DNA from: Alphaproteobacteria bacterium | Lineage (GTDB): Bacteria > Pseudomonadota > Alphaproteobacteria > UBA6615 | Assembly (NCBI GenBank): GCA_965261975.1 | Contig: CBDHEC010000024.1 | Coordinates: forward strand, 43,700 to 107,699 | Reading direction: 5' to 3' | Length of the DNA: 64,000 nt | In this document: piece by piece, positions 1 through 64,000 of the stretch | Numbering within the stretch: the stretch's first letter is position 1 | How the letters are laid out: the number at the start of each line of letters is the position of its first letter | Position numbers and translations under genes: made by a program | Notes under the pieces: model-generated | Databases searched by the model: none | Seen by the model: only the letters and a program-made list of their open reading frames with translations | What the model was told of the DNA's origin: nothing

Positions 1-110
1 AAATTGACGACCCGGGTGACCCCGAACACGATCGACAACCCGACCGCGATCAGGAACAGGGACGCTGCACTGGCCAGTCCCGTGATCGCCTGGACGACAA
101 TAAAGCTCAA
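1..110 (-). CDS. Branched-chain amino acid-type ABC transporter permease (LivH-like), 5' end only; runs off the window
   Basis: Manual translation of the minus strand gives LSFIVVQAITGLASAASLFLIAVGLSIVFGVTRVVNF, the typical LivH N-terminus. GGAGGA RBS at 115-120. Lies downstream of a substrate-binding protein gene. Start could be TTG at 110 or GTG at 113. Confidence 0.8.
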   Translation of the reverse strand, partial: MSFIVVQAITGLASAASLFLIAVGLSIVFGVTRVVN

Positions 111-176
111 CACATCCTCCGGCGCCGTGGCCTGTCCAGGCGCCGCTCCCCCGGGCTGGCGGGGCGACCCGTGACG

Positions 177-1397
177 TTACTTGGCGGTTCGAAGTTTACG
201 GACCGTCGCGTCGTCGGGCAGATAGTCGGCGCCATTCGCATAGCGGAAATCCACCATGACGCCCTTCCCGTCAACCTTTGCGGTACGCCCCACATAAGCG
301 CCCATCGTCGATTGATGGTCGATCGCGCGATAGGTGATCGGGCCGAACGGCGTGTCGAGCTCGAGATCCTTCATCGCCGCGACCATCGCATCGGTCTCGC
401 TCGAGCCGGCCTTCTCGAGCATGGCGGCGATCGTCAGGATCGTGTTGTAACCGACGATCGAGCCCGCCCGCGGGTAATCGTTGAACCGCTTGCTGTAGGC
501 GTCGAGAAAAGCCTTGTGCCCGGCATCATCGATCAACTGCCAGGGATATCCGGTAACGATCCAGCCCTCCGGCGCCTCGCCCTTGAGCGCGTCGAGATAC
601 TCCGGCTCCCCCGTCAACAGGCTGACCACCTCGCGGTCCTGGAACAGGCCACGCAATTGTCCCTCGCGCACGAACTTCGCCAGGTCGATCGAGAAGGTCA
701 CGTTGAAGATCGCATCGGGCTTGGCCTGGGCAATCGCCTGCACGGTCGCACCCGCATCAAGCTTGAACAGCGCCGGCCACTGCTGGCCGACGAACTCGAC
801 GTCCGGGCGCAAACTCTTGAGCACATCCTGGAAGGCCTTCACCGCCGACTGACCATATTCATAGTTCGGTGCAACCGTCGCCCAGCGCTTTGCCGGCAGC
901 TTGGCCGCCTCCTCGGCGAGCATCGCGGCCTGCATATAGGTCGAGGGACGCAGCCGGAACGTATAGTCGTTCCCCTTCGCCCAAACGATGGCGTCCGACA
1001 GGGGCTCCGAGGCGACGAACAAAACCTTGTTGCGCGCGGCAAAGTCGGCCACCGCGAGACCTATATGCGACAGGAACGTGCCGGCGATCAGGTCGACCTT
1101 CTCACGCCGCACGAGTTCCTCGGCAAACTTCACCGCGTCAGCGGGTTTCGCGCCGTCGTCGCGCGAGATGACCTCGAGCTTGCGGCCCAGCACGCCGCCA
1201 TTCGCGTTGACCTGCTCGACCGCGAGTTGCCAGCCGTTGCGGTAGGGCACGGTGAAGGAGGCCAGCGGACCGGTGTAGCTGTTGATCTCGCCAATCCGGA
1301 TCGGATCCTGCTGGGCCTGGACGACTGGCGCGGATGTCAGGGCCAGCAATGCCGCAGCGGCGGCGATGAAATAGTTGCGAAAGCGCATGCGCAGCAT
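177..1397 (-). CDS. ABC transporter substrate-binding protein (LivJ/LivK-like, periplasmic binding protein type 1)
   Basis: Signal peptide MLRMRFRNYFIAAAAALLALTSAPVVQA, then IRIGEINSYTG...VNANGGVLGRKLEVISRDD. Start moved to the internal ATG at 1397. Confidence 0.9.
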   Translation of the reverse strand: MLRMRFRNYFIAAAAALLALTSAPVVQAQQDPIRIGEINSYTGPLASFTVPYRNGWQLAVEQVNANGGVLGRKLEVISRDDGAKPADAVKFAEELVRREKVDLIAGTFLSHIGLAVADFAARNKVLFVASEPLSDAIVWAKGNDYTFRLRPSTYMQAAMLAEEAAKLPAKRWATVAPNYEYGQSAVKAFQDVLKSLRPDVEFVGQQWPALFKLDAGATVQAIAQAKPDAIFNVTFSIDLAKFVREGQLRGLFQDREVVSLLTGEPEYLDALKGEAPEGWIVTGYPWQLIDDAGHKAFLDAYSKRFNDYPRAGSIVGYNTILTIAAMLEKAGSSETDAMVAAMKDLELDTPFGPITYRAIDHQSTMGAYVGRTAKVDGKGVMVDFRYANGADYLPDDATVRKLRTAK

Positions 1398-1641
1398 GGT
1401 CGCGGTCTCCTGTGCAATCGGTGGCAAGTTGCGACGCGTTGATCGCGTCCTTCCGTTCCCTTGAAATCGGTGGATCACGACCCACCGGCCAGACACATAT
1501 ACTCAATGTGAGATCAAGGTTCAACGACAATCGGATACCCTGCGAATCGCGCGCGCGGATACCCTCCAAATCAGTTGGCGAGATGGGATGGCAGACGCCA
1601 ATCGGTTTGGATATAGTCCAGCCGAGTTCTAGGGAGGAATC

Positions 1642-2943
1642 ATGACAATCAATGTTGCCGTCATCGGCGCAGGGCCGAGCGGATTTTACACGGTCGATGC
1701 CTTGCTCAAGGGCGATCAAGACGTCCGGGTCGATATCATCGAACGTTTGCCGACACCCTTCGGATTGATCCGTGGTGGTGTCGCACCGGATCACCAGACA
1801 ACGAAAAAAGTTGCCCGCGTCTATGAAAAGACAGCGTTGCGTGACGGTGTCGGTTATTACGGCAACGTCGAGGTCGGCCGCGATGTCACGATGGCGGAGT
1901 TGCAGGAGATGTACGACGCAGTCGTGCTGGCCGTCGGCGCACCGCGCGATCGCAAGCTTGGAATCCCCGGCGAGGACAAGACGGGCGTTTTCGGCTCGGC
2001 CGACTTCGTGGGCTGGTACAACGGGCATCCCGACTTCACGGACCTGCAGCCGGACTTGAACACCGGCACGGTGGTTGTCATCGGCCAGGGCAATGTCGCC
2101 GTCGACGTCGCCCGGGTGCTGGTCAAGACGCCGGAAGAAATGACCGAGACCGATATTGCCGATCACGCGGCCGACGCCGTCGAGGCCTCGCCCATCGCCG
2201 ACGTGTATATGGTCGGTCGGCGCGGCCCGATCGAAGCGAAGTTCACGAATGTCGAACTGCGCGAGATGGGCAAGTTGGACGATTGTCAGCCTGTCATCGA
2301 TCCGGGCCAGCTGCCCGACGAGGTCACCGGCGACTGGTCCGATCGGGACAAGCGCCTCAAGGACCGCAACCTCGCGACGATGAAGGAATTTCCCGACGTC
2401 GACCCGGCGGGCAAGTCGAAGCGCGTCCATTTCACCTTCTATGCGAAACCGATCGAGATTCTCGGCGGCGACAAGGTGGAAGGCATCCGGATGGAACACA
2501 CCCGTGTCGAGGATGGTCGCTCGGTGGGAACCGGCGAATTTTTCGAAATCGAATGTGGCCTGGTCATTCCGGCGATCGGCTATTTCTCCGATCCGTTCCC
2601 CGGCGTGCCGTTCGACGCCGATAACGGCATCGTGGTGCATGACGAGGGCCGGGTCAGCGACGGCGTCTATGCGGTCGGCTGGATCAAGCGCGGTCCGACC
2701 GGCGTGATCGGCACCAACAAGCCCGACGGAGACATCGCCGCGACGCAGATCTTCGAGGACATCGCGGACGGTACGAAGCCCGGCCGCGAGGCGCTGGAAG
2801 CATTGCTGAAGGACCGCGATGTTCGCTGTCTGACCTATCAGGACTGGCAGACAATCGACGCCGCCGAAGTGGCGGCGGCGAAGCCTGGCGCGCCACGGCG
2901 GAAATTCGTGACCATCGACACGATGATCGACGCTCTTGACTGA
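1642..2943 (+). CDS. Ferredoxin--NADP+ reductase, adrenodoxin reductase/FprA type
   Basis: VAVIGAGPSGFY FAD motif, PTPFGLIRGGVAPDH, NADP site VIGQGNVAVDVAR, C-terminal GWIKRGPTGVIGTN. GGAGGA RBS upstream. Confidence 0.92.
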   Translation: MTINVAVIGAGPSGFYTVDALLKGDQDVRVDIIERLPTPFGLIRGGVAPDHQTTKKVARVYEKTALRDGVGYYGNVEVGRDVTMAELQEMYDAVVLAVGAPRDRKLGIPGEDKTGVFGSADFVGWYNGHPDFTDLQPDLNTGTVVVIGQGNVAVDVARVLVKTPEEMTETDIADHAADAVEASPIADVYMVGRRGPIEAKFTNVELREMGKLDDCQPVIDPGQLPDEVTGDWSDRDKRLKDRNLATMKEFPDVDPAGKSKRVHFTFYAKPIEILGGDKVEGIRMEHTRVEDGRSVGTGEFFEIECGLVIPAIGYFSDPFPGVPFDADNGIVVHDEGRVSDGVYAVGWIKRGPTGVIGTNKPDGDIAATQIFEDIADGTKPGREALEALLKDRDVRCLTYQDWQTIDAAEVAAAKPGAPRRKFVTIDTMIDALD

Positions 2944-3094
2944 CTGGCAAAACACCTTAGTTGGGCCTTTAAGGCACCAGTTTATGCTTGAAACGAGCAC
3001 ACAGGCGGATGAATGTAGCGCCGCGCAACGAGACGTGCGTGCATCCGAACATTAATCTGAATTCAAAGCCGAGTTTACGGGAAGGAAATACCCG

Positions 3095-4963
3095 ATGTCT
3101 GAGGTAGCGGCCGTCGAAAGGCCGGAAGAGAAACGCCACGAAATTGAATCCGCGGTTGTAAGATTCGCAGGTGATTCCGGTGACGGCATGCAGCTCACCG
3201 GCAGCCAGTTCACCATGACCGCGGCAATCGCCGGCAACGACCTGGCCACCTTCCCCGATTTCCCCGCCGAGATTCGCGCCCCTGCGGGCACGACCTTCGG
3301 CGTCTCGGCGTTCCAGATTAATTTTGGTGCCCGCAAGATCATGACCTCGGGCGACCTGCTCGACGTGCTGGTGGTGATGAACCCCGCCGCACTCGTGACC
3401 AATCTCGCGGACGTGAAACCGAACGGCATCGTCATCGCCGATTCCGGCGCCTTCACCGACCGCAACCTGACCAAGGCGGGCTACACGGAAAACCCGCTCG
3501 AGAATGACAGCCTCGACGGCTACCGGCTGGTCAAGATCGACATGTCCCGCCTCACCGTCGAAGCGGTCAAGGAATTCGGGCTGTCCAACAAGGAAGCGCT
3601 GCGCTCCAAGAACATGTGGGCGCTCGGCCTCGTTTATTGGATGTACGGCCGCAAGCGGCAGGCCTCGGTCGACTGGCTCGAAGCGAAGTTCGCCAAGAAC
3701 CCGGATGTCGCCAAGGCGAATATCGCGGCGCTCAATGCCGGCCACGCCTTCGGCGAGACCGCCGAGATGCCGGCCGAGCTGGGCACCTTCGATGTCGAGC
3801 CGGCCAAGATCGAACCCGGCCTGTATCGGACGATCACAGGTGCAGAATCGGTCTCCCTCGGGCTGCTCGCAGGCTCCCTGCTCGCCGATCTGAAGATCGC
3901 CTTCTGCTCCTACCCGATCACGCCGGCCTCTGCCCTGCTGCATCAGCTGGCGCGGATGAAGGAGTTCGGCGTCGTGACCTTCCAGGCGGAAGACGAGATC
4001 GCCGCCGCCGCGGCCGCCATCGGGGCCTCCTATGCCGGCTCACTGGGCATCACCTCGAGCTCCGGCCCGGGCATCGCGCTCAAGATGGAGGCAATCGGCC
4101 TGGCCATCGCCACCGAGCTTCCCCTGGTCGTGATCAACTCCCAGCGCGCAGGTCCGTCGACCGGGCTGCCAACCAAGACCGAACAATCGGACCTGTATCA
4201 GGCCGTATATGGCCGCAACGGCGATGCGCCGATGCCGGTGATTTCGGTCTCGACGCCGTCCGACGGGTATGAGGTGGCCATCGAGGCCATCCGTATCGCG
4301 ACGAAATACATGACCCCGGTCATGGTCCTGACGGATGGCTACATCACCAATGCATCCGAACCCTGGCTGATCCCCGACGCGGACGATGCCGAGCGCTTCG
4401 ACGTCAGTTTCCGCACCGATCCGGAGAACTTCCAACCCTTCATGCGCGACGACGAAACCCTCGCGCGTCCTTGGGTCAAGCCGGGCACGCCGGACCTGAT
4501 GCATCGGATCGGCGGCATCGAGCGCTCCTACGACAGCGGTCATATTTCCTACGATCCGGAAAACCATCAGAAGATGACCGATGTGCGCGCCGCGAAGGTG
4601 CTCGGGATCGCCGACGACATTCCCGAACAGACGGTCAGTGTCGGTGAGGCCGGCGCCAAGCTCGCGGTCGTGGGCTGGGGCTCGACCTACGGGCCGATCA
4701 ACCGCGCCGTCAACAACATGCGCGACGATGGGCTGGACGTGGCACAGATTCACCTGCGCTACATCTGGCCGCTGCCGCGCAACCTCGAGGCACTTCTCGG
4801 CACCTTCGACCAGATCCTGGTGCCGGAAATGAACACCGGTCAGTTGCGCACCCTGTTGCGTGACCAGTTCCTCTTGCCCGCTGAAGGGCTCAACAAAGTC
4901 AACGGCAAGCCGTTCCTCATCGGAGAGCTTGAAGACGCAATCCGCGCCCGGCTGGAGAAGTAG
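3095..4963 (+). CDS. korA: 2-oxoacid:ferredoxin oxidoreductase alpha subunit (fused gamma-alpha)
   Basis: VVRFAGDSGDGMQLTG, YPITPAS, QAEDEIAA, SSSGPGIALK, QRAGPSTGLPTKTEQSDL motifs. The preferred 2-oxoacid is not determinable from sequence. Confidence 0.93.
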   Translation: MSEVAAVERPEEKRHEIESAVVRFAGDSGDGMQLTGSQFTMTAAIAGNDLATFPDFPAEIRAPAGTTFGVSAFQINFGARKIMTSGDLLDVLVVMNPAALVTNLADVKPNGIVIADSGAFTDRNLTKAGYTENPLENDSLDGYRLVKIDMSRLTVEAVKEFGLSNKEALRSKNMWALGLVYWMYGRKRQASVDWLEAKFAKNPDVAKANIAALNAGHAFGETAEMPAELGTFDVEPAKIEPGLYRTITGAESVSLGLLAGSLLADLKIAFCSYPITPASALLHQLARMKEFGVVTFQAEDEIAAAAAAIGASYAGSLGITSSSGPGIALKMEAIGLAIATELPLVVINSQRAGPSTGLPTKTEQSDLYQAVYGRNGDAPMPVISVSTPSDGYEVAIEAIRIATKYMTPVMVLTDGYITNASEPWLIPDADDAERFDVSFRTDPENFQPFMRDDETLARPWVKPGTPDLMHRIGGIERSYDSGHISYDPENHQKMTDVRAAKVLGIADDIPEQTVSVGEAGAKLAVVGWGSTYGPINRAVNNMRDDGLDVAQIHLRYIWPLPRNLEALLGTFDQILVPEMNTGQLRTLLRDQFLLPAEGLNKVNGKPFLIGELEDAIRARLEK

Positions 4964-4964
4964 A

Positions 4965-5990
4965 ATGAACGTCCAAAGCCCCCCGGAAAAACTGACGGCC
5001 CGCGACTTCGCGACCGACCAGGAAGTTCGCTGGTGCCCTGGTTGTGGCGACTACGCCATCCTCAAGGGCGTCCAGAACACGCTGGCGCAGCTGGAAGCCG
5101 ACCCCAAGAACACGGTCTTCGTGTCTGGTATCGGCTGCGCGGCGCGCTTCCCTTATTACATGGAGACCTATGGTTTCCACACGATCCATGGCCGCTCGCC
5201 GGCGGTGGCGTCGGGCGTGAAGCTCGCCAACCCCGAGCTCGATGTCTGGGTCGTGGGCGGCGACGGCGACATGCTGTCGATCGGCGGCAACCACACAATG
5301 CATGCGATCCGCCGCAACATCGACCTGCAGATCCTGCTCTTCAACAACCAGATCTACGGCTTGACCAAGGGTCAGTATTCGCCGACATCCAAGATCGGCA
5401 CCAAGTCGCCCTCGACCCCGCTCGGATCGATCGACAACCCGGTCTCGGCGGCCCAGTTCGCGCTCGGCGTGGGCGGCACCTTCATCGCCCGCTCCTCGGA
5501 CATTCTGCAGAAGCATCTGCCCGAGGTCCTCAAACGTGCTTACAAGCACAAGGGTGCCTCCTTCGTTGAAATCTTCCAGAACTGCATCGTCTACAACGAC
5601 GGTGCCTTCAAGCACTTCACCGAGAAGAGCGTTCAGGAAGAAATGCAGATTCATGTGGAGCATGGTGAGCCCCTACTCTTCGGCAAGGAGAAGTCGAAAG
5701 GCCTGATCCTGAACAAGGAGGAGATGCGCCTTGAGGTGGTCACGCTCGGCGAGAACGGCGTCACCCTCGACGATATTGCCATCCATGATGAGACCAACCG
5801 CGGCCTCGCCACGATGCTGGCCCAGATGGATCCGCCGAACTATCCGGTCGCACTCGGCGTTCTCTATGCCGAGCCTGCACCCACCTACGAGACTTCCGTG
5901 CACACCCAGATCGAGCAGGCATCAAAAGATGCCGACAAGCCCGATATCAACAAACTGCTGCAGCGCGGTCAGACCTGGACTGTCGAGTAA
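4965..5990 (+). CDS. korB: 2-oxoacid:ferredoxin oxidoreductase beta subunit (TPP-binding)
   Basis: WCPGCGDY, VSGIGC, HTIHGR, GGDGD TPP motif, NNQIYGLTKGQYSPT. ATG at 4965 immediately after the korA stop. Confidence 0.93.
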   Translation: MNVQSPPEKLTARDFATDQEVRWCPGCGDYAILKGVQNTLAQLEADPKNTVFVSGIGCAARFPYYMETYGFHTIHGRSPAVASGVKLANPELDVWVVGGDGDMLSIGGNHTMHAIRRNIDLQILLFNNQIYGLTKGQYSPTSKIGTKSPSTPLGSIDNPVSAAQFALGVGGTFIARSSDILQKHLPEVLKRAYKHKGASFVEIFQNCIVYNDGAFKHFTEKSVQEEMQIHVEHGEPLLFGKEKSKGLILNKEEMRLEVVTLGENGVTLDDIAIHDETNRGLATMLAQMDPPNYPVALGVLYAEPAPTYETSVHTQIEQASKDADKPDINKLLQRGQTWTVE

Positions 5991-6014
5991 ACAGCGACAC
6001 CGAGCAATAAGCCC

Positions 6015-6046
6015 GCCCGTCGGTCGCAATCCTGCGACCGATGGGC
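6015..6046 (+). terminator. Stem-loop downstream of korB (terminator or mRNA-stabilising hairpin)
   Basis: GCCCGTCGGTCGCA-ATCC-TGCGACCGATGGGC inverted repeat with one G-U-type mismatch. No poly-U tail. Confidence 0.5.
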
Positions 6047-6119
6047 GCGGCGCCTTGCCCCCATCTCCATGACGCACCAGATTGACCCTGCACCGGATGC
6101 GGGCAACTGACGCGAGATC

Positions 6120-7175
6120 ATGACCACAACCAGTAACACCGAATTTACCGGCCCCCGCCAACGCGCCAATGACCTCGCCATTGGCCGGTGGCTGCTGCTC
6201 TGCGCCGGGATGGTTCTCGCCATGATCGTCATTGGCGGGATCACGCGGCTAACCGAATCCGGCCTTTCGATTGTCGACTGGCGTCCGGTCACGGGCTTCC
6301 TGCCGCCCCTTTCCGACGACGCCTGGGAGCGGGCCTTCCAGCTCTATCGGACGAGCCCGCAATATCTCGAGATCAACGCCGGCATGACGATGGCGGAGTT
6401 CCGCGAAATCTTCTGGTGGGAATATATCCACCGGGCCTGGGGCCGGCTGATCGGACTGGTCTTCTTCCTGCCCTTTGTCTGGTTCCTGATCCGCGGCCGG
6501 GTGCGGAAATCGCTGGTGCCGCGCCTGATCGGGTTGTTCCTGCTCGGCGGCGCGCAGGGGGTGCTTGGCTGGTACATGGTGCGCAGCGGCCTCGTCGATG
6601 TCCCCGAGGTCAGCCAGTACCGGCTCGCCGCACATCTGTCTCTCGCGTTCCTGATCTACGCCGCGCTCGTCTGGACGGGTCTCTCGCTGATCTACCCCGA
6701 CCCGGTCACGATTACCGATCGGATGGGCAGGCAAGTCCGGCGCTTGGCGCTGATCGCGCTGGTGCTGATCGCCGTGACAATCCTGTCGGGTGCGTTCGTC
6801 GCCGGCACCGATGCGGGCCTTATCTTCAACAGCTTCCCGCTGATCGAGGGCGCCATCCTGCCGCCGGACTATTTCAACCACCCCGCCGCGCCGTTCGAGG
6901 ATCACGGCACGGTCCAGTTTCACCATCGTGTACTGGCGCTCGTCAGCCTCGCCGCCGTGGCAACACTCTGGTGGCGCAGCCGCTGGCTGGCGCTGACACC
7001 CCGGGCACGCAGGGTCGTGAATGCGCTGATGATCGTTGCATTGCTTCAGGTCGCGCTCGGCATCACGACGCTGGTGCTCGTGGTCCCGATCCACGTCGCC
7101 GCCTGCCATCAGGCCGGCGCGGTTTTGCTGTTCACGATGATCTTGTGGTTCACCCACGAACTGCGTGGCCATTAA
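6120..7175 (+). CDS. ctaA: Heme A synthase (COX15/CtaA type 2)
   Basis: GGITRLTESGLSIVDW, IFWWEYIHRAWGR, VSQYRLAAHL, QFHHR and HQAGA His motifs; multiple transmembrane segments. Confidence 0.95.
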   Translation: MTTTSNTEFTGPRQRANDLAIGRWLLLCAGMVLAMIVIGGITRLTESGLSIVDWRPVTGFLPPLSDDAWERAFQLYRTSPQYLEINAGMTMAEFREIFWWEYIHRAWGRLIGLVFFLPFVWFLIRGRVRKSLVPRLIGLFLLGGAQGVLGWYMVRSGLVDVPEVSQYRLAAHLSLAFLIYAALVWTGLSLIYPDPVTITDRMGRQVRRLALIALVLIAVTILSGAFVAGTDAGLIFNSFPLIEGAILPPDYFNHPAAPFEDHGTVQFHHRVLALVSLAAVATLWWRSRWLALTPRARRVVNALMIVALLQVALGITTLVLVVPIHVAACHQAGAVLLFTMILWFTHELRGH

Positions 7176-7205
7176 ACAGCCCGACCGGTTTGACTCAATC
7201 GAGGT

Positions 7206-8657
7206 TCAGGCGGTCTCGTTTCGGATCGACTTATAGGCGTCGAGCGCGCGGTTTCGCGCGGCTGCATGGTCAACCATCGGTTTCGGGTAACTCTCGCCGA
7301 GAACCACTCCCGCCACATCCAGCACTTGGCCCGGCGCCATCCAGGGTTTGTGAACCCACTTGTCGGGTAGATCGGCAAGCTCCGGAACCCAGCGCCGCAC
7401 ATAATTGCCCGAAGGGTCGAACTTCTCGCCCTGGGTGATCGGATTGAAGATCCGGAAAAACGGCGAAGCGTCCGCCCCCGACCCCGCGACCCACTGCCAG
7501 TTGCAGGCGTTGTTTGCCAAATCTGCATCAACGAGCGTGTCCCAGAACCAGGCCTCGCCCGCGCGCCAGTCGATCATCAGGTCCTTGATCAGGAACGACG
7601 CAACGATCATGCGCACCCGGTTGTGCATGAAACCAGTGTACCAGAGTTCCCGTATGCCGGCGTCGACCAGCGGATAACCCGTCTCGCCGCGTTGCCACAC
7701 CGCCAGGCCATCCGGGTCATCGCGCCAGGGGAACCGGTCGAAAAATTCGCGCCAGTTCGACGTCGCGATTCCGGGAAAATGAAACAGCAGGTGATGATTG
7801 AAGTCCCGCCATGCGAGCTCGCGCAACAACGCCTCGGCGCCCGCGGCGATTCCACCGCTCCTGTCCAGGTACGGGGCAGCCGCACGCCACACCCGATGCG
7901 GGCTGATCTCGCCGAAATGCAGATGGGGTGAAAGGCGTGAGGTCCCCGGCCGGTCGGGCCTGTCCCGATCGTTCGGATAGTCGGCCACAGCCTCGTCCAG
8001 AAACTCCGTCATTCGATCCAGCGCGGCGCGCTCCCCGACCCGCCAGCTCTCGCGAAGTCCACCCGCCCAGTCGGACCTGGAGGGCAGCAGCGCCCAATCG
8101 GCTATTTCGCCCGCCGCAACACTCCTCGCGGCAGGCAACCTGTCCGGCACATCGGCAATATCCGGTGCTTGATACAGCTCGCGCAGGCGCCGCCAATAGG
8201 GTGTGAACACCTTGTAGGGGCCGCCCTGCCCGGTCTCGATCTCCCAGGGCTCGATCAGCAGGGAACCATTGAAACTCTCTGCCTCGACCCCCGCTTCGCG
8301 CAGCATCGCCTTGACCGCCGTGTCCCGCGCGATCGACCCGGGCTCGTAGCACCGGTTCCAGACGACCTCGACCGCGTTCACTTCATCGATGAGCCGGGCC
8401 AGTTCCACCGCCGCGGCGCCCCGGCGCAGCACAAGCTGCAATCCACGATCACGCAGGTCGGACGACAGCGAGTCGAGACTATGGTGCAGCCACCAGCGCG
8501 ACGCGCCGCCCAGTTGGCGCATATCCGGGCTGTCCTCGTCCAGAATATAGAGCGGCAGGATCGGCCGGCCGGACACGACGGCGGCGGCCAGGGCCGGATT
8601 ATCGGCGAGGCGCAGATCCTGGCGGAACCAGACGATGACGGGGTTTTCGGAAGGCAT
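7206..8657 (-). CDS. phrB: Deoxyribodipyrimidine photolyase (CPD photolyase)
   Basis: VWFRQDLRLADNPAL, TSRLSPHLHFGEISP, GFMHNRVRMIVASFL, NWQWVAGSGADASPFFRIFNP. Confidence 0.95.
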   Translation of the reverse strand: MPSENPVIVWFRQDLRLADNPALAAAVVSGRPILPLYILDEDSPDMRQLGGASRWWLHHSLDSLSSDLRDRGLQLVLRRGAAAVELARLIDEVNAVEVVWNRCYEPGSIARDTAVKAMLREAGVEAESFNGSLLIEPWEIETGQGGPYKVFTPYWRRLRELYQAPDIADVPDRLPAARSVAAGEIADWALLPSRSDWAGGLRESWRVGERAALDRMTEFLDEAVADYPNDRDRPDRPGTSRLSPHLHFGEISPHRVWRAAAPYLDRSGGIAAGAEALLRELAWRDFNHHLLFHFPGIATSNWREFFDRFPWRDDPDGLAVWQRGETGYPLVDAGIRELWYTGFMHNRVRMIVASFLIKDLMIDWRAGEAWFWDTLVDADLANNACNWQWVAGSGADASPFFRIFNPITQGEKFDPSGNYVRRWVPELADLPDKWVHKPWMAPGQVLDVAGVVLGESYPKPMVDHAAARNRALDAYKSIRNETA

Positions 8658-8669
8658 GAACTTGGTACG

Positions 8670-9422
8670 TCAGGCCGCGCGTTTTGGATCGGGCAGCAGC
8701 TGGTCGTGGCGAAAGGAGAACAGCCCCGCCCGGCCGATCAGATAGACCTTGAACCGGGACGCCAGGAGTCCGGCGATTGCCGGCTCCCGCGCGTTCAACC
8801 CCCCGGCATAGGCCCCGAAGGCCGGCAGGATCAGGCGCCGCCCGTCGGTCGCGAAACAGCGCCCGGAAATCCGGCGGCCCCGCACCCGCACGGCGGCCTT
8901 GGGGTGGTAGTGGCCACAGACCTCCGCCACGGGAATCCCGTTCGCATTGTTTTCCGCCACATCATGGCAAAGGCGAAGATCGCCGATCCGCAGCTCGTCC
9001 ACCGCGGTACCACCCAATGCGGCGGGCGGTTCGGGGTCGTGATTTCCCGCAATCCAGATCCAGTCCTGCTTCTCCACCAGTCGGGAGAGTCGTTGTCGGT
9101 CACTCTCGGCCATGCGGGCCTCACCGGCGAGGTCATGCAACGTGTCGCCGAGGCAGATCACACGCGCCGGCTGCAGCCGGGCAACGACCCGCTCCAAGCG
9201 GGCCAGCGTCTCGGCGGTGTCATAGGGCGGCAGCAGGCCCTGCCCGCGCGCGGCATAGGCCGAGCCCTTCTCGAAATGCAGGTCGGCCACCAGCAGATCA
9301 CCGCTGTCGCGCAACCAGACAGCGCCCGAATGATCGAGGACGATAGACTGTCCGCCGAGCTTCTCTACGACAGCGGTCGTGGGTCTGGTCTTTGTCCCGG
9401 GCGGCATTGGTATTTGAATCAC
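8670..9422 (-). CDS. pdeM: Ligase-associated DNA damage response endonuclease PdeM (metallophosphoesterase MPE)
   Basis: ADLHFEKGS, LLPPYDT, CLGDTLHD, GNHD, GHYHPK, LILPAFGAYAGGLN; near an Lhr helicase gene. Exact start uncertain. Confidence 0.9.
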   Translation of the reverse strand: MIQIPMPPGTKTRPTTAVVEKLGGQSIVLDHSGAVWLRDSGDLLVADLHFEKGSAYAARGQGLLPPYDTAETLARLERVVARLQPARVICLGDTLHDLAGEARMAESDRQRLSRLVEKQDWIWIAGNHDPEPPAALGGTAVDELRIGDLRLCHDVAENNANGIPVAEVCGHYHPKAAVRVRGRRISGRCFATDGRRLILPAFGAYAGGLNAREPAIAGLLASRFKVYLIGRAGLFSFRHDQLLPDPKRAA

Positions 9423-9508
9423 TCCAGAGAGTGTTGCGGAGCTTCGTTCTCTGGACGCATGCTAGGGTCGAGACCCGAACACAACATTCATTCGGAAGGC
9501 AGTAAAGC

Positions 9509-10273
9509 ATGTGTTGGTACATGATTCGCCGACTATCAAGGTGGTGTGCGCTCGCTTGCACAACTTTGATGTTCGCCGTCGTCGCTCCGCACACGCCAAC
9601 AGCGAAGGCCGAAACCAATCACTACTTCGTCGTGCTCGACGGCACGTGGCTCGCCACCGACTTCGTCTGGTCCGAGATCGAGACCGTATGGCTCGTCGCA
9701 GCAACGATCAAAATCGCAAAAGCCCCACCGCAGAAACTGACCGGACCGGAGATGTTCGCAGCCTTTTGTGCGGAGATCCTGCGCGCGCGCCCGGGCGCAC
9801 CAGCCTCGCCCAACAAGGACAACGAAATATTCCGCGTCGACATCAACATCAATGACGCCAATGGCCGGCCGATCACCAAAGTACCCGCACCCATTTCTGT
9901 AAAACAGGGCAAGTGTCAGATCACAGACGGGAACGACAGATTGCTGCCCACCTATCCGGGAAAGCTACAAGGCTGGCAGCTGGCGAATGGCAATGTCCGG
10001 CGAAACGGCGAATCCCACCGCCGGACCATACTTTTTGTGCCGTCCCGGGAGTCTAACGTCAAAGTCGCCGATTTCGATATGGCGCTAGCGTGCAATGCGA
10101 CACTGAAAGACCCGACCGTCCAGACGCTGCAGAGCAACTTCGAACAAAGGCTCCGGAACGTTACGGTCGAACCGAACATCGTCACGATTTACGCCAAGGA
10201 GCGCGCGACGAAGGGCGTGTATGCACAAATGACCTTCGATACGTCAGATGGGACCTGCGTCGAGTTGAAATAG
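9509..10273 (+). CDS. Hypothetical exported protein, lower GC, possible two-domain internal repeat
   Basis: 254-aa ORF with a signal-peptide-like N-terminus (ALACTTLMFAVVAPHTPTAKA). More A-rich than its neighbours and fills the gap between pdeM and lhr. No family recognised. Confidence 0.7.
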   Translation: MCWYMIRRLSRWCALACTTLMFAVVAPHTPTAKAETNHYFVVLDGTWLATDFVWSEIETVWLVAATIKIAKAPPQKLTGPEMFAAFCAEILRARPGAPASPNKDNEIFRVDININDANGRPITKVPAPISVKQGKCQITDGNDRLLPTYPGKLQGWQLANGNVRRNGESHRRTILFVPSRESNVKVADFDMALACNATLKDPTVQTLQSNFEQRLRNVTVEPNIVTIYAKERATKGVYAQMTFDTSDGTCVELK

Positions 10274-10298
10274 TCCGACCGCCGGCCTGCTCCGCCAC

Positions 10299-12755
10299 CT
10301 AGGCGGCATCGAAACCAAGCTCCTTCGTTCCCACATTCTCCATGGCCTCGGAGATCAGGTCCTCAGCCTGCTCACCAAGTAGTTCGTCAATCGCCGCGCC
10401 ATAGACACTCTCGCGGCCGATCTCGAGCAGGATGGGCACGGCCAGCGGCGAGACCCGGTCCAGGTGGCGGTGGGTGATGCGTCCGCGCACCCGGGCCAGC
10501 ATGTCCGACAGGCGGCGCACGTCGGTCAGGCCCGAGCCCGCATCCGCGCGGGTCGCACGCAGCAGGATGTGGTTGGGCTCGTGGGAGCGCAGCACGTCGT
10601 AGATCAGGTCCGAGTTGAAGGTCACCTGGCGGCGGGTCTTCTCCTCACCCGGGTGGCGGCGCTGGATCAGCCCGGCGATCACCGCGACGTTGCGGAAGGT
10701 GCGCTTGAGCATGGAGGATTCCGCCATCCACGCCTCCAGGTCGTCGCCCAGCATGTCCTCGTCGAACAGGGCGTCGAGGTCGGCGGCCTCGCAGGACTTG
10801 GTGCTCCACACGCCGATCACATAGTCCGTCGCCACGAAACCGAGCGGCCCCAGCCCGGCCCGCTCCATGCGCCGGGTCAGCAGCATGCCCAGGGTCTGGT
10901 GGGCGTTGCGCCCCTCGAAGCAATAGGCGACCAGGTAATGCTTGTTGGCGCGCGGAAACGTCTCGACCAGCAGCCCGTCGCGCGATGGCAGCACCGAGCG
11001 CCAACGCTGCACATCGAGCCAGTTGGAGACCTGCTCGGGCAAGTCCGCCCAGGTCTTGGGGTCCGACAGGATCATGCGCACCCGGTCGGCCAGGTGGGTC
11101 GACAGCGGGAAGCGGCCGCCCACATAGGCCGGCACCGCCGGGGCATCGCCCTTGCCCGGCCGGGTGATGACGCTGGTCTCGCGCACCTCGACGAATTCCA
11201 GCAGCCGGCCCGAAAAAACGAAGGTATCGCCGGCGGTCAGGTGGTTGACGAAGCTCTCCTCCACCTCGCCCAGAACCCGGCCCCGGCCAAGCCGGACCTT
11301 GAGCGTCGGCGCTTCGACGATCGTGCCCACGTTCATCCGGTAATCACGCATCGCCGCCTTGGTCGCGATCTCGTAGGTCCCGTTCGATGTGCGGAACAGC
11401 CGCTGAAACTTCTTGTAGCCGCCCAGCGCATAGCCGCCCGTAGCGACGAACTCGAACACGTCGTCGAAATCCTCGCGTGACAGCTCCATATACGGCCCGG
11501 CGGTTCGCACCTGCTCATAAAGTGCTTCGCGGTCGACCGGCCCGGCGCAGGCCGTCCCCAGGACGTGCTGGGCCAGCACGTCGAGCCCGCCAGGGCGGGC
11601 GGGAAGACCATCGAGGGTATGCGCGCGCACCGCGTCGACCGCCGCGCGGCACTCCAGCACCTCGAACCGGTTGGCCGGCACCAGCACCGCCCGGCTCGGG
11701 CTGTCCAGCCGGTGATTGGAACGCCCCACACGCTGCAACAGCCGCGTCGAGCCCTTGGGTGCCCCCACCTGGAGCACCAGGTCAACCGCCGCCCAGTCCA
11801 CCCCCAGGTCGAGCGACGACGTCGCCACGACGGCGTCCAGATCACCCCGCGCCATCGCCGCCTCGACCTTGCGGCGCTGCTCGGGCGCCAGGCTTCCATG
11901 ATGCAGCGCGATGCGCAGGTCATCCTCGTTCATCCGCCAGAGCTCCTGGAAGATGATCTCCGCTTGGGCGCGGGTGTTCACGAAGACGATGGTCGTGCCC
12001 GCATCGCGCAGCTGATCATAGATTTCCGGAATGGCATGGGTGCCCATATGCCCCGACCAGGGCATCTCGACGGCGCTCTCCAGCACCTCGATCCGCGGTT
12101 CCGCACCGCTTTCGCCCAGGACCAGCGACACGTCGTCGACGTCACGGGTCGGCGACAGCCAACGCCGCAGCCGGTCGGGTTCCGCCACCGTCGCGCTCAG
12201 GCCGACCCGGCGCGCGTTGGGGGCCAAGTCCGTCAGGCGGGACAGGCCCAGCGCCAGAAGATCGCCGCGCTTGTTATCCTCCAGCGCATGTAGTTCATCG
12301 ACGATCACGCAACGCAGGTTCGCAAAAATTTCCGGTGCGTCCTCGTAGGACAGCAGCAGGGCCAGGCTTTCGGGCGTGGTCATCAGCATCTGCGGCGGCG
12401 TTCGGCGCTGGCGCTGGCGTTTCGACTGCGGGGTATCGCCGGTGCGGGTCTCGGCCCGGATCGGAAGGTTCATTTCCGCGATGGGCAGCTCGAGATTGCG
12501 GTGGATGTCCACGGCCAGCGCCTTCAGCGGCGAGATATACAGCGTGTGCAGGCCGTCGGGCGGCGGATCGGCGGTGATCAGGTCGACCAGGCTCGGCAGG
12601 AAGCCGGCGAGGGTCTTGCCGCCGCCGGTGGGCGCGATCAGCAGCGCCGAGCACCCGGCTGCCGCGGCGTCGAGCATCGCCAGCTGGTGGGGGTGCGGCG
12701 CCCAGCCGCGGGCGGCGAACCAGTCGGCGAGCGCGGGCGGCAGCTTGTTACACAT
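10299..12755 (-). CDS. lhr: Ligase-associated DNA damage response DEXH-box helicase (Lhr-Core)
   Basis: Walker A APTGGGKTLAGF, YISPLKAL, DELH, GLSAT, HHGSL, TSSLDLGVDW, QRVGRSNHR. Confidence 0.93.
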   Translation of the reverse strand: MCNKLPPALADWFAARGWAPHPHQLAMLDAAAAGCSALLIAPTGGGKTLAGFLPSLVDLITADPPPDGLHTLYISPLKALAVDIHRNLELPIAEMNLPIRAETRTGDTPQSKRQRQRRTPPQMLMTTPESLALLLSYEDAPEIFANLRCVIVDELHALEDNKRGDLLALGLSRLTDLAPNARRVGLSATVAEPDRLRRWLSPTRDVDDVSLVLGESGAEPRIEVLESAVEMPWSGHMGTHAIPEIYDQLRDAGTTIVFVNTRAQAEIIFQELWRMNEDDLRIALHHGSLAPEQRRKVEAAMARGDLDAVVATSSLDLGVDWAAVDLVLQVGAPKGSTRLLQRVGRSNHRLDSPSRAVLVPANRFEVLECRAAVDAVRAHTLDGLPARPGGLDVLAQHVLGTACAGPVDREALYEQVRTAGPYMELSREDFDDVFEFVATGGYALGGYKKFQRLFRTSNGTYEIATKAAMRDYRMNVGTIVEAPTLKVRLGRGRVLGEVEESFVNHLTAGDTFVFSGRLLEFVEVRETSVITRPGKGDAPAVPAYVGGRFPLSTHLADRVRMILSDPKTWADLPEQVSNWLDVQRWRSVLPSRDGLLVETFPRANKHYLVAYCFEGRNAHQTLGMLLTRRMERAGLGPLGFVATDYVIGVWSTKSCEAADLDALFDEDMLGDDLEAWMAESSMLKRTFRNVAVIAGLIQRRHPGEEKTRRQVTFNSDLIYDVLRSHEPNHILLRATRADAGSGLTDVRRLSDMLARVRGRITHRHLDRVSPLAVPILLEIGRESVYGAAIDELLGEQAEDLISEAMENVGTKELGFDAA

Positions 12756-12788
12756 GAGTCAGCCCGGAATCGCCGTGTCGCATCCGTC

Positions 12789-13196
12789 TCAGCCGAACGC
12801 CCGGCGCAGATCCGCACAGCGCGCGTCCAGCGCGTCGCCCCCGTAGGCCTCGGCCGGGACCACGCCCCAGATCGAGTTCGGCCATGCCGCGTCGGTCGTA
12901 AAGCGCGCGACCACATGGATATGCAGCTGGGGCACCATGTTGCCCAGCGCCGCGACGTTGACCTTGTCGGGCGCGAACAGATCCACAAGCGCCTCGCTGG
13001 CCCGGCTGATCTCGCGGCCCGCCGTGACCATGTCGTCGGGCGAGAGGTCATGGAAATCGCGCAGATCAGGGCGCGCGGGTACCAGCACCAGCCAGGGATA
13101 GTTGGCGTCGTTGAGCAACAGCACCTCGCATAGCGGCCAAGTTGCGACGGGGACGGTATCGGCGGCAAGCTGGGGGTGGAGTTCGAAGTCGGGCAT
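12789..13196 (-). CDS. HIT family protein
   Basis: FELHPQLAADT, YPWLVLVP, NVAALGNMVPQLHIHVVAR. Confidence 0.88.
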   Translation of the reverse strand: MPDFELHPQLAADTVPVATWPLCEVLLLNDANYPWLVLVPARPDLRDFHDLSPDDMVTAGREISRASEALVDLFAPDKVNVAALGNMVPQLHIHVVARFTTDAAWPNSIWGVVPAEAYGGDALDARCADLRRAFG

Positions 13197-13320
13197 GACA
13201 CGCGTTCTTTTCGGGTTCGGGGCTCGACAGTCTAGCGCGATCCGCTTGCCGCCTCACCCGGCTAGTGCAGACGGGCCGCCTGGTGCAAACTCGAACGGCC
13301 AAATCGAAGAGAGAAACGTC

Positions 13321-14316
13321 ATGAAAGCCGCCTGGTATGAAGAACTCGGCCCCGCCCGTGAGGTCCTGACGTTCGGTGAGATGGACTCCCCCGATCCGGG
13401 CCCCGGCGAGGTGCGCGTAAAGCTCCACGCGTCGGGCGTGAACCCGGCCGACGTGAAGCGCCGGGGGCTGGGCACCTACGGGATGGAGCATCCGCGCATC
13501 ATCCCCAACAGCGACGGCGCGGGGGTCATCGACGCGCTGGGCGACGGGGTGACGGGCCTGGCGGCCGGACAGCGCGTCTGGCTGTTCAACGGCCAGCGGC
13601 AGGGCCGCGCGTTCGGCACTGCGGCGGAATACATCACCCTCGCGTCGTGGCTTGTGGCCCCGCTGCCCGACGGTCTCAGCTTCGACGAAGGGGCATGCCT
13701 GGGCATCCCCTGCATGACCGGCCATCACAATGTGTTCTCCGACGGGCCGGTTGCCGGCAAGACGGTCCTGGTCACCGGCGGCGCGGGCGCGGTCGGCCAC
13801 TACGCCGTGCAATGGGCGAACTGGGGTGGCGCGACGGTGATTGCAACGGTCAGCTCGGACGCGAAGGCCGCTCACGCGATCGCCGGCGGCGCGCATCACA
13901 CGATCAATTATCGCGACCCCGGCGCGGCCGACCAGATCCTGGAACTGACGGACGGCAACGGTGTTGGCCGAATTGTCGAGGTCGATCTGGCCGCAAATCT
14001 CGATCTGACGTCCAAAGTCCTTGCCACCGGCGGCACGATCTCGGTCTACGCCACCACGGGCGATCCGAAGAATCTCATGCTGCGCATGGCGCTGCGCAAC
14101 GCGATCATCCGGTTCATGGTCCTCCACAGCGTACCGCGCACGGCAATCGATGCCGCGCGCGCCGACATCGTCAAATGGCTGGCCGAGGGGCACGGGCTGC
14201 ATACGATCGCCCGGACCTTCCCGCTGGACCAATGCGTGGCGGCCCATGAGTTCGTGGAATCGGGCGACAAGCTGGGTACGGTGGTTGTCAGGCCCGCCGA
14301 ATGGAACAGAAGCTGA
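13321..14316 (+). CDS. NADPH:quinone oxidoreductase (zeta-crystallin/MDR family)
   Basis: MKAAWYEELGPA, ASGVNPADVK, IPNSDGAGVI, VLVTGGAGAVG. Start set at ATG 13321. Confidence 0.9.
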   Translation: MKAAWYEELGPAREVLTFGEMDSPDPGPGEVRVKLHASGVNPADVKRRGLGTYGMEHPRIIPNSDGAGVIDALGDGVTGLAAGQRVWLFNGQRQGRAFGTAAEYITLASWLVAPLPDGLSFDEGACLGIPCMTGHHNVFSDGPVAGKTVLVTGGAGAVGHYAVQWANWGGATVIATVSSDAKAAHAIAGGAHHTINYRDPGAADQILELTDGNGVGRIVEVDLAANLDLTSKVLATGGTISVYATTGDPKNLMLRMALRNAIIRFMVLHSVPRTAIDAARADIVKWLAEGHGLHTIARTFPLDQCVAAHEFVESGDKLGTVVVRPAEWNRS

Positions 14317-14330
14317 GCAAGGAACATGGT

Positions 14331-15032
14331 ATGTCGACGAAGATCACGCGTTCCGAATGGGCGGTACTGGCAGCGACACTGGCCTATATAGCAGGGTTCG
14401 CTGCGGTATTTCTGTCGACGGGAAACCGCGAATTCCTCTGGTACATCATCACGCTGCTGATACTTGTCGCGCTTGTCGGCGTCGGCCAGCGCAAGGCGGC
14501 CTTTCCTCCGGCGATACTCTGGTCACTTTCCCTGTGGGGTTTCCTCCACATGGCCGGCGGCGGGACCCCGGTCGGTGAAACCGTGCTCTACGGCCATGTG
14601 ATCATGCCGATCCTCCAGGCCGGCGAGATCGTGATGCTGCGCTATGACCAACTGGTCCATTTCTATGGCTTCGGCATCACCGCCTGGCTGCTTTGGCATC
14701 TGCTGCGGCGGCATTTCCCGGAGATGAACGGCAGCGCGAGCATCTATGTATTCGCCGTGCTCGGCAGCATGGGCCTCGGGGCGGTGAATGAGATCATCGA
14801 GTTTGCAGCCGTCATCATGTTTCCCCAGACCAACGTCGGCGGCTATGTGAACACCGCACTCGACCTCGTCTTCAATGAGATCATCGAGTTTGCAGCCGTC
14901 ATCATGTTTCCCCAGACCAACGTCGGCGGCTATGTGAACACCGCACTCGACCTCGTCTTCAACGCCGCGGGCGCCATCACGGCCATGATCGTCGCGGCGA
15001 TCGTCGCCCCGACACCTGCAAATTCCGCATAG
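14331..15032 (+). CDS. Integral membrane protein (DUF2238/YjdF-like) with an in-frame 29-aa duplication
   Basis: Several TM helices, LHMAGG, RYDQLVHFYGFG, NEIIEF...GGYVNTALDLVFN. Start could be 14301 or 14331. Confidence 0.75.
   Translation: MSTKITRSEWAVLAATLAYIAGFAAVFLSTGNREFLWYIITLLILVALVGVGQRKAAFPPAILWSLSLWGFLHMAGGGTPVGETVLYGHVIMPILQAGEIVMLRYDQLVHFYGFGITAWLLWHLLRRHFPEMNGSASIYVFAVLGSMGLGAVNEIIEFAAVIMFPQTNVGGYVNTALDLVFNEIIEFAAVIMFPQTNVGGYVNTALDLVFNAAGAITAMIVAAIVAPTPANSA
14787..14960 (+). repeat. Perfect 87-bp tandem duplication (2 copies)
   Basis: 14787-14873 is identical to 14874-14960 (AATGAGATCATCGAG...CTCGTCTTC) and encodes NEIIEFAAVIMFPQTNVGGYVNTALDLVF twice. Confidence 0.95.
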
Positions 15033-15165
15033 GGTTCTGCCAACGCCGGCAAACACACCGGATGGGTTGCCAAACACTCACGGTTTTGTGACATAAAGAA
15101 CCAAGTGGGGAGGCACCGGAATCACGGGTGCCAATGACACCCGCAGTCTTTGCGGAGGTTTTACG

Positions 15166-16104
15166 TTGAGTATTGTTTTCGAAGGGGGCGCCAACGCCAT
15201 CACGGGCGACGGCAGACGACGAGGGTTCGTCGGTTACACGCTGACATTTCTGCTCTGGCCAGGCATCCTCGCCGCTTGTCTCTACGGTACCTGGCTCGGC
15301 TTCGAGGCCGGCCATTCCGCGATCTATTTCAACATCACCTACCTGTTGCTGGCGCTCTGCCTGTTCACGCTCGAACGCATACTACCCCATGAGCGCAACT
15401 GGCTGGCAAATGACGGCCAGATCGGCCCGGACCTCGCTCACACGCTCCTGAACAAGGGCTTCGCCCAGGTCCTCGTCGTGGTTGGCGTGACCATCGGGAT
15501 CGCAGAGGTCGCGGCCAGCAAGGGCGGCGGTTTCTGGCCCGGCGACTGGCCGTTGGCGCTGCAGATCATCCTCGGCATGGTCATCGCCGAGGCCGGCATG
15601 TACACGGCCCATCGCGTCGCCCATGAATGGTCACTGCTCTGGCGCTTCCACGCCGTCCACCATAGTGCCCCGCGACTGTGGTTCTTCAACACCGGACGCT
15701 TTCATGTGGTCGACACGGTGGCCAGCATCCTGCTGAGCCAGCCGCTGCTTTTTCTCGCCGGCGCGCCGTCCGAAGTCTTCATCTGGGTGAACTCGATCAC
15801 CGCTTTCATCGGCATGCTGACCCACTGCAATATCGAGATGCGGTTCGGCCCGTTGAACTATGTGTTCAACACACCCGCGGTGCATCGCTGGCACCATTCG
15901 CGCATTCCCGCCGAAGGCAACAGCAACTACGGCGAGAACCTGATGCTGTACGATGTTCTCCTGCGGACATTCTACTGCCCTGACCGGCGCCCGCCCGCCG
16001 ACATCGGGATCGACGGCCCCATGCCCACCAGCTTCGCGGGCCAGGTCGCACAACCCTTCCGGCGCAACCAGGCAGCGGTCCCGTCCACACCGGACGACAA
16101 GTAA
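15166..16104 (+). CDS. Sterol desaturase / fatty acid hydroxylase family membrane di-iron enzyme
   Basis: His boxes HRVAH, HAVHH, THCN, HRWHH; TM segments. TTG start with GGAGG at 15154-15158. Confidence 0.88.
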   Translation: MSIVFEGGANAITGDGRRRGFVGYTLTFLLWPGILAACLYGTWLGFEAGHSAIYFNITYLLLALCLFTLERILPHERNWLANDGQIGPDLAHTLLNKGFAQVLVVVGVTIGIAEVAASKGGGFWPGDWPLALQIILGMVIAEAGMYTAHRVAHEWSLLWRFHAVHHSAPRLWFFNTGRFHVVDTVASILLSQPLLFLAGAPSEVFIWVNSITAFIGMLTHCNIEMRFGPLNYVFNTPAVHRWHHSRIPAEGNSNYGENLMLYDVLLRTFYCPDRRPPADIGIDGPMPTSFAGQVAQPFRRNQAAVPSTPDDK

Positions 16105-16158
16105 CCCGTTTCACGCGGCATCATGGACCGCGACACGCCGCCCGATTCTTGCGCGATG

Positions 16159-17409
16159 TCACCGCCGGTCCGGGCGATAGATCAGCATCCAGGCGAAGGC
16201 CGAGACCTGCAGGGCGAGGGCCACGCCGAACGCTGCGCGATATCCCATTACTGAATAGGCGCCGTCGGCGGCCACGGGCCAGAGGTTGATCACCTCACCC
16301 ATGCCCCATTGCAGGGCGAACGCCGCCCCGAAGATCAGCAGGTTCTGGGCCGTGCTGGCCCGACCCGCCAGCTCGGGCGGAAACATGCGCGCGAGGACGG
16401 AGAACATGACCACGCCGGTGGTCCCGGTCGCACCGAAGATGAACCAGAGAAAGCCCGGCGCGGACGTCCACTCGAACAGCACCAACAGCTGGACCAGGAT
16501 AAACATCGCCATGCCACCCGCCGCGGTCACCAGCGGCGGAATGTTTCGCCGCGCCAATCGCTCGGCGACAAGTCCCACGACCACGTTGCCGAGCACGAAG
16601 CCCGCAGCACCGGCCAGCAGGGTAAAGCTGACCGTCCAGGAATCCAGACCTGCGATGTCGCGCAACCACGGCCCCGCCCACAATGTCTGGATGGCGAGGA
16701 AGCCGCCCTGGGACAGGGCGGCCAGCGGTGCGACCCGCCAGAACAAGCCGCTGCGGTAGATGGAGACCATGCCCGAAATACGCGATGCCATGGGCTCCGA
16801 CGCCCCGGCGCGTTCGCGTTCGGGCGCCACGAACCAGATCGCCACCGCGACCACGAGGGTGGCCAGCGCCAGCGCGACGAAGCCGTAACGCCAGCCGACC
16901 TCGGACACGAGCGCCTCCGTCGGCGCCGTCGCGACCATGGCCCCCAGCCCGCCGAAGGCGACGATCAAGCCATTCATGAAAGGCAGCTTGTCGCCGGGGA
17001 ACCACTCGCTCATCGCCTTGAAGGCCCCCATCAGGCAGGCCGCGACACCGAGCCCGATCAGGGCGCGGCCCAGCACCAGGCCCCACAACCCCTCGCCGAT
17101 CGAGAACAGGAAGGCCCCGATGGCGGCGACCAGCAGCAGCGCGGTCACGACCCGGCGCGGGCCGTGGCTGTCGAGATAAATGCCGACCGGGATCTGGGCC
17201 GCGGCGAAGGCGATGAAGTAGGCGCTGGTGAGCATGCCCAGCTGGCCCGGTGACAACGACATCTCGAGCGCCAGGTCGGGACCGATCACCGCGTTCACGG
17301 TGCGGTAAAGATAGGAAAAGAAGTAGCCCAGCGCGAAGGGCAGGAAGATCACCGCAAACAAGCGCACGGTGGGCGGCCGGTCGCCCGCCCGGGTCTGGAT
17401 ATCTGCCAT
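16159..17409 (-). CDS. MFS transporter
   Basis: About 12 hydrophobic segments and MFS motif A GIYLDSHGPRR. Confidence 0.9.
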   Translation of the reverse strand: MADIQTRAGDRPPTVRLFAVIFLPFALGYFFSYLYRTVNAVIGPDLALEMSLSPGQLGMLTSAYFIAFAAAQIPVGIYLDSHGPRRVVTALLLVAAIGAFLFSIGEGLWGLVLGRALIGLGVAACLMGAFKAMSEWFPGDKLPFMNGLIVAFGGLGAMVATAPTEALVSEVGWRYGFVALALATLVVAVAIWFVAPERERAGASEPMASRISGMVSIYRSGLFWRVAPLAALSQGGFLAIQTLWAGPWLRDIAGLDSWTVSFTLLAGAAGFVLGNVVVGLVAERLARRNIPPLVTAAGGMAMFILVQLLVLFEWTSAPGFLWFIFGATGTTGVVMFSVLARMFPPELAGRASTAQNLLIFGAAFALQWGMGEVINLWPVAADGAYSVMGYRAAFGVALALQVSAFAWMLIYRPDRR

Positions 17410-18189
17410 CTAGCTGCCGCGAAACTTGGGCTTTTCGCGCGCCTTGAACGCGTTGTACCCGATCATGTAGTCCTCGCTGTCGGCATAATCGAACTGGGCC
17501 TCGAGCTCGGCCCGGCTCAGGGGCCGCGGATCGGCCAGCCGCGCGAGCGCGGCCCGGTGATAGCGGTGGGACAGCGGCGCGCCGTCGGCGATCCGCCGCG
17601 CGGCCTTCATGACCTCGTCTTCCAGCTCGGCATCGGGCACGACCCGGGTCAACAGGTTCTTCGTCAATGCCTCATCGGCCGAAATGGCCCGGCCCTCAAG
17701 CAGGATCTCGGCGGCCACGGCGCGACCGCCGGCATCGACCAGATACTGGACCAGGTGGTAGCCGAGGAAGAGCCCGATATTCTTGGCCGGGACACCGAAC
17801 CGGCCCGACTCGCCCGAGATACGCAGATCGGCTGCCAGCGCCAGCTCAAAACCGCCGCCGATGCAAAACCCATGGATCATCGCGATGACCGGGTGGCGTG
17901 AATTACGCACGCCCAGGAAGGCACGGTCGGTGGCGGCCTCATAGGCCTTCACCTTCTTTCGGTCGGATCGCTCGGCCTCGAAATTGGTGATGTCCGCGCC
18001 GGCACAGAACGCCTCCTCGCCCGCACCGCGCAGGATGATGCAACGCACATCATCGTCCTCACCCAGCGCATCGATGGCGTCGCCCACGGCGACCCAGTCT
18101 TCCTGGCGCAGCGCGTTGCGCTTCTCGGTGCGGTGAAGGGACACGATGGCGATATCGTCGCGGCGCTCGACCTTAACGGTGTCGGACAT
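17410..18189 (-). CDS. Enoyl-CoA hydratase/isomerase (crotonase) family protein
   Basis: AFCAGADI, PVIAMIHGFCIGGGFELALAADLR, RFGVPA. Start set at ATG 18189. Confidence 0.9.
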   Translation of the reverse strand: MSDTVKVERRDDIAIVSLHRTEKRNALRQEDWVAVGDAIDALGEDDDVRCIILRGAGEEAFCAGADITNFEAERSDRKKVKAYEAATDRAFLGVRNSRHPVIAMIHGFCIGGGFELALAADLRISGESGRFGVPAKNIGLFLGYHLVQYLVDAGGRAVAAEILLEGRAISADEALTKNLLTRVVPDAELEDEVMKAARRIADGAPLSHRYHRAALARLADPRPLSRAELEAQFDYADSEDYMIGYNAFKAREKPKFRGS

Positions 18190-18271
18190 GGGGTTCTCAC
18201 TTTTTGAGGGCAACTGCCCGGCGAACGGGCCCGTAGTATCGCGCAATTCAAGCCGGGTTGCGAGGCACGCG

Positions 18272-19408
<1,137 letters not shown>

Positions 19409-19435
19409 TACTGTCTCTCAATCACTCTCGCCCGC

Positions 19436-19466
19436 TTGACATTTGCCGGGCGCAAACCGTTATAAC
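19436..19466 (+). promoter_or_regulatory. Putative sigma70 promoter for hisI overlapping a GTTATAAC palindrome
   Basis: TTGACA at 19436-19441 and TATAAC at 19461-19466 (19-nt spacer, longer than optimal). GTTATAAC at 19459-19466. Confidence 0.45.
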
Positions 19467-19518
19467 ACGCGCGAAACCGGGCGCCGCAACATGCGCGCCC
19501 CATACAGAAAGTCGTCCG

Positions 19519-19998
19519 ATGTCAGATAGTCCCATGTTCGCCCCGCGCCAGACCATCGAACAGGTCGAGGAAGGCCATGAGCTGGCCCCGAAGTTCGATG
19601 CCGACGGCCTGATGCCCGTCGTCACCACCGACGCCGACAGCGGCGAGGTGCTGATGCATGGCTATATGAACGCGGAAGCCCTGACCAAGACCATCGAGAC
19701 CGGCGAGGCCCATTACTGGTCCCGCTCGCGGCAAGTCCTCTGGCACAAGGGTGCGACGTCCGGGCTGGTCCAGAAGGTCAAGGAGATCCGCATCGACGAC
19801 GACCAGGACGCCGTGTGGCTCAGGGTCGATGTCCAGGGCGGTGCCAGCTGCCATGTGGGCTACCGATCCTGCTTCTACCGCTCGGTGCCGGTGGGTGCGG
19901 CGGACGACGCGCCAGTGGAACTGGGCTACGAGGAGACCGAGAAGGTCTTCGACCCGGTCGAGGTCTACGGCGACGCGCCGAACCCCACGAAGCTTTAG
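19519..19998 (+). CDS. hisI: Phosphoribosyl-AMP cyclohydrolase
   Basis: [48 protein letters not shown]. Confidence 0.92.
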
Positions 19999-20001
19999 CG
20001 A

Positions 20002-21333
20002 CTAACGCAACGTCTCCACGAAACGCACCGGTTCACCGACAGGTCCGTCGGCGAGCTCGCCGTCTCGCATGACCACATTGCCGCGGATGATCGTGCCCAC
20101 CGGCCAGCCGGTGATGTTCATGCCCTCATAGGGGGACCAGCCGCACTTGTAGGCGAGCCAATCGGCGGTGATCTCGCGCTTGGCCTTCAGGTCGACCAGG
20201 GTGAAGTCCGCGTCATAGCCCCAGGCGATGCGGCCCTTGCCGGCGATGTTGAAGATGCGTTGCGGGCCCGAGCACAGGAGATCGACCAGCCGCGCGAGGC
20301 TGAGGCGCCCGTTGGCTACATGGTCGAGCATGACGGCGACCGTCGTCTGGGCGCCGGGCATGCCCGAGGGGCTGGCCGGATAGGGCTGCGCCTTCTCTTC
20401 TTTGGTGTGGGGCGCGTGATCCGAACCGATCACGTCGAACACGCCTTGTTCAATGCCGCGCCACAGCCCGGCCCGGTGGGCCTCGCCGCGGATCGGCGGG
20501 TTCATCTGGGCATAGCTGCCGAGGCGCTCATAACAATCGGGTGCCGCGAATGTCAGATGCTGGGGCGTCACCTCGCAGGTCGCCACGTCCTTGTACCGGG
20601 CCAGGATCTCGACCTCCTCGGCCGTCGTGATGTGCAGCACATGCACGCGCCGCCCGGTCTCGCGCGCAATCTTCAGGAGACGCTTGGTCGAGCGGATCGC
20701 GGTTTCCTCGTCGCGCCATACGGGGTGGGACGACGGGTCGCCCTCCACGCGCTCGTCTTTTCGTTCGTTCAGCCGGTACTCGTCTTCCGAATGGACCGAC
20801 ATGCGCCGGGTGCCGTTGGAAAGTGCCCGGCGGACCGTCTCGTCGTCGGGCACCAGAAGATTTCCGGTGGAGCTGCCCATGAACATCTTCACGCCGCAGC
20901 AGCCGGGCACCCGCTCGAGCGCGGCCAGATCGTCCGCATTCTCGGCGGACGCCCCCATGAAGAAGGCGTGATCGGTCCAGGACCGGCCGGCGGCGCGGGA
21001 AATCTTGTCGGCCAGCGCCTCGGCGCTCGTCGTCAGCGGATCTGTGTTCGGCATCTCGAAGACGGCCGTGATTCCGCCGAGCGCCGCGGAGCGGGTGCCG
21101 GATTCGAGGTCTTCCTTCTGCTCGTTGCCGGGCTCGCGGAAATGCACCTGGCTGTCGATCATGCCCGGCAGGACCGTCAGCCCCGCCGCGTCGATGACCG
21201 TGCCGGCATCGGCACCGCTCATGTCGCCGACATGGGCAATCTTGCCGTCGCGCACCGCGACATCGGTTTGGGCCAGCCCGCCGGTGGCCCAGACGTCGCC
21301 ACCCCTGATGATCAGATCGTAAGTTTCAGTCAT
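20002..21333 (-). CDS. pyrC: Dihydroorotase (type I-like cyclic amidohydrolase)
   Basis: PGMIDSQVHFREPG, FEMPNT, GVKMFMGSSTG, HVLHIT, EVTPQHL, QMNPPIR, GSDHAPH. Confidence 0.85.
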   Translation of the reverse strand: MTETYDLIIRGGDVWATGGLAQTDVAVRDGKIAHVGDMSGADAGTVIDAAGLTVLPGMIDSQVHFREPGNEQKEDLESGTRSAALGGITAVFEMPNTDPLTTSAEALADKISRAAGRSWTDHAFFMGASAENADDLAALERVPGCCGVKMFMGSSTGNLLVPDDETVRRALSNGTRRMSVHSEDEYRLNERKDERVEGDPSSHPVWRDEETAIRSTKRLLKIARETGRRVHVLHITTAEEVEILARYKDVATCEVTPQHLTFAAPDCYERLGSYAQMNPPIRGEAHRAGLWRGIEQGVFDVIGSDHAPHTKEEKAQPYPASPSGMPGAQTTVAVMLDHVANGRLSLARLVDLLCSGPQRIFNIAGKGRIAWGYDADFTLVDLKAKREITADWLAYKCGWSPYEGMNITGWPVGTIIRGNVVMRDGELADGPVGEPVRFVETLR

Positions 21334-21392
21334 CCGATATTCGTATCATTTTGTGGTCTCGGGTGAACAGGTGAGGTCATCCACAGGCGCGG

Positions 21393-22196
21393 TCACCCGT
21401 CTGCCTCATCCGTCAGCGCGACGGCGAAATCGGCCATCACCTGCAACACGCCCTCGGTCGCATCACGGTGCGGCGTGTGACCGCAGTCGGGCACCATCAC
21501 GGCGTCGACCGGGCCCGCAGATTGTCGTCCGATGGCCGCGGGTTGGGCTTCGGTCCCGTATTCGTCGTCGACGCCCTGGATGACAAGGGTCGGACAGCCG
21601 ATCGCCGGCAGATACTCCTCGATGTTCCAGTCGCGAAAGGCCGGGCTGAGCCAGATGTCGTTCCAGCCCCAGAAGGTCTTGTCGCCGTCGGTGTGGCGGC
21701 GCGCGATGCGCGCCGGGAGATCGGTGGTCTCGTAGGCCGTCTTCGCATCCTCGATGCCGGCGATGCTCGCATCCTCGACGAAGAAATGCGGCGCCTCGAG
21801 GATCAGGCCGCGCACGGGCCATTGCCCGGCCCCGGCGTGGATCGCCGCAATCGAACCGCCGTCGCTGTGACCCACCAGGATCACATCATCGAGATCGAGG
21901 GCGTCGCGGATCACCGGCAACGCCTCCAGGGCCTCGTGATGCATGTAGTCCACGCCGCGCGGCGCCTCCAGCACATCCGAGCCGCCATAGCCGTAGCGGG
22001 AATAGACCAGCGCGGGCAGGCCGGTTGCCGCCGTGACCAAGGCCGGGAAATCCCGCCACAGACCGGCCGATCCCAGCCCTTCATGGAGGAAGATCAGCGC
22101 CGGGCTCTCGCCGTCATGTTCGGCCGTCCAGTAATATTCGAGGCAGCGTCCCGCTGCGGTCAGGTGCTGCATGTCCGGGATGGCGGCAATCGACAT
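21393..22196 (-). CDS. Alpha/beta hydrolase, divergent from boxC
   Basis: FLHEGLGS, nucleophile elbow GHSDG, QGVDDEYG, CGHTPH. Start set at ATG 22196. Confidence 0.88.
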   Translation of the reverse strand: MSIAAIPDMQHLTAAGRCLEYYWTAEHDGESPALIFLHEGLGSAGLWRDFPALVTAATGLPALVYSRYGYGGSDVLEAPRGVDYMHHEALEALPVIRDALDLDDVILVGHSDGGSIAAIHAGAGQWPVRGLILEAPHFFVEDASIAGIEDAKTAYETTDLPARIARRHTDGDKTFWGWNDIWLSPAFRDWNIEEYLPAIGCPTLVIQGVDDEYGTEAQPAAIGRQSAGPVDAVMVPDCGHTPHRDATEGVLQVMADFAVALTDEADG

Positions 22197-22309
22197 CGCC
22201 AAGTTCCTTTCGGGTCTCGCCAATTCGTTGGATATACCGACTATTGGGTTCACAAAGTGATGGGCTTGGATTACTGTTCTAGCGGCAAACAGGAGGGGAA
22301 AGCGATCCC

Positions 22310-23965
22310 ATGATCGCCTTTGAAACACACCCGGAACGCTACCGGCACTGGCAGCTTTCGATCGACGGGCGGGTTGCGACCCTCACCCTCGCCGTGGACG
22401 AGGCCGGCGGGCTGGCGCCGGGCTATGAGCTCAAGCTCAACTCCTATGATCTGGGTGTCGATATCGAGTTGTATGATGCCATTCAACGCTTGCGTTTCGA
22501 ACACCCGGAAGTGGCCGCGGTGGTGGTCACCTCGGCCATGGACCGGGTGTTCTGCGCCGGGGCCAACATCCCCATGCTCAAGGCCTCCAGCCACGACCAT
22601 AAGGTGAATTTCTGCAAGTTCACCAACGAGACCCGCAACGCCATCGAGGATGCGAGCGAAAACTCCGGCCAGGCCTATATCTGCATGGTCAACGGCACGG
22701 CCGCGGGCGGCGGCTATGAACTCGCGTTGGCCTGCGACGAAATTTTGCTGGTCGACGACGGGTCGAGCGCGGTCTCCCTGCCGGAGGTGCCCCTGCTGGC
22801 GGTGCTGCCGGGCACCGGCGGGCTGACCCGGGTGGTGGACAAGCGCCATGTGCGCCGCGACCGGGCGGATTTCTTCTGTACCACCGGCGAGGGCCTGCGT
22901 GGCAAGCGCGCGCTCGAATGGAAGCTCGTCGACGCACTGGTGCCCCGCTCGAAACTCGAAGAAACACTCGCCGCGCGAACTGCCGAACGTACAGATACCT
23001 CGGACCGCCCGGCGGACGGCGCGGGCGTGGAACTTACCGCGCTCACGCGAGATATTTCCGATGCCGAGCTCACCTACCCCAACCTCACGGTCGCGCTGGA
23101 CCGGGAGACACGCACCGCGACCTTCACGGTGCGCGCGCCCGAAAACGCCCCGCCCGAAGACATCGACGGCATTCACGCGGCGGGCGTGGGGTTCTGGCCC
23201 CTGGCGATCGCCCGCGAGCTCGATGACGCGATCCTGCATCTGCGGTTCAACGAGACCGAAATCGGCACCTGGGTGTTCCGCACCGAGGGCGACGGCGAAC
23301 TTGTCGCGGCCCATGACGCCGCGCTGCTGGAACACGCCGACGACTGGCTGATCCGCGAGATCACGCTTTATCTGCGACGCACCCTCAAGCGCATCGACGT
23401 GTCCGCCCGCTCCCTGCTGGCGCTGATCGAGCCCGGCTCATGTTTCACCGGCACGTTGCTGGAGCTCGCGCTCGCCGCCGACCGGTCCTACATGCTCGAC
23501 GGTGCGTTCGAGGAAGACGGCTCGAACCTGCCGCCCGCAACCATCGCGCTGACCGGCATGAACACCGGTCCGCTGAAGATGTGCACGGGCCTCACCCGGC
23601 TGCAAACACGTTTCTACGGCGACGACGACGCCCTGGCCGCCGTCGAGGCCGAAATCGGCACCGCGCTGGAGGCGGTCGACGCCGAGGCGCTCGGCCTGGT
23701 CACCTTCGCGCCCGACGACATCGACTGGGAGGACGAGGTTCGCCTGGCCATCGAGGCCCGCGCCGCCTTCTCGCCCGACGCGCTGACGGGCATGGAAGCA
23801 AGCCTGCGCTTCCCCGGGCCCGAGACCATCGAGAGCAAGATTTTCGCGCGCCTGAGCGCGTGGCAGAACTGGATATTCCAACGTCCCAACGCCGTGGGTG
23901 ACAGCGGCGCGCTGGAGCTCTTCGGCACCGGCAAACAACCCGAATATGACCGCAGGCGGGTGTGA
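22310..23965 (+). CDS. boxC: 2,3-epoxybenzoyl-CoA dihydrolase
   Basis: Double crotonase fold; GYELKLNSYDLGVDIEL, HKVNFCKFTNETRN, LPEVPLLAVLPGTGG, AWQNWIFQRPNAVG. Confidence 0.96.
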   Translation: MIAFETHPERYRHWQLSIDGRVATLTLAVDEAGGLAPGYELKLNSYDLGVDIELYDAIQRLRFEHPEVAAVVVTSAMDRVFCAGANIPMLKASSHDHKVNFCKFTNETRNAIEDASENSGQAYICMVNGTAAGGGYELALACDEILLVDDGSSAVSLPEVPLLAVLPGTGGLTRVVDKRHVRRDRADFFCTTGEGLRGKRALEWKLVDALVPRSKLEETLAARTAERTDTSDRPADGAGVELTALTRDISDAELTYPNLTVALDRETRTATFTVRAPENAPPEDIDGIHAAGVGFWPLAIARELDDAILHLRFNETEIGTWVFRTEGDGELVAAHDAALLEHADDWLIREITLYLRRTLKRIDVSARSLLALIEPGSCFTGTLLELALAADRSYMLDGAFEEDGSNLPPATIALTGMNTGPLKMCTGLTRLQTRFYGDDDALAAVEAEIGTALEAVDAEALGLVTFAPDDIDWEDEVRLAIEARAAFSPDALTGMEASLRFPGPETIESKIFARLSAWQNWIFQRPNAVGDSGALELFGTGKQPEYDRRRV

Positions 23966-23969
23966 GACC

Positions 23970-25388
23970 ATGAAAGCCAACTACAACGAAATGATCCCCA
24001 ACAACGTCAACCTCGGCGACGACCGCCGTCTGTTGCGCGCGCTGGAACGCTGGCACCCGGCCTATATCCAGTGGTGGAAGGACATGGGGCCGGTCGAATC
24101 CACCGACTTCGATGTCTATCTGCGCACCGCCATCAGCGTCGACACCGACGGCTGGGCCATTTTCGATCATGTGAAGATGCCCGACTATCGCTGGGGCATC
24201 TTCCTCGCCGAACCCGGCCCCGAGCGGAAGATCGCCTTCGGCGCCCACAAGGACGAACCGGTCTGGACCGAAGTGCCGGGCGAGTACCGCACCGAGCTGC
24301 GCCGCCTGATCGTTACCCAGGGGGACACCGAGCCCGCCTCGGTGGAGCAGCAACGCCAGCTGGGCCGGACCGCGCCGTCGCTGTATGACCTGCGCAATCT
24401 CTATCAGGTGAACGTCGAGGAAGGCCGCCATCTGTGGGCCATGGTCTATCTGCTGCATGCCTATTTCGGGCGCGACGGACGCGAGGAGGCCGACGAGATG
24501 CTCGAGCGCCACGCGGGCGACCCGGACCGGCCGCGGATCCTCCAGGCCTTCAACGAGCAGACCGACGACTGGCTGTCGTTCTTCATGTTTACCTATTTCC
24601 AGGACCGGGACGGCAAGTTCCAGCTGGCCGCGCTCGCCGAGTCCGGCTTCGACCCGCTGTCGCGGACCTGCCGCTTCATGCTGACGGAAGAGGCCCACCA
24701 CATGTTCGTGGGCGAGACCGGCGTGATGCGTGTCCTGCAGCGGACCTGCGAGCTGATGCGCGAGCATGACACAGAGGATGTGCGCCCCTTCGGCGGCATC
24801 AACCTCGACACCATCCAGAAATGGATCAACTTCCACTATTCGATCTGCCTGGATCTGTTCGGCTCGGAACGCTCGACCAATGCCGCGAACTACTTCTCCA
24901 TGGGCCTCAAGGGGCGCTACCAGGAGACGAAACTCGACGACGACCACAAGCTCGACGGCGAACAGATGGAAATCGCGAAGGTGACCGAGGACGGCGACAT
25001 CGACAGCGAGACCATCTCGGCGCTGACGGCGATGAACCTGAAGCTGCGCCAGGACTACACCACCGACAGCCAGCGCGGGCTCAACCGCTTCAACAAGATG
25101 ATCGCCGCCCATGACGTCGACGTCAAACTCACCCTGCCCGATGAGAAGTTCAACCGCTCGATCGGCATCTATTCGGCCATCGAGGCGACCCCGGAGGGCG
25201 AGCTCATCTCGGCCGAGGAATGGTCCAATCGCAAGGCGGCATGGCTGCCGACGGACGAAGACAAGGCCTATGTGAATTCGTTGATGGTGCCCGTCACCGA
25301 GCCGGGCAAGATGGCCAGCTGGATCGCGCCGCCCAAGCGCGGCATCCACGGCCGGCCCATCGACTTTGAGTATGTGCTGTTTCACTGA
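23970..25388 (+). CDS. boxB: Benzoyl-CoA 2,3-epoxidase di-iron subunit
   Basis: IPNNVNL, VYLRTAISV, QGDTEPASVEQQ, NVEEGRHLWAM, DRDGKFQL, LTEEAHH di-iron motifs. ATG at 23970. Confidence 0.96.
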   Translation: MKANYNEMIPNNVNLGDDRRLLRALERWHPAYIQWWKDMGPVESTDFDVYLRTAISVDTDGWAIFDHVKMPDYRWGIFLAEPGPERKIAFGAHKDEPVWTEVPGEYRTELRRLIVTQGDTEPASVEQQRQLGRTAPSLYDLRNLYQVNVEEGRHLWAMVYLLHAYFGRDGREEADEMLERHAGDPDRPRILQAFNEQTDDWLSFFMFTYFQDRDGKFQLAALAESGFDPLSRTCRFMLTEEAHHMFVGETGVMRVLQRTCELMREHDTEDVRPFGGINLDTIQKWINFHYSICLDLFGSERSTNAANYFSMGLKGRYQETKLDDDHKLDGEQMEIAKVTEDGDIDSETISALTAMNLKLRQDYTTDSQRGLNRFNKMIAAHDVDVKLTLPDEKFNRSIGIYSAIEATPEGELISAEEWSNRKAAWLPTDEDKAYVNSLMVPVTEPGKMASWIAPPKRGIHGRPIDFEYVLFH

Positions 25389-25399
25389 GCGGTGATGCC

Positions 25400-26967
25400 A
25401 TGACCAACAACACCGTCACCGTCGACATGTCGACCAGCCCCGCGACCCTCACCTATGCGGACCGGTTCAACGTGGCCGTGCCTTTCATCGACCGGCATCT
25501 GGCCGAGGGCCGGGGCGAGAAGGTGGCGATCCGGAACGACGACGGCGACACGACCTACGCCGCACTGGCCGAGGCGGTAAACCGGGCGGGCAATGCGCTG
25601 GCCGACCTGGGCCTCGCGCAAGGCGACCGGGTGATCCTGGCCATCAAGGACAGTCCCGCCTTCTTCTTCGCCTTCTGGGGCGCGATCAAGGCGGGCTTCG
25701 TGCCCGTGCCCGTGAACACGCTGCTGCGCGCGGGCGACCACCAGTTCATCATCGAGGATTCGGGTGCCGCCTGCGTGATCTGGTCGCCGGAATTCGCCGA
25801 GACCATGCAGCCGGCAATCGCCGCGGCGGCCCCGGCCCATAACTTCCCGACCGAGGGCGCCGACGACAGCCTCGCCGCGCGCATGGCCGCGGCCTCATCC
25901 GAACTTGAGGCCGCCCCCGCCACAGCCGATGCCGACTGCTTCTGGCTCTACACGTCCGGTTCCACCGGCACGCCCAAGGGCGCTGTCCATGCCCACCGGG
26001 ACATGGTGGTGACCAGCCAGTATTACGGGGTCGAGACCCTGGGCATCACGGCCGACGACATTCATTTCTCCGCCGCCAAGCTGTTCTTCGCTTACGGGCT
26101 CGGCAATGCCATGACCATGCCGCTGTGGACCGGCGGCCAGGCGGTGCTGTTCGCCGGGCGGCCGACGCCGGACATCATGGCCGACCATATCGAACGCTAC
26201 CGCCCGACGCTCTATTACGCGGTGCCCACCCTGTTCGCCGCCCAGCTCCACGCACTCGAGGCGGGCGACGCGGACTTCTCGAGCCTGCGGGCGTGTGTCT
26301 CGGCGGGCGAGCCCCTGCCCGCCACGTTGTTCGAACGCTGGCGCGACCAGACCGGCCTCACCATCCTCGACGGGATCGGCACGACGGAGATCCTGCACAT
26401 CTTCATCGGCAACGGCCCCGACGATGCCAAGGCGGGGACCAGCGGCAAACTGGTGCCCGGCTACGAGGCGCGGATCGTCGACGACGCGGACCAACCCGTC
26501 GCCACGGGCGAGATCGGCAACCTGCTGATCCGGGGCGATTCCGTGACCTCGCGCTACTGGAACCAGCCCGAGCGCACGGCCGCGGCCATCACCGACGGCT
26601 GGATCCGCACCGGCGATTCCTACTCGCTCGACGACGACGGCTACTTCACCTGCCAGGGGCGCAGCGACGACATGCTCAAGGTGGGCGGCATCTGGGTCTC
26701 GCCGGTGGAGATCGAGGCGCGGCTGGTCGCCCATGACGCGGTGCTGGAAGCCGCGGTCATCGGCCGGCCCGACGACGAGGAACTGATCAAGCCCGAGGCG
26801 TTTGTGATTTTGAAGGATGCCGGCGACGCGTCGGACACGCTCGCGGAAGACCTCAAGACCTTCTGCCAGGAAGAGCTCGCTCGCTACAAGTACCCGCGCT
26901 GGGTGCATTTCGTGGACGAGCTGCCGAAGACCGCGACGGGGAAAATCCAGCGGTTCAAGCTAAGGGG

Positions 26968-26971
<4 letters not shown>
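25400..26971 (+). CDS. Benzoate-CoA ligase family acyl-CoA synthetase
   Basis: FWLYTSGSTGTPKG, SAAKLFFAYGLGN, SAGEPLP, DGIGTTEILHIF, LPKTATGKIQRF. Confidence 0.93.
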
Positions 26972-27668
<697 letters not shown>

Positions 27669-27669
<1 letters not shown>

Positions 27670-28445
27670 CAGCCCGCCTCCTCGCTTGCGTCATCGCCGA
27701 GATAGGCCGCGCGCACCGACGCGTCGTTGCGAATTTCTTCCGGCGTGCCCGTGGCGATCGCCTTGCCATACACCAGCACGGTGATCCGGTCGGCGAGCGC
27801 AAACACCGCATCCATATCGTGCTCGACCAAGAGCATCGTGTAGTCGCCCTTCAGCGCCTTGAGGAAGTCGATCATCCCCTGGCTCTCCTCGGGCCCCATT
27901 CCCGCCATGGGTTCGTCGAGGAGCAGGAAGGTCGGGTTGGTCGCCAGCGAGATCGCGATCTCGAGCTGGCGTTGCTCACCATGGGCGAGGTTGCCGGCGG
28001 TCACGTCCATCCGGTCAGCCAGGCCGACACGCTCGAGGAGGTCCCGCGCGGGCCCGCGCAGGCTCTCGTCGCGCGCGGCGGGCCGCCAGAAGCGGAAGCT
28101 ATGCCCCTGCCCGGCCTGGACGGAAAGCATGACATTCTCCAGCACCGTGAAGTCGCGGAAGATGCTGGTGATCTGAAACGACCGGGCCAGGCCCTGGTTT
28201 ACCCGGGCGGGGGCCGACAGGCGGGTGATATCGCGGCCCTCGAACAGGATTTCGCCCCCGTCGGGCTTCATGATGCCCGAGAGGAGATTGACGAACGTCG
28301 TCTTGCCGGCGCCGTTGGGACCGATGACCGCATGGATCTCGCCGCGGGTGGCCTCCAGCGACAGGTTGTCGGTCGCGACCAGGCCGCCGAAGCTCTTCTG
28401 CAGGCCGCGGGCCTCCAGGCTTATGCTCGCGCGCGCATCATTCAT
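27669..28445 (-). CDS. ABC transporter ATP-binding protein (LivG-like)
   Basis: GPNGAGKTT, LAHGEQR, LLLDEPMAG, VEHDM. Confidence 0.93.
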
Positions 28446-29394
28446 CGCGGGATGACCTCGGCGTCAGCAGCCCGTGGATGCCGCCGCGCGCGAACAGCAC
28501 GACCAGCACCAGGAACGGCCCGAAGATGATGTGCCAGTGGATCGTCCAGGTGGACAGGATCTCCGACAGCATGAGGAAGACGAAGGCCCCCGTGACCGGG
28601 CCGAACAGGGTCGACATGCCGCCCAGCACCACCATGAAGATGAGCTCGCCCGAGCGCGGCCAGTTCATCATGTCGGGCGAGACGAAACGCTCGAAATTGG
28701 CCTGCAGCAGCCCGGCAATGCCGCACATCACCCCGGCGATGACGAAGGCGGTGAGGCGGTATCGGTAGGTCGAGACACCGACCGCCTGGACGCGCGTGTC
28801 GTTGGATTTCGCCGCCCGCATGACCACGCCGAAGCGGGAATGGATAATCTTCCAGCTGATGAACACGCTCGCCACCAGGAACGCGAAGATCGTGTAGTAC
28901 ATGGTCAGCTTGTCGTTCAGATCGAAGAAGCCGAGCCCGAAGTCGCTGCGCGAGAGAATGTTCAGCCCGTCGTCGCTGCCGTAGCGCTCCGCGCTGACGC
29001 TCAGGAAGAAGATCATCTGGGCGAGCGCAAGCGTAATCATGATGAAATAGACACCGCGGGTCCGCAGGCTGATCGCGCCGAAGATGAGCGAGATCATGGC
29101 GCAAAGCCCGATGGCCACCGGCCACTGGATCCACGCACTGGTGATGCCATGGAAGGCGAGGATGCCGATCGTGTAGCCGCCGATCCCCAGATAGACCGCA
29201 TGACCGAAGCTGATCATGCCGCCATAGCCCATGATCAGGTTGAGGCTGACCGCCGCAATCGCCCAGATCATGATCCGCGCGAAGACGATGACATAGAAGG
29301 GCTCGCCCAGCGCGGGTGCGAGGAAGGGCACGACCGCGAACAGGGCGATCACGATGACGGTCAGGATGTTCGCCGGGTTTTTCAGGTTCTCCAT
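28438..29394 (-). CDS. ABC transporter permease (LivM-like)
   Basis: GYGGMISFGHA, RTRGVYFIMITLA, MVVLGGMS. Confidence 0.92.
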   Translation of the reverse strand: MENLKNPANILTVIVIALFAVVPFLAPALGEPFYVIVFARIMIWAIAAVSLNLIMGYGGMISFGHAVYLGIGGYTIGILAFHGITSAWIQWPVAIGLCAMISLIFGAISLRTRGVYFIMITLALAQMIFFLSVSAERYGSDDGLNILSRSDFGLGFFDLNDKLTMYYTIFAFLVASVFISWKIIHSRFGVVMRAAKSNDTRVQAVGVSTYRYRLTAFVIAGVMCGIAGLLQANFERFVSPDMMNWPRSGELIFMVVLGGMSTLFGPVTGAFVFLMLSEILSTWTIHWHIIFGPFLVLVVLFARGGIHGLLTPRSSRDE

Positions 29395-29399
29395 GGCCC

Positions 29400-30323
29400 C
29401 TACCCCGCGCCCTTGGGCGGGAAAAGGCCCTGGGGCCTGAAGAACAGGATCGCGGCCATCAGGATGTAGATCATCATCGATGACAGGGCCGGCCCGGCGG
29501 ATTCCGCCGCGTTTTCCGGCAGGAACAGCAGCAGGAACACGTCGAGGAATGACCGCCCCATCGTGTCGATCACGCCGGTGACGATGGAGGCGATGAAGGC
29601 GCCGCGGATCGAGCCGATGCCGCCGATCACGATCACCACGAAGGCAAGAATGAGTACATCCTCACCCATGCCGATCTGGGCCGCGGTGATGGGGGTGATG
29701 ATCAACCCGGCGAGGCCGGCCAGCACGGCGCCGATGCCGAAGACGATGGAGAACAGCAGCGGGATGTTGACGCCCAGCGCGCCCGCCATGGTGCGGTTCG
29801 ACGCACCCGCGCGGATCAGCATGCCGATCCGGGTGCGGGATACGAGGATATAGAGGCCCAGCGCGACCAGCAGGCCGATGACGATGATGACGATCCGGTA
29901 GACCGGATAGGTGATCGCGCCCAATGCGACCGAGCCATCGAGGAATGCCGGCAACGGCACGACGAGGCCCTCCGGGCCCCAGATCAGGCGGGTCGCCTCG
30001 TTGAAAAACAGAATGAGACCGAAGGTGGCCAGCACATGGTCGAGATGATCACGCGGATAGAGCGTCCGCAGGGTAGTCATCTCGACGACGATGCCGATGA
30101 TCAGCATGGCCGGGATCATCACGATCACGCCGATGATGAAGGAGCCGGTGAGCAGGGCGATGGAGCCACCGACGAAGGCGCCGATCATGAACATCGACCC
30201 GTGGGCCAGGTTCACCAGGTCCATGATCCCGAACACCAGGGTCAGCCCTGCCGCCATCAGGAACAGGATGATCCCGAGCTGAAACCCGTTCAGGAATTGT
30301 TCGGTGAGGAGGACGTAATCCAT
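29400..30323 (-). CDS. ABC transporter permease (LivH-like)
   Basis: AAGLTLVFGIMDLVNLAHG, FVVIVIGGIGS. Confidence 0.92.
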   Translation of the reverse strand: MDYVLLTEQFLNGFQLGIILFLMAAGLTLVFGIMDLVNLAHGSMFMIGAFVGGSIALLTGSFIIGVIVMIPAMLIIGIVVEMTTLRTLYPRDHLDHVLATFGLILFFNEATRLIWGPEGLVVPLPAFLDGSVALGAITYPVYRIVIIVIGLLVALGLYILVSRTRIGMLIRAGASNRTMAGALGVNIPLLFSIVFGIGAVLAGLAGLIITPITAAQIGMGEDVLILAFVVIVIGGIGSIRGAFIASIVTGVIDTMGRSFLDVFLLLFLPENAAESAGPALSSMMIYILMAAILFFRPQGLFPPKGAG

Positions 30324-30357
30324 CGCGCCCTAGCAGCTAACGGCAGCGGACATGCAA

Positions 30358-30381
30358 GCGGGGATGCCTACGCATCCCCGC
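30358..30381 (-). terminator. Intercistronic hairpin after the substrate-binding protein gene
   Basis: Perfect inverted repeat GCGGGGATGC-CTAC-GCATCCCCGC between the SBP and permease genes, the usual site of an mRNA-stabilising or attenuating stem-loop. Confidence 0.65.
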
Positions 30382-30406
30382 CCACAGGTTTCAGATAGCC
30401 GTGTGC

Positions 30407-31579
30407 CTACATCTTGCACTGGCTGGCATAGGGGTCCTGATGATCGGTCAGAACCGCACGGCCCACGGCGGTGGTCCAGTTGCCTTCGGCATCCTTGACC
30501 ACGGTTCGCTCGTAGAAGTTCTGGATGGGGAAGTGATTGTTGCCCATCTTGAAGTCACCGCGGATCGAATCGAAGTCTGCCTTCTTCAGCGCGGCGCGCA
30601 TCCCGTCGGTATTGCCGATATCGCCGCTCACGGCCTCGACCGCCGACTTGATGAACATGATCGAGTCGTAGCTCTGCGCGGCATAGAAGGACGGGTAACG
30701 CCCATACTTCTTGCGGAAGTCGCCAACGAACTTCTTGTTCGCCGCATTGTCCAGATCAGGTGCCCAGAACTGGGTCATCTTGGTGCCCAGCACGGTCTCC
30801 ATGCCGGCCTTCTGGAACAGCGGCAGGCTGATCGAATCCAGCGTGTAGACCGAGTAGAGCGGCACCTGGCCCTCGAGCCCCGCCTGCTGATACTGCTTGA
30901 TGAAGGCCGGTCCGGCCGGACCAGGATAGAAGGTGAAGACACCGTCCGGCTTGGCCGCCTTGACCTTGGACAGCTCGGCCGACCAGTCCCGCTGGGACGG
31001 CCAGACGGTCATGTCCTTGCCGACGACCTTGCCCTTGAAGGTGCGTTCGACGCCCGCGACCATGTTCTGGCCGGCGGCATAGTTCGGCGCGACCAGGTAG
31101 AGGGACTCGACCCCCTGCTGGTTGAGCAGTTCACCGAGCGCCATCGGGGTCTGGTCATTCTGCCAGGCGATGTTGAAGAAGTTCGCATTGCACTGCGCAC
31201 CGGCGAGCGGCGACGGCCCCGCATTGGCGCTGATCAGGATCTTGTCGGCGTTGAGCACGACGGGTGCAGAGGCAAGCAACACGTTCGACCAGATGTAACC
31301 GGCGACGATGTCGACATCGTCGCGCAACACCAGGCGCTCGGTCGCTTGTTTGCCTTTCTGCGAATTGAACTCATCGTCAGCGTAGACGATCTCGACATCC
31401 TCGCCGGCCATCTTGCCACCGATATGTTCCATCGCCAGTTCGACGGCATCGCGCATGTCCTTGCCGATGACCGCCACGGGCGTCGTCAGCGTGGTCACGA
31501 AACCGATCTTGATATCCGCAGCAGCCGGTGACGCCAGAAGCGTCAGGGCCGTGGCTGTTCCCAGTAATTTCTTGAGCAT
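30407..31579 (-). CDS. ABC transporter substrate-binding protein, probably for aromatic acids
   Basis: Signal peptide MLKKLLGTATALTLLASPAAA, IKIGFVTTLT, GYIWSNVL, ISANAGPS. Adjacent to benzoate-CoA ligase. Start set at 31579. Confidence 0.9.
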   Translation of the reverse strand: MLKKLLGTATALTLLASPAAADIKIGFVTTLTTPVAVIGKDMRDAVELAMEHIGGKMAGEDVEIVYADDEFNSQKGKQATERLVLRDDVDIVAGYIWSNVLLASAPVVLNADKILISANAGPSPLAGAQCNANFFNIAWQNDQTPMALGELLNQQGVESLYLVAPNYAAGQNMVAGVERTFKGKVVGKDMTVWPSQRDWSAELSKVKAAKPDGVFTFYPGPAGPAFIKQYQQAGLEGQVPLYSVYTLDSISLPLFQKAGMETVLGTKMTQFWAPDLDNAANKKFVGDFRKKYGRYPSFYAAQSYDSIMFIKSAVEAVSGDIGNTDGMRAALKKADFDSIRGDFKMGNNHFPIQNFYERTVVKDAEGNWTTAVGRAVLTDHQDPYASQCKM

Positions 31580-31667
31580 TTTCAACTCCTCCCTAGAGAT
31601 TTTCCCTATGAGACCATATCGCCCGACCGATGGAAAGCGCCGTGCGTGTCCGTCTTTCGGGGGAGTT

Positions 31668-32069
31668 CTATTTTTGCGGCAAAACCGCTGTCGCCTCGAT
31701 CTCGACTCGCGCGCGATCTTCCACCAGCGCGGACACCTCGACGACCGACATGGCGGGGAAATGACGGCCCATGACCGACCGGTAGAACCCACCAACCCCC
31801 TTTGGGTTCTCCAGGTAAGCCTGCTTGTCGGTCACGAACCATGTCAGGCGGGTGATATGTTCGGGAAGGCCACCCGCCTCGGCCAGGACCGCGCGCACAT
31901 TCTCCAGCGCCTGGCCGACCTGGGCGGCGAAATCGTCGGTCTCGAAGTGACCCGTCTCGGGGTTCCAGCCAATCTGGCCGCCGACAAATACGAGGCGCCC
32001 CGTCGCCGCCATGCCGTTGGCATAGCCTTTCGGCGGCACCCAGTTTTCCGGTTGAAGAATCTCGATCAT
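31668..32069 (-). CDS. RidA/YjgF family protein
   Basis: LQPENWVPPKGYANGMAA, FVGGQIGW, MGRHFPAMSVVEVSALVEDRARVEIEATA. Start set at 32069. Confidence 0.9.
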   Translation of the reverse strand: MIEILQPENWVPPKGYANGMAATGRLVFVGGQIGWNPETGHFETDDFAAQVGQALENVRAVLAEAGGLPEHITRLTWFVTDKQAYLENPKGVGGFYRSVMGRHFPAMSVVEVSALVEDRARVEIEATAVLPQK

Positions 32070-32078
32070 CGCGCTTGA

Positions 32079-32111
32079 TATTTCATCTCTATATATTTTA
32101 ATTCTAAAATA
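32079..32111. promoter_or_regulatory. AT-rich divergent promoter with palindromic operator(s), probably for the adjacent MarR
   Basis: Perfect TATTTTA-ATTC-TAAAATA at 32094-32111 and an imperfect TATTTCA-TCTC-TATATAT at 32079-32096. Confidence 0.6.
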
Positions 32112-32137
32112 ATAATAGAGCGGAGCACAAGCGTAGG

Positions 32138-32917
32138 ATGACCACACCCCTGGACGGGAAACTGGCGATTGTTACCGGCGGCGGGCGCGGCATCGGCCGC
32201 GAAATCGCGCTGGCCCTCGCCAAGCGCGGCGCCAATATCGCGCTGCTCGGCCGTACCGAGCGCAGCCTCAAGGAGACCGCCGTCGAGATTCGCCTGCAGT
32301 CCGAGGTCTCGCCCCATGTGCATACGCTCGACGTCACCAACGGCGATGGTGTCGTGCAGACGTTCACGGAGCTGATCGCCGAACTGGGCCCACCCGCCAT
32401 CCTGGTCAACAACGCGGGTGGTGCCGAGAGCACACCGTTCACGCGGCTCGACCGGGAAAGCTGGGACGGAGCATTGGCTCTCAACCTGACCAGCGTCTAC
32501 GCCTGCACGCACGCGGTCCTCCCCGCCATGCTCGACGCAGGCTATGGGCGAATCATCAACATCGCATCGACCGCGGGGCTGGAAGGCTACCCCTATGTGG
32601 CCGCCTATTGCGCCGCCAAGCACGGTGTCGTCGGCCTGACCCGGTCGCTGGCGCTTGAAGTCGAGAACAAGGGAATTACCGTCAACGCCGTGTGCCCCGG
32701 CTATACGGACACCGAAATGCTGCAGGCGGCCATCCGCAAGATCGCCGCGACCACCGGCCGGTCCGAAGCCGACGCGCGCGACGAACTCGCGGCCGCCAAC
32801 GCCGGCGGGCGCCTGGTCCAGCCGGGTGAAGTTGCGGAGATGGTCGCAGCCCTGTGCGGCCCGGCGGCGAAAACGGTGACAGGACAGGCGATTGAAATCA
32901 CCGGCGAGGATTCGTGA
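32138..32917 (+). CDS. SDR family oxidoreductase (3-hydroxyacyl-CoA/3-hydroxybutyrate dehydrogenase-like)
   Basis: TGGGRGIG, NNAG, NIASTAG, YCAAK, AVCPGYTDT. Confidence 0.92.
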   Translation: MTTPLDGKLAIVTGGGRGIGREIALALAKRGANIALLGRTERSLKETAVEIRLQSEVSPHVHTLDVTNGDGVVQTFTELIAELGPPAILVNNAGGAESTPFTRLDRESWDGALALNLTSVYACTHAVLPAMLDAGYGRIINIASTAGLEGYPYVAAYCAAKHGVVGLTRSLALEVENKGITVNAVCPGYTDTEMLQAAIRKIAATTGRSEADARDELAAANAGGRLVQPGEVAEMVAALCGPAAKTVTGQAIEITGEDS

Positions 32918-33411
32918 TGCCCGACGGCGTTCCTCAAGGTGATCTCGAGACAGGCCTGACGGCCGACGATCGGCTCGACCTGCGGACCTGGTTGCGCCTG
33001 ATGACCTGCACCAACATGATCGAGGGTGAAGTCCGCGCCCGGTTGCGCAGCCGTTTCGACATTTCAATCGCCCGCTTCGACTTGCTTGCCCAGCTCGACC
33101 GGGCGAATGGCGGCCTCACCATGGGCGAACTGTCGCGTCGCCTGATGGTCACCAACGGCAACGTCACATCGCTGATCGATCGCCTCGTCGAGGAGAAGAT
33201 GGTCACCCGGCGCCCGGACCCGAACGACAGGCGGGCGCAGATCATCGAGCTCACGCCCGGCGGCGCACGGGCCTTCGCGAAGATGTCGGATGCCCATGCC
33301 GACTGGATCAGCACGCTCTTCGAGGGTGTCGACCGGAGGAGCCTCGAAGCGCTCTATCGTAATCTCGCCCAGCTCAAGGCGTCCCTCGCCACCACCAACG
33401 AGGACAGCTGA
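32914..33411 (+). CDS. MarR family transcriptional regulator
   Basis: LRTWLRL, RFDLLAQL, GLTMGELSRRLMVTNGNVTSLIDRL, DPNDRR. Confidence 0.92.
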   Translation: MMPDGVPQGDLETGLTADDRLDLRTWLRLMTCTNMIEGEVRARLRSRFDISIARFDLLAQLDRANGGLTMGELSRRLMVTNGNVTSLIDRLVEEKMVTRRPDPNDRRAQIIELTPGGARAFAKMSDAHADWISTLFEGVDRRSLEALYRNLAQLKASLATTNEDS

Positions 33412-33413
33412 TC

Positions 33414-34874
33414 ATGTGGCGCCCGCCCGAACGTATCCGCTGGGAGCCCGACCCCGGGGAATGGCCGGCCGCAGACGAAGCCGGCGCCGCGATGCTGTTC
33501 CAGCCGGTTGATATCGGCCCCATCGCGCTGGATTCCCGCACCTGGGTCCCCGCCATGGTGCCATGGCGGGCAACCGGCGAGGGCGAGGTGACCGACAATG
33601 TGCTCGACTGGTATGGCCGCTTCGCGCGCGGGCGCCCCGGCGCCATCGTCGTCGAAGCGACGGGCATCCGGGATATTCCCTCGGGGCCGCTGTTGCGGAT
33701 CGGAGATGATCGCTACATTCCCGGACTGACCAGGCTCGCCGAGACCGTCCGCCGGGAGAGCGACGGCCACACGAAGCTGTTTATCCAGCTGATCGACTTC
33801 CTCGCCGTCCGCCGCCGCCCCGACCCGGCAAAATATTTCGAGCGATTCCTCGCGATCACCGACCGGCACCGCGATGCATTGAATGCAAGTGACTGGCCCG
33901 AAGAGACAATCCGCACCCACCTGGCGGGCCTGCCCGAGGACGAGCTCGCCGATGTGCTCACCCCGCGCGAACGCGAATCCCTGCACCAGGGCTACCGCGA
34001 GCGGGTGACCGATACCGACCTGCCCCAGATCGCCGAATTGCCCTTCGTCCTGCCCGGGCTGTTCGCCGATGCCGCCCGGCGCGCGCGCGAGGCCGGGTTC
34101 GACGGGGTCGAGCTGCATTACGCCCACGCCTACACCATGGCCTCGTTCCTCTCGGCCCTGAACACCCGCGCGGACGGCTATGGCGGATCGCGCGAGAACC
34201 GCGCGCGGCTGCCGCTCGAGGTGTATGCCGCCGTGCGCGCCGCCGTGGGCGAGGATTACGTGGTCGGCACGCGGTTTCTGGCCGAAGACTGCATCGACGG
34301 CGGCAACGAGGTCGTGGATGCCGCCTATTTCGGGTCGGCGTTTGCGCGCGCCGGCTTCGATGTGCTGTCGCTATCGCGCGGCGGCAAGTTCGAGGATGCC
34401 AAGCGGCCGGCGGTGGGCCAGGCGGCCTATCCCTACACGGGCCCCAGCGGATACGAGTGCATGCCGCAATATATCTCCGACGCGCGGGGGCCGTTTGGCC
34501 GAAACATCGAGCCCGTGTCGGCGATCCGCAAGGCGGTGCGCGACGCGGGCTGCGGTACGCCGGTGGTCCTGACCGGCGGCATCCACGGGTTCCGCCAGGC
34601 CGAGGATATCCTGCAGGCGGACCAGGCCGATATCATCGGCTTCGCCCGCCAGAGCCTCGCCGACCCGGACTGGTTCCGGAAGGTCCGCGGCGGTCATGGC
34701 GGGGCGGTCCGGGTGTGTGAGTACACGAACTACTGCGAGGCACTGGACCAGAAGCATGTGCCCGTCACCTGCCAGCTGTGGGACCGGAAAAACCTGGACG
34801 AACCCGGCATCGCCAAGACGGAAGACGGCAAGCGGCGGTTGGTCGCCCCCGAATGGGAGCCGAACGACAGCTAG
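33414..34874 (+). CDS. NADH:flavin oxidoreductase (Old Yellow Enzyme family) with a large insertion
   Basis: LFQPVDIG, AGFDGVELHYAHAY, NTRADGYGGSRENRAR, ARQSLADPDW, C-terminal CEYTNYC-x11-C. Confidence 0.88.
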   Translation: MWRPPERIRWEPDPGEWPAADEAGAAMLFQPVDIGPIALDSRTWVPAMVPWRATGEGEVTDNVLDWYGRFARGRPGAIVVEATGIRDIPSGPLLRIGDDRYIPGLTRLAETVRRESDGHTKLFIQLIDFLAVRRRPDPAKYFERFLAITDRHRDALNASDWPEETIRTHLAGLPEDELADVLTPRERESLHQGYRERVTDTDLPQIAELPFVLPGLFADAARRAREAGFDGVELHYAHAYTMASFLSALNTRADGYGGSRENRARLPLEVYAAVRAAVGEDYVVGTRFLAEDCIDGGNEVVDAAYFGSAFARAGFDVLSLSRGGKFEDAKRPAVGQAAYPYTGPSGYECMPQYISDARGPFGRNIEPVSAIRKAVRDAGCGTPVVLTGGIHGFRQAEDILQADQADIIGFARQSLADPDWFRKVRGGHGGAVRVCEYTNYCEALDQKHVPVTCQLWDRKNLDEPGIAKTEDGKRRLVAPEWEPNDS

Positions 34875-36964
34875 CGGGTGAAGCTGCCGCCCTCGGCTAC
34901 CAGACGCTCCAGCAGGGGCGACGGGGCCCAGAGTTTGCCGTGAACCTTCTCGAACGCCTTGATCTGGTCGAGAATCTCGCCCAACCCGATCTCATCGGCC
35001 ATGAACATGATGCCGCCGCGCCAGCGCGGGAAGGCGAAGCCGTAGAGCCACATCACATCGATGTCCGAGGCGCGGCTGGCGATACCCTCGTCGAGAATCT
35101 TGGCCCCCTCGTTGATCGCCGCGTACAGACAGCGCGCGCGGATCTCGTCGTCGGAGATATCCCGGCGTGCGATGCCCTGCTCCTTCGCCACGGCCGCCGC
35201 GACGCCCTCGACCTCCGGGTCGGGCTGCGGCCGCCGCCCGCCCTCTTCATAGGCATACCAGCCCTGCCCGGCCTTGATGCCGAATCGGCCGAGCTCGCAC
35301 ATCCGGTCGGCCAGATGCATGTAGCGCGCATCCGGATCGCGTTGATCGGCGAGGGACTGGCGCATCCGCCAGCTCACATCGAGGCCTGACAGGTCGCTCA
35401 CCGCGAGCGGGCCCATGGGCATGCCCAGATCGGTCAGTACCTTGTCCACCTGGGCCGGTGACGCCCCCTCCTCGACCAGGAACGTGGCTTCCCGGACCAG
35501 CGGAAGACGCGAGCGGTTGGCGACGAAGCCATGGCAGACGCCCGCCAGCACGCCGACCTTGCCGGTGCGCTTGGCCAGCGCCATCCCCGTGGCGATGGCG
35601 TCGGGCGCACAGTTCGCCGGGCGCACCACCTCGAGCATGCGCATCACGTTGGCGGGTGCGAAGTAATGCAGGCCGATGATGTCTTCGGGCCGCGACGTGG
35701 CCGCCGCGATGGCATCGATATCCATATACGACGTGTTGGTGGCGAGGATCGCACCGGGCTTGGCGACTTTCTCCAGGGCACCGAAAATCTGCTTCTTCAC
35801 GTCCATATCCTCGAACGCGACCTCGATGACGAGGTCGGCGTCCGACAGGGCGCCATAGTCCAGCGCACCGGAAATGCGTCCGAGGCGTTCGTCCTTCGTG
35901 GCCGTGTCGATCCGGCCCCGCGCCACCATCGCCTCGTAGAGCTTCGCGATCTCGGCCAAAGCCGCATCCAGCGCCTCCTGGCCGGTCTCGACGATGGTCA
36001 CGGGGAGGCCCGAATCCGCCAGGCTGATGGCGATGCCGCGGCCCATGGTGCCCGCGCCGATCACGCCTGCACTGTCGATCGGACGCGGGGCAACATCCTT
36101 GCCGATGTCGGGAATCTTCGCCGCCTCGCGCTCGGCGAAGAAGGCGTAGCGCAGGGCTGCCGACTGGCCACTCGTCTTGCAGGCCTCGAACCGCACACGG
36201 TCCGCCGCCACCGCATCCGGGTACGGCATGCGCAGCCCGTCGATGACGCTCTCGATGGCCTGATGGGGCGAATCCTGGCCGCGAAAGCGACGGTTGGCGA
36301 GGTCGCGATATTTCTCGATGGTCTCGGCATGTTCCTCCGGCGAGCCGATCCCGTTTTGCGGTTCGCTGGAGATTTGGCGCGGCGTGCCGTCGGACAGGAT
36401 CTTCTCGGCAAACGCGACGGCTCCGTCGCGCAGATCGCCTTCGATGATTTCGTCGATGATCCCGTATTCGAGCGCCTTGGCGGCCCCGACGGGTTTTCCC
36501 AGAACGATCAGCTCGAGCGCGTGGTCCAGCCCGGCCACCCGCGGCAGGCGCTGTGTCCCGGCCGCTCCGGGAAATATCCCGAGATTGACCTCGGGCGTGC
36601 CGACCCGCGCGCTCGAAGACGCGACGCGGAAATGACAACCCAGGGCCAGCTCCAGCCCGCCGCCGAGCGCGGTCCCGTGGATCGCGGCGACGATGGGTTT
36701 CTCGATGTCGTCGAGCCGGTCGATCACCGTCATCAGATGGGGTTCGCGCGCCGGCTGGTCGAACTCTCGGATGTCCGCGCCGGCGGGAAACGTGCGCCCC
36801 GCGCCGATCAACACGATGGCCTCGACGGATGCATCGGCAACCGCACGTTCCATCCCGGCGACGATACCCTCGCGCACCGCGTGACCCAGCGCGTTGACCG
36901 GCGGGTTGTCGATGGTCAGGACAGCGACCCGTCCCGCGATCTCATAGCTCACAACGTCACTCAT
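34871..36964 (-). CDS. Bifunctional enoyl-CoA hydratase / 3-hydroxyacyl-CoA dehydrogenase (FadB/PimF-like), copy 1
   Basis: DNPPVNAL, FPAGADI, ALGGGLELALGCH, GAGTMG, ATNTS, GLHYFAPAN. Start set at 36964. Confidence 0.92.
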   Translation of the reverse strand: MSDVVSYEIAGRVAVLTIDNPPVNALGHAVREGIVAGMERAVADASVEAIVLIGAGRTFPAGADIREFDQPAREPHLMTVIDRLDDIEKPIVAAIHGTALGGGLELALGCHFRVASSSARVGTPEVNLGIFPGAAGTQRLPRVAGLDHALELIVLGKPVGAAKALEYGIIDEIIEGDLRDGAVAFAEKILSDGTPRQISSEPQNGIGSPEEHAETIEKYRDLANRRFRGQDSPHQAIESVIDGLRMPYPDAVAADRVRFEACKTSGQSAALRYAFFAEREAAKIPDIGKDVAPRPIDSAGVIGAGTMGRGIAISLADSGLPVTIVETGQEALDAALAEIAKLYEAMVARGRIDTATKDERLGRISGALDYGALSDADLVIEVAFEDMDVKKQIFGALEKVAKPGAILATNTSYMDIDAIAAATSRPEDIIGLHYFAPANVMRMLEVVRPANCAPDAIATGMALAKRTGKVGVLAGVCHGFVANRSRLPLVREATFLVEEGASPAQVDKVLTDLGMPMGPLAVSDLSGLDVSWRMRQSLADQRDPDARYMHLADRMCELGRFGIKAGQGWYAYEEGGRRPQPDPEVEGVAAAVAKEQGIARRDISDDEIRARCLYAAINEGAKILDEGIASRASDIDVMWLYGFAFPRWRGGIMFMADEIGLGEILDQIKAFEKVHGKLWAPSPLLERLVAEGGSFTR

Positions 36965-37081
36965 ATCCGTCCCCTGATTCCCGCATACGCCTGTGCTAAT
37001 TCTGTGGTCTAATTTCATTCCAGGCGGCAGTGACCAATATGATGCGCAGACCCGCGCGGCCGGTCAAACGGAGCAAGAAAA

Positions 37082-37564
37082 TTGTCTCATTACGGACACC
37101 CCGATGAATTTCTCGACAAGGTCGGCCAAGAACTCGGCGTCAGCGACTGGGTCCTGATCGACCAGGCGCAGATCGATGCCTTCGCCGAGGTCACCAACGA
37201 CCATCAATGGCTGCATGTGGACCCCGAGCGCGCCGCGACCGAAATGCCCACCGGCACGACGATTGCCCATGGCTTCCTCGTGCTGTCGCTGATCCCGGGG
37301 CTGAGCTACCCGTTCTTCCAGGTCGACAACCTCGCCCACACCATCAATTACGGGCTCAACAAGGTGCGCTTCACGGCCATGGTGCCGGTCAACTCGCGGG
37401 TCCGCCTGCGCCAGTCCCTGGCCAGCGCGGAGAAGCGCCCCGACGGCAGCGTGCATCTCGTCCTCGACGGCGTCATCGAACTCGAAGGCAGCGAACGGCC
37501 CGCCGTGGTCACCCAGACCGTCCGCCTGCTGTTCCCCGAACCCATCGGGGCCACCTCACAATGA
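37082..37564 (+). CDS. MaoC-family (R)-specific enoyl-CoA hydratase
   Basis: IDAFAEVTNDHQWLHVDP, TIAHGFLVLSL, NYGLNKVRF. TTG start. Confidence 0.9.
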   Translation: MSHYGHPDEFLDKVGQELGVSDWVLIDQAQIDAFAEVTNDHQWLHVDPERAATEMPTGTTIAHGFLVLSLIPGLSYPFFQVDNLAHTINYGLNKVRFTAMVPVNSRVRLRQSLASAEKRPDGSVHLVLDGVIELEGSERPAVVTQTVRLLFPEPIGATSQ

Positions 37565-38634
37565 GTACCGCTGCGCGTACTTTCTCACGCACCGACCAGG
37601 TCGTGCCCGTGCTCGAACAGCACCGTTTCGACGATGCACCACTGGTCACGTGGATGGCCGCCAACATCGAAGGCTTCGAAGGCCCGCTCGAGCTGGCGCA
37701 ATTCCAGGGCGGCATGTCGAACCCGACCTTCCTGCTGACCGACGCGAACGGCCGGCGCTACGTGCTGCGCAAGAAGCCGCCGGGCGAGCTGCTGCCGTCG
37801 GCCCACGCGGTCGACCGGGAGCACCGGATCACCTCGGCCCTGGCGGATACGGACGTACCGGTCGTGCGAACCCTGGCGCTGTGCGAGGACACGTCCATCG
37901 TCGGCACCGAGTTCTTCCTGATGGACCATGCCGACGGCCGCGTGTTCCACGACCCCTCCCTGCCGGACCTGACGCCGGATGAGCGCGCCGCGGTCTCGGC
38001 CTCGATGATCGAAACACTCGCCGCCCTCCACCAGGTGGATTTCGAAGCGGTGGGCCTGGGCGACTATGGCCGGATCGGCGGTTACATGGGCCGCCAGGTG
38101 GCACGCTGGTCGAAGCAGTATGAGGCGTCCAAGACCGACGAGCTGGCCGAGATGGACCATCTCATGGCCTGGCTGCCCGACAACATGCCCGACGACAGCG
38201 AGACGACCATCGTCCATGGCGACTTCCGGCTGGAAAACCTGATCATCGCCCATGACGAACCCAAGGTGATCGCGGTGCTGGACTGGGAGCTCTCGACCTT
38301 GGGCCATCCGCTCTCGGACCTGGCTTATAACTGCCTGCCCTACCACTGGCCGGAGGAATCCTTCGGCGACATGCGCGGGCTCGACCCGACGACCCCGGGC
38401 ATTCCATCAGTCGACGACTATGTCGCCGCCTATTGCCGGCATACCGGACGCGGCGAGATCGAGAACTGGAACTTCTACCTGGTGCTCTCCCTGTTCCGCC
38501 TCGCGGCGATCATCCAGGGCGTCTATTACCGCGGGCTGCAGGGCAACGCCTCGTCGCCCGAGGCGCTGCTGCGCCGGGATCTGACCCGCCAGCTGTCGAT
38601 CAGGGCCTGGGGGTTGGTGGAGGCGGGCGACTAG
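37561..38634 (+). CDS. Phosphotransferase (APH/choline kinase fold, like the ACAD10/11 N-terminal domain)
   Basis: QFQGGMSNPTF, VLRKKPPGELLPSAHAVDRE, VHGDFRLEN, VLDWELSTLGHPLSD. ATG at 37561 overlaps the MaoC stop. Confidence 0.92.
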   Translation: MSTAARTFSRTDQVVPVLEQHRFDDAPLVTWMAANIEGFEGPLELAQFQGGMSNPTFLLTDANGRRYVLRKKPPGELLPSAHAVDREHRITSALADTDVPVVRTLALCEDTSIVGTEFFLMDHADGRVFHDPSLPDLTPDERAAVSASMIETLAALHQVDFEAVGLGDYGRIGGYMGRQVARWSKQYEASKTDELAEMDHLMAWLPDNMPDDSETTIVHGDFRLENLIIAHDEPKVIAVLDWELSTLGHPLSDLAYNCLPYHWPEESFGDMRGLDPTTPGIPSVDDYVAAYCRHTGRGEIENWNFYLVLSLFRLAAIIQGVYYRGLQGNASSPEALLRRDLTRQLSIRAWGLVEAGD

Positions 38635-39878
38635 TCCCCGCCGCCGGCCAGTTCGAGCATCGCGCCCAGCAGAACCTGGCCGCCGGCGCTCACCCATTCG
38701 GGCTTCGCATCCTCGATTTCGTTGTGGCTGATGCCGTCGACGCAAGGGATGAAGATCATCGACGTCGGCGCGACCGCCGCCACGTTGCAGGCATCGTGAC
38801 CCGCACCCGAGATGATATCGCGGGCCGACAATTCCCGGCTCGCGGCGGCATTGCGCACCGCGGTTACGCAGCGCTCGGCGAAGACAATCGGCTCGATATA
38901 GAAGATTTCCTCGAATTCGCTCTCGAGGCCTATCTCGGCGACGATGTCTTTCATGCCCGCATGCAGCTTCGCGTCCATATCGCGCAGGATGTCGTCGTCG
39001 GGATGGCGAAACTCCGCGGTCATGAAGACCTGGCCCGGGATGACGTTCCGCGAGTTGGGATAGGATTCGATCATGCCCACGGTCGAGCGCGCATCGGGCG
39101 CATTGTCCATGCCGATCCGGTGGACCAGCTCGACGATTCGCGCCGCGCCGACCAGCGCATCGCGGCGACGCTCCATGGGCGTGGTACCGGCATGGGATTC
39201 CTGGCCGGTTAGCGTGATCTCGTACCAGCGTTGACCCTGGGCCCCGGTGACGACGCCGATGGAGATGTCCTCATCCTCGAGGATCGGCCCCTGCTCGATA
39301 TGCGCCTCGACATAGGCGTGCAGGTCGCGGCCGCCGACGGGTTGATCGCCGGCATAGCCGATTCGTTCAAGCTCCTCGCCGATGGTCTTGCCGTCCACAT
39401 CGGCACGCGACAGTCCGTGTTCCAACGTGTGCTGGCCGCCGAAGACGCCGGACGAGATCATGGCCGGCGCGAACCGGCTGCCCTCCTCGTTGGTCCAGCA
39501 GACAACCTCGATGGGGTGCTCGGTCTCATAGTCCAGATCGTTGAGGCTGCGGATCACCTCGAGGCCCGCGAGCACGCCGTAAATCCCGTCGAACTTCCCG
39601 CCGGTCGGCTGCGTGTCCAGGTGGCTGCCGGTCACCACGGGTGGCAGGGAATCATCCCGCCCGGCGCGGCGGGCAAAGATATTGCCCATCTGGTCCACGC
39701 TCACGGTGCAACCGGCCGCCTTGCACCAGTCGACGAACAGGTCCCGCGCCTCTCGGTCGAGATCGGTGAGCGCCAGGCGGCGGCTGCCGCCCTTCTCGGT
39801 CGGGCCGATCTCGGCGATGTCCATGATGCTCTGCCAAAGACGATCTCCGTCGATGGAAAGGTTGCGCGGTTCATTCAT
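38631..39878 (-). CDS. Zn-dependent M20 hydrolase (N-carbamoyl-amino acid amidohydrolase / beta-ureidopropionase)
   Basis: GSHLDTQPTGGKFDG, WTNEEGSRF, EAHIEQGP, HAGTTPM, SGAGHDA, GISHNEIE. Confidence 0.92.
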   Translation of the reverse strand: MNEPRNLSIDGDRLWQSIMDIAEIGPTEKGGSRRLALTDLDREARDLFVDWCKAAGCTVSVDQMGNIFARRAGRDDSLPPVVTGSHLDTQPTGGKFDGIYGVLAGLEVIRSLNDLDYETEHPIEVVCWTNEEGSRFAPAMISSGVFGGQHTLEHGLSRADVDGKTIGEELERIGYAGDQPVGGRDLHAYVEAHIEQGPILEDEDISIGVVTGAQGQRWYEITLTGQESHAGTTPMERRRDALVGAARIVELVHRIGMDNAPDARSTVGMIESYPNSRNVIPGQVFMTAEFRHPDDDILRDMDAKLHAGMKDIVAEIGLESEFEEIFYIEPIVFAERCVTAVRNAAASRELSARDIISGAGHDACNVAAVAPTSMIFIPCVDGISHNEIEDAKPEWVSAGGQVLLGAMLELAGGGD

Positions 39879-39979
39879 GGCGGGCATTCCGGGATGGGGT
39901 GGGAGAAGCGGTTTCGCCCATGATACCTTTTCCGGCCCCTTCCTCACAGATCACGTTCGCACTGACTGGGTTGCAATAA

Positions 39980-41602
39980 ATGAACACGCAAACCGGACGG
40001 CCGGTCACCCTGGCACCCAACGGCCTCGTTACCTCGCCGCATTCGCTGGCCTCGGCAGCCGGGGTCGACGTGCTGCGCGCCGGCGGTTCGGCCGTCGATG
40101 CGGCGATGGCCACGAGCGCCGCCCTGGCCGTGCTCTACCCGCACATGACCAGCATCGGCGGCGATGCCTTCTGGCTGATCCACGACGCCAAGACCGGGGC
40201 GGTCAAATATCTTAACGGCGGCGGACGCGCCGCGGCCGGCGGCACCCTGGACGCCATGGCGGCCCGCGGCCTGTCCGACATCCCCTTCCGCGGCGTGATC
40301 CCCGCGACCCTGACGGTGCCCGGCGCGCTGGCGAGCTGGGACGAAGCGCACATGGCGTATGGCCGCCTGCCGCTGCCGCGCATCCTCGAGGCCGCGATCG
40401 GCTACGCGCGCGACGGCTTCCCGGTCACCGAGCGGCTGGCGGGACATATCGTCGAGCGTCGGGACGACCTGGGCGCCAACGAATATTCCGCGCGCATCTT
40501 CCTGCCCGACGGTACGCCGCCGGCGACGGGCACGAAGCTGGTCAACCCGGACCTCGCGCGCAGCCTCGAGCAATTCGCAGAGGCGGGCCGGGCCGGTTTC
40601 TATGAGGGCGAGACAGCCGCCGAGATGGCGCGGTTCGCCGCGGCGGCGGGCGGCATCTTCACGGAAGCGGATTTCGCCGGTCAGACCGCGCGATGGGGCG
40701 AGCCCATTTCCAGCGAGTATCGCGGCGTCACCATCTACAACACGCCGCCCCCGACCCAGGGTTTCACGGTGCTGGAGATGCTCAACCTGATCGAGCCGTT
40801 CGAGCTCCACAAGCTGGAGATGCTGAGCCCCGAGCACATCCATCTTCTGGTCCAGGCCAAGCAGATCGCCTTTCACGACCGCGACCGGCTGCTCGCCGAC
40901 CCCGACTTCATCGACGTGCCGGTCGACCAGCTGATCTCCAAGGCCTATGCCGACGAACGCCGCGGGCTGATCGACCTGGAGACCGCCCTGCCCTGGGACA
41001 AGGTGCCGTCGCATGGCAGCCTCGCGGGTGATACGGTCTACATGGCCGCCATCGACAGCGAGGGCAACGCCGTCTCTCTGATCCAGAGCCTGTTCGCGGC
41101 CTTCGGGTCGGGGCAGGTCGCGGGGCGTACCGGGATCATGCTGCAGAACCGGGCGAGCTATTTCTCACTCGACCCGGCGCACCCGAACCGGCTGGAGCCG
41201 GGGAAAATCCCCCAGCACACCCTGATGGCGTCAATGTCCAAGCGCGACGGCGAGCTCTGGTCCCTGCTCGGCACCCAGGGGGCCGACGGGCAGCCGCAGA
41301 TCCAGCTGCAACTGTTCACCGACATGATCGATTTCGGCCTGAACATCCAGGAGGCGCTGGAACTGCCGCGTTTCCTGTCGGGCCGCATTTCGCTGGGCGA
41401 GGCCCGCGACATGCTGCATCTCGAGGGACGCATGCCCGAGCCCGTCTTCGAAGGGCTGGCGTCACGCGGCCACAAGATCAACCGCTGGGCGGACTGGAAC
41501 AACCGCGCGGGCCAGGCCCATGGGATCGTGATCGAACCCGGCTCGGGGCTCTACACCGGCGGCTCGGACCCGCGCTCGGACGGCGCGGCGATCGGTTACT
41601 GA
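39980..41602 (+). CDS. Gamma-glutamyltransferase-family Ntn hydrolase, no signal peptide
   Basis: YPHMTSIGGDAF, NTPPPTQG, autocleavage site GD|TVY, LQNRASYF, GADGQPQ, GSDPRSDG. Confidence 0.9.
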   Translation: MNTQTGRPVTLAPNGLVTSPHSLASAAGVDVLRAGGSAVDAAMATSAALAVLYPHMTSIGGDAFWLIHDAKTGAVKYLNGGGRAAAGGTLDAMAARGLSDIPFRGVIPATLTVPGALASWDEAHMAYGRLPLPRILEAAIGYARDGFPVTERLAGHIVERRDDLGANEYSARIFLPDGTPPATGTKLVNPDLARSLEQFAEAGRAGFYEGETAAEMARFAAAAGGIFTEADFAGQTARWGEPISSEYRGVTIYNTPPPTQGFTVLEMLNLIEPFELHKLEMLSPEHIHLLVQAKQIAFHDRDRLLADPDFIDVPVDQLISKAYADERRGLIDLETALPWDKVPSHGSLAGDTVYMAAIDSEGNAVSLIQSLFAAFGSGQVAGRTGIMLQNRASYFSLDPAHPNRLEPGKIPQHTLMASMSKRDGELWSLLGTQGADGQPQIQLQLFTDMIDFGLNIQEALELPRFLSGRISLGEARDMLHLEGRMPEPVFEGLASRGHKINRWADWNNRAGQAHGIVIEPGSGLYTGGSDPRSDGAAIGY

Positions 41603-41611
41603 CGCTGGACG

Positions 41612-42847
41612 CTAGGGGCGGTGCAGGTCGACCGCGGTGCGGGTGAAGGTCCGCCGCCCGGCCTTGAAGCCGAAACGCGCCTCGGCGTTGATCGCCACCG
41701 CGTCGGCGGCCGTCTCCGCGTCCCAGACCACCAGGTCCGCCGCGTTGCCGACCGCGACACCGTAATCCTCGCGACCCAGGAACTTCGCGGGCCGGTCGGT
41801 CATCATCGCGAAACACTCGGTCAGCTCGTCCCGCGTGCCGCGCTGGGCAACATTCGCGTACATGTTGGCGATCCGCATCAATGAGCCGTCGCCAAACGGC
41901 GTGAACGGATTGAGAATGTTGTTGGTGGACAGGCAACAATTCACACCGTGGGCGGCGAGCGCGTTGCCGTCGGCCACGCCGCGCATCACCGAATGGTCCT
42001 GATGCCGGCCCACCGTAAACAGATCCGTTGCCGGCAACACCGTCAGGGTCACGCCGCTGTCGGACATCAGCTTGCCCAGGTCACGCAGCTTCTCCGGCGG
42101 CATGGATGAGTATTTCGAGCCGTGGCCCACGGCCACGCAGCCGCCCCAGCCGATTTTGTCGGCAAGCTCGCAGACCTGGTAGATATCGAGATGATCATGG
42201 TTCGGGCCGACGTCGAGATGGATGTCGACATCGACGTCATACGCCTTGGCCAGCTCGAAGATACGGTTGATCTGTGCGGGGCCGTCTTCGTCGTAACTCG
42301 GCGCACCGCCGATGGCCGTCGCCCCGCGTTCAAGGGTCGCCACCAGATTGGCGTCACCCTCGGGCACGCCCGTCCAGCCCTCCTGCAGGAACACGCAGAG
42401 CTCGAGTTCGATGGCCCAGGCGTAATCCTTTGCCAGCTGCTCCAGCGCATCCACGCTCTTCAGGCCGACATTGGGGTCGACCTCCACATGGGTCCGCATA
42501 TGGGTACAACCGTGGGCAATCGCGGTCTCCAGCGAGGCACCGGCGCGCTTGTAGACATCCTCGACCGTGAAGCCCGGCTTCACCGCCGAGACGCGCTTCA
42601 TATGGTCCACACCCCGGTCGGGTGCCGGCTCGGAGCGGTCGAGCAGGCGGGACTTGTCGAGATGGATGTGGGTTTCGATCAGTCCGCCGGACACCAGCCC
42701 GCCGTCCACATCGAGGCTCTCGACCGCCTCGGGCAGCTCTGCCTCGATCGCCGCGATGCGGCCCTCGGAAACGCCAATATCCTGTAACGGCGCATCGGCG
42801 TCGCCACCGACGATCCGCGCGTTGCGCAGCACCAGATCCAGACTCAT
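41612..42847 (-). CDS. Amidohydrolase superfamily, cytosine deaminase (CodA)-like
   Basis: IETHIHLDKS, RTHVEVD, DIHLD, VAVGHG, STNNILNPFTPFG. Confidence 0.88.
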   Translation of the reverse strand: MSLDLVLRNARIVGGDADAPLQDIGVSEGRIAAIEAELPEAVESLDVDGGLVSGGLIETHIHLDKSRLLDRSEPAPDRGVDHMKRVSAVKPGFTVEDVYKRAGASLETAIAHGCTHMRTHVEVDPNVGLKSVDALEQLAKDYAWAIELELCVFLQEGWTGVPEGDANLVATLERGATAIGGAPSYDEDGPAQINRIFELAKAYDVDVDIHLDVGPNHDHLDIYQVCELADKIGWGGCVAVGHGSKYSSMPPEKLRDLGKLMSDSGVTLTVLPATDLFTVGRHQDHSVMRGVADGNALAAHGVNCCLSTNNILNPFTPFGDGSLMRIANMYANVAQRGTRDELTECFAMMTDRPAKFLGREDYGVAVGNAADLVVWDAETAADAVAINAEARFGFKAGRRTFTRTAVDLHRP

Positions 42848-42953
42848 AGCCTACTCCCCGAAATGTTCCCGACGTCAGCGTAGTGCAGGGCTGCGGCCCG
42901 CGCAAAGGAACAGCACGCAAGGCAGGGCTGCGCCTGCCGACACCCCGCCGGCT

Positions 42954-43291
42954 TTACTTGCCGCCAGCCGTGTCCCCCGGCGCTTCGGCGCGCTCGTCGG
43001 GTCCGTAGTCGCGCAACACCTCGGCGACCCGAAGGCGGTAGTTCCAGAAAATGCCGCCGCGACCCTTCGCCTGCGCGATCTGATGTTTCGCATGGGTCCG
43101 CCAGGCTTTCACGGCCTCTTCGTCGCGAAAGAACGACAAGGCCAGGTACTTGCCCGGGTTGTAGATGCTCTCGAACCGCTCGACCGAGACGAATCCGTCG
43201 ATTTTCTCGAGCTCCGTCGCCAGATCATGGGCGATCCCGAGATAATCCTCGAGGCGCCCTTCGGCGGGCCAGACCTCGAAGATGACCGCGA

Positions 43292-43295
<4 letters not shown>
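42954..43295 (-). CDS. Antibiotic biosynthesis monooxygenase (ABM) family protein
   Basis: [49 protein letters not shown] overlaps the stop of the upstream dehydrogenase. Confidence 0.88.
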
Positions 43296-44530
<1,235 letters not shown>

Positions 44531-44635
44531 CTCTTCCCCCGGGAACAGGCCAACGAGCATTCCATCGTCCGAGCGGGTGCCGAACGTTGTGACTTCGCCT
44601 AGGATACCGGCATTGGAGTGAATAGGGGAATCGTC

Positions 44636-45409
44636 ATGAGCACGCCGTTCGACCTTTCGGGCAAAACCGCCATCGTCACGGGTTCGACCAAGGGCATCGG
44701 TCGCGCGATCGCATTCGCCCTGGCCGAGGCCGGCGCGAATGTTTCGGTTTCCAGCCGCGATGCCGGTCGCGTCTCCGAAACCGAAGCCATGCTGAAAGAT
44801 GCCGGACACAACGTGGTCGGCGTGCCCTGCAATGTGGGCCGGAAAGACGAGCTGGAAAACCTCGTCGCGCGCACCAGAGAGACGCTCGGTCCGGTGGATA
44901 TCCTCGTCTGCAACGCAGCCATCAACCCCTATTACGGCCCTTCGATGGACATCCCCGACGATGTCTTCGCCAAGGTCATGCACACCAACATCCAGGCCCA
45001 GCTCTGGCTCGCGCAGCTGGTCGTGCCGGACATGAAAGAAAACGCGAAAGACGGCGGGGCGATCATCCTGGTTTCGTCGATCGGCGGCCTGCGCGGCAGC
45101 GATGTGATCGGCGCCTACAACATTTCCAAGGCCGCCGACATCCAGCTCGCGAAGAACCTCGCCGTCGAGCTCGGCCCGGACAACATCCGGGTCAACGCCA
45201 TCGCACCGGGGCTGGTGAAAACGGATTTTGCGCGCGCGCTTTGGGAGAATCCGAAGTTCGCCGATCCGCGTATCGCCGCCACGCCGCTCAGGCGGCTGGG
45301 CGAGCCGGAAGATATCGCCGGGGCCGCCGTTTTCCTGGCGTCAGATGCCGGCCGCTGGATGACAGGCCAGACCCTGGTGATCGACGGTGGCGCGACGGTG
45401 CCGGTCTAA
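44636..45409 (+). CDS. SDR family oxidoreductase (DHRS4-like)
   Basis: [35 protein letters not shown]. Confidence 0.92.
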
Positions 45410-45427
45410 TCCCGGGCGTTGCCCCGC

Positions 45428-47557
45428 TCAAGCCGTCCGGCCCGCGTCCCATTCCTTGAAGCTGGAACCGCCATCCGCCAACTCCCGCAGAAGTGCTGCG
45501 GGTTCCCATTTGTCGCCCCACTCACCGTGGTAGCGGTCCATGGTCGCGACGATCTCCGGCAAGCCGACCATGTCGGCATAGAACATCGGGCCGCCGCGCC
45601 AGCGCGGGAATCCGTAGCCGTGAAGCCAGATGACATCGATATCCGACGACCGGATCGCCATGCCCTCTTCGAGAATTTTCGCGCCCTCATTTATCAACTG
45701 ATAAATACAGAGCTGCAGAATTTCCGAATCCGTGATCGCGCGCCGGGTAATCCCCATTTCCTCGGACCGCGCGGTGATCAGGGTCTCGATCTCATCGTCC
45801 GGCACCGCGTTGCGGCCCTCATAGCGATACCAGCCGGCACCGGTTTTCTGTCCGAAGCGTCCCTTCTCGCAGATCCGTCCCAGCAGGGGTGAAAACCGCT
45901 CATCGGCGGGACGCGTTTCGGCCCGGCGCTGCTCGATCGCCCAGCTGATATCGAGACCGGCCAGGTCCGAAACCCGGAACGGGCCCATGCGGAAACCAAA
46001 CTCCTCCATGACCCGGTCGACGTCCTGGGGGGAGGCGCCTTCCTCAACCAAAAAGTCTCCCTGACGCCAGAACGGCGCCAGCATCCGATTGCCCACAAAC
46101 CCGTCGCACACGCCGACCACGACACCGGTCTTCCCGATCCGGGCCGACAGATCGAGCACGGTTGCAATAACCTCTTTATCTGTCTTCTCGGCTCGTACGA
46201 TCTCGAGCAGGGTCATGACGTTCGCGGGGCTGAAAAAATGCAGGCCCAGCACGTCGCCCGGCCGTTTGGTGACGGCCGCGATCTCGTCCACGTCGAGGGT
46301 CGACGTGTTGGTCGCCAGAATGGCGCCGTCGCGGGCAAGCGCGTCCAACTCACCGAATATCTTCTGCTTGATGTCCATTTCTTCAAACACGGCTTCGATG
46401 ATCAGGTCGGCCTCGGCTGCCGCGTTGACGCCGACCGCGCCGGTGATCAACGCCATGCGTGTTTCCATGTCTTCAGCGCTCAGGCGGCCGCGGTCGCGGG
46501 TGGCCGCATAATTTTCCCTGATCCGCGCAATTCCCCGGTCGAGCGCGGACTGTCCCGAATCGATCAATGTCACCGGCATGCCAGCGTTGGCGAACGACAT
46601 GGCAATTCCGCCGCCCATCGTACCCGCCCCGATGATCGCCACTCGTTCAATGGTTCGCTTCGGGGTATCCGCGGGAATGTCGGGAATCTTGGAAACCTGT
46701 CGTTCGGCGAAGAACGCGTGTACCAACGACCGGGACTCATCGGATGCCACCGCCTCGGTGCTGATTTCCGCCTCGCGGGCCCATCCGTCGGCGAACGACA
46801 TGGTCAATGTATTCGCGACACTTTCGAGGCACCTGAACGGCGCCCGCATGCCGCGCGCGGTTTTTTCGAGTTTCTGGCGGATTTCGCCGACCAGCGCCTC
46901 GCCGGCTTCGACATCCAGATCGATCGGCATTTCGCTGACCCGGCGCGGACCGATATCACCGGCGACCAGGTCTTCGGCAAACCTGACCGCATCGGCGCAG
47001 ACATCATCGTCCTCCGCCACCCGGTCGACGAGGCCGATCTCCAGCGCTTTGGGCCCATCCACCGACGCGGCGCTGGTGATCATCTCAGCCGCGGTGCGAA
47101 AGCCAACAAGACGTGGCAGGCGTTGCGTGCCGCCCGCACCAGGGATGACACCGCGCAGGACCTCCGGCAGGCCGAGTCGGGCATCGCGATGGGTGACCCT
47201 GTAGTGGCAGCCGAGCGCGAGCTCCAGGCCGCCGCCCAGTGTCGGCCCGTGGATTGCCGCCACTACCGGCTTGTCCATCGCCTCGATCAGATTCATCAGA
47301 TCACGCGTCATGGGCCGGACCTGGCGGTCGGGCGTGTTGAACTCGCGGATGTCGGCGCCACCACACAGGTTGCGGCCATTCCCGGAAATCACCACCGCCC
47401 TCGTCATATGGTCGCCGGCCGCCGTCTCGAGATAGTCGGCGATCGCCATTCGCACTTGTTTCGCAAGCGCGTTGACCGGCGGGTTGTTGATGGTGATCAC
47501 AGCAACCGCACCGAAATTGCGATACTGCACAGGCTCGTTCGAACTGTTGCTGTTCAT
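45428..47557 (-). CDS. Bifunctional enoyl-CoA hydratase / 3-hydroxyacyl-CoA dehydrogenase (FadB/PimF-like), copy 2
   Basis: NNPPVNAL, CGGADI, LGGGLELALGCH, GAGTMGGGIA, ATNTS, GLHFFSPAN. Confidence 0.92.
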   Translation of the reverse strand: MNSNSSNEPVQYRNFGAVAVITINNPPVNALAKQVRMAIADYLETAAGDHMTRAVVISGNGRNLCGGADIREFNTPDRQVRPMTRDLMNLIEAMDKPVVAAIHGPTLGGGLELALGCHYRVTHRDARLGLPEVLRGVIPGAGGTQRLPRLVGFRTAAEMITSAASVDGPKALEIGLVDRVAEDDDVCADAVRFAEDLVAGDIGPRRVSEMPIDLDVEAGEALVGEIRQKLEKTARGMRAPFRCLESVANTLTMSFADGWAREAEISTEAVASDESRSLVHAFFAERQVSKIPDIPADTPKRTIERVAIIGAGTMGGGIAMSFANAGMPVTLIDSGQSALDRGIARIRENYAATRDRGRLSAEDMETRMALITGAVGVNAAAEADLIIEAVFEEMDIKQKIFGELDALARDGAILATNTSTLDVDEIAAVTKRPGDVLGLHFFSPANVMTLLEIVRAEKTDKEVIATVLDLSARIGKTGVVVGVCDGFVGNRMLAPFWRQGDFLVEEGASPQDVDRVMEEFGFRMGPFRVSDLAGLDISWAIEQRRAETRPADERFSPLLGRICEKGRFGQKTGAGWYRYEGRNAVPDDEIETLITARSEEMGITRRAITDSEILQLCIYQLINEGAKILEEGMAIRSSDIDVIWLHGYGFPRWRGGPMFYADMVGLPEIVATMDRYHGEWGDKWEPAALLRELADGGSSFKEWDAGRTA

Positions 47558-47764
47558 GTTCCTTCAGATCGCATCGTGCGGCGTGGATTCCAGATTTACA
47601 CTTCACGAGAATTCTTCACAATCATCCAAATGTCTGGACCGCGTTCAGCGTATGGCTGCCGCGCCATACCATGGTACCCGACAGCTCGCGCAACCCTCTG
47701 TCGATTGCTAAAATACGCGTCCCAGCCTCTCAGTTGGCCGCACCGGCCGGACAAGCGGAAAACC

Positions 47765-49159
47765 ATGAGCGAACTAGTGAGAGCGCGGTTCAACACCGCA
47801 CAATTGTTCGGATTGCTGACAACGATCGTCGCGGCAATCCTGCTCGCGGCACCGCTATGGACCGAAACGCCCGGCGTCCTGCCCGCCGCCGGCGTGATCC
47901 TGTTCGCCATCGGTTTTTGGGCCACCGACGCGATCCCGCCCTACATCACGGCGCTGCTTCTGTTCCTGCTGACGGTGGTGTTCTCGATCGCGCCACCGAA
48001 CGTCGCCTTCTCGGGCTTCCATGCCAGCGCCACCTGGCTGGTGTTCGGCGGCTTCGTTATCTCGATCGCGGTCCACAAATCCGGCCTCGCCGCCCGCATG
48101 GTCCAGGCGCTGATGGCCCATCTGCCGGCACGCTACCTGCTGATGGCCGGGGGTCTGGCGATCGGCGGCATGCTGCTCAGTTTCATCATGCCCTCGGCGT
48201 CGGGACGCGCCATCATGATGGCGCCACTGGCCGTCGCGGTCGCGACCGAACTAGGGTTCGGCGAGAACACGCGCGCGCGCCACGGCCTGGTTCTTGCCGC
48301 CGGCTGGGGGACGACGATCCCCGCCTTCGGAATTCTGCCGTCCAACGTCGTCAACATGGCCTTCGTCGGCGCATCCGAAAGCATCTTCGACATCGGCTTC
48401 ACCTATTTCGGTTACACCTTCCTGAACTTCCCGGTGGTCGGATTTCTCGGCGCGCTCGTCGTGATCGTGCTGATCACCATCCTGTTCGGCGCGAAGCCCG
48501 AACCCAAGGGCAAGCCGGCGATGCAGACGGGCTGGAGCAGCGCCGAGCGCCGCCTGATGGGCATCATGTTGATCGCCCTGGCGCTGTGGATGACGGACTC
48601 GCTGCACGGCATCTCGCCGGCCTGGGTCGCACTCGCCGCCGCGTTGCTCTGCATCACCCCCGGGATCGGCATGCTGCAGGCCTCGGTCATCACATCGGAA
48701 GTCAACTACGGGGCGTGGCTGTTTGTGGCCGGCGTGATCGGCATGGGCGCGATCGCCAACCATTCCGGGGTCGGCGGCGCGATGGGCGAACTTCTGCTCG
48801 CGCATATCCCGCTGACCCATGACGGCGGCATCGTCACCTTCTACGAAATCTTCGCGATCAGCGCCGCCGTGGGCGTGGTCACGACCTTTCCTGCCGTCCC
48901 CCCGATCGTGACCTCCTTCTCCGACGCCATCGCGCAAGCCACCGGCTGGCCTTTGAAGTCCGTGCTGCTGGTCCAGGTCCCAAGCTGGATGATCTACCCC
49001 TTCCCCCATGAAGCACCGCCGGTGGCGATGGCCATGGCTGTTGGCGGTGTACCCATGCGTGAGGCGTTTCGGTTGACCTCGGTCTACTTCGTGATCGGTA
49101 TTCTGCTCATCTTGCCCCTGCAATATCTGTGGGGCCGGATGCTCGGCGTCTATTTCTAG
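47765..49159 (+). CDS. SLC13/DASS family (di/tricarboxylate or anion) permease
   Basis: FWATDAIP, FSGFHASATWLVFGG, MPSASGR, many TM segments. Start set at ATG 47765; the 973-aa ORF is a read-through of an antisense frame. Confidence 0.85.
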   Translation: MSELVRARFNTAQLFGLLTTIVAAILLAAPLWTETPGVLPAAGVILFAIGFWATDAIPPYITALLLFLLTVVFSIAPPNVAFSGFHASATWLVFGGFVISIAVHKSGLAARMVQALMAHLPARYLLMAGGLAIGGMLLSFIMPSASGRAIMMAPLAVAVATELGFGENTRARHGLVLAAGWGTTIPAFGILPSNVVNMAFVGASESIFDIGFTYFGYTFLNFPVVGFLGALVVIVLITILFGAKPEPKGKPAMQTGWSSAERRLMGIMLIALALWMTDSLHGISPAWVALAAALLCITPGIGMLQASVITSEVNYGAWLFVAGVIGMGAIANHSGVGGAMGELLLAHIPLTHDGGIVTFYEIFAISAAVGVVTTFPAVPPIVTSFSDAIAQATGWPLKSVLLVQVPSWMIYPFPHEAPPVAMAMAVGGVPMREAFRLTSVYFVIGILLILPLQYLWGRMLGVYF

Positions 49160-49196
49160 GGCAAGGCCCTCTCAAACAGGAAAAGGGAGACACCCC

Positions 49197-49508
49197 ATGC
49201 TGTTCATGGTGCGAATCAAGGTTGAACTGCCGGGCGAGATGGACCCGGCGAAGGTCAAGGCGCTGGGCGACGCGGAGGCCGACCGGGCGATCGAGCTGAT
49301 CCAGGCCGGCCGGATGCGCAAGGTCTGGCGGATCGTCGGCGAACGCGCGAACTTCTCGATCTGGGAAGCCGACAGCCTGGAAGACTTCCACGCCGACATT
49401 TCCTCGCTGCCGCTCCACCCCTGGATGACCGTCGAGGTCACGCCGATGATCGAGCATCCGGCCACACAGGCCTATGAGGATCGCGTCGGGCCCTTCCCGA
49501 CAATCTAG
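49197..49508 (+). CDS. Muconolactone delta-isomerase family protein
   Basis: MLFMVRIKVELP, E in helix 1, WRIVGERANFSIW, SSLPLHPWMTVEVTP..HP match the CatC pattern, but catA and catB are absent from the window. Confidence 0.8.
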   Translation: MLFMVRIKVELPGEMDPAKVKALGDAEADRAIELIQAGRMRKVWRIVGERANFSIWEADSLEDFHADISSLPLHPWMTVEVTPMIEHPATQAYEDRVGPFPTI

Positions 49509-49518
49509 GCGCAGCGGC

Positions 49519-50322
49519 CTAGTAGCCGCGCTCGGCCTTGAGTTCGGAGACCGGACGGAAATAGTCCGGGTAACGCTCGGAAATACGCGCGCCGGGATAG
49601 AAGGCGGCCGCGAAGGACGGCCGTTCGCGAATGCGCGCGAGCCAGGCCGTCATCTCGGGCAGATCGTCTTCCCACAGGAAGGCATAGCCAAGATCGTCCA
49701 TGCGATCGATCAGCGGCGTCACCTGGGCATCCACCATCGTGTACTGATCCCCCATGATCCACGGCCCGCCGAGTTCGTTGATCGTCGCGTCGATCCGCTC
49801 GCAGGTCTGCCTGATCTGGAACTCGGCATTTTCGAGTTCGTCCTTGCCGAAGCCGGTCTGGGACATGCGCTGATAGAACTGCTTGCGAAGCGGCAGCCGG
49901 TCCGCATGGGCGGCGAACTCGTCATTGCTCGCCTTGGCGAACCGCATGGGCGCCAGCATGTTGGCAAAGGTCGGCACGCGCACCGCGACCGTCGGCACCT
50001 CGTCGATGTAACGCATCCAGGCGCGCATCCGGGCGCGCCCGACCGCATCGCCGGGCGCCAGTGCGGGATCGGGAATAATCTCCTCGAGATACTCCAGAAT
50101 AGCCGAGGATTCGATCAGGATCGTGCCGTCATGCACGAAGGTCGGGACCACGCCATTGGGATTGATCTTCAGATAGTCCGGCTCGAGCTGCTCGAACTTT
50201 CCCAGATCGATGTCGTGCTCGACCCAGTCCTTGTTCATTTCAGGCAGGCCCTTCTCGGCCAGAGTGATTCGCACCTTCTGGCTGCAGGTCGACTGGGGCG
50301 CCTGATACATCTCGATCTTCAT
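49519..50322 (-). CDS. Glutathione S-transferase family protein (copy B)
   Basis: YQAPQSTCSQKVRITLAEKG, KINPNGVVPT, IESSAILEYLEE, AWLARIRERPSF. ATG at 50322. Confidence 0.9.
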   Translation of the reverse strand: MKIEMYQAPQSTCSQKVRITLAEKGLPEMNKDWVEHDIDLGKFEQLEPDYLKINPNGVVPTFVHDGTILIESSAILEYLEEIIPDPALAPGDAVGRARMRAWMRYIDEVPTVAVRVPTFANMLAPMRFAKASNDEFAAHADRLPLRKQFYQRMSQTGFGKDELENAEFQIRQTCERIDATINELGGPWIMGDQYTMVDAQVTPLIDRMDDLGYAFLWEDDLPEMTAWLARIRERPSFAAAFYPGARISERYPDYFRPVSELKAERGY

Positions 50323-51092
50323 TCGGACTCTCCGTCGGCAAAAAATTGCGGATACTTGTCGCTGACATTCGTGTTGGCATAGAACGCCGTCGAAAATGAC
50401 GGGCGCGCCTTGATACGTTCGAACCAGGCCGTCATCTCGGGCAGGTCGGGTTCCCAGACCGGGCCGTAGCCAAGATCGGCCATGCGTTGAATCAGCGGTG
50501 TCAGCGTAACGTCGATGAGCGTGTACTGCGCGCCCAGGATCCAGGGGCCGCCGGTCTCGCGCACCGCGGCATCGATGCGTTCGCACGTCTGGCGTATCTG
50601 TGCAATCGCATTGTCCATCTCCTCTTCCGAGAAGCCGTCCACCTGTCCCATGCGGCGATAGAACGCCTTTCGGAGCGGCATTTTCTCGACCCGCGCCTCG
50701 AAATCCTCAGGCGCCGCATTCTCATAGCGCAGCGGCCTGAACACCTTGTTGAAAGATGGGACACGAACCGCCGGGGTCGGCACCTCTTCCATGTAACGCA
50801 TCCATATCCGCAGCCGCGCGCGTCCCAGCGCATCGGCCGGCGACAGGGAAGGTTCGGGATGGATCTCATCGAGATACTCGACAATCACCGAGGATTCGAT
50901 CACCGGTTCGCCGTCGTGGATAAGGGTGGGTACGACCCCGTTCGGGTTGAGCTTGAGATAGTCATCCGTCAGGTGATCGCCCGATGCGAAATGCATCACA
51001 TGGCTCTCCCAATCGAGCCCCTTTTCAGCGAGGCAGATGCGCACCTTCTGGCTGCAGGTCGAATGATCTGAATGATAGAGCTCAAGCCCCAT
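50319..51092 (-). CDS. Glutathione S-transferase family protein (copy A)
   Basis: YHSDHSTCSQKVRICLAEKG, KLNPNGVVPTL, IESSVIVEYLDE, AWFERIKARPSF. ATG at 51092. Confidence 0.9.
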   Translation of the reverse strand: MGLELYHSDHSTCSQKVRICLAEKGLDWESHVMHFASGDHLTDDYLKLNPNGVVPTLIHDGEPVIESSVIVEYLDEIHPEPSLSPADALGRARLRIWMRYMEEVPTPAVRVPSFNKVFRPLRYENAAPEDFEARVEKMPLRKAFYRRMGQVDGFSEEEMDNAIAQIRQTCERIDAAVRETGGPWILGAQYTLIDVTLTPLIQRMADLGYGPVWEPDLPEMTAWFERIKARPSFSTAFYANTNVSDKYPQFFADGESE

Positions 51093-51197
51093 GGCCTGCT
51101 TCTCCCGAAATGTTGAAGCGCCTTCTATGGACGCAATCTTCGAAGCCATTATACCAAGGGCGACGACAAACTTCGCGACCGCCGGTCAACAACTGCC

Positions 51198-52244
51198 ATG
51201 CACAATCCACATATCGTTTCAGCCCTTCTGACCCTGGCATTCTTCGCGCTGGCCACGCCCACCTCCGCCGACCCCGTGGACCTGACCGACTGGCCCGACC
51301 ACACGACGATCTCCGGCGCGCGCGGTGAGCTCGTCACCTATCCAAGCCACAGCCCGTTTACGCTCTGGGAAGTCGGCAAGAGCGAAATGCTCGACCCGCC
51401 GACCGAGGCCCGCGCCGCGTTGTTCCTGCCGGACGGCGCAAGCGCCGAGGCCCCGGTTCCCGCCGTCGTGTTGTTGCATGGCGCGGCCGGCGTTCTGGGA
51501 GCGCGCGAGCTGACCTACGGCGCCCAGTTCGCCGAAATGGGCGTGGCCGCACTGGTGGTCGACGCCTTCGGCGCCAGGCGCGACCAGGCCTCCGGGTTTA
51601 TCGACCGCTTACTCAACATCACCGAGACCATGGCCCTGGCCGATGCCTATTCCGGGCTGCGGTTCCTGGACCGCCTGCCCGAGGTCGACGGGGACCGGGT
51701 CGCCCTGATGGGATTCTCCTATGGCGGGATATCGACCATGCTCGCCGCGTTTGCGCAAACGGCGGAGACGTTGAATCCCGATGGCAAGCGGTTCGCGGCC
51801 CATGTCGCCTTCTACGGTCCCTGTATCGCGCGCTTCGACGACACCCGGGCAACCGGCGCGCCGGTGCTTCTTCTCGCAGGATCGGAGGACGGCATCGTCG
51901 ACCCCGAACGCTGCCGCGAGATCGTTGAAGATTTGCAGGAAGGCGGCGCCGACGCCGAATTCGTTCTGTATGACGGTGCCTATCATCAGTGGGACGGCAG
52001 CTTTCCCGGGCCGCGCACCATCGGGCGCAATCTCGCCGACTGCGATCTCAACGTGAATGCGAAAGGCGTCGTGCGCGACACCCTCACCCTGTTGCCGATG
52101 TCCGGACCGTTCCTGCGCAAGGTGATATTGGGCGTGTGCTCGGACTCGGACGGCTATCTGATCGGCCGGGACGACGCGATCCGAGATCGTTCGAACCGGG
52201 ACGTGGGCGCATTCCTGATGCGCACCTTCAACGGCAAGCGCTAG
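51198..52244 (+). CDS. Exported dienelactone hydrolase-family alpha/beta hydrolase
   Basis: Signal peptide, VVLLHG, Ser nucleophile in GFSYG, AGSED, GAYHQWD. Confidence 0.82.
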   Translation: MHNPHIVSALLTLAFFALATPTSADPVDLTDWPDHTTISGARGELVTYPSHSPFTLWEVGKSEMLDPPTEARAALFLPDGASAEAPVPAVVLLHGAAGVLGARELTYGAQFAEMGVAALVVDAFGARRDQASGFIDRLLNITETMALADAYSGLRFLDRLPEVDGDRVALMGFSYGGISTMLAAFAQTAETLNPDGKRFAAHVAFYGPCIARFDDTRATGAPVLLLAGSEDGIVDPERCREIVEDLQEGGADAEFVLYDGAYHQWDGSFPGPRTIGRNLADCDLNVNAKGVVRDTLTLLPMSGPFLRKVILGVCSDSDGYLIGRDDAIRDRSNRDVGAFLMRTFNGKR

Positions 52245-52836
52245 GCCCGCAGCTCCAGTACTTCAGCGGCTCGGCCCAGCCCGTCGGCACCTTCACGCGG
52301 AATGTATTGAGCAATGCAGACACGTGGTTGTAGTGGCCGAAGATTGCAATCAGTTCGACCAGCTTCGGTTCGCCAAACATCTCGATGGCCCGGTCATAGA
52401 CCTCATCGCTCACCTGTTTCGTCTCGAGCAGCTCGGTGAACAGGTCATAGACCAGCTCCTGATCGGCATGCTCAAAGACGGGCCGCGTGCGCGCCTCAAT
52501 GGCATCGATGATCGCCGGGTCGATCCCGGCCTTCAGGGCCTCGACCTTGTGGACACACCATTCGAGTTGCGCCGACCAATGGCGAGACGTCATCACGATG
52601 ACCAGCTCGGAAATACGCTTCTCGTGGCTCGACCCGTGGCGCGCATAGTCGCCGAACGCGAAGGCCCGTTCCGCCAGGGGCGGGCAGCGCAGCCAGGCAT
52701 TCATCGGCCCGATGATCTGCCCGGTCTTGCTGGCGATCATGCGTTCGGCCATCGCCCGCTGGGCGTCGTCCATATCGGCCTCGGTCAGCCGTTTGAGCCG
52801 CCCATCCATGCCGTCATCGGATGTTGCCTGTGTCAT
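52228..52836 (-). CDS. Carboxymuconolactone decarboxylase/AhpD-like family protein
   Basis: GPMNAWLRCPPLAE, SELVIVMTSRHW, EWCVH, ELIAIFGHY. The true stop may be near 52254 (see findings). Confidence 0.85.
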   Translation of the reverse strand: MTQATSDDGMDGRLKRLTEADMDDAQRAMAERMIASKTGQIIGPMNAWLRCPPLAERAFAFGDYARHGSSHEKRISELVIVMTSRHWSAQLEWCVHKVEALKAGIDPAIIDAIEARTRPVFEHADQELVYDLFTELLETKQVSDEVYDRAIEMFGEPKLVELIAIFGHYNHVSALLNTFRVKVPTGWAEPLKYWSCGPSACR

Positions 52837-52856
52837 CTCAATCGTCTCCTCACGGT

Positions 52857-53505
52857 CTATTGTTCATTTCGACGGGCCGTCACGACGAAGAGCGGATCGC
52901 CCGACACGCCCGAGGGTGACAGGTCCAGCCCCACCGGTTCATCGAACCCGCCCGCATGACGGAAATAGGCCCCCACGAGACCGGCATGCTCGCTGTCCCC
53001 CAATGCTTGCCAGATCGCGACCGCCTTGGTCGGGAAGCAGCGGTTGGAGAAGGAGACCACACATGGGCCGCCCGGCGCGAACACCCGCGCGATCTCCGCG
53101 AAAACGTCCAGCGGACGGGTGAGGTACTGCACCGATAGCGCGATCACGCAGGCGTCGAACGCCCCGTCCGGGTATGGCAGGCCGGGATCGGCATTGAGGT
53201 TTTGCACATGGCACGCGGTGAGCCGCGGGTTGGCCTCGAGTTCCGCCCGGTTCATGCCCAGCCCGGAGACCGCGACGAAATCCATCTCCTCGGGCAGATG
53301 GGAGACCCAGCTCGACATCAGGTCGAGCACCCGCCCCCCCGGCGGGCAGCGCTTCCCGGTAGAAGGCGGTCAACGCCGCACGCCCGGCATCGTCGAGATG
53401 CTGGACCATGCGCTCGGGCACATAGAAGGCCGCATCGTCGGCCTCGTCTTGCCGCGCGAAATGCTCGGGCTTGAACGGGGATTCCGGGCCGTCGGTATCA
53501 GACAT
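52857..53505 (-). pseudogene. Class I SAM-dependent methyltransferase, frameshifted (+1 G in a G7 run); probably intact in vivo
   Basis: ORF 52939..53505 supplies FARQDEADDAAFY...LPAGG and ORF 52857..53330 supplies VLDLMSSWVSHLP...SVQYLTRP...FSNRCFPTKAV. Removing one C from 53334-53340 joins them as LPAGGRVLD. Confidence 0.85.
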
Positions 53506-53510
53506 TCACG

Positions 53511-55100
53511 CTAGTAACCGGCCGCCGTGCCATCGCTGCGTGGGTCGGCCCCCGCCTCGATGATCCCGTCGGGTCGACGCACCAGCGCGCCGGCATGGCC
53601 CATCAGGTCGCTGAAGGGTCCGACCACCTCGACATCGTGGCCCGCCGCGCGCAGCGCCTCGATGACATGGTCCGGGAACCGGGATTCGATCTTGAGGTTG
53701 GTGCTGTCGCTGCCCCAGGTGCGACCGAGCAGCCAGCGCGGCGCGGAGATCGCGGCCTGCACCGGCATGCCGAAACGTACATGCCGGGAGAATATCGCGG
53801 CCTGGGTCTGGGGCTGCCCCTCGCCGCCCATGGTGCCATAGGACATCACCCGCCCGTCGTCGAAGCGCGCCATCGCCGGGTTGAGCGTATGGAAGGGCTT
53901 GCGGCCGGGCTGCAGCGGGTTCAGCGCGTCGGGATCGAGCGCGAAACTGGCGCCGCGATTCTGCCATGTGATACCCGTCTCGGGCAGGACCACGCCCGAG
54001 CCGAACTCCCAGTAGATGCTCTGGATGAAACTCACGGCGTTTCCGTGGCTGTCGATCACGCCCAGCCAGACCGTGTCGCTGTCGGTACCCCCACGACTCC
54101 AGTTACCCGCCTGCTTCGGATCGATGGCGCCGGCGAGACCGGCAATCACCTCGGGTGTCAGGAAGGTCTCGGGCGCGGGGTCCATATGCGCAGGGTCGGT
54201 AATGTGCCGGTCGCGAATGGCGAAGGCCTGCTTGCTCGCCTCGACCAGCAGATGGACAAAATCGAAGTCGTCAGGCTCGGCGCAATCGAGCTGGTCGAAG
54301 GCCCCGAGAATGAGCAGCGAGGCCAATCCCTGGGTCGGCGGCGGCATGTTGTAGAGCGTGGTGTCGCCGAGGCGCAGTGACAATGGCGGCTTGGTGACGG
54401 CCTGATGTGCGGCGAGGTCCTCGGCCTGCACCGGGCTGCCCACCGCCGCAAGATCGGCGGCAATCGCCCGGGCCAGGTCCCCGCGATAGAAATCCTCGAT
54501 CCCCGCATCCGCGATGCGCTGGAGGGTCGCCGCCAGGCGCGGCTGGCGAAAGACGTCGCCGCGCGACGGCACCGCGCCGCCGGGGGTGTAGACGTCGGTG
54601 AAGCCGGTGGCCGAGCCCATCTCCGGCAGTTTTTCGGTCGTGTTGCGCACCTGGCCCTCGGTGACGGCCATGCCGTTTTCGGCATAGCCGATGGCATCAC
54701 CCAGCAGCCGGGATAACGGCAGGTTCCCCCCCATCTGCTTCGAGAGTTGCTGTGCCGCGCCCCAGCCCGACACGGTTCCCGCCACGGTCACCGCCGCGAG
54801 CGGCCCGCGCGACGGGACGGCGTCGAGGCCTTCTTCGGTATAGCGTTCAATCGTCGCGCCCGACCCCGCTGCCCCGCACGCATCGATCGCGATCGGGTCG
54901 CCGTTCGCCGGGGAAATCACCCAGAAGCCGTCGCCACCGATCGAGTTCATGTGCGGATAGACGACGGCAATGGCCGCCGCCGCGGCGATCATCGCCTCGA
55001 GCGCGTTGCCGCCCTCTCTGAGCACGGACAGGCCGGCTTCGGCGGCAAGGTGATGGGGCGCCACGACCATTCCGTGGGGGGCAAATCTGGAATTCAGCAT
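53511..55100 (-). CDS. hpxW: GGT-family Ntn hydrolase, oxamate amidohydrolase (HpxW)-like
   Basis: GMVVAPHHLA, AAAAAIAVVYPHMN, D|TVWLGV, FIQSIYWEFGSGVVLP, KPFHTLNPA, PRWLLGRTWG resemble HpxW as I recall it. Start set at 55100. Confidence 0.72.
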   Translation of the reverse strand: MLNSRFAPHGMVVAPHHLAAEAGLSVLREGGNALEAMIAAAAAIAVVYPHMNSIGGDGFWVISPANGDPIAIDACGAAGSGATIERYTEEGLDAVPSRGPLAAVTVAGTVSGWGAAQQLSKQMGGNLPLSRLLGDAIGYAENGMAVTEGQVRNTTEKLPEMGSATGFTDVYTPGGAVPSRGDVFRQPRLAATLQRIADAGIEDFYRGDLARAIAADLAAVGSPVQAEDLAAHQAVTKPPLSLRLGDTTLYNMPPPTQGLASLLILGAFDQLDCAEPDDFDFVHLLVEASKQAFAIRDRHITDPAHMDPAPETFLTPEVIAGLAGAIDPKQAGNWSRGGTDSDTVWLGVIDSHGNAVSFIQSIYWEFGSGVVLPETGITWQNRGASFALDPDALNPLQPGRKPFHTLNPAMARFDDGRVMSYGTMGGEGQPQTQAAIFSRHVRFGMPVQAAISAPRWLLGRTWGSDSTNLKIESRFPDHVIEALRAAGHDVEVVGPFSDLMGHAGALVRRPDGIIEAGADPRSDGTAAGY

Positions 55101-55175
55101 AGGTAACCAACGATCCTGTATGCGTTCGGGCGGCACCAACTGGTACCGCCCGCACAACTCTAAACGGTTCTGCGC

Positions 55176-56417
55176 CTATTCGGCAGCTTCCGCATCCGGG
55201 AAATCCGCAATCTCATCGAGGGCCGGCTTGATCTCCTGCATGAAGATGCGCAGCTGGTCGATCATGTCGTCCTTCGGGCATTGGGCGTAGTGGTAGATGA
55301 GGGTGATGTATTCCGCCGGCAGCTGTTTCCATTGTTCGACGTAGGAATCGCGAACCTCCGAGACCGTGCCGTACTGGAACAGTCCGGTCTCGTCCATCAG
55401 CTCGATCAGGCGATCACCGTCGGCGCCTTCTGCCTTGCTGGTCCAGTCCGGGAACAGCGGGCCGTAGAAGTTCTGGAAGATGTCCCCCGACCAATCGAGC
55501 ATCTTCTGCGCGCCGTCATCATGGCTCTCGCCCACATGGGGCCAGCGCACGATCGCCTGGTTCTGGCCATGGACGATGTTGAAGCCGTTCTGGTTGGCAA
55601 CCTCGGTGTAACGCGGGCCGAAATCGGCGCAGCGCCCGATGCTGGAGAAATATGACGGGATGAACCCCCGCGCGCCGGCATATTCGACGGTCTCGATCGA
55701 AGCGTTGGACGCGATGAATACCTTGGGATGCGGCCGGGTGTAGGGTGCGGGGACGACGGATATCTTCCGCAGCTTGCCGTCCTCGTCCATTTCGCCCGGC
55801 GCGCCCATCTGGCGGGTAACATCGCCCATGAACCAGCCTTCGAGCCCTTCCTCATGGGGATAGGGATATTCCCAAAGGTCGCTCTTGTAGTCGAACGCAT
55901 CCTCGGTCCAGGCCTTCATGACAATGTCGACCTGCTCCTCGAAGACCTTGCGATTGTGCTCGTCCGAGGCGCTCTTGTCCGACAGCGTTGCGACCGAGCC
56001 GAGCTTCTGGCCCAGCACATTCGCCCAACGCGACTGGTAACCTCGCGCGAAACCAACGAAGCAACGCCCCTTGGTCATGTGATCGAGTGTCGCGGTTTCC
56101 TCCGCCACCCGGATCGGGTCGTCCACGCTCATCACATAGCCGAGGCTGCCGATGTTCAATCGTTTGGACAGGCCTGCCCAATAGCCGGTGTTGATGCCGA
56201 TGCTCGGGCCGACCTCATAACCTTCGGAGTGGAAGTGATGCTCAATCGAGGACACACCCCACACGCCGAGATCATCCATCGCGCGAATGAGGTCGGGCAT
56301 GCCGTCCATGGCTTCCTGGTAGCGCTCCCGGTTGCGGCCGATCGGGCGCAGTTCCTTGCGCTCCTCCGGGCTCTCCGCACGAAGCATCGGGTACATCTGA
56401 ACGACAACCTTCACCAT
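55176..56417 (-). CDS. LLM-class (luciferase-like) flavin-dependent oxidoreductase
   Basis: IEHHFHSEG, DPIRVAEETATLDHMTKGR, VGFARGYQ, PAPYTRPHP. Start set at 56417 (GGGAGG RBS). Confidence 0.9.
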   Translation of the reverse strand: MVKVVVQMYPMLRAESPEERKELRPIGRNRERYQEAMDGMPDLIRAMDDLGVWGVSSIEHHFHSEGYEVGPSIGINTGYWAGLSKRLNIGSLGYVMSVDDPIRVAEETATLDHMTKGRCFVGFARGYQSRWANVLGQKLGSVATLSDKSASDEHNRKVFEEQVDIVMKAWTEDAFDYKSDLWEYPYPHEEGLEGWFMGDVTRQMGAPGEMDEDGKLRKISVVPAPYTRPHPKVFIASNASIETVEYAGARGFIPSYFSSIGRCADFGPRYTEVANQNGFNIVHGQNQAIVRWPHVGESHDDGAQKMLDWSGDIFQNFYGPLFPDWTSKAEGADGDRLIELMDETGLFQYGTVSEVRDSYVEQWKQLPAEYITLIYHYAQCPKDDMIDQLRIFMQEIKPALDEIADFPDAEAAE

Positions 56418-56465
56418 AGCGATTCCTCCCTCGCAATCCGGCATCCGCGGCAGTGCGGCGCCGGT

Positions 56466-57038
56466 CTAGACGTTGAACGGCGGCGCGGTGCTGCCCTCCT
56501 CGAGCTGCAGACGCATCGTGTTGATGAAGCGCGCCAGCATGCCGTAGTAGCCGATCATGATCGTGAGATCGACGAAGCCGTCATTGCCGAGTTCCGCCTT
56601 GAGCGCATCGACCATATCGTCGCCGACCTCTTCGTTGCGGGTCACCAGGCGGGCATATGTGGTCGCTATACCGACCATACCGGCCTCGGCCTCGATGGCC
56701 GGCGTGCCGACCTTCTTGAGCATTTCCTCGGGCGCCCCGACCTTGAGGGCAAATTCCCAGTGATGGCCCCACTCATACGAACAGCGAAGTTCCTGAGCCA
56801 CCGTCAGGATGACGTATTCGCGCAGCGCGTCGTCGAATTTGGTTCCGTAGCGCACATGCGCACCGACGGGCGTGACCGCCGCCAGCGCGCCAGGGCTGTT
56901 GGCCAGCAGCGCAAACACATTGGGCATGCTGGTACGCCCGCGTGAGCGGATCACCTCGTCATAGGCTTCCAGAAACTCTGCAGGACAATCCTCACGCTCA
57001 ACGCGCGACAGGCGGGCATTTTCCAATCCATCAGACAC
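56466..57038 (-). CDS. Carboxymuconolactone decarboxylase/AhpD-like family protein
   Basis: PNVFALLANSP, LREYVILTVA, YEWGHH, DLTIMIGYYGM. Confidence 0.85.
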   Translation of the reverse strand: MSDGLENARLSRVEREDCPAEFLEAYDEVIRSRGRTSMPNVFALLANSPGALAAVTPVGAHVRYGTKFDDALREYVILTVAQELRCSYEWGHHWEFALKVGAPEEMLKKVGTPAIEAEAGMVGIATTYARLVTRNEEVGDDMVDALKAELGNDGFVDLTIMIGYYGMLARFINTMRLQLEEGSTAPPFNV

Positions 57039-57246
57039 GTGCTCTCTCCCCCGTAAATCCGTCGGTAAAACAATCAGCTAGGTCTTCTTCGGCGCGGCGA
57101 ATGTCGGGCACCGGACCGTTTGGTTGCCGGAAGCAAACCACCATCGGATTACCGGCGTCAACGTCAAGCGCCGACCGACGGGCCAAATCGCCGCCGGATG
57201 TGCTAAATGCGCATGGGACAATCGAGACAAACGCGGGACGGACCAC

Positions 57247-58326
57247 ATGGCCGAAACGGCTCCAGCGCGCATCGGTGCCTTCGCAGGCGCAGTGTTGATC
57301 GCAGCAGTGACGATCTTCTTTCTGATCGAAGGGCGCGACCTGCTGATCCCCATCGCGGTCGCCATCGTGATCTGGTACCTGCTCAACGCGCTCGCGCGCT
57401 TCTTTCACCGCATCCCTCTGGGGGCCTGGCATCTGCCGAACTGGCTGGCGCTCACCGGTGCGGTCATCGTCATGATCGTGGCCATCGCGCTCGTCGCAGA
57501 GCTGATCAGCGACAATCTGGGCGAAGTTGCCGCCGCGGCTCCCGCTTACCAGGCCAATTTCGAAAACCTCGTCGCCCAGGCGTCGCGCCTGGCGGGTTTC
57601 GAGCAGCCGCCGGACATCGCCCATGTCATCGACGAGATCGACATCCGGGCGCTGATCACCTCATTCGCCTCGACAGCCGCGGGCATTGCCGGATCCTTCG
57701 GCATCGTTCTTGTCTACGTGGTGTTCCTGCTGATCGAGCAAGGCAGCTTCGAGAGCAAGTTTTCGGCCCTGTTCCCCGATTCCGAACGCCGGCAGGATGT
57801 GCGTGACCTGCTGCATCGAATGCAGGCGCAGATCCAGACCTATGTGGCGATCAAGACATTGATGAGTGTTCTCACCGGCGGCATCAGCTACGGGATCCTG
57901 CTCTTCGTGGGAGTCGATTTCGCCGGTTTCTGGGGTTTCGTCATCTTCCTGCTCAACTACATCCCGACAATCGGTTCGCTGCTCGGTATCCTGCTGCCGA
58001 CCCTGCTGGCGGTTGTCCAGTTCGCCACGGTCGGCCCGGTGTTGACCGTGCTGATCGCCGGCGGCGCGACCCAGTTCGTGATTGGCAATCTGGTCGAGCC
58101 ACGCCTGATGGGCACGTCGCTCAACATCTCGCCCCTGGTGGTACTTATCTCGCTGGCGGTGTGGGGCAGCATCTGGGGGCTCGCCGGCATGTTCCTGTCG
58201 GTGCCCCTGACGATGATCGTGATGATCGTCTGCTCCTACTTCACGCCGACCCGACCCATCGCGATCATGCTGTCGGGCAACGGCAAGATCATGTTGTCGG
58301 GTAACGACAAGGTCGAGACCCGCTAG
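57247..58326 (+). CDS. AI-2E family transporter
   Basis: LLIPIAVA, FLLNYIPTIGS, GNLVEPRLMG, ISPLVVLISLAVWGSIWG..GMFLSVP. Start set at ATG 57247. Confidence 0.9.
   Translation: MAETAPARIGAFAGAVLIAAVTIFFLIEGRDLLIPIAVAIVIWYLLNALARFFHRIPLGAWHLPNWLALTGAVIVMIVAIALVAELISDNLGEVAAAAPAYQANFENLVAQASRLAGFEQPPDIAHVIDEIDIRALITSFASTAAGIAGSFGIVLVYVVFLLIEQGSFESKFSALFPDSERRQDVRDLLHRMQAQIQTYVAIKTLMSVLTGGISYGILLFVGVDFAGFWGFVIFLLNYIPTIGSLLGILLPTLLAVVQFATVGPVLTVLIAGGATQFVIGNLVEPRLMGTSLNISPLVVLISLAVWGSIWGLAGMFLSVPLTMIVMIVCSYFTPTRPIAIMLSGNGKIMLSGNDKVETR
58263..58310 (+). repeat. Imperfect 24-bp tandem repeat at the 3' end of the AI-2E gene
   Basis: GATCATGCTGTCGGGCAACGGCAA / GATCATGTTGTCGGGTAACGACAA, encoding IMLSGNGK-IMLSGNDK. 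Confidence 0.85.
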
Positions 58327-58354
58327 AACCTTCAGCCGAAACGCGGAGGCCGGA

Positions 58355-58648
58355 ATGTCGAAGCTGGACGATGAGGATGCCGTAGACCGCGCGGTGCGCG
58401 ACCTGCAACGGTTTCTCGGCAAGGCGAAGGGTCTCGACACGGCCACTGTGCGTGCCATCGCAGACCAGTTTCGCGCCGACGCGGCCCTGGCCCGCACGAT
58501 GCGCCACCACCGGCATGTCTATGATGCGATCTCCGGATATTTCGAGCATGCCGCCGATGTCAGGGACAAGGCCGACGACGAGCATGGCAGCCCGATCGGC
58601 GACGCCGTGCGCGCGCTGGTCGAAAATCTCGACGACGACGCGCCCTAG
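58355..58648 (+). CDS. Hypothetical small helical protein
   Basis: 97-aa ORF with GGAGG RBS; fills the gap between AI-2E and the molybdoenzyme gene. Confidence 0.65.
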   Translation: MSKLDDEDAVDRAVRDLQRFLGKAKGLDTATVRAIADQFRADAALARTMRHHRHVYDAISGYFEHAADVRDKADDEHGSPIGDAVRALVENLDDDAP

Positions 58649-58651
58649 GCT

Positions 58652-60991
58652 TTACTCCGCGGCCTGCGCCGCACCGGCGTCGATAAGCTTGGTCAGCATC
58701 TGCGGATCAACCGGGTAATAGTCGATCTCCACGCTGAATTCCTCGAGTGCATTCTCGATCGCGGCGACAATCGCGGCGGCGGCCGGGATGGTGCCGCCCT
58801 CGCCCGCGCCTTTCACGCCGAGAGAATTCAGCGGTGACGGTGTTTCCATATGGGTGACATCGACCCGCGGCATCTCGCTGGCGAGGGGCAGCAGATACTC
58901 GCCATAGTTGGTGGTCAGCGGCTGGCCCTGATCGTCATAGATCATGCGCTCGAACAACGCGTTGCCGATCCCGTGCACCACACCGCCGACGATCTGGCCG
59001 TGCACGACCTTGGGGTTGATCATCACGCCGCAATCATGGGCGACCGAATAGCGCAGCACCTTCACCTCGCCGGTGCCCGGGTCGACCTCGACCTCGGCCA
59101 CGTTCGAGCCGCAGGCGATCGGCGACCCGCTCGAACCATCGAAGGAAGTGGCTTCCAGCACCGGATCAAATCCGGCCGGAACCCGCATCGCCGACATCGG
59201 CGTCAGCTGCATGGCCAACTCACCCAGGGTGATGGAAACGTCCGGCGCCCCGTTCACACGGACCACGCCATCCTCGATATCCAGATCGGCCTCCGACGCC
59301 TCCAGCACTTCGGCGGCAAGCTTCAGGGCCTTCTCGCGAACCTGGAACGCGGCATCATGGGCCGACGGGCCGACATTTGCCGCCACGCGGCTGCCGATCG
59401 TGCCAACCCCGTGAGAGAATTTCGCGGTATCGGCAGATTCGAACAGGATATCTTCCGGCGTTACGCCGAGATTTCCCGCAACGATCATGGCGATCATCGT
59501 GTGATGGCCCTGCCCCTGGCTCGCGGCCCCGGTACGGACCGCGACCTTGCCCGATGATTCGACGCGAACCGTCGTGCCCTCATAGGGGCCCATGCCCGTG
59601 TCCTCGATACATGAGGAAACCCCGATGCCCAGATAGCGCCCCTCGGCACGGGCTGCGGCCTGGCGTTCCTTGAAACTGCCATAGTCGGAAAGCTCCAGCA
59701 CCTGGTCCAGCAACGCCTCATAGTCGCCGCTGTCGTAGATGCACGGGACACCGCCGCGAAGTTTCGCACCTGTCTCATAAGGCATCTGGTCCGGGCGCAC
59801 ATAGTTGCGCCGACGCACGTCGGCCGGGTCGATCCCGAGCTCGCGCGAGACCACCTGAACCATGCGCTCGACGGCGTAGATGCCGCACGGACGCCCCGCG
59901 CCACGGACAGGCGAATTGGGCACCGTATTGGTGAACACGATATCCACCTGCACATCGATGGCCGGTATGGAATAGGCGCCCGGCAAGGGTGTGAGAGAGC
60001 TGTTCGGCAACAGAATGCCGTAGGGAACATAGGCGCCGTTCTCATGGGTCACCTTGCCGCGCAGGCCGAGAATTTTGCCCTCCGACGTGCAGGCGACCTC
60101 CAGGTCCCAATGCTGATCGCGCTGGGTCGTCGTGGAGACGAAATGCTCCCGGCGGTCCTCGATCCACTTGACCGGGCACTTCATGATGCGCGCCGCCAGC
60201 GAAATCGCCACTTCCTCGGGATAGAACCCGGCCTTCGGGCCGAACCCGCCACCGACATCAGGCGCGATCACGCGAACGCGCTCCTCGGACTCGCCCAGCC
60301 ATGTCGCCAGCGCGCGACGGATCAGATAGGGCGATTGGGCCGACGTCCACAGTGTCAGCCCGTCGCCCCAGGGGTCGTCACGGGCGATGACGCCGCGGGT
60401 CTCCATGGAGTGACAACCGCCGCGGTGCTGCATGAAGGCGGCCGAGAACACGTGATCGGCCTTCGCGAAGGAATCCTCGATATCGCCGAAGCTCGACCGC
60501 ATCTTGCCCATGAGGTTCGATGTCGTATCGGCATGGGCCAGCGGCGCATCATCCTCAAGCGCCGTGAGAACATTCACCACGGCCGGCAGTGTCTCATAGT
60601 CCACATCGACAAGTGCCAGCGCGTCCTCGGCGATGGCGCGGCTGTCCGCCACCACGATGGCGACCGCCTCACCCACATAGCAGACCTCATCCTTCGCCAG
60701 CGGATACTGGGTCTTGTTCTGCTCGATCACCGGCGCGGGATAGAGCTGGTTCATTCTGTGGCTGTACTTCTCGCCCAGATCCGCATGGGTGATGACGCGA
60801 TGCACACCCGGCAAGGCCGCCGCCCTCGAAGAATCGATCGCGCGAATCTTCGCATGCGCCGTCGGCGCCCGCAGGAAGGCCGCATGCAGCATGCCTTCCA
60901 TAGTGATGTCGTCGACATAGCGACCATGCCCGGTCAGCAGCCGGGGATCTTCCATGCGTTGGACTTCCGCACCCAGATAACGAACGGCCAT
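58652..60991 (-). CDS. Xanthine dehydrogenase-family molybdopterin-binding large subunit (CoxL/CutL-like)
   Basis: EDPRLLTGHGRYVDD, VGGGFGPK, PVRGAGRP, QGQGH, GSR, HDCGVMINP, KGAGEGG. Start set at 60991. Confidence 0.92.
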   Translation of the reverse strand: MAVRYLGAEVQRMEDPRLLTGHGRYVDDITMEGMLHAAFLRAPTAHAKIRAIDSSRAAALPGVHRVITHADLGEKYSHRMNQLYPAPVIEQNKTQYPLAKDEVCYVGEAVAIVVADSRAIAEDALALVDVDYETLPAVVNVLTALEDDAPLAHADTTSNLMGKMRSSFGDIEDSFAKADHVFSAAFMQHRGGCHSMETRGVIARDDPWGDGLTLWTSAQSPYLIRRALATWLGESEERVRVIAPDVGGGFGPKAGFYPEEVAISLAARIMKCPVKWIEDRREHFVSTTTQRDQHWDLEVACTSEGKILGLRGKVTHENGAYVPYGILLPNSSLTPLPGAYSIPAIDVQVDIVFTNTVPNSPVRGAGRPCGIYAVERMVQVVSRELGIDPADVRRRNYVRPDQMPYETGAKLRGGVPCIYDSGDYEALLDQVLELSDYGSFKERQAAARAEGRYLGIGVSSCIEDTGMGPYEGTTVRVESSGKVAVRTGAASQGQGHHTMIAMIVAGNLGVTPEDILFESADTAKFSHGVGTIGSRVAANVGPSAHDAAFQVREKALKLAAEVLEASEADLDIEDGVVRVNGAPDVSITLGELAMQLTPMSAMRVPAGFDPVLEATSFDGSSGSPIACGSNVAEVEVDPGTGEVKVLRYSVAHDCGVMINPKVVHGQIVGGVVHGIGNALFERMIYDDQGQPLTTNYGEYLLPLASEMPRVDVTHMETPSPLNSLGVKGAGEGGTIPAAAAIVAAIENALEEFSVEIDYYPVDPQMLTKLIDAGAAQAAE

Positions 60992-60995
60992 GGCT

Positions 60996-61481
60996 CTAGC
61001 TCCCCTCGCGCATGGTCTTGGCGGCGTCCAGCGCCGCATCGACGATGCCCTGATAGCCGGTGCACCGGCAGATATTCCCCGAAATGGCCTCGCGCACATC
61101 CCGCTCGCTCGGATCGGGATTGTCCCGCAGGAACGCAGACAAGGACGTCAGCATGCCCGGCGTGCAGAAGCCGCATTGCAGGCCGTGATGCTTCCAGAAG
61201 GCATCCTGCAGCGCGCTCAGGGTCCCGTCGTCCTCGGCCAGCCCCTCGACGGTGGTGATCTCATGCCCGTTGGCCTGAACGGCCAGCATCAGGCACGAGC
61301 GCACCGCCTCACCATCGACCATCACCGTGCACGCACCGCACACGCCATGTTCGCAGCCCATATGGGTGCCGGTCAGGTCGAGGCCATGGCGCAGGAAGTC
61401 ACCCAGGCTGGTGCGGGTCTCGACGTCGGCCGTTCGACTCTCGCCATTGACCGTCAGGGTTATCTCGCGGGTATCGGCCAT
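60996..61481 (-). CDS. Molybdenum hydroxylase 2x[2Fe-2S] small subunit (CoxS-like)
   Basis: GCEHGVCGACT, RSCL, QCGFCTPG, GNICRCTGY. Confidence 0.95.
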   Translation of the reverse strand: MADTREITLTVNGESRTADVETRTSLGDFLRHGLDLTGTHMGCEHGVCGACTVMVDGEAVRSCLMLAVQANGHEITTVEGLAEDDGTLSALQDAFWKHHGLQCGFCTPGMLTSLSAFLRDNPDPSERDVREAISGNICRCTGYQGIVDAALDAAKTMREGS

Positions 61482-61483
61482 GA

Positions 61484-62351
61484 TCAGGCACTCCCGTTTG
61501 CGTTGGAGGCGGCGGCCAAAAGGGCGCGCTCGACAAGGGTGGCGGCCAGACGCTGGCGATAGGCCGATGTCACATAGGCATCCGACATGGCTTCGATGCC
61601 GCGCGCGATTTCGGCTGCGGCCTTGAAGGCATCCGCATCGGGAGCGGCGCCCACCAGCGCCGTCTCGGCTTCGGTCAGACGGATCGGGCGCACATCCGCA
61701 CCGCCGATCGAGATCGCCGCGCGTGCGATCTTGCCGCCGTCAATGGTCAGCAATGCGGCCACGGCGATGATCGCGAAGTCGCCATGACGACGCGCGAACT
61801 CGACGAAGCCATGACCGGTGTTGCCGGTCCAGTGGGGTACCGAGACATTGGTCAGGAGTTCGTCGGGCCCGATCGAGGGCAGCATGTAAGCGAGCGGCCA
61901 CTCGGCGAACGGCACCTGGCGTGCGCCGTCGGGACCCTGGACGGTCAGGGTCGCGTCATACAGCGCCATCAGGCAGGGCAGCTCCGCGGCGGGGTCGAGG
62001 TGACACAGGCTGCCACCGATGGTGCCCCGGTTGCGGGTCTGGAAATGGCCAACCCAGTGCAAAAGCGTCAGGGATGATCGGCGCCTTCTCGGCGATCACA
62101 GGGTCCTGCATCAGGTCGCGCTGGCGGGTCATCGCACCGATCTCGATGCTATCGCCCCCGTCGCGGACGCCGGCGATCCCCTCGATGCGGTTCAGGTCGA
62201 TCACGTGATCGGGCACCACGAAGCGCATGTTCAGCATCGGCATGAGCGACTGGCCGCCGGCAAGGATCTTTGCGTCCTCATGGGTGGCGAGCAGCGCGAC
62301 GGCCTCATCCGCCGTGGTCGGGTCGTGATAGGTGAATGGCGCCGGTTTCAT
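61484..62351 (-). pseudogene. Molybdenum hydroxylase FAD-binding medium subunit (CoxM-like), frameshifted (+1 T); probably intact in vivo
   Basis: MKPAPFTYHDP...LAGGQSL...IIPDA is in one frame and HWVGHFQTRNRGTIGGS...RRHGDFA in another. Removing one A from 62061-62064 restores PDALHWVGHF. Confidence 0.88.
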
Positions 62352-62393
62352 CGGGCCGCCTCCATGTGCGTGTTCATATCGTTGGGCATCGCT

Positions 62394-63008
62394 CTAGGCC
62401 TTTCCGCCGCGGATCATCGCCCACAGGGCGCGAAAAAACAGGCTGATGCCCGAAATGCTGTTGTCCGTCGTTTTAACTTCCGCGGCCTCGGCCGATGGCA
62501 CCGGTTCATCGTCGGCGGCTGCATCGGACGGTGCGGTCTCTGGTGCCGGACTGCCGGCAGCGCCGATCTCGGCCTCCAGGTTCGTCGCGAAGTCGGAGAT
62601 GATCTGTCCCGCGATCGCGTCGATCAGGCCCGACGCGCGGCCATACTGGGCGATCGAGCCGGTCAGATCGATGTCGCTGGAAATATCCACCCGGCTGGCA
62701 TCGCCGTCGGCGACCAGCTTGAACACCACGGTCGCGCTTGCCGCCCCGCGGCCCTTGGTGTCATTGCCCTTGGCCTGCACCGTGGCGACGCGCGCGTCGG
62801 CGTCGATCTCGGTGATTTCCGCCTCGCCCGAAAATGTCAGAGACACCGGCCCGACCCGCAGCTTGGCGTTTCCCTTGTAGGTCCGCTCGCCGACGGTTTC
62901 CGTCAGCTCCGCGCCGGGCATACAGGGCGCGATCCGCGGCACATCCAGCAGGATTTCCCACGCGACATCCGGCGGTGCGGGCACCGTAAAACTATTCTCT
63001 AACTGCAT
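62394..63008 (-). CDS. coxG: CoxG/SRPBCC family protein
   Basis: MQLENSFTVPAP, LDVPRIAPCMPGA, VGPV, GSIAQYGR, Ala/Pro/Glu linker and a C-terminal amphipathic anchor. Confidence 0.88.
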   Translation of the reverse strand: MQLENSFTVPAPPDVAWEILLDVPRIAPCMPGAELTETVGERTYKGNAKLRVGPVSLTFSGEAEITEIDADARVATVQAKGNDTKGRGAASATVVFKLVADGDASRVDISSDIDLTGSIAQYGRASGLIDAIAGQIISDFATNLEAEIGAAGSPAPETAPSDAAADDEPVPSAEAAEVKTTDNSISGISLFFRALWAMIRGGKA

Positions 63009-63121
63009 CGGGCTCCCCCGTCCCAGATCGCGACAACACAGGCGTTCTTGGCGCGCCCTCGTTCAGGCCCACACAGTAATTTTCTTATTGTGGAATCGCA
63101 ACCGGCAGTCGGCGTTATTTG

Positions 63122-63941
63122 CTAGATCCCGCCGTCCTGTCCGTGCACGTGATAGCCGATATCGCGGGCCGGTTTGTTGCCGTCGCTGTCGACCCCGGTC
63201 GGCAGCCAGGCGCACAGGTTGGCCCCGGGGGACCAGACGGTCTCGCAGGGACCCGGCACGAAGAACTCGACGAACACGAAGTCGCTGTCGGTCTCGTTGA
63301 TGAAGGCGTGGGGTTCGTGCTGATAGTTGTAGAGCACGTCGCCCGCGCGCAGGCGGTGGGCCGTGCCATCGAGCATCGCCGTCCCCTCGCCGGCCACCAC
63401 ATACTGGAAGTGCTCCGCCCCCACATGATGATGCTCGGGTGCCGCCGTGCCCGGCGGGTAGGAGATCATTTCGCCCTTGAAGGCCTTGGTGCCCGCAAGC
63501 CCCGGCGTGGCCATGTAGACACGGGTGCGCGCGTCATGCTCGGACTGCAGGACGGGTTCCCGCGTCCAGTCCCACATGGACCAGCTCACCCGGCATATCG
63601 GCGATGTCGTCGTCGAAGCGCGCCGCGTCAGGCACCCGGGCGAACAGGATCCGGGTGTCCGCGTTTCCGACGTGGAAGGCACCGGCGAAACCGAACGGCA
63701 GATAGGTGATGTGTTTGGTGTCGAGCGGGTTCTCGTTCAGCGTACCCGCGCCTTCGAGGACCTGCAGCCAGCCGACCATGCCGGCATCCAGTGCAATCTC
63801 GAAACGACCATCTGCCGCAACCGCAACATGATCCAGCTCGATCTGGTCGTTGCCGATAACGTCGGCGGTCAACAGCCGGGTGACCTGGCACCCATCCCGT
63901 GCAACGGCAGTGGTTTCATCTTCGCGCACGATAACCGGCAT
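63122..63941 (-). pseudogene. Two-domain cupin protein, frameshifted (+1 G); probably intact in vivo
   Basis: N-half MPVIVRED...GELVHV (start 63941, GGAGGA RBS) and C-half DWTREPVLQSEHD...PEHHHVGAEHFQYV...EPHAF. Removing one C from 63571-63573 joins them. Confidence 0.82.
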
Positions 63942-64000
63942 CTCGTCCTCCCCAGGCAATTTGCACCGGCGCCCCCAAGAACGCCCACGCCTCTGCAAAC

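Follow-up and report, generated by a model that had tools for sequence, protein, structure and literature searches.

The canonical box cluster, as described for Azoarcus/Aromatoleum evansii and Burkholderiales, has the order boxR-boxC-boxB-boxA and includes boxD, a benzoate-CoA ligase and an alpha/beta hydrolase. We also observed this form in Mycetohabitans rhizoxinica pBRH01 and in 12 alphaproteobacterial genomes. The abm clusters, in turn, reportedly serve the aerobic metabolism of 2-aminobenzoate in Azoarcus evansii.

We analyzed a 64,000-nucleotide stretch (the window) from the genome of a marine alphaproteobacterium. The initial annotation had laid out positions 21393 to 34874 as hydrolase <> boxC-boxB-ligase >< five ABC genes-ridA <> SDR-marR-OYE; by NCBIfam and Pfam profile searches, all of the named genes were found in their places, and the spacer given between boxB and the ligase gene was indeed 11 bp (25389-25399). 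The hydrolase gene is divergent from boxC, and the start codon of boxB lies 4 bp past the boxC stop. Of the 34 boxB loci examined in the order, most repeated the gene order pyrC-hydrolase<>boxC-boxB-ligase><ABC and, thus, the arrangement is not due to chance. In our assessment, the locus probably comprises two adjacent, separable units, a BoxA-less box cluster typical of the class and a remnant of an abm-type cluster, with the OYE-family protein (OYE486) not acting as a substitute for BoxA.

Features of the box/abm-type locus and its flank (window coordinates).
Feature	Position	Strand	Evidence
Alpha/beta hydrolase	21393..22197	-	Pfam Abhydrolase_1 and Abhydrolase_6; ATG at 22197; longest frame to 22328
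BoxC	22310..23965	+	TIGR03222, 911.1 bits (cut-off 712.3), full length
BoxB, diiron benzoyl-CoA 2,3-epoxidase oxygenase component	23970..25388	+	TIGR03225, 797 bits (cut-off 499)
Aryl-CoA ligase, benzoate-CoA ligase family	25400..26971	+	TIGR02262, 608 bits (cut-off 375)
Two ABC ATPases	26968-27669, 27669-28445	-	Pfam ABC_tran twice, BCA_ABC_TP_C
Two ABC permeases	28438-29394, 29400-30323	-	Pfam BPD_transp_2 twice
Periplasmic substrate-binding protein, signal peptide	30407..31579	-	Peripla_BP_6, 258 bits; start codon and ribosome-binding site read
Rid-family (RidA-like) protein	31668..32060	-	PF01042, 83.9 bits; TIGR00004, 66 bits, under cut-off 106
AT-rich palindrome, candidate MarR operator	32094..32111	.	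TATTTTA-N4-TAAAATA in the ridA<>SDR spacer
Short-chain dehydrogenase/reductase (SDR)	32138..32917	+	Pfam adh_short, 199.6 bits; no NCBIfam model over cut-off
MarR-family regulator	32914..33411	+	Pfam MarR_2 and MarR
OYE-family protein OYE486, 486 aa	33414..34874	+	PF00724 in three stretches
FadB/FadJ-like enoyl-CoA hydratase/3-hydroxyacyl-CoA dehydrogenase	34871..37018	-	NF008363, 440 bits, below cut-off; Pfam ECH_1, 3HCDH_N, 3HCDH
MaoC-like hydratase	37082..37564	+	PF01575, 77.9 bits

The alpha/beta hydrolase is a regular member of box clusters, and 13 of 21 loci have a homologue close to boxB; the protein of the window shares 45% identity with its annotated counterpart next to the benzoate-CoA ligase of the Mycetohabitans boxCBA cluster. 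BoxB aligned over its full length with Azoarcus BoxB (3PER, 675 bits) and retained the EEGRH, DRDGKFQ and EEAHH stretches, which we take to be the carriers of the iron ligands. BoxB thus appears intact, and dN/dS for boxB was 0.04-0.11. The best solved relatives of the ligase were an anthranilate-CoA ligase (4WV3, 430 bits) and a benzoate-CoA ligase (2V7B, 425 bits), scores so nearly equal that the sequence does not decide the substrate. For the binding protein, the best solved relative was 4EVQ/4EVR (159 bits). The fadB-like gene is a conserved neighbour of the box/ABC unit and directly adjoins the binding-protein gene in genomes without the four-gene module of ridA, SDR, marR and OYE486. The maoC gene beside fadB is likewise conserved in the order.

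The source assembly is 94.6% complete and consists of 59 contigs. Profile searches of this whole genome gave a best score of 29.5 bits for BoxA (cut-off 459), zero matches to BoxD (NF008868) and nothing above cut-off for AbmA, and no BoxR homologue was detected genome-wide by tblastn at E <= 1e-3. The gaps first seen in the window thus extend, for boxA, boxD, boxR and abmA, to the entire genome. The reported lack of an aldehyde dehydrogenase and a thiolase was borne out on contig C24; the two full-length aldehyde dehydrogenases encoded in the genome are of the succinate-semialdehyde and methylmalonate-semialdehyde types. Within the window, the single match to the AbmA model (NF006101) was the OYE itself.

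Absence of BoxA is the rule for the order and the class and not a peculiarity of this locus. Of the 46 genomes of the order, 36 scored over cut-off for BoxB and 0 for BoxA. Across the class, BoxB was found in 81 of 401 genomes (a count that includes genome G251). When 77 of the BoxB-positive class genomes were tested, BoxA was over cut-off in 12 and 65 were BoxA-less; boxA lay beside boxB in every one of the 12 and, therefore, the BoxA search works. BoxD was detected in 1/46 genomes of the order and 13/77 BoxB-positive genomes of the class. By a quick tree, the BoxB proteins of the order formed one supported clade (33 rows, all BoxA-less), and the BoxA-positive rows were scattered such that at least three changes were forced. 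No flavodoxin was found in the genome, nor any carrier gene inside the box cluster at this locus; a flavodoxin adjoins the box genes in three other alphaproteobacterial loci. No other donor for BoxB turned up; the distribution of the single oxygenase-type reductase found (contig C1) does not track that of BoxB, as it is present in 27/46 genomes of the order and in 1/11 genomes of genus g7, where BoxB occurs in 9/11.

In OYE486, an FMN barrel interrupted by two insertions precedes a FadH/TMADH-like cysteine tail, and the NAD(P)H/FAD domain is absent. No NCBIfam model was over cut-off (the best, BaiCD, reached 162 of 825 bits), and the Foldseek neighbours of its AF2 model (pLDDT 73.6) were OYE ene-reductases, 2-naphthoyl-CoA reductase and FadH. 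Residues C349, C435, C441 and C453 were invariant among 14 sequences, and the tail aligned to the Fe-S motif of 3K30, 1DJQ and 1PS9. By these sequence features, OYE486 is a shortened FadH/TMADH-type flavoprotein, with FMN plus an Fe-S cluster as its probable cofactors. An FMN/Fe-S protein is, in principle, able to pass single electrons to BoxB.

The initial annotation had assigned RidA, an SDR and a MarR regulator of these types to the company of AbmA, and this agrees with what was found: at 7 of the 17 loci examined around OYE orthologues, ridA, SDR, marR and OYE486 are accompanied by a 751-aa protein, and the one of these seven proteins scanned with NF006101, that of genome G018, scored 1142 bits (cut-off 1078). 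The full order ridA<>SDR-marR-(ECH-ACAD)-OYE-ligase2-AbmA was present in G018, G008 and G004, and in G021 without ligase2; these four genomes are of the same family and carry the cluster where the window has its four genes, flanked by the binding-protein gene and fadB. Two genomes of other families, G108 and G131, had the cluster as well, and G385, likewise from outside this family, had it in rearranged form. Its second ligase scored 378 bits to TIGR02262. OYE486 loci numbered at least 574; among the best 80 of these, AbmA was found within 8 kb in 13, ACAD in 19, ridA in 18, SDR in 17, ECH in 16 and marR in 20. No abm gene was within 8 kb in 50 of these 80 loci; abm is therefore the commonest recognisable context and not the sole one.

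AbmA was detected in 8/46 genomes of the order and in 0/12 of the window's genus, and neither the second aryl-CoA ligase nor an AbmA orthologue was found in the window's genome. The hydrolase<>boxCB-ligase><ABC core is spread across the order, with the four genes in some loci only. Genomes G041 and G036 are missing exactly window positions 31666-34870, and in G035 about 250 nt of the ridA 3' end is followed by a jump to 34852, a deletion scar. The box core is unaltered in genomes that lost the module. Eight of the 12 species of the genus retain the four genes while having no AbmA, and these genes are under purifying selection (dN/dS of 0.09-0.13 for OYE486, 0.03-0.08 for ridA, 0.13-0.18 for SDR and 0.12-0.24 for marR, at dS 0.4-1.7). 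Genes kept in this way must have some role there, and the nearest possible partners are the box ligase and the ABC importer. The palindrome of the ridA<>SDR spacer was the sole match in the window at <=3 mismatches (0 expected) and is kept at that spacer in both truncated and complete abm-type clusters. On the other side, ridA is the first gene of a minus-strand run continuing into the ABC genes; no terminator-like site was predicted in the 88-bp gap between ridA and the binding-protein gene, across which ridA is predicted to read into the ABC operon.

A different view of the locus, put forward in the initial annotation, is that of a hybrid pathway. OYE486 would there replace BoxA as the electron donor of BoxB, or would reduce a dienoyl intermediate of the box route, and the imine of an amino-substituted substrate would be removed by RidA. 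The genome is without BoxA, only 9.5 kb separate OYE486 from boxB, and purifying selection acts on the four genes in the absence of AbmA; moreover, the four invariant cysteines, the FadH/TMADH-like Fe-S tail and the missing NAD(P)H domain of OYE486 would, on this argument, indicate a protein built for electron exchange with a partner. BoxB was also found in 13 of the 19 OYE486-positive class genomes compared to 81/401 overall, with BoxA absent in all 13. Because of this enrichment some functional link between OYE486 and BoxB is conceivable, although the related genomes are non-independent and both traits mark aromatic-acid degraders. By contrast, OYE486 did not track BoxB when profiled against BoxA-less genomes: orthologues were found in 13/46 genomes of the order and in 11/65 BoxA-less, BoxB-positive genomes of the class, and were missing from the other 54 and from 23 of the 36 order genomes in which BoxB passed its cut-off, including the complete same-genus genomes G036, G041 and G042. 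BoxB, in turn, was absent from 6 of the 19 OYE486-positive genomes. In the 11 BoxB-positive class genomes that also carry OYE486, the two genes lay on separate contigs or at a distance of 1.8 Mb, and outside the order boxB/boxC was never within 8 kb of OYE486 (0/80 loci from other species, the 80 best-scoring out of at least 574), the recurrent neighbours being abm genes. Nor was the candidate MarR operator found upstream of boxC in a search of the window. OYE486 is not a general stand-in for BoxA, and the hybrid pathway is very improbable.

The module could also contribute without any donor role: once AbmA and the second ligase had been lost, ridA-SDR-marR-OYE486 would act on amino- or hydroxy-substituted CoA esters formed by the box ligase after uptake through a shared ABC importer, so that both units would now work together on anthranilate-like substrates. 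Consistent with this are the retention of the module in 8 of 12 species (dN/dS 0.03-0.24), the ligase equidistant from anthranilate- and benzoate-CoA ligases, ridA at the head of the strand running into the ABC genes, and the complete abm cluster of relatives, which adjoins the same ABC genes and suggests a shared importer. We consider this unlikely, however, as the genome has no known 2-aminobenzoyl-CoA-dearomatising enzyme (AbmA is absent), the box core is the same where the module was lost, and a review reports a very high substrate specificity for BoxB, which is inactive on phenylacetyl-CoA (PMC4498308). The box cluster might also be a relic, incomplete and no longer functional. This would fit the absence of BoxA and BoxD as well as PMC10803450, in which the lower pathway of 'incomplete context' box clusters without an epoxidase subunit is classed as undefined or non-functional. 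Such decay is hardly credible for a cluster that encodes full-length BoxB and BoxC with the three BoxB stretches kept and dN/dS of 0.04-0.17, is syntenic in 36-38 of the 46 order genomes, and is BoxA-less in 65/77 BoxB-positive class genomes.

We therefore return to the reading as two adjacent units. Unit 1 would span 21393-31579, probably with fadB and maoC (34871-37564) included, and would represent the form of box cluster usual in the order and class. Based on family membership, an aromatic acid is predicted to be taken up by the ABC importer, converted to a CoA thioester by the ligase, epoxidised on the ring by BoxB and cleaved by BoxC; the C6-CoA product may then be handled by the FadB/MaoC-type enzymes. 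With no dedicated BoxA, BoxD or BoxR, the electrons for BoxB must come from a donor encoded elsewhere, most likely a housekeeping ferredoxin with its NAD(P)H reductase, and the semialdehyde would be oxidised by another aldehyde dehydrogenase. Unit 2 (31668-34874, ridA <> SDR-marR-OYE486) would be the remnant of an abm-type (2-aminobenzoyl-CoA / salicylyl-CoA) cluster, which in its full form in related genera adds an enoyl-CoA hydratase, an acyl-CoA dehydrogenase, a second aryl-CoA ligase and the 751-aa AbmA-like monooxygenase/reductase. The window's genus would have lost those genes and retained the four-gene core with its conserved candidate operator, and the recurrent partners of OYE486 are abm-type genes, not boxB.

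Compared to Fe-S OYE flavoproteins (FadH, 1PS9; trimethylamine and histamine dehydrogenases, 1DJQ and 3K30; 2-naphthoyl-CoA reductase, 6QKG), OYE486 is alike in having an FMN TIM barrel followed by a cysteine tail, in which C435, C441 and C453 match the first, third and fourth cysteines of the FadH/TMADH-type [4Fe-4S] motif. Unlike those enzymes, it has an invariant threonine at the second motif cysteine, a distal invariant C349 in a 50-residue insertion, and no ADP-binding or NAD(P)H domains, since the chain ends after the cysteine tail. With the canonical box cluster the locus has in common BoxC and BoxB (both over equivalog cut-offs), a benzoate-CoA ligase family enzyme and an alpha/beta hydrolase; it differs in that BoxA, BoxD and BoxR are missing genome-wide, the ligase gene directly follows boxB, and ABC importer and FadB/MaoC genes are attached. 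Whereas the defining AbmA/SdgC-type enzyme and the dedicated ligase of abm clusters are missing from the genome, the four accessory genes are left: RidA-like, SDR, MarR and OYE486 are shared with abm and salicylyl-CoA 5-hydroxylase (NF006101) clusters, and the abm-type clusters of relatives carry the same operator-like palindrome as the locus.

Family scans of the window, with start codons refined by reading the sequence, recovered every gene named in the initial annotation, and the coordinates are collected in the table below together with those of loci from other genomes. The ridA product fell below the cut-off of the profile for RidA proper (TIGR00004, 66 bits vs 106) and is, by its PF01042 match, assigned to the wider Rid/YjgF family. 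The ligase was found to score 430 bits against the solved anthranilate-CoA ligase and 425 bits against benzoate-CoA ligase. The nearest solved relatives of the importer's binding protein were 4EVQ/4EVR, which we take to be benzoate-derivative binding proteins of Rhodopseudomonas. The window also carries a second beta-oxidation set, in which the FadB-like gene is ~48% identical to the orthologue, in comparison genome G018, of the FadB gene that adjoins the gene for the 486-aa OYE-family protein (OYE486).

Features of the window, of its genome (contig C1) and of loci fetched from comparison genomes (L, locus; G, genome)
Feature	Sequence	Position	Strand	Evidence or remark
Alpha/beta hydrolase	window	21393-22197	-	family scans
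BoxC	window	22310-23965	+	TIGR03222, 911 bits vs cut-off 712
BoxB	window	23970-25388	+	TIGR03225, 797 bits vs 499, profile positions 2-470 of 471
Benzoate-CoA-ligase-family enzyme	window	25400-26971	+	TIGR02262, 608 bits vs 375; 11 bp past boxB
Five ABC-importer genes	window	26968-31579	-	family scans
Rid-family gene (ridA)	window	31668-32060	-	PF01042, 83.9 bits
SDR	window	32138-32917	+	family scans
MarR	window	32914-33411	+	family scans
OYE-family protein, 486 aa	window	33414-34874	+	family scans
FadB/FadJ-like gene	window	34871-37018		convergent with OYE486 gene, 4-bp overlap
MaoC-like gene	window			next after FadB/FadJ-like gene
Second beta-oxidation set	window	43292-47557		acyl-CoA dehydrogenase, SDR, FadB-like gene
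pyrC, hisI, CobW-like GTPase	window			housekeeping, left-hand, further out
Allantoate amidohydrolase, gamma-glutamyltransferase	window			housekeeping, right-hand, further out
Operon-like run	C1 (L143)	3338-12811	-	
BenC/MmoC-like reductase of the run	C1 (L143)	8096-9124	-	2Fe-2S/FNR type
Extra alpha/beta hydrolase	L064	11543-12493		
Extra alpha/beta hydrolase	L067	11872-12822		
Extra alpha/beta hydrolase	L036	7650-8675		
Extra alpha/beta hydrolase	L051	7080-8030		
Extra alpha/beta hydrolase	L060	4742-5770		
Flavodoxin-like gene	L106 (G265)	8848-9306		
Flavodoxin-like gene	L102 (G109)	5888-6481		
Flavodoxin-like gene	L109 (G343)			
BoxD gene	G019 C45 (L146)	290051-291598		4.4 kb from boxB
boxB	G019 C45	296043-297452		
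OYE486 orthologue	G220 C21	3222-4661		one in-frame stop
OYE486 orthologue	G424 C1	129476-130915		one in-frame stop
OYE486 orthologue	G416 C4	493480-494931		one in-frame stop

Profile searches of the whole assembly (3.03 Mb, 94.6% complete) recovered neither BoxA (TIGR03224, best match 29.5 bits vs a cut-off of 459) nor BoxD (NF008868, no match); the two full-length aldehyde dehydrogenases of the genome were of the succinate-semialdehyde and methylmalonate-semialdehyde types. A BoxR/BzdR-type regulator was not matched at E <= 1e-3 when the genome was searched by tblastn with a single Mycetohabitans query from a canonical cluster. Nothing in the genome exceeded the cut-off for AbmA, the ~750-aa bifunctional monooxygenase/OYE-reductase (NF006101) of the abm-type cluster that encodes the 2-aminobenzoyl-CoA/salicylyl-CoA route; the best matches were separate halves on other contigs, a monooxygenase (413.8 bits) and an OYE (361.6 bits). 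No second aryl-CoA ligase was detected in the genome, the best match being the box ligase itself (38-40% identity), and the contig of the window lacks a thiolase and an aldehyde dehydrogenase. Based on the gene scans and these absences, the lack of BoxA, BoxD, BoxR and AbmA first noted for this locus is therefore confirmed and extends to the whole genome. The two stand-alone AbmA-type halves lie at C41:8285-9412 and C47:7833-8951, on different contigs. The monooxygenase half is a 375-aa FAD monooxygenase that covers NF006101 positions 1-382 (412 bits) and adjoins a 3-keto-5-aminohexanoate-cleavage-like gene; the OYE half covers positions 386-746 and adjoins a carnitine-dehydrogenase-like gene.

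The distribution of BoxA was examined in 46 species genomes of the order, all of one family, and, for the class, in 401 evenly sampled genomes (>= 90% completeness). In the order, BoxB was over cut-off in 36 genomes and matched in 38, BoxA was over cut-off in none (best weak matches 63.9 and 44.8 bits), and BoxD (NF008868) was found in one. In the class sample, BoxB was detected in 81 genomes, a count that includes one genome (G251) left out of later counts. Among the 77 BoxB-positive class genomes outside the order, BoxA was over cut-off in 12, always adjoining boxB, which indicates that the search detects BoxA where it is present; BoxD was found in 13. Thus, 65/77 were without BoxA and 64/77 without BoxD, and BoxB normally occurs without BoxA in the order and in the class sample. 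When 55 BoxB sequences were placed in a quick maximum-likelihood tree, those of the order formed one supported clade (33 rows, SH-aLRT 95), all BoxA-less, while the BoxA-positive rows were scattered and forced at least three changes. The BoxB of the window aligned over its full length with the solved Azoarcus enzyme 3PER, and the stretches EEGRH, DRDGKFQ and EEAHH, presumably the carriers of the diiron ligands, were identical or nearly so. Within the genus, BoxB dN/dS was 0.04-0.11. Taken together, the prevalence of BoxA-less clusters, the tree, the intact BoxB and the low dN/dS mark the box cluster of the window as a clade-typical variant that is predicted to be working rather than a relic.

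The sole order genome with BoxD (G019, 785 bits) is still without BoxA. Three further order genomes (G015, G009 and G017; loci L053-L055), also without BoxA, carry a different type of BoxB, 57-59% identical to that of the window, which grouped in the tree with BoxA-linked sequences of other families and may, on this placement, be a separate acquisition.

BoxA-less box clusters are treated as incomplete contexts in PMC10803450, where one of 13 'incomplete' cases is alphaproteobacterial (Ferrovibrio terrae K5). Genome surveys also score the box pathway by boxA/boxB/boxC/boxD markers (PMC10803450). Since 65 of the 77 genomes lack BoxA and 64 lack BoxD, marker scoring of this kind would miss most alphaproteobacterial carriers. 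A literature search found no paper calling BoxA-less clusters the norm in Alphaproteobacteria.

The physiological reductase of BoxB in BoxA-less Alphaproteobacteria is a testable question, and several candidates were considered in the genome of the window. A flavodoxin was rejected, as both searches of this genome were empty (PF00258, no match; tblastn with the box-linked flavodoxins of G265 and G109, no match). The one oxygenase-type reductase of the genome, a BenC/MmoC-type protein on contig C1 whose gene adjoins a PaaA-like diiron gene, was rejected because its orthologues do not track BoxB: they were found in 27/46 order genomes and in 1/11 of genus g7, where BoxB was present in 9/11. The genome does encode a housekeeping FdxA-type ferredoxin. 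From these three results, we infer that the electron donor is not dedicated to BoxB. A reductase gene hidden between the ligase and ABC genes of relatives was likewise rejected, the extra gene in this gap encoding a 316-aa alpha/beta hydrolase (HGGGW) that, in our own reading of the sequence, is of fold-3 esterase type; it lies between the ligase and ABC ATPase genes of several relatives and is not in the window.

Flavodoxin-like genes of one blastp cluster were observed to adjoin box genes in three BoxA-less alphaproteobacterial loci. That of G265 encodes 152 aa directly downstream of boxB, the slot of BoxA; this protein, the sole one scanned, was below every NCBIfam flavodoxin cut-off (best MioC, 86.6 of 158 bits). 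On contig C1, the operon-like run that holds the BenC/MmoC-like reductase also includes a YbgC-type thioesterase, a TRAP transporter (DctPQM), an SDR, a gentisate 1,2-dioxygenase (552 bits), a short PaaA-like diiron protein of 237 aa that scores 85.8 bits, below cut-off, to PaaA, a 187-aa protein of no assigned family and the alpha subunit of an ADP-forming acyl-CoA synthetase. By its gene content, this run appears to encode a further CoA-dependent diiron oxygenase route, one ending in gentisate.

Comparison of the window proteins against 34 boxB loci of the order revealed that the arrangement pyrC-hydrolase<>boxC-boxB-ligase><ABC is nearly universal, and that ridA<>SDR-marR-OYE (the four-gene unit) is found between the binding-protein gene and fadB in some order genomes only. 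OYE orthologues (>= 72% identity, full length) were detected in 13/46 order genomes and in none of the complete BoxB-positive genomes G036, G041, G042, G012, G016, G005 and G032-G034. Two genomes of the same genus (G041 and G036) are missing exactly the segment 31666-34870 of the window and keep the 88 bp that precede the binding-protein gene. In G035, ~250 nt of the ridA 3' end are left before homology resumes at 34852, a junction that reads as a deletion scar. The proteins of the unit were 55-76% identical to those of G004 and 64-85% to those of G018, where the genes have the same position and order.

The 20-kb contexts of 17 OYE orthologues place this unit among abm-type genes. Seven showed the following order or a variant: ridA<>SDR-marR-(enoyl-CoA hydratase-acyl-CoA dehydrogenase)-OYE-second aryl-CoA ligase-751-aa protein. 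Of the 751-aa proteins, that of G018 was the one scanned; it scored 1142 bits to NF006101 (cut-off 1078), a match that assigns it to the AbmA/salicylyl-CoA 5-hydroxylase type. TIGR02262 was matched by the second ligase at 378 bits, and PRK08258 by the hydratase. In four genomes of the window's family (G018, G008, G004 and G021), the abm-type cluster sits at exactly the same position, flanked by the binding-protein gene and fadB. An AbmA-type enzyme was found in 8/46 order genomes and in 0/12 of the window's genus. The locus documents a stepwise reduction of a catabolic cluster, from full cluster to four-gene core, to ridA stump, to nothing.

The initial annotation had read the locus as a hybrid route in which the OYE supplies BoxB with electrons in place of BoxA or reduces a dienoyl intermediate. 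We consider it very improbable that the four-gene unit was co-opted by the box cluster in this genus for a BoxB-based route for anthranilate-like acids that would dispense with BoxA and AbmA, in which OYE486 would either pass electrons to BoxB or act on an enoyl-CoA derived from the ring as its reductase, and the Rid protein would remove the nitrogen of an enamine. OYE orthologues were detected in 19/401 genomes of the class sample; 13 of these were BoxB-positive, all without BoxA, and six were without BoxB. In the 11 co-occurring genomes outside the order, the two genes lay on separate contigs or at a distance of 1.8 Mb, and 54 of the 65 BoxA-less BoxB-positive genomes had no OYE orthologue. 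The OYE486 family comprises at least 574 loci among species-representative genomes (63-74% identity), and those listed span Alpha-, Beta- and Gammaproteobacteria, Acidobacteriota and Myxococcota. At the best 80 of these >= 574 loci, neither boxB nor boxC was found within 8 kb, a distance in which AbmA (13 loci), acyl-CoA dehydrogenase (19), ridA (18), SDR (17), hydratase (16) and marR (20) were present. The proposed functional fusion, in which the OYE takes over from BoxA, fails the phylogenetic test that the initial annotation had itself set. What did hold from the initial annotation is the kinship of RidA, SDR, MarR and OYE with abm-type clusters, through orthologues in the same slot and order and a shared palindrome. 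We regard the locus as a clade-typical, reductase-less box cluster beside the remains of an abm-type cluster that are still under selection.

At 50 of the best 80 of the >= 574 loci, none of these abm-type genes was within 8 kb. In the OYE486 contexts scanned outside abm clusters, the neighbours were heterogeneous, with no common partner (amidohydrolase, luciferase-like monooxygenase, MFS transporter, Rieske oxygenase, SDR, thioesterase). Three OYE486 orthologues were found with one in-frame stop; the codon is TAG in two species that share a genus, and in the third genome it is TGA.

The core of the reduced cluster is still under selection. When window genes were compared to six same-genus loci (dS 0.4-1.7 for the four-gene unit), dN/dS was 0.09-0.13 for OYE486, 0.03-0.08 for ridA, 0.13-0.18 for SDR and 0.12-0.24 for marR, resembling the values of boxB, boxC and ligase. 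The ridA<>SDR spacer contains an AT-rich palindrome, ATATTTTAA-N-TTAAAATA (window 32094-32111), which is present in the same spacer of complete and truncated abm-type clusters and was found nowhere else in the window. Thus, the dN/dS values and the conserved palindrome indicate that the four genes are maintained and probably still MarR-controlled. A MarR operator shared with the region upstream of boxC was rejected, as the window has no second copy of the palindrome. The 88-bp gap between ridA and the binding-protein gene has no terminator-like site, and the promoter of the unit may read into the ABC operon.

OYE486 reached no NCBIfam cut-off; it represents a very conserved family outside NCBIfam coverage whose commonest recognisable neighbours are genes of the 2-aminobenzoyl-CoA route. 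According to PMC4539516, the steps of this route after AbmA are proposed, not shown; OYE486 with the Rid protein, SDR, hydratase and acyl-CoA dehydrogenase provides a concrete candidate gene set for these missing steps. Mean identity among 14 orthologues was 80%, with C349, C435, C441 and C453 invariant. The AlphaFold model (pLDDT 73.6) has a confident barrel and low-confidence cysteine loops. Its Foldseek neighbours were OYE ene-reductases, 2-naphthoyl-CoA reductase (top query TM-score among the matches listed, 0.57) and FadH. The C-terminal tail aligned with the [4Fe-4S] motif of histamine dehydrogenase, trimethylamine dehydrogenase (TMADH) and FadH. Three of the four cysteines of the full C-x2-C-x2/3-C-x11-C motif are present, C435, C441 and C453 at the first, third and fourth positions, with an invariant Thr at the second. 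This signature suggests an Fe-S flavoprotein. Unlike FadH/TMADH-type enzymes, which have C-terminal ADP/NAD(P)H-binding domains, OYE486 ends at residue 486, and we infer a putative FMN/Fe-S enzyme that would use an external electron partner and act on a CoA ester of the abm-type route.
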